Positions 1 to 20,000 of a stretch of 20,000 nucleotides of DNA are shown here, in pieces. The notes below the pieces were generated by a model, which did no database searches, was not told where the DNA came from, and saw only the letters and a list, made by a program, of their open reading frames with translations. The stretch is from the NCBI GenBank assembly GCA_029717555.1, contig JAMDHS010000014.1:298476-318475 (forward strand), given 5' to 3'. Both the position numbers and the translations under genes were made by a program. The DNA comes from Peribolospora baueri (taxonomy: Eukaryota). The stretch's first letter is position 1. Each line of letters begins with the position of its first letter.

Positions 1-1461
1 ATAAGGATGCGAGCGATGATGAAGAGTACACTAGCGCCGGCGAGCATGCCGCCCCCGTAGAACGTCATGGAATTATAGATGTTAGCCGGGTTAACGTTGG
101 GGTCCTGCGCCGAGTTGGTGATGAGCCGACCGCCAGCCGGCTCGCCGCCGAGGACGCCCATGGCCATCACGGTGCACGACATGCCGACGTAGACGCCGGT
201 GAGGCGGGGTTGCGGGACCAGTCGGACGATGCCGGGGGTGAGCATGGCGACAACACCGCCGGAGGTGAAGCCGTAGAGGCAGGTCCAGACGATGATGGCT
301 GCGTTGGTCTCACAGGCGCTCCAGCAAAAGGCGAGGACGGTGGAGGCGACGCAGGCGGCGATAACCGAATTGGCTGTCCCGACGCGGTCCGCAGCGAAAC
401 CGGTGAACCAGCGGCCAAAGAAGGAGGCGGCGTTGAGGATAGCGGAAAAGTAGAATGCGGTCTCGGTGGAGGCGCCGCGGAAGATGCCGTACGGGGTGAG
501 GAAGAAGAAGGGGAGGTATAGGCCGAAGAAGGAGATGAGACAGGCCAAAGTCCAGAAGAAGAAGCGCGGGTCCGAAAAGGCCATCTTGAACGGGGGAGGG
601 CCTTTGCTCATGTTGCGAGGGAAACGTGTCTTGGTGAGGTATGAGGCGAGGAGAAGAACGGCGAGTTGAATGAAGGCCACGGCGCGGACAGCCCAGCCGA
701 ACGAGACGTTGTTAAAGTTGAGCATCCTGTTGAGCATGACCGGCCAGACGACGCCGCCGACGGACGAACCGCTGAGGGCGAGCGCGCTGGCAAGGTTGCG
801 CTTGGTGCTGAACCACTGCGTAGGAGCGGTGATGGCCGGGTTGAAGATGAGGCCGAGGCCGATGGCGCAACAGATTCCCTGGGCGAGGAAGAATTGGTAG
901 TATTCCTTGCAAATAGACGTCATGAAGATGCCAAAGACAAAGACGACGGTGCCGATGAAGTTGGGAGGCTGTGCCGGCAAGACAGGAAAGAGAGACGGAC
1001 GCAAGGAGAAGAAACGCGTCAACGCCGGTGCCGCCGGAGGCGCAAGCGAGACGAGTCCTCACCCTGGCTCCATACTTGTCAAGAAGGATGCCGGCGGGGA
1101 GACCGACGCCAAATATGCCCCAGAGCTGTAGGCTGCCAATCCACGCGATGGCCGATTCGGAGCGGTCCGCGAGCTGATGGGCCTTGTAATACGCTTGGAA
1201 GACACCGAAGGAGTTGACGATGCCGAAGCCGCAGAACATGGTGAGGAAGCCGCCGAGGACGACGAGCCAGGCCTCTCTGCCGCCGTCGGGGAACGTCATC
1301 GGCGGCGGGGCCGGGGGGGCCTGCGGAGCCGGCGTGACCTTGTCGTGGCCGTTCCCCTGGAGCTCCAGGTCGTTGACCGTGTCGGCCTGGCCCGCACGGA
1401 CGCTGTCGTCCTTCAACATTTGCATTGTGGATCCGCTGCTGTACCGGTAGGCACCGTCCAT
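1..1461 (-). CDS. MFS transporter, fungal monocarboxylate porter (MCT/Mch-like) family; 2 exons visible (1461-1063, 968-<1), 3' end beyond window
   Basis: ATG at 1461. The N-terminus has the family motifs FPDGGREAWLVVLGGF, GIVNSFGVFQAYY, SESAIAWIGSLQ and GILLDKYGAR. A 94-bp intron at 1062-969 (GTGAGG...pyrimidine tract...CACAG) restores the frame. The frame then continues EYYQFFLAQG, QWFSTKRNLASALALSGSSVGGVVWP, FGWAVRA, FFGLYLPFFF and LNAASFFGRWFTGFAADRVG without a stop to position 1. Confidence 0.95.
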
Positions 1462-1583
1462 AGGCGACGGGCGAGGAAGAAGGGTTTTGGACGGAGGGAC
1501 GGAGTCCGTAACAGGCGGATGAACGACTTGAGGTGGTCAGCGAACAAAGGAGCGAGAGGCGAGTAGACTGAGGGTCCACACGG

Positions 1584-1610
1584 GGAGAGAGAGAGAGCGA
1601 GAGAGAGAAA
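1584..1610. repeat. (GA)n/(TC)n microsatellite in the probable 5' UTR/promoter of the MFS gene
   Basis: Sequence gagagagagagagcgagagagagaaa; CT-rich on the MFS coding strand, about 125-150 bp upstream of its ATG. Confidence 0.7.
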
Positions 1611-4440
1611 GCAAAAGAAGGGGAAGCACAACGGTGGTGACGGGAGGACACGACGACAAGGGGGGGAGGGAGCTCAGCCGAGCTGGGGATCGGGAGCGTT
1701 TTAGGCGACCACCGGACGGGATTTGTAGGTGCGCCGGCGGCACGTACTGTATGCTGTCCTCTGCCGCTGCTCCCGTCGCCGTCGCCGCTTGCCTCCCTGC
1801 GCCCCGTCACCTCGTCAAGGCCGGGCGCACAAGCAAGCTCCGGCGCGCTTAAAAGTTGCCGGCCGGAGCGATTTAGTTTCAACTCAACGCCGTGGCCCTG
1901 GTTGCGCCCAGGCGTATTCGTTGCATGGTCCATCACTAAGTTAGCTAGTGGCGGAGACGCGCTAGGCCAGAGGCTAGGCCAGGCTAACTTGGCCATTTCC
2001 CACGCCGGCCCCACCGCGCAGCTCCAGCCGATTACAGTACATGTGTCCTGTGCCTCTTGTGTCTAATTAAGCCAGCTGACTTACACACGTCCACTCCACC
2101 GTGCTACTGCCTGGACGGCTAGTCGGAAATGTACTGGACGGAGTCGGCGCCTTTCTGATTCGCGCACATGGCTCCGCCATCGTTACAAGTATAGCTCGAC
2201 GTCGTGGACCTGGAATATCTGCTATATAATTGCTTTCCCTTTCCAGGACTGGAATGTTATTGATGTTAAAGCCAGTCGACGAACGGTGACCATACAGACG
2301 AGATCACATGCATCCTCCTTCCATATTATATGCTGCAGTGGCCTCCCAATAGTCGATATGGCCTTCTTGGATAGCGTAGGCTATCAGTGGCGTCCTATGT
2401 CAACAGCCACGCAAGAAAAATCAGCAACGATTGGAGAATGGTGGAGATCCGCTATGACGGCTTGTACAAGGGTGACGGATCTTGAAAAGACAGAACAAGT
2501 CAAACAATACACATCTCGATGTATAAACTGCATTTATCTTTGCTCTGGCCAAGCATTTTTTTTGGCACGGTCAGGTTGAGATCCACATCCTGTTGCATGC
2601 ATGCTGCTTTTCAAGTGAAATACGGACATCTACATGACGAGAGAGCTGCCTGAATGCACGAGAATCGGCTAGGCTGACGTTACGCTAGCGTTCGACGCTA
2701 CTGTTACGTAGTACGTAGGCCTACGCAATTTGAACTTGATGGCGCAAGCCACTGGATCGGGCCGTAAAATAGAGGAGGCTGACCTGTGCTGACTACCCAA
2801 CGTAATCACTTTCTGGCGCCAGAGGCGACATTTTTTTGTCTTGCAACCGGTCTCATTCCAGAGAAAAGTAGAGACTGATTCTGAGCCAGACAGGAGCCAA
2901 CCGGACGGCGGAAGATGTTCTTAAAGCTTGAGGTGGGCGACAAGGCGAAATCGCTGGGAATGTGAGAGGGACGAAGAGTGGAGAGAGGAAGATAGGAAGG
3001 AAAGAGACGAGGGGAGAAGAGAGAGATGGAGAAAAGACGATGGTTCCATGTCGGCGGGGCACATACATGCATGCATGCATGCAGCGGCGAAGGTCGACGG
3101 TGACGGAGACAGGAACGAGCTAGAAAAGGGAGGAAGAGCCTCGTGATGCGGGCGCGGCGTCGGAACGTTGAAGCCGTCCCAGTCGGTGTGCAAAGTCTCC
3201 ACCCGTTCCCGGCGTCCACGCCCAAGACCGCCAACGATCGGGCGCCAACGCGATCCGCAATAGTCGTCCCGTTTCATCGCACCGGGGATGGCGGTGGCAC
3301 TCCGCCGACATCCCAAGTCGAGCGAGCGGACCGGACGCCGAGGGTCGGATGTTGGCACCCTCCTCGACGCGGGACCAGCCGATGCCCCCTACGTAAGTAA
3401 CGTCGTCCAGAGAGCCATTGTCGGTCTGTGATCGCGAGGCCACGCTCGGCGGCGCACACACATCCACTCTCGTCCCGTTTGCGGGAGCGGCGTTATTGAT
3501 CCGTCCTATGCCCCGACCCATTACACCCATTAGTGTGCGAGCTGACAGCCGTATAGCCGTCGCGGAGGGGACGACGCCACCTCGACCCACCACCGGTATA
3601 TGTACACACATGATAAATGCCTCACCAGTGGCCTCGCAAGGCGGAGCGCAAGCCGGCCGCCGCAGCAAGCCAAACGCCGCCCCCCCCCTCTTGGTCCTCT
3701 TGGTCAATTCCCATGGTAGGGGACGCCGGCAGAACTGTTGCAATGGCTGCTGTTCGAGCATGCTTCATGAAGCATCTTCATACTCTTTCATTCCCGTCTA
3801 AAAACGACCCTGCCATCCTCACCTCGAAGATGTGGCCCGAGGACGAGAGATGAGCAGGAAAGCGAGCACGTGCTCGGGCAAGATTGTCTTGATTCCCACG
3901 AACACCACTCTATGCGCTAGTATGATACGGGTTTGTGTGGGACGTCCTTCACCGCTCGCTCTTGGTCGCCACCATGTAACGGCCACGGCGAAAGTAGCAG
4001 AGGGCCACAAGGCGCTATGCCGATGCTGCCGGCAACTTTAGTTCCGGCCCGCCGTCCGGCGTCGCTGGCCAGTCCGTATGACCGAGCGCGGCTCCAGCAC
4101 CCGAGCGGAGCGGCTAACACGCTAGGACCTCCTCCGAGCCCATCGACACAGGCTTCCAGAGCAAGAGGCCGCTGTCATGTAGGTCACGGCGGCGGAGGAC
4201 GACGAGGACCGGACTCCTCCCGCCCCTGCCCGGCGCTCCGTCTCGTTTTCGTTAAAAGTCGGCCGACCGGGCGGCCCCTTCCCGCGCGAGGGCCCCCGTC
4301 GACTCCTTCCATTCTTTGAACCCGCCCTGTTCGACAACTTGCTTCTGTGGTTCGCCGTTCGCCAGCGCCGCTCTGTCCTCGACGCCGGCAGGCCCGACTA
4401 CCCTCCACTCTCGTCCCGTCGCGTTTTGAAACCAGTCGCC

Positions 4441-5977
4441 ATGTCGTCAGGAGGCGTCATCGATCTCGGACAGGGGTATCACATCCCAGCCGACCCCGAC
4501 ACGTTGAAATATGAGGTCGAGGTGTTCCGGCACACGCTCATCGCCATCTATGCCTTGCTCGCATGGGAGCACATTGTCACCGCCCACGAAGAGATCTACC
4601 GGTGGAAGCAGCTCTTCAGGGGCGAGTTCGTCCCCATCAACATTTTCTTGCTCGTCGGGAGATACTGCGTAGAAGGCACGGCCATCACATCGGCCATCCT
4701 GTTCTTCGGTCAGCCGACCAGCTGTCAGGGGGTCTACACGAGCATCTACGTGCTGTACGCCATCGCGTGGGTGGGTGCCGCACCGCCGTGGAGCAACGAC
4801 GGAAAGTGGAGGAGAATTTCTTTCTCCTCCTCGGGGGAAAGAAGCGCGGTCCATGAAAGCGGTGTCCGGGCGCTTTGGCTGACGTCTTTCTTTTGTCTCC
4901 TCCCGTTTCCTTCCTTGGCCGTTCCCGTTTCAGACGGCGCTGGCCTGCATTTTCACCCTCCGTATCAAAGCCATTTGTCGCGACGACCGTCGTTACTGGT
5001 GGACCATGGCTATTCTGACCTTCCTGGGCTCCGGTCTCTGGATCGCCTCGATCCCTGGCTTCAAAGCCGAGAATTTGCCGGCGGAGATGCGGTTTCGGTA
5101 CTACCCCATCTGCATGCCTGTGCCCTCCCCTCAGTGGCGCGCGATGGGTTGGGCCGCGGGGTCGATCTACGACATCATCCTCGTTTTGATCACCGTCTAT
5201 CACGTCGTCTTCGAGATGCCCGGCCACTTCAACCGAAGCCTCAAGCGCTTCCTCTTCGACACATCCATCATGTACTTTGCCATCTCCCTCTCCTGCAACG
5301 TTGTCTGCCTCTTCGTTGAACTCTGCAATAAGGACATCATCTTCCAGGCTCTTCCAGTTCCCATCGCCCTCGCCTTCAACATGATCGTCGGCGCACGCAT
5401 CGTCTTCCATTCTGAGCTCTGGAGCGAGGGCAAGAACGCGTTGCTCGTCATCGACCCTCGCCGGCGGGCCGGTCGCCACCTGCCCCCGCGTTCCTTCATG
5501 GGGCTCGGTGGCAGCGCCATGTACAATCACGACTCCCCGTCGGGCACCTACGACGATCAAGGCCACCGAGTCGACGACGAACCGCCTTTCGCCAACCTCG
5601 CCTGGGTGAGGAAGAACACCTTCACCTTTGGTAAGGAGGGTGCCGCGAAGCGAGACGCGTACGGGGCGCCCATGCGCGGCAAGCACGCTCACGGCGACAA
5701 CAAGTCGGCGCGCTCACGTCCGTCTTGCAACGACCCCGACGTGCCGCTCGCTCGCCTGCAGCCGGCCTACGTCACCCCCTCCACGGCCTCAGAAAGAGCC
5801 GCCTCAATCGGCTCGACCTATTCTCCCGAAGACGAGTCCCTCCCAAGCCGCCCCGCCGGCGACCAGAAGCTCATGGAGATCCTCACCGAAGTCCGTGTCG
5901 CCCGCGAGACCCGCGATAATAGTGCGGAGGGCCGATCCGACCGGCGAGCGGACAGGACGTTCCTCCCAGACATGTAA
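4441..5977 (+). CDS. Multi-pass membrane protein with DUF6533-like N-terminus; 2 exons (4441-4770, 4934-5977), 457 aa
   Basis: ATG at 4441 in gccATG context. ALLAWEHIVTAHEEIYRW...FLLVGRY resembles the basidiomycete DUF6533 pattern (hhhYDhhhThxxEhxxhW...FhhxRY). A 163-bp phase-0 intron (GTGGGT, branch GCTGAC near 4878, TTTCAG) joins ORF 4339 to ORF 5006 in frame (...YAIAW|TALACIFTLRIKAIC...). About 6-7 hydrophobic segments are followed by a hydrophilic C-terminal tail. Confidence 0.85.
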
Positions 5978-6525
5978 CCCCCCTAGTCCTTGCTCTCTAC
6001 CCACGCTAGCAACTCCCCTGGTCCCTCGGTTCTTTCCCGTTCGGGACGCCGCTTCGCGATTTCAAGCTTTTCACAGCACGTGAGACCGCCCCGAGATCAT
6101 TGTCTATCCTCCCTTCGCCGCGTATAAACCCCTTTCCATATATCACTGTCGTTTCCTTGGTGTCTTCCTTTCCCTCCGTCTCTCTACGATCGTCGACGTT
6201 CCGCATAAGCGACTAGGCCAGGGACGTGCATCCTCGTCATGCCTTGAAATGATAGCCACCATAACTTTTTTTTGCTTTGTTTTGGCCGAGGTAGAATCGT
6301 TTGTCGTGTGTTTCGTCCTTCCGTGCCAGACATTGAGCATTCGGGCAGACACAGTTAGTCCGGCGGACCGAGACGGCGCATGGCCGACACGTTATTTACG
6401 GTATATGCCGTGGGAGCCGTCTAGACCAAGTTCTTTCATGCCATATTGACGCCCTTTGCGCCGCAGACGCCGTGCGAGTTACCGCGCGGCCGCCGCAGGT
6501 CGCACGTCGAATCGGGTCCCGGCCA

Positions 6526-7299
6526 GGGTTAGGGCTGGACCGTGACGACAGACGGTAGCGAAACTGCAACTAGCCGTGGGCCAGCACGAGGCGGAAAACC
6601 GTTCTCCTCGCGGGACGAATTCGTCCTGGGCCGTCGATTCGGCTGCACTGCCAAACAGTCGACGTCCTGCGTAGGTGAGGAGCGAGCGCAGGAGAGTCGA
6701 TACACTGCACCCACCACGGGCTCCTCAACGATCTGAACTTCTTGTTGGTAGGGCGGCCGACCGCCTATAACGTACTGTACCTTCATGGCACGCTCCCGTG
6801 CATTCCAGCGCGGCACGGCACACGCCATTTTCGGGTGCGGTGCCGAGTTAACGGTACAGACAAGAGTTGCTCGCCGCCGCAGCCAACACGGATATCGGCT
6901 CGTTTCGAATTTGTCCGTCCCAGAACGGACAGCTTCCGGCTGAGCTTCCAGAAGAGGCGAGTGGTACGCGATAGGTCTAGCGCCCGCGCACGTACCGTCC
7001 ATACCGCACTGGGCATCGCCCCAACTAGCGCTTCTGATGAAGAAAGGAGCGGTGCATGCACGTCGGCGCTCCTTTGGTGCCATGCACTAACACGTCTAGC
7101 GCAGTTGCTTCCGTGCACGGGCCACTCGGGCCAGGCTCCACTTCTCACGTCCCATATGTATCCTTTGTTCCTAGCTTCCCTTTGTCGTAATGTGTTCCTT
7201 TGTCCCATTGCACGACGCTGGACGTTGTTTGCCTCTATGTGGACATGTTGTGGGGTAGAACACATATATAAGATGGGCCGTCGACGGTAACCCTAACCC
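6526..7299. mobile_element. Possible non-autonomous TIR element (MITE-like) with telomere-like termini
   Basis: Left 6526-6547 is GGGTTAGGGCTGGACCGTGACG; the reverse complement of 7279-7299 is GGGTTAGGGTTACCGTCGACG. No coding capacity was recognised inside and no target-site duplication was found. Confidence 0.3.
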
Positions 7300-7498
7300 A
7301 GAATCATAAGGATCTCAAGCTGTTTATTCTACAGCTTCTGAATCCTCCGCCCACGGACGGACTCGCGCAACGCGACGCGATAGGTCTGGCGCCCGCGCAC
7401 GTCACTGTACAGAACATACTGCACTGCACTCTGCGCACTTCGCATCGCCCCACAACTAGCGTTTCTGAATCGTCCGCCCACCGACGGACTCGCGCAAC
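6966..7498 (+). repeat. Degenerate direct-repeat family (~127-bp period plus one displaced partial copy)
   Basis: ACGCGATAGGTCT[A/G]GCGCCCGCGCACGT occurs at 6966-6993 and 7375-7402, each followed by CATAC[C/T]GCACTG and GCATCGCCCC(AC)AACTAGCG[C/T]TTCTGA. TTCTGAATC[C/G]TCCGCCCAC[G/C]GACGGACTCGCGCAAC occurs at 7336-7371 and 7463-7498. Confidence 0.85.
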
Positions 7499-7629
7499 CC
7501 GCTCCGCGTCCCATTCCAAGAAGAGGGCTACGACCAAGTCGAGGGTGAAGGGGTTAACATTGGAATGATAAAAGCAGCCTTGCTGCCGGGGGATCGAAAC
7601 CTTTCCGCTGGTCGCTGTCCACCTCTACA

Positions 7630-7757
7630 GCAAGTTGCGGGTTGTGTTTTCCAGCGAGATCCGCTTGCAGACGGATAATGTTTGGGTCCGGTTAATGCAA
7701 GTTGCGGGTTGTGTTTGCCAGCTTGCAGACGGACAATCTTTGGGTCCGGTTAATGCA
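7630..7757 (+). repeat. Two-copy tandem duplication (67 bp and 58 bp) upstream of the PKS
   Basis: GCAAGTTGCGGGTTGTGTTT[T/G]CCAG...CTTGCAGACGGA[T/C]AAT[G/C]TTTGGGTCCGGTTAAT occurs at 7630-7696 and 7697-7754; the second copy lacks 9 bp. Confidence 0.9.
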
Positions 7758-8025
7758 CGCAAGGGCGAGAACTTTCCATTGACGAGACCGTGCTTGGGGA
7801 GAGGAGCGGAGAGGCGGAAAGAGGCAGAGGCAGCTTGGCTCGGTGCGGAGGGTAAACACTGCGCTGTCCGTTTTCCGGGCGGCTGCAAGTAACGAACTGT
7901 GGAAAGCTGGCGTCGCTGAATACTAGTTCGCGAATGTACGTCTCCGGTGACGGAAGCTACCTCTGGTCCGTTTCCCTAAGGCTCCCTGCGTTTGCTCCAC
8001 CAGCGCGGGATCCCCTAACGTCGCC

Positions 8026-8032
8026 TATAAAA
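8026..8032 (+). promoter_or_regulatory. TATA box candidate for the PKS gene
   Basis: TATAAAA lies in an otherwise GC-rich stretch, about 160 bp upstream of the ATG at 8189. Confidence 0.55.
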
Positions 8033-8188
8033 TATGCGGGCTAGCCGCGGTCGTTTCCGTCGGTCGTCGAGACTCCTCCACCCCTGATCGCACGTCCACG
8101 CCGTCCGGCCCCAACTTGTTCTCTCCCAACGACGCTGCCTCTGCTGAATACTGTTTCGAAACGTCAAACGTCCCTAGACGGGTCGGCC

Positions 8189-11100
8189 ATGGCGTCTGCA
8201 CGCACGACCCTTCACGCACCCCCTTACACTCAGCGAGGCCAGTCGGGATCTCGTCCCGACCCGGGCCCTAGCAAGCCCAACACAAGCGACCGATCACGGA
8301 GATCGAAGTTCGCTCGTTTTTCCATCTCTTCCTTTTCTTCCAGCCGCCTGCGCGACCGCGACCGCGACGTCCCGTCTCAGACTCCCTCTACCGACTGGTT
8401 GAACGTCGAAGCCCATCCATCAGCGCCACCATCGCCGTCTCGCTCGGCCGCGCCATTGGCAATTGTGAGAGCATGGTGATCTTGCCGTAATGGCCGCCCC
8501 GGCCCGGGAGACTTACACATCTCTTTCTTCATGCTCTTCGCCTGCCAGGTCGGCATCGCCTGCGAACTTCCTTCTCCCGCCGACCGGCCCGATAACCTCT
8601 CCTACCGTGACTTTTGGCGGTTTCTTCGCTCCGGAGGAGAGGCCTACAGCAAAGTGCCGGATGACCGGTTCGCAGCGGACAGGTGTGTGCCGGCCTCATT
8701 CAGACGTCTACTCGAGCTCGTTGCGCGGCTGCGGCGTGCGTCTGACCGTTGTCCTGCGTTTCTTTTGCAATGATGGACCGCCGGTTCGCTCTACCCTGAC
8801 GACAGGTGGAAAGGAAAAGGCCCGGGGCGGGTCGTGACAGACACCGGCGCCTTTGTCAAGCACCCTTCTCTGTTCGACCCACTGGAGTTCGGCATATCCA
8901 ACAAGGACGCCCCCTCTTTCCCAGTCAGCGCCCGCAAGCTGCTCGAGCTCTCTTTCCAAGCGCTCACCGACGCCGGCATCCCTTACCGCGGCAGGCGCGT
9001 GGGCTGCTATGTGTCCGGCGTGGCCCACGACCTCTTGTCCATGTCCGATGTGGACGAATACGCCGTCCCCGCCTCATTCGCTGGCGTGCCCGCCATGATC
9101 TCCAACAAGATCTCCTACCATCTCGACTTGCGTGGCCCCAGCTTGGCCCTGGACACCGCTTGCAGCTCAAGCCTCACCGCCTTCCACCTGGCCGCTCAGG
9201 CGCTGCGGCAAGGCGAGTGCGAAGCCGCCGTCGTGGGCGGCTACCAGTTCAACGCTAGGTGCGTCCCAACACCGGGCCCCGACTCTGGTGACGTCCGCAT
9301 CGACTTCCATGCGCTGACATCGTCCTTTCCTTTCTGCAGACTGTCAGATTGGATTTTCTACTCCCAGTCCGGCTTGCTGAGCCCCGACGGCAAATGCAAG
9401 CCGTTCGACGCTGACGCGAACGGGTGAGTCCGTCCCCCTGCGTCCATTGTATGCAATCCAGTCTCAGGTCTCACCGCTTCAGGGCCCTCCGCGTAGGTTT
9501 TCCCGAGGCGAAGGGGGATGTGTGGTGGTCGTCAAACCTCTTCTCGACGCCTTGAGGGACGACGACCGCATCTACGCCACGGTGAGGACGGTTCACAGAG
9601 TACAGCGGACCCAGCCGTAGCTGTCGAGCATGGGCCCCCCGTTGACACGCCTGTCCGCTCCGCTTTCATAGATCTTGGGAACTGCCATCAACAACGCCGG
9701 CTTGCAGGCTCCCGCTGGCGTGCCTGCCGCCGATGCCCAAGAAGAAGTGGCGAGACGCGCGTACCACGAAGCGGGCCGCTCGCCGCACGAGGTCGACTTT
9801 GTTGAATTGCACGCGACAGGTGCGAGCGTTGGCATCTTCTATGCTACATCTCCTGCTTTATCGCGTCGAGAAGCTGATTTGACCTGTTGGGTCGGATGGC
9901 AGGCACATCCGTCGGCGACCCCGTCGAGGCGAACATGGCGGGACGCTTCTTCTCCAAGGGCCGAGGGGACCGCCGGCTGTTGCTCGGCAGCGTCAAGGGC
10001 AACGTCGGACATCTGGAGATCACCGCCTTCCTCGTCTCCCTTGCCAAGGTCTGCCTGATGTTCGAACACGGCACCGTTCCGCCCAACGTCAACGTGCGAC
10101 GTCCGAATAACCGCATTCGCTGGGACGACTATCACATGGCCGTACCTATGGCCCCGCTCGCCCTCCCTTCTCACAGCCAGCCTGAACGCCCTCTGGTGTC
10201 CATCTGCAGCTATGGCATCGGCGGGTCCAACGGTCACGTCGTTCTGGAAGGTCCTCCCTCGCGATCGCAGGCCTCCCCCTCATCCCGCATCTTCGAGCGC
10301 TCGCCTACAACATGCCTTGTCGTTGCCGGCGGCCTGACGTCTCGGTCTTCCGCAGAAGTCTCCAAGGCGGCGGCCGTGACGTTGCAAAGCGCCCCGCCGT
10401 TCCTGCGGTCCGCGTTTTGCATGCGGATGGCGAGGTCGTCGCGTCAAATGATCTGGAGGTCTTACGCCGTGCGAGACTCCGACGACGGGACGGCGCTTGA
10501 CTTCGGCCCCCCGCGGCAAGTCCCCAAGGAGAGGCGCCCGCTGGTGTTCTTCTTCTCCGGGCAAGGGCCGCAGCACATCGGCATGGGGCGCGAGCTCTAC
10601 GCGCGATACGACGTCTTCCGCAGGACGATAGAAGAGCTGGACAGCTACGTGGAGCAATCCATGGGAAAGTCTCTCATCCGCGATTACGGTCTGTTCACGA
10701 CGAATGGGACCCAGAGCGACGTGCTGCCTGTAAAGGGCACCTGGCCCAACGCGGTCACCCTGCCCTCCCTCACCGTGGTTCAGATTGCCTTATTCGACCT
10801 TCTTTGCGCTCTCAGCCTCCGTCCCGATGTTGTCTTTGGTCACTCGGCCGGCGAGACGGCTCTGGCCTATGCATCCGGAGCGTGCTCGAAGCGCACGGCC
10901 GTTGAGATCGCGTGCGCGCGCGCCAAGGCCCTCGTTCCCGTTGAGAGAGCCGGAGGGACCATGGCCGCGTTATCGTGTTCCGTTAGAGCCGCCCAAAACC
11001 TCATCGACGAGGTCGTGGGCAGCACGATGGACGGCCGTCGGCCGTCCGTCGTCGTGGCGGCGCATAACGGCCCGGAGGCAGCTGCCATCGCCGGTTTGCG

Positions 11101-14100
11101 GGAGCCGCTTTCTGCCGTCTGCCGCTTGGCTCAGGCCCGTGGCATTTCCGCCAAAGTCCTGCCTACCGACGTCGCCTTCCATTCCCCGCTCGTCGAACTC
11201 GCCAAGAATGAATACGTTCGGCTCATGGAGGAAGTGTTCCGGTCCGCAACGGAGCTGCGCGCTCCAACGGTGCGGACGTACTCGACTTTTACCAGCACGG
11301 TCCGTACGGCATCTTACGACGCTCAGTACTTCTGGGACAACGCTCGGTCACCCGTCCTGTTCGATAAGACGGTCAGGCACATCTTGGCGGACCTCCGTTC
11401 GGAGGAGCCTCCCATATTCGTCGAGCTGGCTCCCCATCCCGCCCTCTCTCCGTACGTCGTCGCGCTCGGCGTCGCGGCCGAGGACGTCATTTGTCCGATG
11501 CGGCGGCCTCGATTGTCCGCACAGAAACCGGAGACGGCCGACGCGGTCGCCCTGCTCGGGGCCGTCGGCCGTTTCTTCGCCTCCGGTTTCGACGACGTCG
11601 CCCTCGCCGCTTGCAGCCTCGACGAGAAGGAGAGCCAGTCGTGGACCGTCGTACCCGCTCCGGAGTATCCCTTCCAGCGGAAGCACGTGCCCTTCCACAT
11701 GGACCACCCTTCCTTCTCCCGCCGGCTCGCTCCCGCTCGTCGGCCGCTGCAAGGAGAGCTCCTGCGGATCAACACTGAGACGCATCCGATCCTGGCGGAG
11801 CACGTCATCAAAGGCGCGCCGATCATGCCCGCTGCCGGGTTCCTTGAGACGGCTTTCCAAACAGCGAACGCCACCGTCCTCTGGGACGTCGAGTTCCAAG
11901 AGGCTCTGACTCTCTCGAGCGACCCGCCCGCCACCGTCCAGGTGCGCGTCCAAGACGAGCACTTTACGATCCGCACGTCGTCCGCAGGATCGAGTGCGGC
12001 CGGGTCCGAGAACAGCTTCGACAGAACGCACTGCCAAGGCTTCGCATCGCGGCCTTCCAAGGCCATCCCAGCTCCTGCGTTCTTGGACGTGGCCGCCGTG
12101 CGCTCCCGCTGTGCCGACGTCGTGCCTGGCAGGTCTGTCTACGAGGTCGGGTTCAAGGGAATCGCCTCTTTCGGGCCGCACTTTCGAAGGATTGTCGAAT
12201 GCCACCAGGGCGGGGACGAACTGCTACTTCGCGTCAAGGGAGGCTTCGCCGATGAGGACGCGGCCGCCGGCTTCTTCTTGCACCCCAGCGTGCTCGACGC
12301 CTGCTTCCAGTCGGTCCTCATCTTTGTCATGCAGCACGGTGAAATGTTCCCCGACTGGGACCAGCGCGATTTTTACCTGCCTTCCAGAGCTGGCCGCGTC
12401 GTCCTTCACGAGCACAACCTCAACCGAAGCTCGGGCTCGCGCGAACCGACGCTGTGGGTGCATGCCAGAATGCGTGGCTGGCGCCCGGAAGCCATTGAGG
12501 CCGACGTGGATTTGTACGGGCCGGATGGCGAGCCCCTCTGCTCGATCTCCCGGTGCGAGGCCGCCAGACACTCGGGCTCCAATGTTGTCTCCGTTGGCAC
12601 TCGCTACGAGCCTATTTGGCAGCCTTACTGCGTGCCGAAATGTCCAGGCCCGGCCGGCCTCGGGACGGTCCCGGCAGCCTTGGACTCGACGGTCCTCTCC
12701 GCGTTGGATACCTTTTCGCGTCCCGAGGTCGTCCTCGTCGGCGGGAAAGGTCCTAAGGACTTGTCGGAGCTGGAGCAGCTCCTATCCGAGGCACAGCCCT
12801 ACGCTTGGGAGCTCATCAAGTCTGTGGCAGCCCGTCAGAAGACGTTGACGTCGAACCCTTCGGGCGAGTTCCTGGAACTTTTCATCGCCTATCATGAGCA
12901 GATCTGCCGAGAATCGTCCGTCCTTTCCGATGTCCGATCGGCCTTCGTCGCACAGGTGCATCATCTCATCCGCTCAGGCAAGCGTGCCATACGCGTTCTC
13001 GAACTCGGAACCGGCGCCATCGCGGGAGGCCTGACGCAGATGCTTTGTTCCTCCATCTCCGAGTCGGGCCTGTTGGACATGGCAGTCGTCGAGTACTTTG
13101 TTTGCGATTCGTCTCTGGGTCGCGCGGAGACGGCCGCGGCCCGGGCTTCCTCCTACCCATATCTGAGGTTGACAGTGCTCACCGACGCGTCCCAATGTCC
13201 GGCTGCTTTCGACATCTTGACTGGATTCCATTGCCTCGGCGGTCGCTCACATCGTGGAGAAACTCTCGCGGATGTCGACAGATACCTCGTCCCTGGCGGC
13301 TTCCTTTGCACAGTCGAGACCGACGGACGAGCGTGGCGTGAACGACGGCCCGGAACGACGTGGTACGACTATGCGATGAGTCGTGTTTGCCCAGGCCATC
13401 TTGAGGTTCATGGCGGACAGCTCCCCTTGGATGCCGGGGGCTGGTCGCAAGCGTTGCGTGCTGCCGGCATGGTGGATGTCGCCGTGACCGCCGCGGCCCC
13501 GGCCGGGGATGCGAACGAACTCTTTGTCGGTTTGGTCGCTCAGCTCGGCCATCCGTCGGGCAACGTCTTAGATTTGCGACCGTCCAGCTCGCCGAAATCG
13601 CCCGCTCGCTCCATCTATTTCACCTTCAAGGACGGGAACGAGATGCAGCTCAAGGAGAAGCTCGCCCCGTTGGCCTCTGTCCATCAAGATTTGTCGCTCT
13701 GGATCTTGGCCGACGACGGTCAAGACGGATGGGTCGCGCGCGGCCTGTCGCGCTGCCTGCTTCACGAGCACCCCGGGTGGCAGGTCCGTCTCGTCCTCTT
13801 CGACCCATCCTGGGATAGACAAAAGCGGTCTCAGGCAGTGGACGTGCTTCAGGGAGTTCGGAATTTGGACTTTGAGCTTCGCGTCGACGCCAAGGGGATT
13901 CTTCAAGTCTCGCGCCTCGCACCTTCCCCTCCGCCTTCCGGCCAGCTGCCCTTCGAGCTCGAACCCCATCGTCTGCCCTCCGTCTACAATCCGATTGAGG
14001 TGCGGGTGGCAGCTTGGTCTTCGGACGGTCTCGGATTTTCTGGCACTGTCGTTTCTGAGCAGGGGGGTTTCACCGTCGGAGAGCGCGTCGTCGGACTTGC

Positions 14101-16744
14101 ACACGATGTCGCTCCGCACGCGAGCCTCGTCGTCGATGCCGGTAGTGTGACCCCTTTGCCAGCAGACCTGAGTCCACAAGGGGCCGCCGCGTTGGCGAGC
14201 GGCTTATTCGTGGGCGTGCAAGGGTTGCCCTGCCACGACGACTTGTCCCGGCTGAAGACAGCACTGGTTCATGACCTCGACGACCCGACCGCCTACGTCG
14301 TTGCCAGTTTCTACGCAGCGCTCGGGGTGCGTGTCTTCGGAACCGTGAAAGGCAGCGCTGGCGGCGCCCGGACCTTTGCCACCGGCATTCCGGTGACCGA
14401 CTCGGAAGACTCGGTTGTTTGGACCAGTACGGTCAGATCCTGGGCGCCGGATGGATTCGACATCGTGGTTCTAGTGGACAGGACGGACAGAAGCGTGTTG
14501 ATGCAGTCGGCCTTGGTCTGCTCGGCTGGCGGGACCATCGTCGTGGCGTCCAAGTCCGCTCCTTTTAGCCTCCCGCCCTCGTCGTCTGTGGTAGAAAACG
14601 CGCGACTAATCAACTTGCCCCAGATCATCCGGCAGGACCCGTGTGCGGTACGTCACAACATCCAAAGGGCATGGAGCCTCCTGGAAGGAAGCGGAGCCCG
14701 GATGGACGTGCCCGCCGGATTGGATGTGGGGTCGCCCGTCGACCACCCGGTGTCCCCAGAGATGCGCTTCCGGTCGAAGGCCTACTATGTCCTCATAGGA
14801 GGCGTCGGTGGTCTCGGAGTCCACCTGGCCGTCTGGTTATACAACCACGGCGCACGCCACATCGTTTTGACTTCTCGGAGCGGAGAAGCGAGCATTCGCA
14901 GGCAAGAGCATGTGTACGCACGTCGCGTGCTCGACTTCCTTCGCCGTCAGCCCGGCATTGATCTTCGCATCGAGGCTGTCGACGCGGCAGACACGCAAGC
15001 GACTATGGCCCTCTTGTCGAGTCTGCGTCTGCCCGCCGCCGGCTGTTTCATCATGCCGATGATCCTGGCGGACAAGATGTTCCTCTTCCAGGACAGTTCC
15101 AGCTTCAGGGCGCCCTTCGACGCAAAAACCAACGCGTTGCGGGCGCTGGCGGCCGCGATTGACGTGAGCTCGCTCGACTTTCTCGTCACATTTTCTTCCA
15201 TCGCCGCGGTGGTGGGCAATCCAGGCCAGAGCAACTATGCTGCGGCGTCCACGGGACTCGAAGGGATGACCGGCGCGTACCGCAACGCCTTCTGCATTGC
15301 GGTTCCCGGCATCACGGACGCCGGCGGACTAGCCAGGCTGGCGAGCCAAAGCAGTGGCAATTCGCAGCTCGAGGCTTGGGTGGCGGCAGGAATGACGACT
15401 ACCCAGCTCTGTCGTTGTCTCGAGGATGGTCTTCGCAAGCTGGCCGACGGGCCCTTCCGTTCGTATGTCCCGGGCGACCTCGACTGGGGCCTCGTCTGCG
15501 GAACGGTGGCAGCGAGGCTCGACTCGGCACGAGCCCTCGTCAAAACATCTTTCTCATCAGTCTCTGATCGCGACACGTCGACAGGCGAAAGGCTACGCAG
15601 AGCGGTCGCCTCTGTGCTCATGGTATCGGAAGACGAGCTCGACCCCAACACGTCGTTCCGCGCCTACGGTTTCGACTCGTTCATGGCCATCCAGCTCGCT
15701 ACGTCGATCAGGAAGATGTTCGCCGTTGTCGTCTCGCAGATGCAGCTGCTGGGAGACATGACTTTGGAGCGGCTCGAGCAACTAGTTCTGAGCGAGACGA
15801 CGGAAGCGCGCGGTCCTGAGAGCGGCGTCACCAACGAAACCGCCACAACCAAGGGCGACACGTTGTCGGACCAGACGCTGCTCAAGTTCGACGACCGGCC
15901 AGCGTCGGCCGGACCTCCTTTGATTCTGGTTCACGGATCCGGCGGAGCCATCTTCAATTTTGACCGCCTGTCGCGAAACCTCGCCGTTCCACTTTGGGCG
16001 ATCTGCCATACGGCAGACGCTCCCATTTCCGGGTCGATCGACGACCTGGCCCGGTATTACGTCGAGGCGATCCTGTCCGCTCGTCCGCATGGCCCATATC
16101 GGCTCGGATCGTTTTCTGCAACCAGCACACTTGTCCTCGTTATGGTTCGGCTGCTCGAGGAACGCGATGAAGTGGTCGAACACGTCGTGCTAATCGACCA
16201 CGCGCCCACTTTGTTGGCTTCACCCGCATACGAGGACATGTGGCACTTGCCGGACGGCATCGAGGGCGAAGCCGGCCGAGAGGCTATGTTCCGCAGCGTC
16301 CTGTCCCTCCTCGAGATCGATGGAACGGAGGAGCGAGAAGGGCTCAAAGACCTGCGTGAAATACTCCAGCTCTCCCTCTCGACGACGACCAACGGCAAAG
16401 GCCATGCATCGGCTCTCGTCCGCCACATAGCTATGAACTTTGAGCACGTCAAGCGTTGCGCCCGCGAAGGGTCTGTTGGCGCTTCAATGCCCGGGGTCGT
16501 TGATTTCGGACCGTTTTTCACATGGATGCGCAGGATCAAGGCGCCCGTGACCCTCTTTGTCGCCAAGTCCGGTCTCTTGTCCACCAACGACCACGGCGAC
16601 TGGAACGACATGGGTCTCCGACGCGCTTTACCGAATTCGACCGTCATTGAGGTGCCGGCAGGCCATTTCGAAAGCCTCCGCTGCCCCGAGCTCGCCGAAC
16701 ATTTGCACCAGCTGTTCGCCGTGAGCGCGGGTGGATCGGCATGA
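8189..16744 (+). CDS. Iterative type I reducing polyketide synthase KS-AT-DH-(pseudo)cMT-(pseudo)ER-KR-ACP-TE, ~2,673 aa; exons 8189-8464, 8549-8682, 8806-9258, 9340-9423, 9497-9581, 9672-9819, 9903-16744
   Basis: Six GT-AG introns (84, 123, 81, 73, 90, 83 bp) give a continuous 8,022-nt frame. KS: PLAI|VGIACELPS, DTACSSS, G|FSRGEG, ELHAT|GT, GNVGHLE. AT: FSGQGPQ, GHSAG (~10838), AFHS (~11174). DH: HVIKGAPIMP (~11801), HPSVLDACFQ (~12290). cMT-like: VLELGTG (~12995), LVPGGFL. KR: IGGVGGLG (~14795), GNPGQSNYAAA (~15215-15247). ACP: GFDSFMA (~15668). TE: LVHGSGG, GPYRLGSFSA, LIDH, AGHF. The start codon at 8189 (gccATGg) is the least certain part. Confidence 0.95.
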
Positions 16745-17269
16745 TCCCGTCGCGATTTTCTCTCCCGCTTTTCTCTCAGCCCTTCGCCCTTCCCTCGCCC
16801 TGGCAAGCGGCGCTTTTTTGTCCTCGGTTATGATATTTGTAGAACTTCGCTCAGCAGATTCCACATTCTCGTCTTTGCTTGCTATTTTGGAAACGTTCTG
16901 CGGCTTACGATTGGGTAGGAACTAGTTACTTTTATATCCTTAAAGAAGACGGCAGCGCATCGGCCGCTGGCTAACAATGTTCGACCCGGGTGAGGATGGC
17001 GAGCCTCGTACTATATTCCCCTGGAACGGGGGGTCGATTCCAAAGCCAGACGCGCGTCGCGGATGCTCGGGCCGAGCGCCCGAGCCTGGAGCGGTGGGGA
17101 CGATTCCAGGCCGCTCGGTTGCCGTAGTGGCCAGGGCAAGGTGCCCTCTGCCCAGATGTGCTCTTGTTCATGTGCCTGCCGCTGATGTAGCTCCCCGGCT
17201 CCTGCCATCTCGTTCCTGTCGGCTTGTTCCTTGCTTCAGCTTCTATTATCAAATCCTCCTATCACCATC

Positions 17270-17540
17270 TGTCAGGGATCACTCCCTACTCAGGTCGTCG
17301 GGTGGCAAGGCAGGAGGAACAGAAGGGGTTGTACCAGGAGTCGACACCGAACCGAGACGGGAGGAGGAAAGAGAGCAAGACAAGACTCAAGGACCTGAGC
17401 GGTGACAAAAGTATTCTAAGCTTGGGGGGAAAGGAGAGGTGGAGGCCCTGTCGGGCCCTTATATATACAAGGCAGACGTGTCATCTCGGATCGGAGGCGG
17501 CGTTCATGACAGTCCCGGATCGGAGACGGCGTTCGTGACA
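17270..17540 (-). mobile_element. 3' LTR (271 bp) of a Ty3/gypsy retrotransposon
   Basis: On the minus strand it starts TGTCACG (17540) and ends CCTGACA (17270), giving TGTCA...TGACA inverted termini. It has an internal TATATATAAG (~17458-17467) and lies just after the chromodomain stop codon and a short G-run. Confidence 0.85.
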
Positions 17541-17552
17541 GTACCCCCGGGG
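17541..17552 (-). other. Degenerate polypurine tract preceding the 3' LTR
   Basis: The minus strand reads ...TAG CCCCGGGGGTAC TGTCACG. The GGGGG plus 3 nt before TG sits where a PPT is expected but is short. Confidence 0.5.
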
Positions 17553-18195
17553 CTAAGCGTGAGCTCCGCGAGCGCGGTTGAGACGTCGTTGGCCTGGCTT
17601 CTGGGGGTAAGTCGTGTGAAAGTCAACCACAAGGCTGTCGTCGTCGTCAAAGTCATGCGCAGCCACCCAGGAGCGCTCCTCAGGGCCGTATCCGACCCAG
17701 TCTACGAGGTATTTCAACTTGCGGCGGGAGAAACGCGAATCGAGTATCTTGGCAACCTCATACTCGTCTTGCCCCGCCTCGGTGATGACGGGAGGTGGGG
17801 GTGAGGCAGAGGGGCGAGAGGACAGAGTGGGGGACGAACGGTTCCAGAAGCGAGACATGGAAGACGGGATGGACCTTCATGGAGGTAGGAAGGTTGAGCT
17901 TAAAGGCCGAACTGGAGATCTTCCTGTCAATGGTGAAGGGGCCCAGGCGCTTGGCGTCCAGCTTGCTGCTGGGTCTTGCCGTCGAGATATGGCGCCGCAT
18001 GAGCCACATCTTGTCCCCAGGCTCGAAAGGAGGCGCTTCAGGCCTGAGCCGGTTCGCATACTTGGCGTGCCTGACGAGAGCCGTTCGGATACTGTCCGCT
18101 GCCTGCCGATGCGTCTCCTGGAGCCGTCTCGAGTCGCTAAGGGTCACCTCTAGTCTCTGGTGATATCCATAATTCGCGAAGAAGGGAGTCATGCC
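17553..18195 (-). pseudogene. Chromovirus (Ty3/gypsy) pol remnant: integrase C-terminus (GPY/F module) plus chromodomain, frameshifted and 5'-truncated
   Basis: GMTPFFANYGYH...FEPGDKMWL...KLDAKRLGPFTI...[23 protein letters not shown] is in one frame. [33 protein letters not shown] is in another, with the frameshift near 17830. No RT, RNase H or integrase core was seen upstream. Confidence 0.92.
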
Positions 18196-18679
18196 GATGA
18201 ATAGCATAGACATGGTGGAGGGCTGAGAAAAGGGAGGTGGCGGCGTCGGTTCGATCAGAAGGTGGCGGCCGCTGACGGGAAGACGACCAGGCCGGTGGTG
18301 GTGGGGGCGTCACTGAAGAGGGAGGGCTACTCCCAGGTCGCCACTGGTGATGGTAGTAGAAGTACTCCCTGAAAACAGGCGCTTGCGCGTCGCCGTCGCC
18401 GTCGCCGTCGTCGTCGCCACGAAGCTTCCACACGCGACCGGACCGGACTCGACGTCGCCCGAGCGGTGAGCGCCGACCGCAGCAAGGCGGGGCAACGGGA
18501 AAGCCACGTGGAAAGCAGCAACTCGTCCGTCACGCCCTTATATTCACAAACTTTATTTGTCCACTCCGCAGCAGAGCCTCATTCGACACACGTACCATTC
18601 TTCCTCTCCACAACCTTTCTTCTTCTTATCATTGCCTGACCTCAACCAGCACAAGCTCCAACACCAACGCCAACAAACC

Positions 18680-19171
18680 ATGAGCCGGTCCCACTCCTCC
18701 GACACGTCTTCGCAGTTGGGCGCGCTCGCCGCTCTTCGCGCACACGTAGATCTCACCGCACTGGTGCAGGTCGCGTCTGCACTCCGCGGCGACGACATCT
18801 TGTGTCGTCTCGCAAACGAAGAGCCGGGTTACGGGGCTTTCAACGCGGTCTGGTGTCTCGAGTTCGCCGACGGCGTCAGGTGGGCGGCGAAGATACCGCT
18901 CGTCTACGATGAAGAATGGATGCAGAAGCGAGGAATGAACGGAGAACCGGCCCACGCGTCAGTAAGGGTGGATTTAGAGCGCATACGAACAAGGCGGGAG
19001 TCATCACGCCGATACCAGAGGGGAGGGGTGACAACCACTCGCGACCGTCTGCGATCCTCACGGTTGGATGAGCTCTTGGAGGTGATCGACATCTGTCTGA
19101 TGACCACACGAGTCATTCGCCTGATAGCAGTCGAGGCGGCCGATGAGATGACTCACTTCGATCCACTTTGA
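18680..19171 (+). pseudogene. N-terminal fragment of a fungal APH/choline-kinase-like phosphotransferase
   Basis: ATG at 18680 (acaaaccATG). VDLTALVQVASALRG...C...GYGAFNAVWCLEFADGVRWAAKIP matches the N-lobe pattern GxFN...hxFxDGxxWhh[RK]hP. Similarity stops near 18925, and no EVATM-like, HxD or DW motifs follow in any frame I could find. Confidence 0.6.
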
Positions 19172-19959
19172 TACCAACATTTGGTATACTCAAAAATCGA
19201 ACGATGACCACATTAATCGATGGCACTCAACAGGCTCATGGCATCAAACCCCCGAAAAAAAGGAGACGTTTGAAGGAAGGGACGTGGCACGTTCGTACAC
19301 GTTGTGGCCGTCTACTGGCCCTCGGGAGAAATTCGGCACCGTCAGCACCTTCTCCCTGAAATAAGAGACTCATGCAGTTGTTCAAGGCGCCCAGGACTGC
19401 TACGACGAACATGGCCTTGGAAAACCCGGAAGATTGGACGTCCCCAAGGTACTTGGCGAGCAGCTTCTAAAACCTATTGGCGGTAGTTTCCCTACGGACT
19501 GTCGCCAGTTGCTCCCTACCTTTTCTAGTTTTGGTGTGCCTGATCGAAGGCTGTACGGCCAAAGACGAGCTATGCATTGTTGCGACCACCAGTTTGCCAC
19601 TGAAACAGAAAGTGGAACCGAGGATATGATCGCCGTCGACGACGGACTTGGCAGCAGTGTCCACAATCGTAAACTTTTCGGAGCTCGAGGCAAGTTTGCC
19701 GGCTGTCGTAATTCGCCTAAGGTGAACGAGGGGCCCGCTATTCTGTCGTTGACAGACCGGGCCAAATGTATCAAAAATGATCATCAGCACAGAGGTACTG
19801 CACGTACTGGCAAGAGTAAGCAATAGAGCCGGTCCAGGCTCAAATTCAAGGCAATTGGATAACTCTGCGCCACGACAACGTACTCAGAGCCGAAAGCGTC
19901 TGGTCAAGTTGCAAAACCTTGATGGAGCCAGCGCCTATGTTTATGCCTAGGGCCATTTA

Positions 19960-19963
<4 letters not shown>

Positions 19964-19994
<31 letters not shown>

Positions 19995-20000
19995 TTTTTC
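19964..20000 (-). repeat. Poly(T)29 tract, possibly the poly(A) tail of a retroelement or retrocopy lying beyond the window
   Basis: T run at 19964-19992 followed by ATTTTTTC; the minus strand reads GAAAAAATAAAAA...(A)n GTTTTAAATGG. Confidence 0.6.

Follow-up and report, generated by a model that had tools for sequence, protein, structure and literature searches.

The window, a stretch of 20,000 nucleotides of Peribolospora baueri DNA, carries a gene for what is predicted to be a single-module iterative highly reducing polyketide synthase (PKS). The enzyme would belong to the basidiomycete family with a short and dead enoylreductase (ER), stand outside the PPS1/LpaA lineage and release an unmethylated conjugated polyenoic acid, a reading to which we give a probability of about 0.55. 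It is an ordinary but very divergent member of a large mushroom PKS family with a shortened dead ER, and it does not seem to be closely related to the polyene synthases described so far. In its domain state, the closest characterised PKS appears to be the strobilurin synthase StPKS1.

Gene model and domain organization

The gene lies on the forward strand in seven exons and encodes 2673 aa, with exactly the coordinates of the first-pass annotation, whose sequence statements all check out. The features are as follows.

8189..16744 (+): PKS gene, modelled by hand; ATG at 8189, stop codon ending at 16744
8189-8464, 8549-8682, 8806-9258, 9340-9423 (+): exons 1-4
9497-9581, 9672-9819, 9903-16744 (+): exons 5-7, the last including the stop codon
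8465-8548, 8683-8805, 9259-9339 (+): introns 1-3, GT..AG
9424-9496, 9582-9671, 9820-9902 (+): introns 4-6, GT..AG
8549..10267 (+): ketosynthase (KS), spanning introns 2-6; Pfam ketoacyl-synt 6.4e-39, Ketoacyl-synt_C, KAsynt_C_assoc; 22-relative alignment
9152, 9804, 9998 (+): KS active residues, Cys in DTACSSS, His in ELHATG and His in GNVGHLE
8918-8947 (+): KS motif FPVSARKLLE
9998-10033 (+): KS motif GNVGHLEITAFL
10544..11452 (+): acyltransferase (AT); Pfam Acyl_transf_1 3.9e-45; alignment; GHSAGE (10838), VAFHS (11171)
11765..12664 (+): dehydratase (DH); Pfam PKS_DH_N 2e-10, PS-DH 3.3e-20; alignment
11801, 12293 (+): DH motifs HxxxGxxxxP (HVIKGAPIMP) and LDACFQ
12875..13582 (+): degenerate C-methyltransferase (psiC-MT); sub-cut-off Pfam, blastp, 5mpt alignment
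13595..13981 (+): structural (pseudo) ketoreductase subdomain (psiKR); blastp matches in 115 of 120 relatives; confident fold in AlphaFold model
13982..14767 (+): inactive shortened enoylreductase remnant (ER0); profile and structure matches; LVHDLDDPTAY at 14264-14296
14768..15517 (+): ketoreductase (KR) catalytic subdomain; Pfam KR 2.6e-35; LovB and FAS KR domains in the PDB at 1e-16; alignment
14792, 15116, 15194-15250 (+): KR motif LIGGVGGLG, Lys, and Ser/Tyr/Asn
15575..15802 (+): acyl carrier protein (ACP); Pfam PP-binding 4.4e-14; alignment; GFDSFMA (15668)
15905..16741 (+): thioesterase (TE); Pfam Thioesterase 8e-12; blastp matches in 73 of 120 relatives
16103, 16184, 16652 (+): complete TE triad, Ser in LGSFSATS, Asp in LIDHAP and His in AGHFES

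The six introns are 73-123 nt long and all have GT..AG ends. The CDS of 8022 nt is divisible by three, its sole stop is the terminal one, and joining the exons at these sites recovers KS motifs that run unbroken in the aligned relatives. At the sites of insertions peculiar to this PKS, no consensus in-frame intron is found. The final exon is an open frame of 2288 codons in DNA of 62% GC; as about 2.9% of random codons at this GC content are stops, the chance of such a frame is about e^-68, which points to a maintained gene. A low-complexity N-terminal extension of 75 aa is unique to this protein. A retrotransposon remnant is located 0.8 kb downstream of the gene.

The domain order is KS-AT-DH-(degenerate C-MT)-psiKR-ER0-KR-ACP-TE. 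Pfam and motif alignments agree with the earlier description of intact KS, AT, DH, KR and ACP motifs and a C-terminal TE; Pfam recognises KS_N, KS_C, AT, PKS_DH_N, PS-DH and KR, and PP-binding and Thioesterase in the C-terminal part, at the E-values listed above. The TE elbow, with the unusual pattern S/A-F/Y-S-A/G-S/T, is common to the TE-bearing relatives in the alignment.

Between the DH and the ER remnant, a C-methyltransferase-like domain (12875-13582) is observed that was absent from the first-pass annotation. Its SAM motif I, LELGTGAIAGG (12992), carries a 2-aa insertion found among 98 sequences in the window PKS only. Gly stands where the catalytic His should be (GFHCLGG, 13223), and both the Glu (CTVETDG, 13307) and the Asp that binds ribose are retained. 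This His column holds His in 83 and Gly in 9 of the 98 sequences. In the alignment with the C-MT of PksCT (5mpt, E=0.01), this Gly aligns to His2067 and the retained Glu to Glu2093, the two residues that form the catalytic dyad (PMC11579551). Pfam scores stay below the cut-off (Methyltransf_12 18.9 bits vs 30, Methyltransf_23 17.6 vs 27), and blastp matches to the region occur in 53 of 120 relatives. The domain looks dead, and some residual activity may be conceivable given the retained Asp and Glu. In LpaA the C-MT is essential, and the D1415A mutant gives no product (PMC9893682, partial text).

The enoylreductase remnant

The motif LVHDLDDPTAY, described earlier as replacing the NADPH-binding LIHxxxGGVG in a shortened ER region, is found at exactly 14264-14296. 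Pfam gives no match over this stretch, even at E<=10. A profile of ER0 and 16 relatives matches solved ER/quinone-reductase chains (5bp4 6e-7, 4rvs 2.4e-5) as well as 2cf2_D (4e-5) and the CurK ER (8e-5), and in this alignment the family's 'vLvtdddtevasa' falls on 'ILIHSATGGVGQAA'. The AlphaFold model of ER0 (pLDDT 79) matches the ER domains of MAS, CurK, JamJ and FAS together with LovC (E 1e-13 to 1e-10, TMq 0.56-0.68). For a model of psiKR-ER0-KR (pLDDT 81.8), the alignment to regions of FAS, MAS and LovB that contain an ER spans 750-790 columns, against ~500 columns for ER-less KRs. Judged by profile and model, the 260-aa stretch 13982-14767 appears to be a genuine enoylreductase of MDR/ER fold that has lost its NADPH motif and is dead.

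The shortened ER0 turns out to be family-wide, occurring in 114 sampled basidiomycete reducing-PKS relatives. These have a psiKR-KR insert of 196-274 aa (all but one of the relatives with psiKR and KR blast matches), and the profile built from their inserts matches the window ER0 at 1.4e-18. A GGVG-type NADPH motif is present in the insert in none of 22 aligned relatives.

An ER acting in trans was searched for among 178 flanking ORFs of at least 40 aa (positions 1-8300 and 16700-20000) by comparison with Pfam. Over the ~8 kb that precede the gene and the ~3 kb that follow it, none matches an ER/MDR family, so that the nearby trans-acting ER which the first-pass annotation had named as evidence against a polyene is not encoded in the window. 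The LovB/TENS-type ascomycete enzymes (LovB, 7cpx) have the KS-AT-DH-CMeT-psiKR-ER0-KR-ACP core in common with the window PKS. For the window KR region, the best sequence match in the PDB is LovB (1.1e-16), which also appears among the structural matches of psiKR-ER0-KR. LovB differs in its active C-MT, in a condensation domain replacing the TE and in its requirement for LovC, and the 178 flanking ORFs contain no LovC-like gene by Pfam.

Phylogenetic placement

The best database identity of the window PKS is only 33-35%. The FastTree tree (205 rows) makes it the sister lineage of 197 core proteins (supports 86 and 92), and P0252 and P0277 branch off more deeply (99, 99). In the IQ-TREE tree (40 rows) it falls into a group with P0029 (Gloeophyllum) and four PKSs of Phallomycetidae type (SH-aLRT 92), and P0277 and P0252 are outside at 99 and 97. 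The KS-AT placement is thus inside the core clade by IQ-TREE but, by FastTree, next to the whole set of 197 core proteins as their sister. The end branch measures 0.73-0.87 against medians of 0.16-0.39, and because of this length the position shifts between methods and the supports are modest. The window PKS appears as an isolated, long branch that joins the core basidiomycete clade at its base or close to it.

Relation to PPS1 and LpaA

The first-pass annotation had placed the enzyme with PPS1 and LpaA by domain order and KS motifs. A basidiomycete-type highly reducing PKS with the LpaA domain order is borne out; the KS marks and the lineage are not. By Pfam and alignments, the order equals the eight domains published for LpaA, KS-AT-DH-MT-ER0-KR-ACP-TE (PMC7473843, partial text). 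A motif search finds both FPVSARKLLE and GHLEITAFL in the window PKS, but these motifs are shared by the aligned basidiomycete relatives. The canonical KS motif MDPQQR is replaced by xR[KR]LxE/D in the window PKS and all 21 aligned relatives. GHLEITAFL is exact in 11 of the 22 aligned sequences with near variants in the remainder, and the signature GH[LT]E[IV..]xAF[LI] or a near variant is seen in all 22. The name 'LpaB', also given in the annotation, has no occurrence in the available text of the LpaA paper.

No protein named LpaA or PPS1 is among the best 120 matches of either full-length search. P0277, identified via LpaA primer-derived peptides, stands as proxy for the LpaA/PPS1 lineage in the trees. 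It matches 32 of 49 primer-derived residues; the window PKS matches 15, and 13 other family members 10-20. In the two trees the branches that separate P0277 from the window PKS have supports of 99 and 97-99. Forcing the two as sisters gives AU p=0.040; the AU test does not reject a clade that unites the window PKS with P0277 and P0252 (p=0.053). As this proxy branches apart, the KS tentatively falls outside the PPS1/LpaA clade, contrary to the earlier placement.

The ER remnants also differ. The ER0 of P0277 is longer and closer to a true ER ('GKFVQIGG') and does not fit the core-clade insert profile (E=0.052), whereas the window ER0 is short and fits it. In LpaA and PPS1 the ER proton-donor Lys is replaced by Gly (G1982 and G1990, respectively). 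At the strand judged equivalent by eye, where MAFFT misaligned P0277, P0277 reads 'FVQIGG' and the window PKS 'IVVASK', with the Lys apparently kept. PPS1 and LpaA resemble the window PKS in their eight-domain order, size (2729 aa for LpaA) and dead ER, and with ER0 each makes polyene acids from a single enzyme alone (PMC7473843, partial text). They differ from the window PKS, whose C-MT looks dead, in depending on an active C-MT and in making methyl-branched products (PMC7473843, PMC9893682, as far as the available text goes). The evidence leans against membership of the window PKS in this lineage.

Comparison with the strobilurin synthase

Similar to the window PKS, StPKS1 from Strobilurus tenacellus is a basidiomycete iterative highly reducing PKS (KS-AT-DH-psiC-MeT-ER0-KR-ACP) whose internal C-MT and ER are judged inactive and whose product retains its conjugated double bonds; with psiC-MeT and ER0, it makes a triene without a trans-ER in the account available from PMC6158276. 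Its C-terminus is different: a partial hydrolase with nothing but the Ser is followed by ~300 residues without known function and by an active C-MT. Its gene has 28 introns (PMC6158276, partial text). The window PKS ends with a complete Ser/Asp/His TE without a second MT, and its gene has six introns. Two relatives of StPKS1 architecture, P0013 and P0018 (~2800 aa, second C-terminal MT), fall into one core clade with the window PKS in the IQ-TREE tree and also have Gly at the C-MT His column ('HMLGF' in the alignment). P0013, taken as the putative StPKS1 orthologue from architecture and organism name only, is ~33% identical to the window PKS over 65% of the query.

Proposed product and alternative readings

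In the proposed mechanism, the AT would load malonyl units onto the ACP, the KS would extend the chain, and KR and DH would convert the beta-keto group to a double bond after each extension. Since the chain would be neither saturated nor methylated, a linear, unbranched, conjugated polyenoyl-ACP would grow until the Ser-Asp-His thioesterase frees it as the free acid. Given an intact KR and DH, a dead ER and the lack of a trans-ER gene in the window, the TE-released conjugated polyene of the first-pass annotation is retained as the most economical product; as the saturating and methylating parts look dead, it is probably an unbranched polyene acid. If KR and DH pass over some cycles, as they may, hydroxylated or pyrone products would arise instead of a clean polyene.

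The dead ER may instead be complemented by a trans-ER encoded beyond the window, as in LovB/LovC, giving a partly or fully saturated product. Such pairing is usual in ascomycete highly reducing PKSs (LovB, TENS; cited in PMC6158276, partial text), the ER0 fold has LovC as one of its structural matches and the flanking DNA in the window is scant, but the empty ORF search and the three characterised basidiomycete ER0 enzymes, StPKS1, LpaA and PPS1, described as working without one in the available text of PMC7473843 and PMC6158276, make this unlikely. We consider it similarly improbable that the enzyme is strobilurin-like, with a non-acetate starter (e.g. aryl-CoA) and few extensions yielding a short di- or triene and no long polyene pigment. 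The StPKS1-like internal state (psiC-MT and ER0; PMC6158276, partial text) and the core-clade position of P0013 and P0018, both with Gly at the His column, would fit; however, the window PKS lacks the C-terminal C-MT, its TE triad is complete where the StPKS1 hydrolase is partial, it is not grouped with P0013 and P0018 in the IQ-TREE tree, and the window's flanking ORFs include neither a phenylalanine ammonia-lyase nor a benzoate-pathway gene.

A silent gene, or one gradually being lost, that makes no product would explain the very long end branch, the degenerate MT, the N-terminal extension and the nearby retrotransposon remnant. MT inactivation abolished the LpaA product (PMC9893682, partial text), so a naturally dead MT could mean a non-productive enzyme; this could be avoided if the KS is adapted as in StPKS1. 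The intact 8-kb reading frame, the correct splice signals and the catalytic residues of six domains, all kept where neutral decay would not preserve them, make a decaying gene very unlikely. We give slightly less credence still to a true PPS1/LpaA clade member making a methyl-branched polyene with shifted double bonds. The shared domain order, size and dead ER and the unrejected clade with P0277 and P0252 speak for it; against it stand KS motifs common to the whole family, a primer-residue count within the range of unrelated members, the well-supported branches separating P0277 and the low AU p of the sister constraint (0.040), the opposite fits of the two ER0s to the core-clade profile, the absence of LpaA and PPS1 from the best 120 matches in two full-length searches, and the loss of the catalytic His from an MT that is essential in LpaA (PMC9893682, partial text).

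With an unbranched conjugated polyene acid as the preferred product, it is conceivable, as a long shot, that the window PKS represents the synthase type for the unbranched polyene (di)acids that serve basidiomycetes as pigments, the class of corticrocin, calostomal and boletocrocin. To our knowledge, no gene is known for these pigments. According to the available part of a 2025 paper, lack of genomes prevented the gene search for them (PMC11727611). A dead C-MT, a dead ER and a complete TE are the domain state that an unbranched polyene (di)acid needs, and the isolated deep branch of the window PKS would fit a distinct chemotype.

Gene structure and catalytic domains

A single very long open frame is found on the + strand (9878–16744, 2288 codons), with five shorter coding pieces upstream of it. 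Reading of the DNA gives the following structure for the PKS gene:

8189–8464, 8549–8682, 8806–9258, 9340–9423 (+): PKS exons 1–4
9497–9581, 9672–9819, 9903–16744 (+): PKS exons 5–7

The only in-frame ATG of exon 1 is at 8189. Each of the six introns is 73–123 nt long, starts with GTG, carries a G at position 5 and ends with AG. The coding sequence of 8022 nt encodes 2673 residues with a terminal stop only, and the exon junctions restore KS motifs that are unbroken in the aligned relatives. The start, end and motif coordinates of the first-pass annotation proved exact on re-check. All six introns are confined to the first 1.7 kb, while the intron-less last exon spans 6.84 kb; 28 introns are reported for the strobilurin PKS gene (PMC6158276). 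The distribution in the window gene suggests an intron-poor lineage or a 3'-biased intron loss. An N-terminal extension of 75 residues, rich in Ser, Arg and Pro (8192–8416), is missing from all 22 aligned relatives.

Pfam identifies the KS (N and C halves), the KS-AT linker, AT, DH (two models), KR, ACP and a thioesterase (TE). Alignment of the PKS with the same 22 relatives shows that the KS Cys/His/His, the AT GHSAGE and the ACP Ser are all kept. The DH HxxxGxxxxP motif with its Asp, the KR GGVGGLG with Lys/Ser/Tyr/Asn and the TE Ser/Asp/His triad are also present. SFSAT stands in place of GxSxG at the TE elbow, a variant common to the TE-bearing relatives. At 11171–11185 the AT motif is VAFHS, and A-F-H occurs here in none of the 22 aligned relatives, which carry VPVHS, VAVHS or VPGHS. 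The canonical malonyl AT motif is HAFH.

The enoylreductase remnant

13982–14767 (+): inactive shortened enoylreductase (ER0), 260 residues between the structural KR subdomain (psiKR) and the catalytic KR; residues 1366–1625 of the protein

The homology of ER0 is detectable by profiles only. Even at E≤10 Pfam recognises nothing in the stretch, blastp finds it in 0 of 120 relatives, and a database search restricted to residues 1366–1625 returns no match at E≤0.01. An insert of 196–274 residues is observed at the same place in 114 relatives, and a profile of these inserts finds the window ER0 at E=1.4e-18. A profile of the window protein and 16 relatives, compared with solved sequences, matches the MAS-like PKS 5bp4 (6e-7), Qor (2.4e-5), the FAS ER (4e-5) and the CurK ER (8e-5). 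In the profile alignment the 'LVtdddtev' of the family falls onto the cofactor motif 'LIHSATGGVG'. AlphaFold models have a pLDDT of 81.8 for psiKR-ER0-KR and 79.0 for ER0 only. With the larger model Foldseek retrieves ER-containing FAS, MAS, modular PKS and LovB regions over 750–790 columns, and with the ER0-only model it retrieves ER and MDR folds (E 2.5e-13 to 2e-10). The stretch is thus identified as an ER by its profile matches to solved ERs together with the fold matches. The gene had earlier been described as having a shortened ER without an NADPH site; this is correct, but it is a trait of the whole sampled family and not of this gene in particular.

For the ER0 alignment a segment-built version was used, as the short query was visibly misaligned against full-length proteins and that alignment was discarded. 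Two insertions are found only in the window protein, one of 12 residues (14393–14428) and one of 16 residues (14564–14611). A hidden in-frame intron at the 16-residue insertion was rejected, since the GTRNG donor typical of the six real introns is absent there; no consensus in-frame intron signals were found flanking either insertion.

A degenerate C-methyltransferase

12875–13582 (+): degenerate C-methyltransferase (C-MT)

This domain, absent from the first-pass annotation, can be aligned with the C-methyltransferase in 53 of 120 relatives, and its Pfam scores fall short of the cut-offs (18.9 versus 30 bits; 17.6 versus 27 bits). The catalytic dyad of the citrinin synthase PksCT is reported as His2067 and Glu2093 (PMC11579551). 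On comparison with the structure of its C-MT (5mpt, E=0.01), the window protein has Gly at the position of His2067 and keeps Glu2093. Among 98 aligned MT segments this column holds His in 83 and Gly in 9, and only in the window protein is the Gly-rich SAM loop interrupted by two extra residues; its ribose-binding Asp is retained. From these residues we infer that the MT would be inactive. The numbering of the SAM-binding Asp was considered as a possible marker for the LpaA lineage and is uninformative, as it is also residue 1415 in the Botryobasidium protein P0002. A comparison of P0002 with PDB sequences contributed no further information. BLAST-based 'MT' labels on the trees were over-inclusive and were left unused.

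Relationship to the LpaA/PPS1 lineage

In a similarity search of 5.8 billion protein clusters the best matches are all Agaricomycete or Dacrymycete HR-PKSs with 33–35% overall identity. The top match, P0002, shows 33% identity across 99% of the query, and the KS-AT identity to relatives tops out near 50%. The gene had been assigned to the group of PPS1 (BY1) and LpaA (Laetiporus sulphureus) by its domain order and KS motifs; the KS motifs are found in all aligned relatives and do not single out that group. No protein named PPS1 or LpaA is among the best 120 matches of the full-length window protein, nor among the best 120 with the Russulales relative P0099 as query. An exhaustive search gave 150 rows, mostly giant bacterial modular PKSs and about one third fungal-sized, including P0277 and P0252.

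The lpaA primers listed in the supplementary data of PMC7473843 and PMC9893682 were translated and compared with the family proteins. Most are too short to place, leaving six collinear matches only. P0277 matches 32 of 49 primer-derived residues at collinear places, a value biased upwards because the places were chosen on P0277; 13 other family members match 10–20 and the window protein 15. One primer match is 9/10 and includes a one-residue insertion unique to P0277 among the proteins compared, and the N-terminal primer matches 1 of 221 proteins. On the strength of this indel and of the N-terminal match, P0277 can reasonably stand in for the LpaA/PPS1 lineage. Its gene model looks flawed, with a shortened KS_C and a scrambled C-terminus. 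The ER0 of P0277 is longer and more ER-like ('VLLHAG', 'GVDIVFN', 'GKFVQIGG') and the short-ER0 profile does not recognise it (E=0.052). The 'GKFVQIGG' would agree with the Lys-to-Gly change published for the ER of LpaA/PPS1 (PMC7473843). ER0 may therefore be more complete in the LpaA/PPS1 lineage than in the short-ER0 core clade of basidiomycetes. The MT-KR spacers of the deep-branching P0277 and P0252 are longer, at about 490 and 440 residues.

A FastTree KS-AT tree of 205 rows, rooted on bacterial modules, branches in the order P0277, P0252, window protein and 197 core proteins, with supports of 99, 99, 86 and 92. For IQ-TREE 40 rows were hand-picked to span the clades (165 of 205 omitted). 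Here the neighbours of the window protein are P0029 (Gloeophyllum) and four PKSs of Phallomycetidae type that lack a TE (SH-aLRT 92 for the group), and P0277 and P0252 fall outside with supports of 99 and 97. A forced grouping of the window protein with P0277 is 34.4 log-likelihood units worse (AU p=0.040), and a forced clade of the window protein, P0277 and P0252 gives AU p=0.053. The window branch is long (0.73–0.87), so these placements are tentative.

Genomic neighbourhood

3–1536, gene to maybe ~2062 (–): MFS transporter in two ORF pieces (Pfam MFS_1 9.9e-15, 2.3e-6)
4440–5650 (+): multi-pass membrane protein of at least two exons (DUF6533-matching ORF 4183–5316; E=0.0013, below the Pfam cut-off)
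17556–18309 (–): Ty3/gypsy-type remnant (chromodomain 1.8e-9, Tf2-1-like integrase SH3 2.3e-18)

Outside the PKS gene 178 stop-to-stop ORFs of at least 40 residues were compared with Pfam in two sets (97 and 81). Matches are found in four, and none of the 178 flanking ORFs in the window matches an MDR or enoylreductase family. The MFS transporter gene probably runs past the left window end; by its proximity it may be a PKS-associated exporter, lying 6 kb off on the opposite strand. A gap of 0.8 kb separates the PKS stop from the downstream Ty3/gypsy remnant, which looks truncated or decayed, as none of the ORFs up to 20000 showed an RT, RNase H or integrase core. The GC content is about 0.62 across the window and falls to 0.50 at 2001–3000 and 19001–20000, which are probably intergenic or repeat-derived DNA.

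Proposed function

If KS, AT, KR, DH, ACP and TE are active and ER and MT are dead, as their residues predict, the PKS would most likely build a fully conjugated polyenoyl chain without branches, which would then be hydrolysed to the free polyenoic acid. Among characterized enzymes, the strobilurin synthase StPKS1 (Strobilurus tenacellus) comes closest to this internal domain state; it is described with a psiC-MeT and an ER0, no trans-ER and a triene product (PMC6158276). For LpaA and PPS1, a single such enzyme is reported to be enough for long polyenes (PMC7473843). The LpaA D1415A mutant is reported to give no product (PMC9893682), so a dead MT would be tolerable only with an adapted KS; by analogy, this counts against a simple transfer of function to the window protein. 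That the PKS belongs to the synthases that make the unbranched polyene acids of basidiomycetes (corticrocin, calostomal, boletocrocins) is the boldest reading and quite unlikely, at roughly one chance in ten. According to PMC11727611 the genes for these compounds could not be sought, and in literature outside subscription journals we found no gene assigned to this class.

Architecture, family and logic are already known, and the PKS is thus a very divergent addition to a known family. The cited literature names three basidiomycete HR-PKSs as characterized, PPS1, LpaA and StPKS1. Uncharacterized relatives number hundreds in genomes, and the window gene is another orphan, unusually divergent; as a target for heterologous expression it is reasonable, not exceptional. 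If its product is an unmethylated polyene acid, a class of pigments known from the 1940s onwards would gain its first gene, and a polyene synthase could do without the methylation step needed by LpaA.
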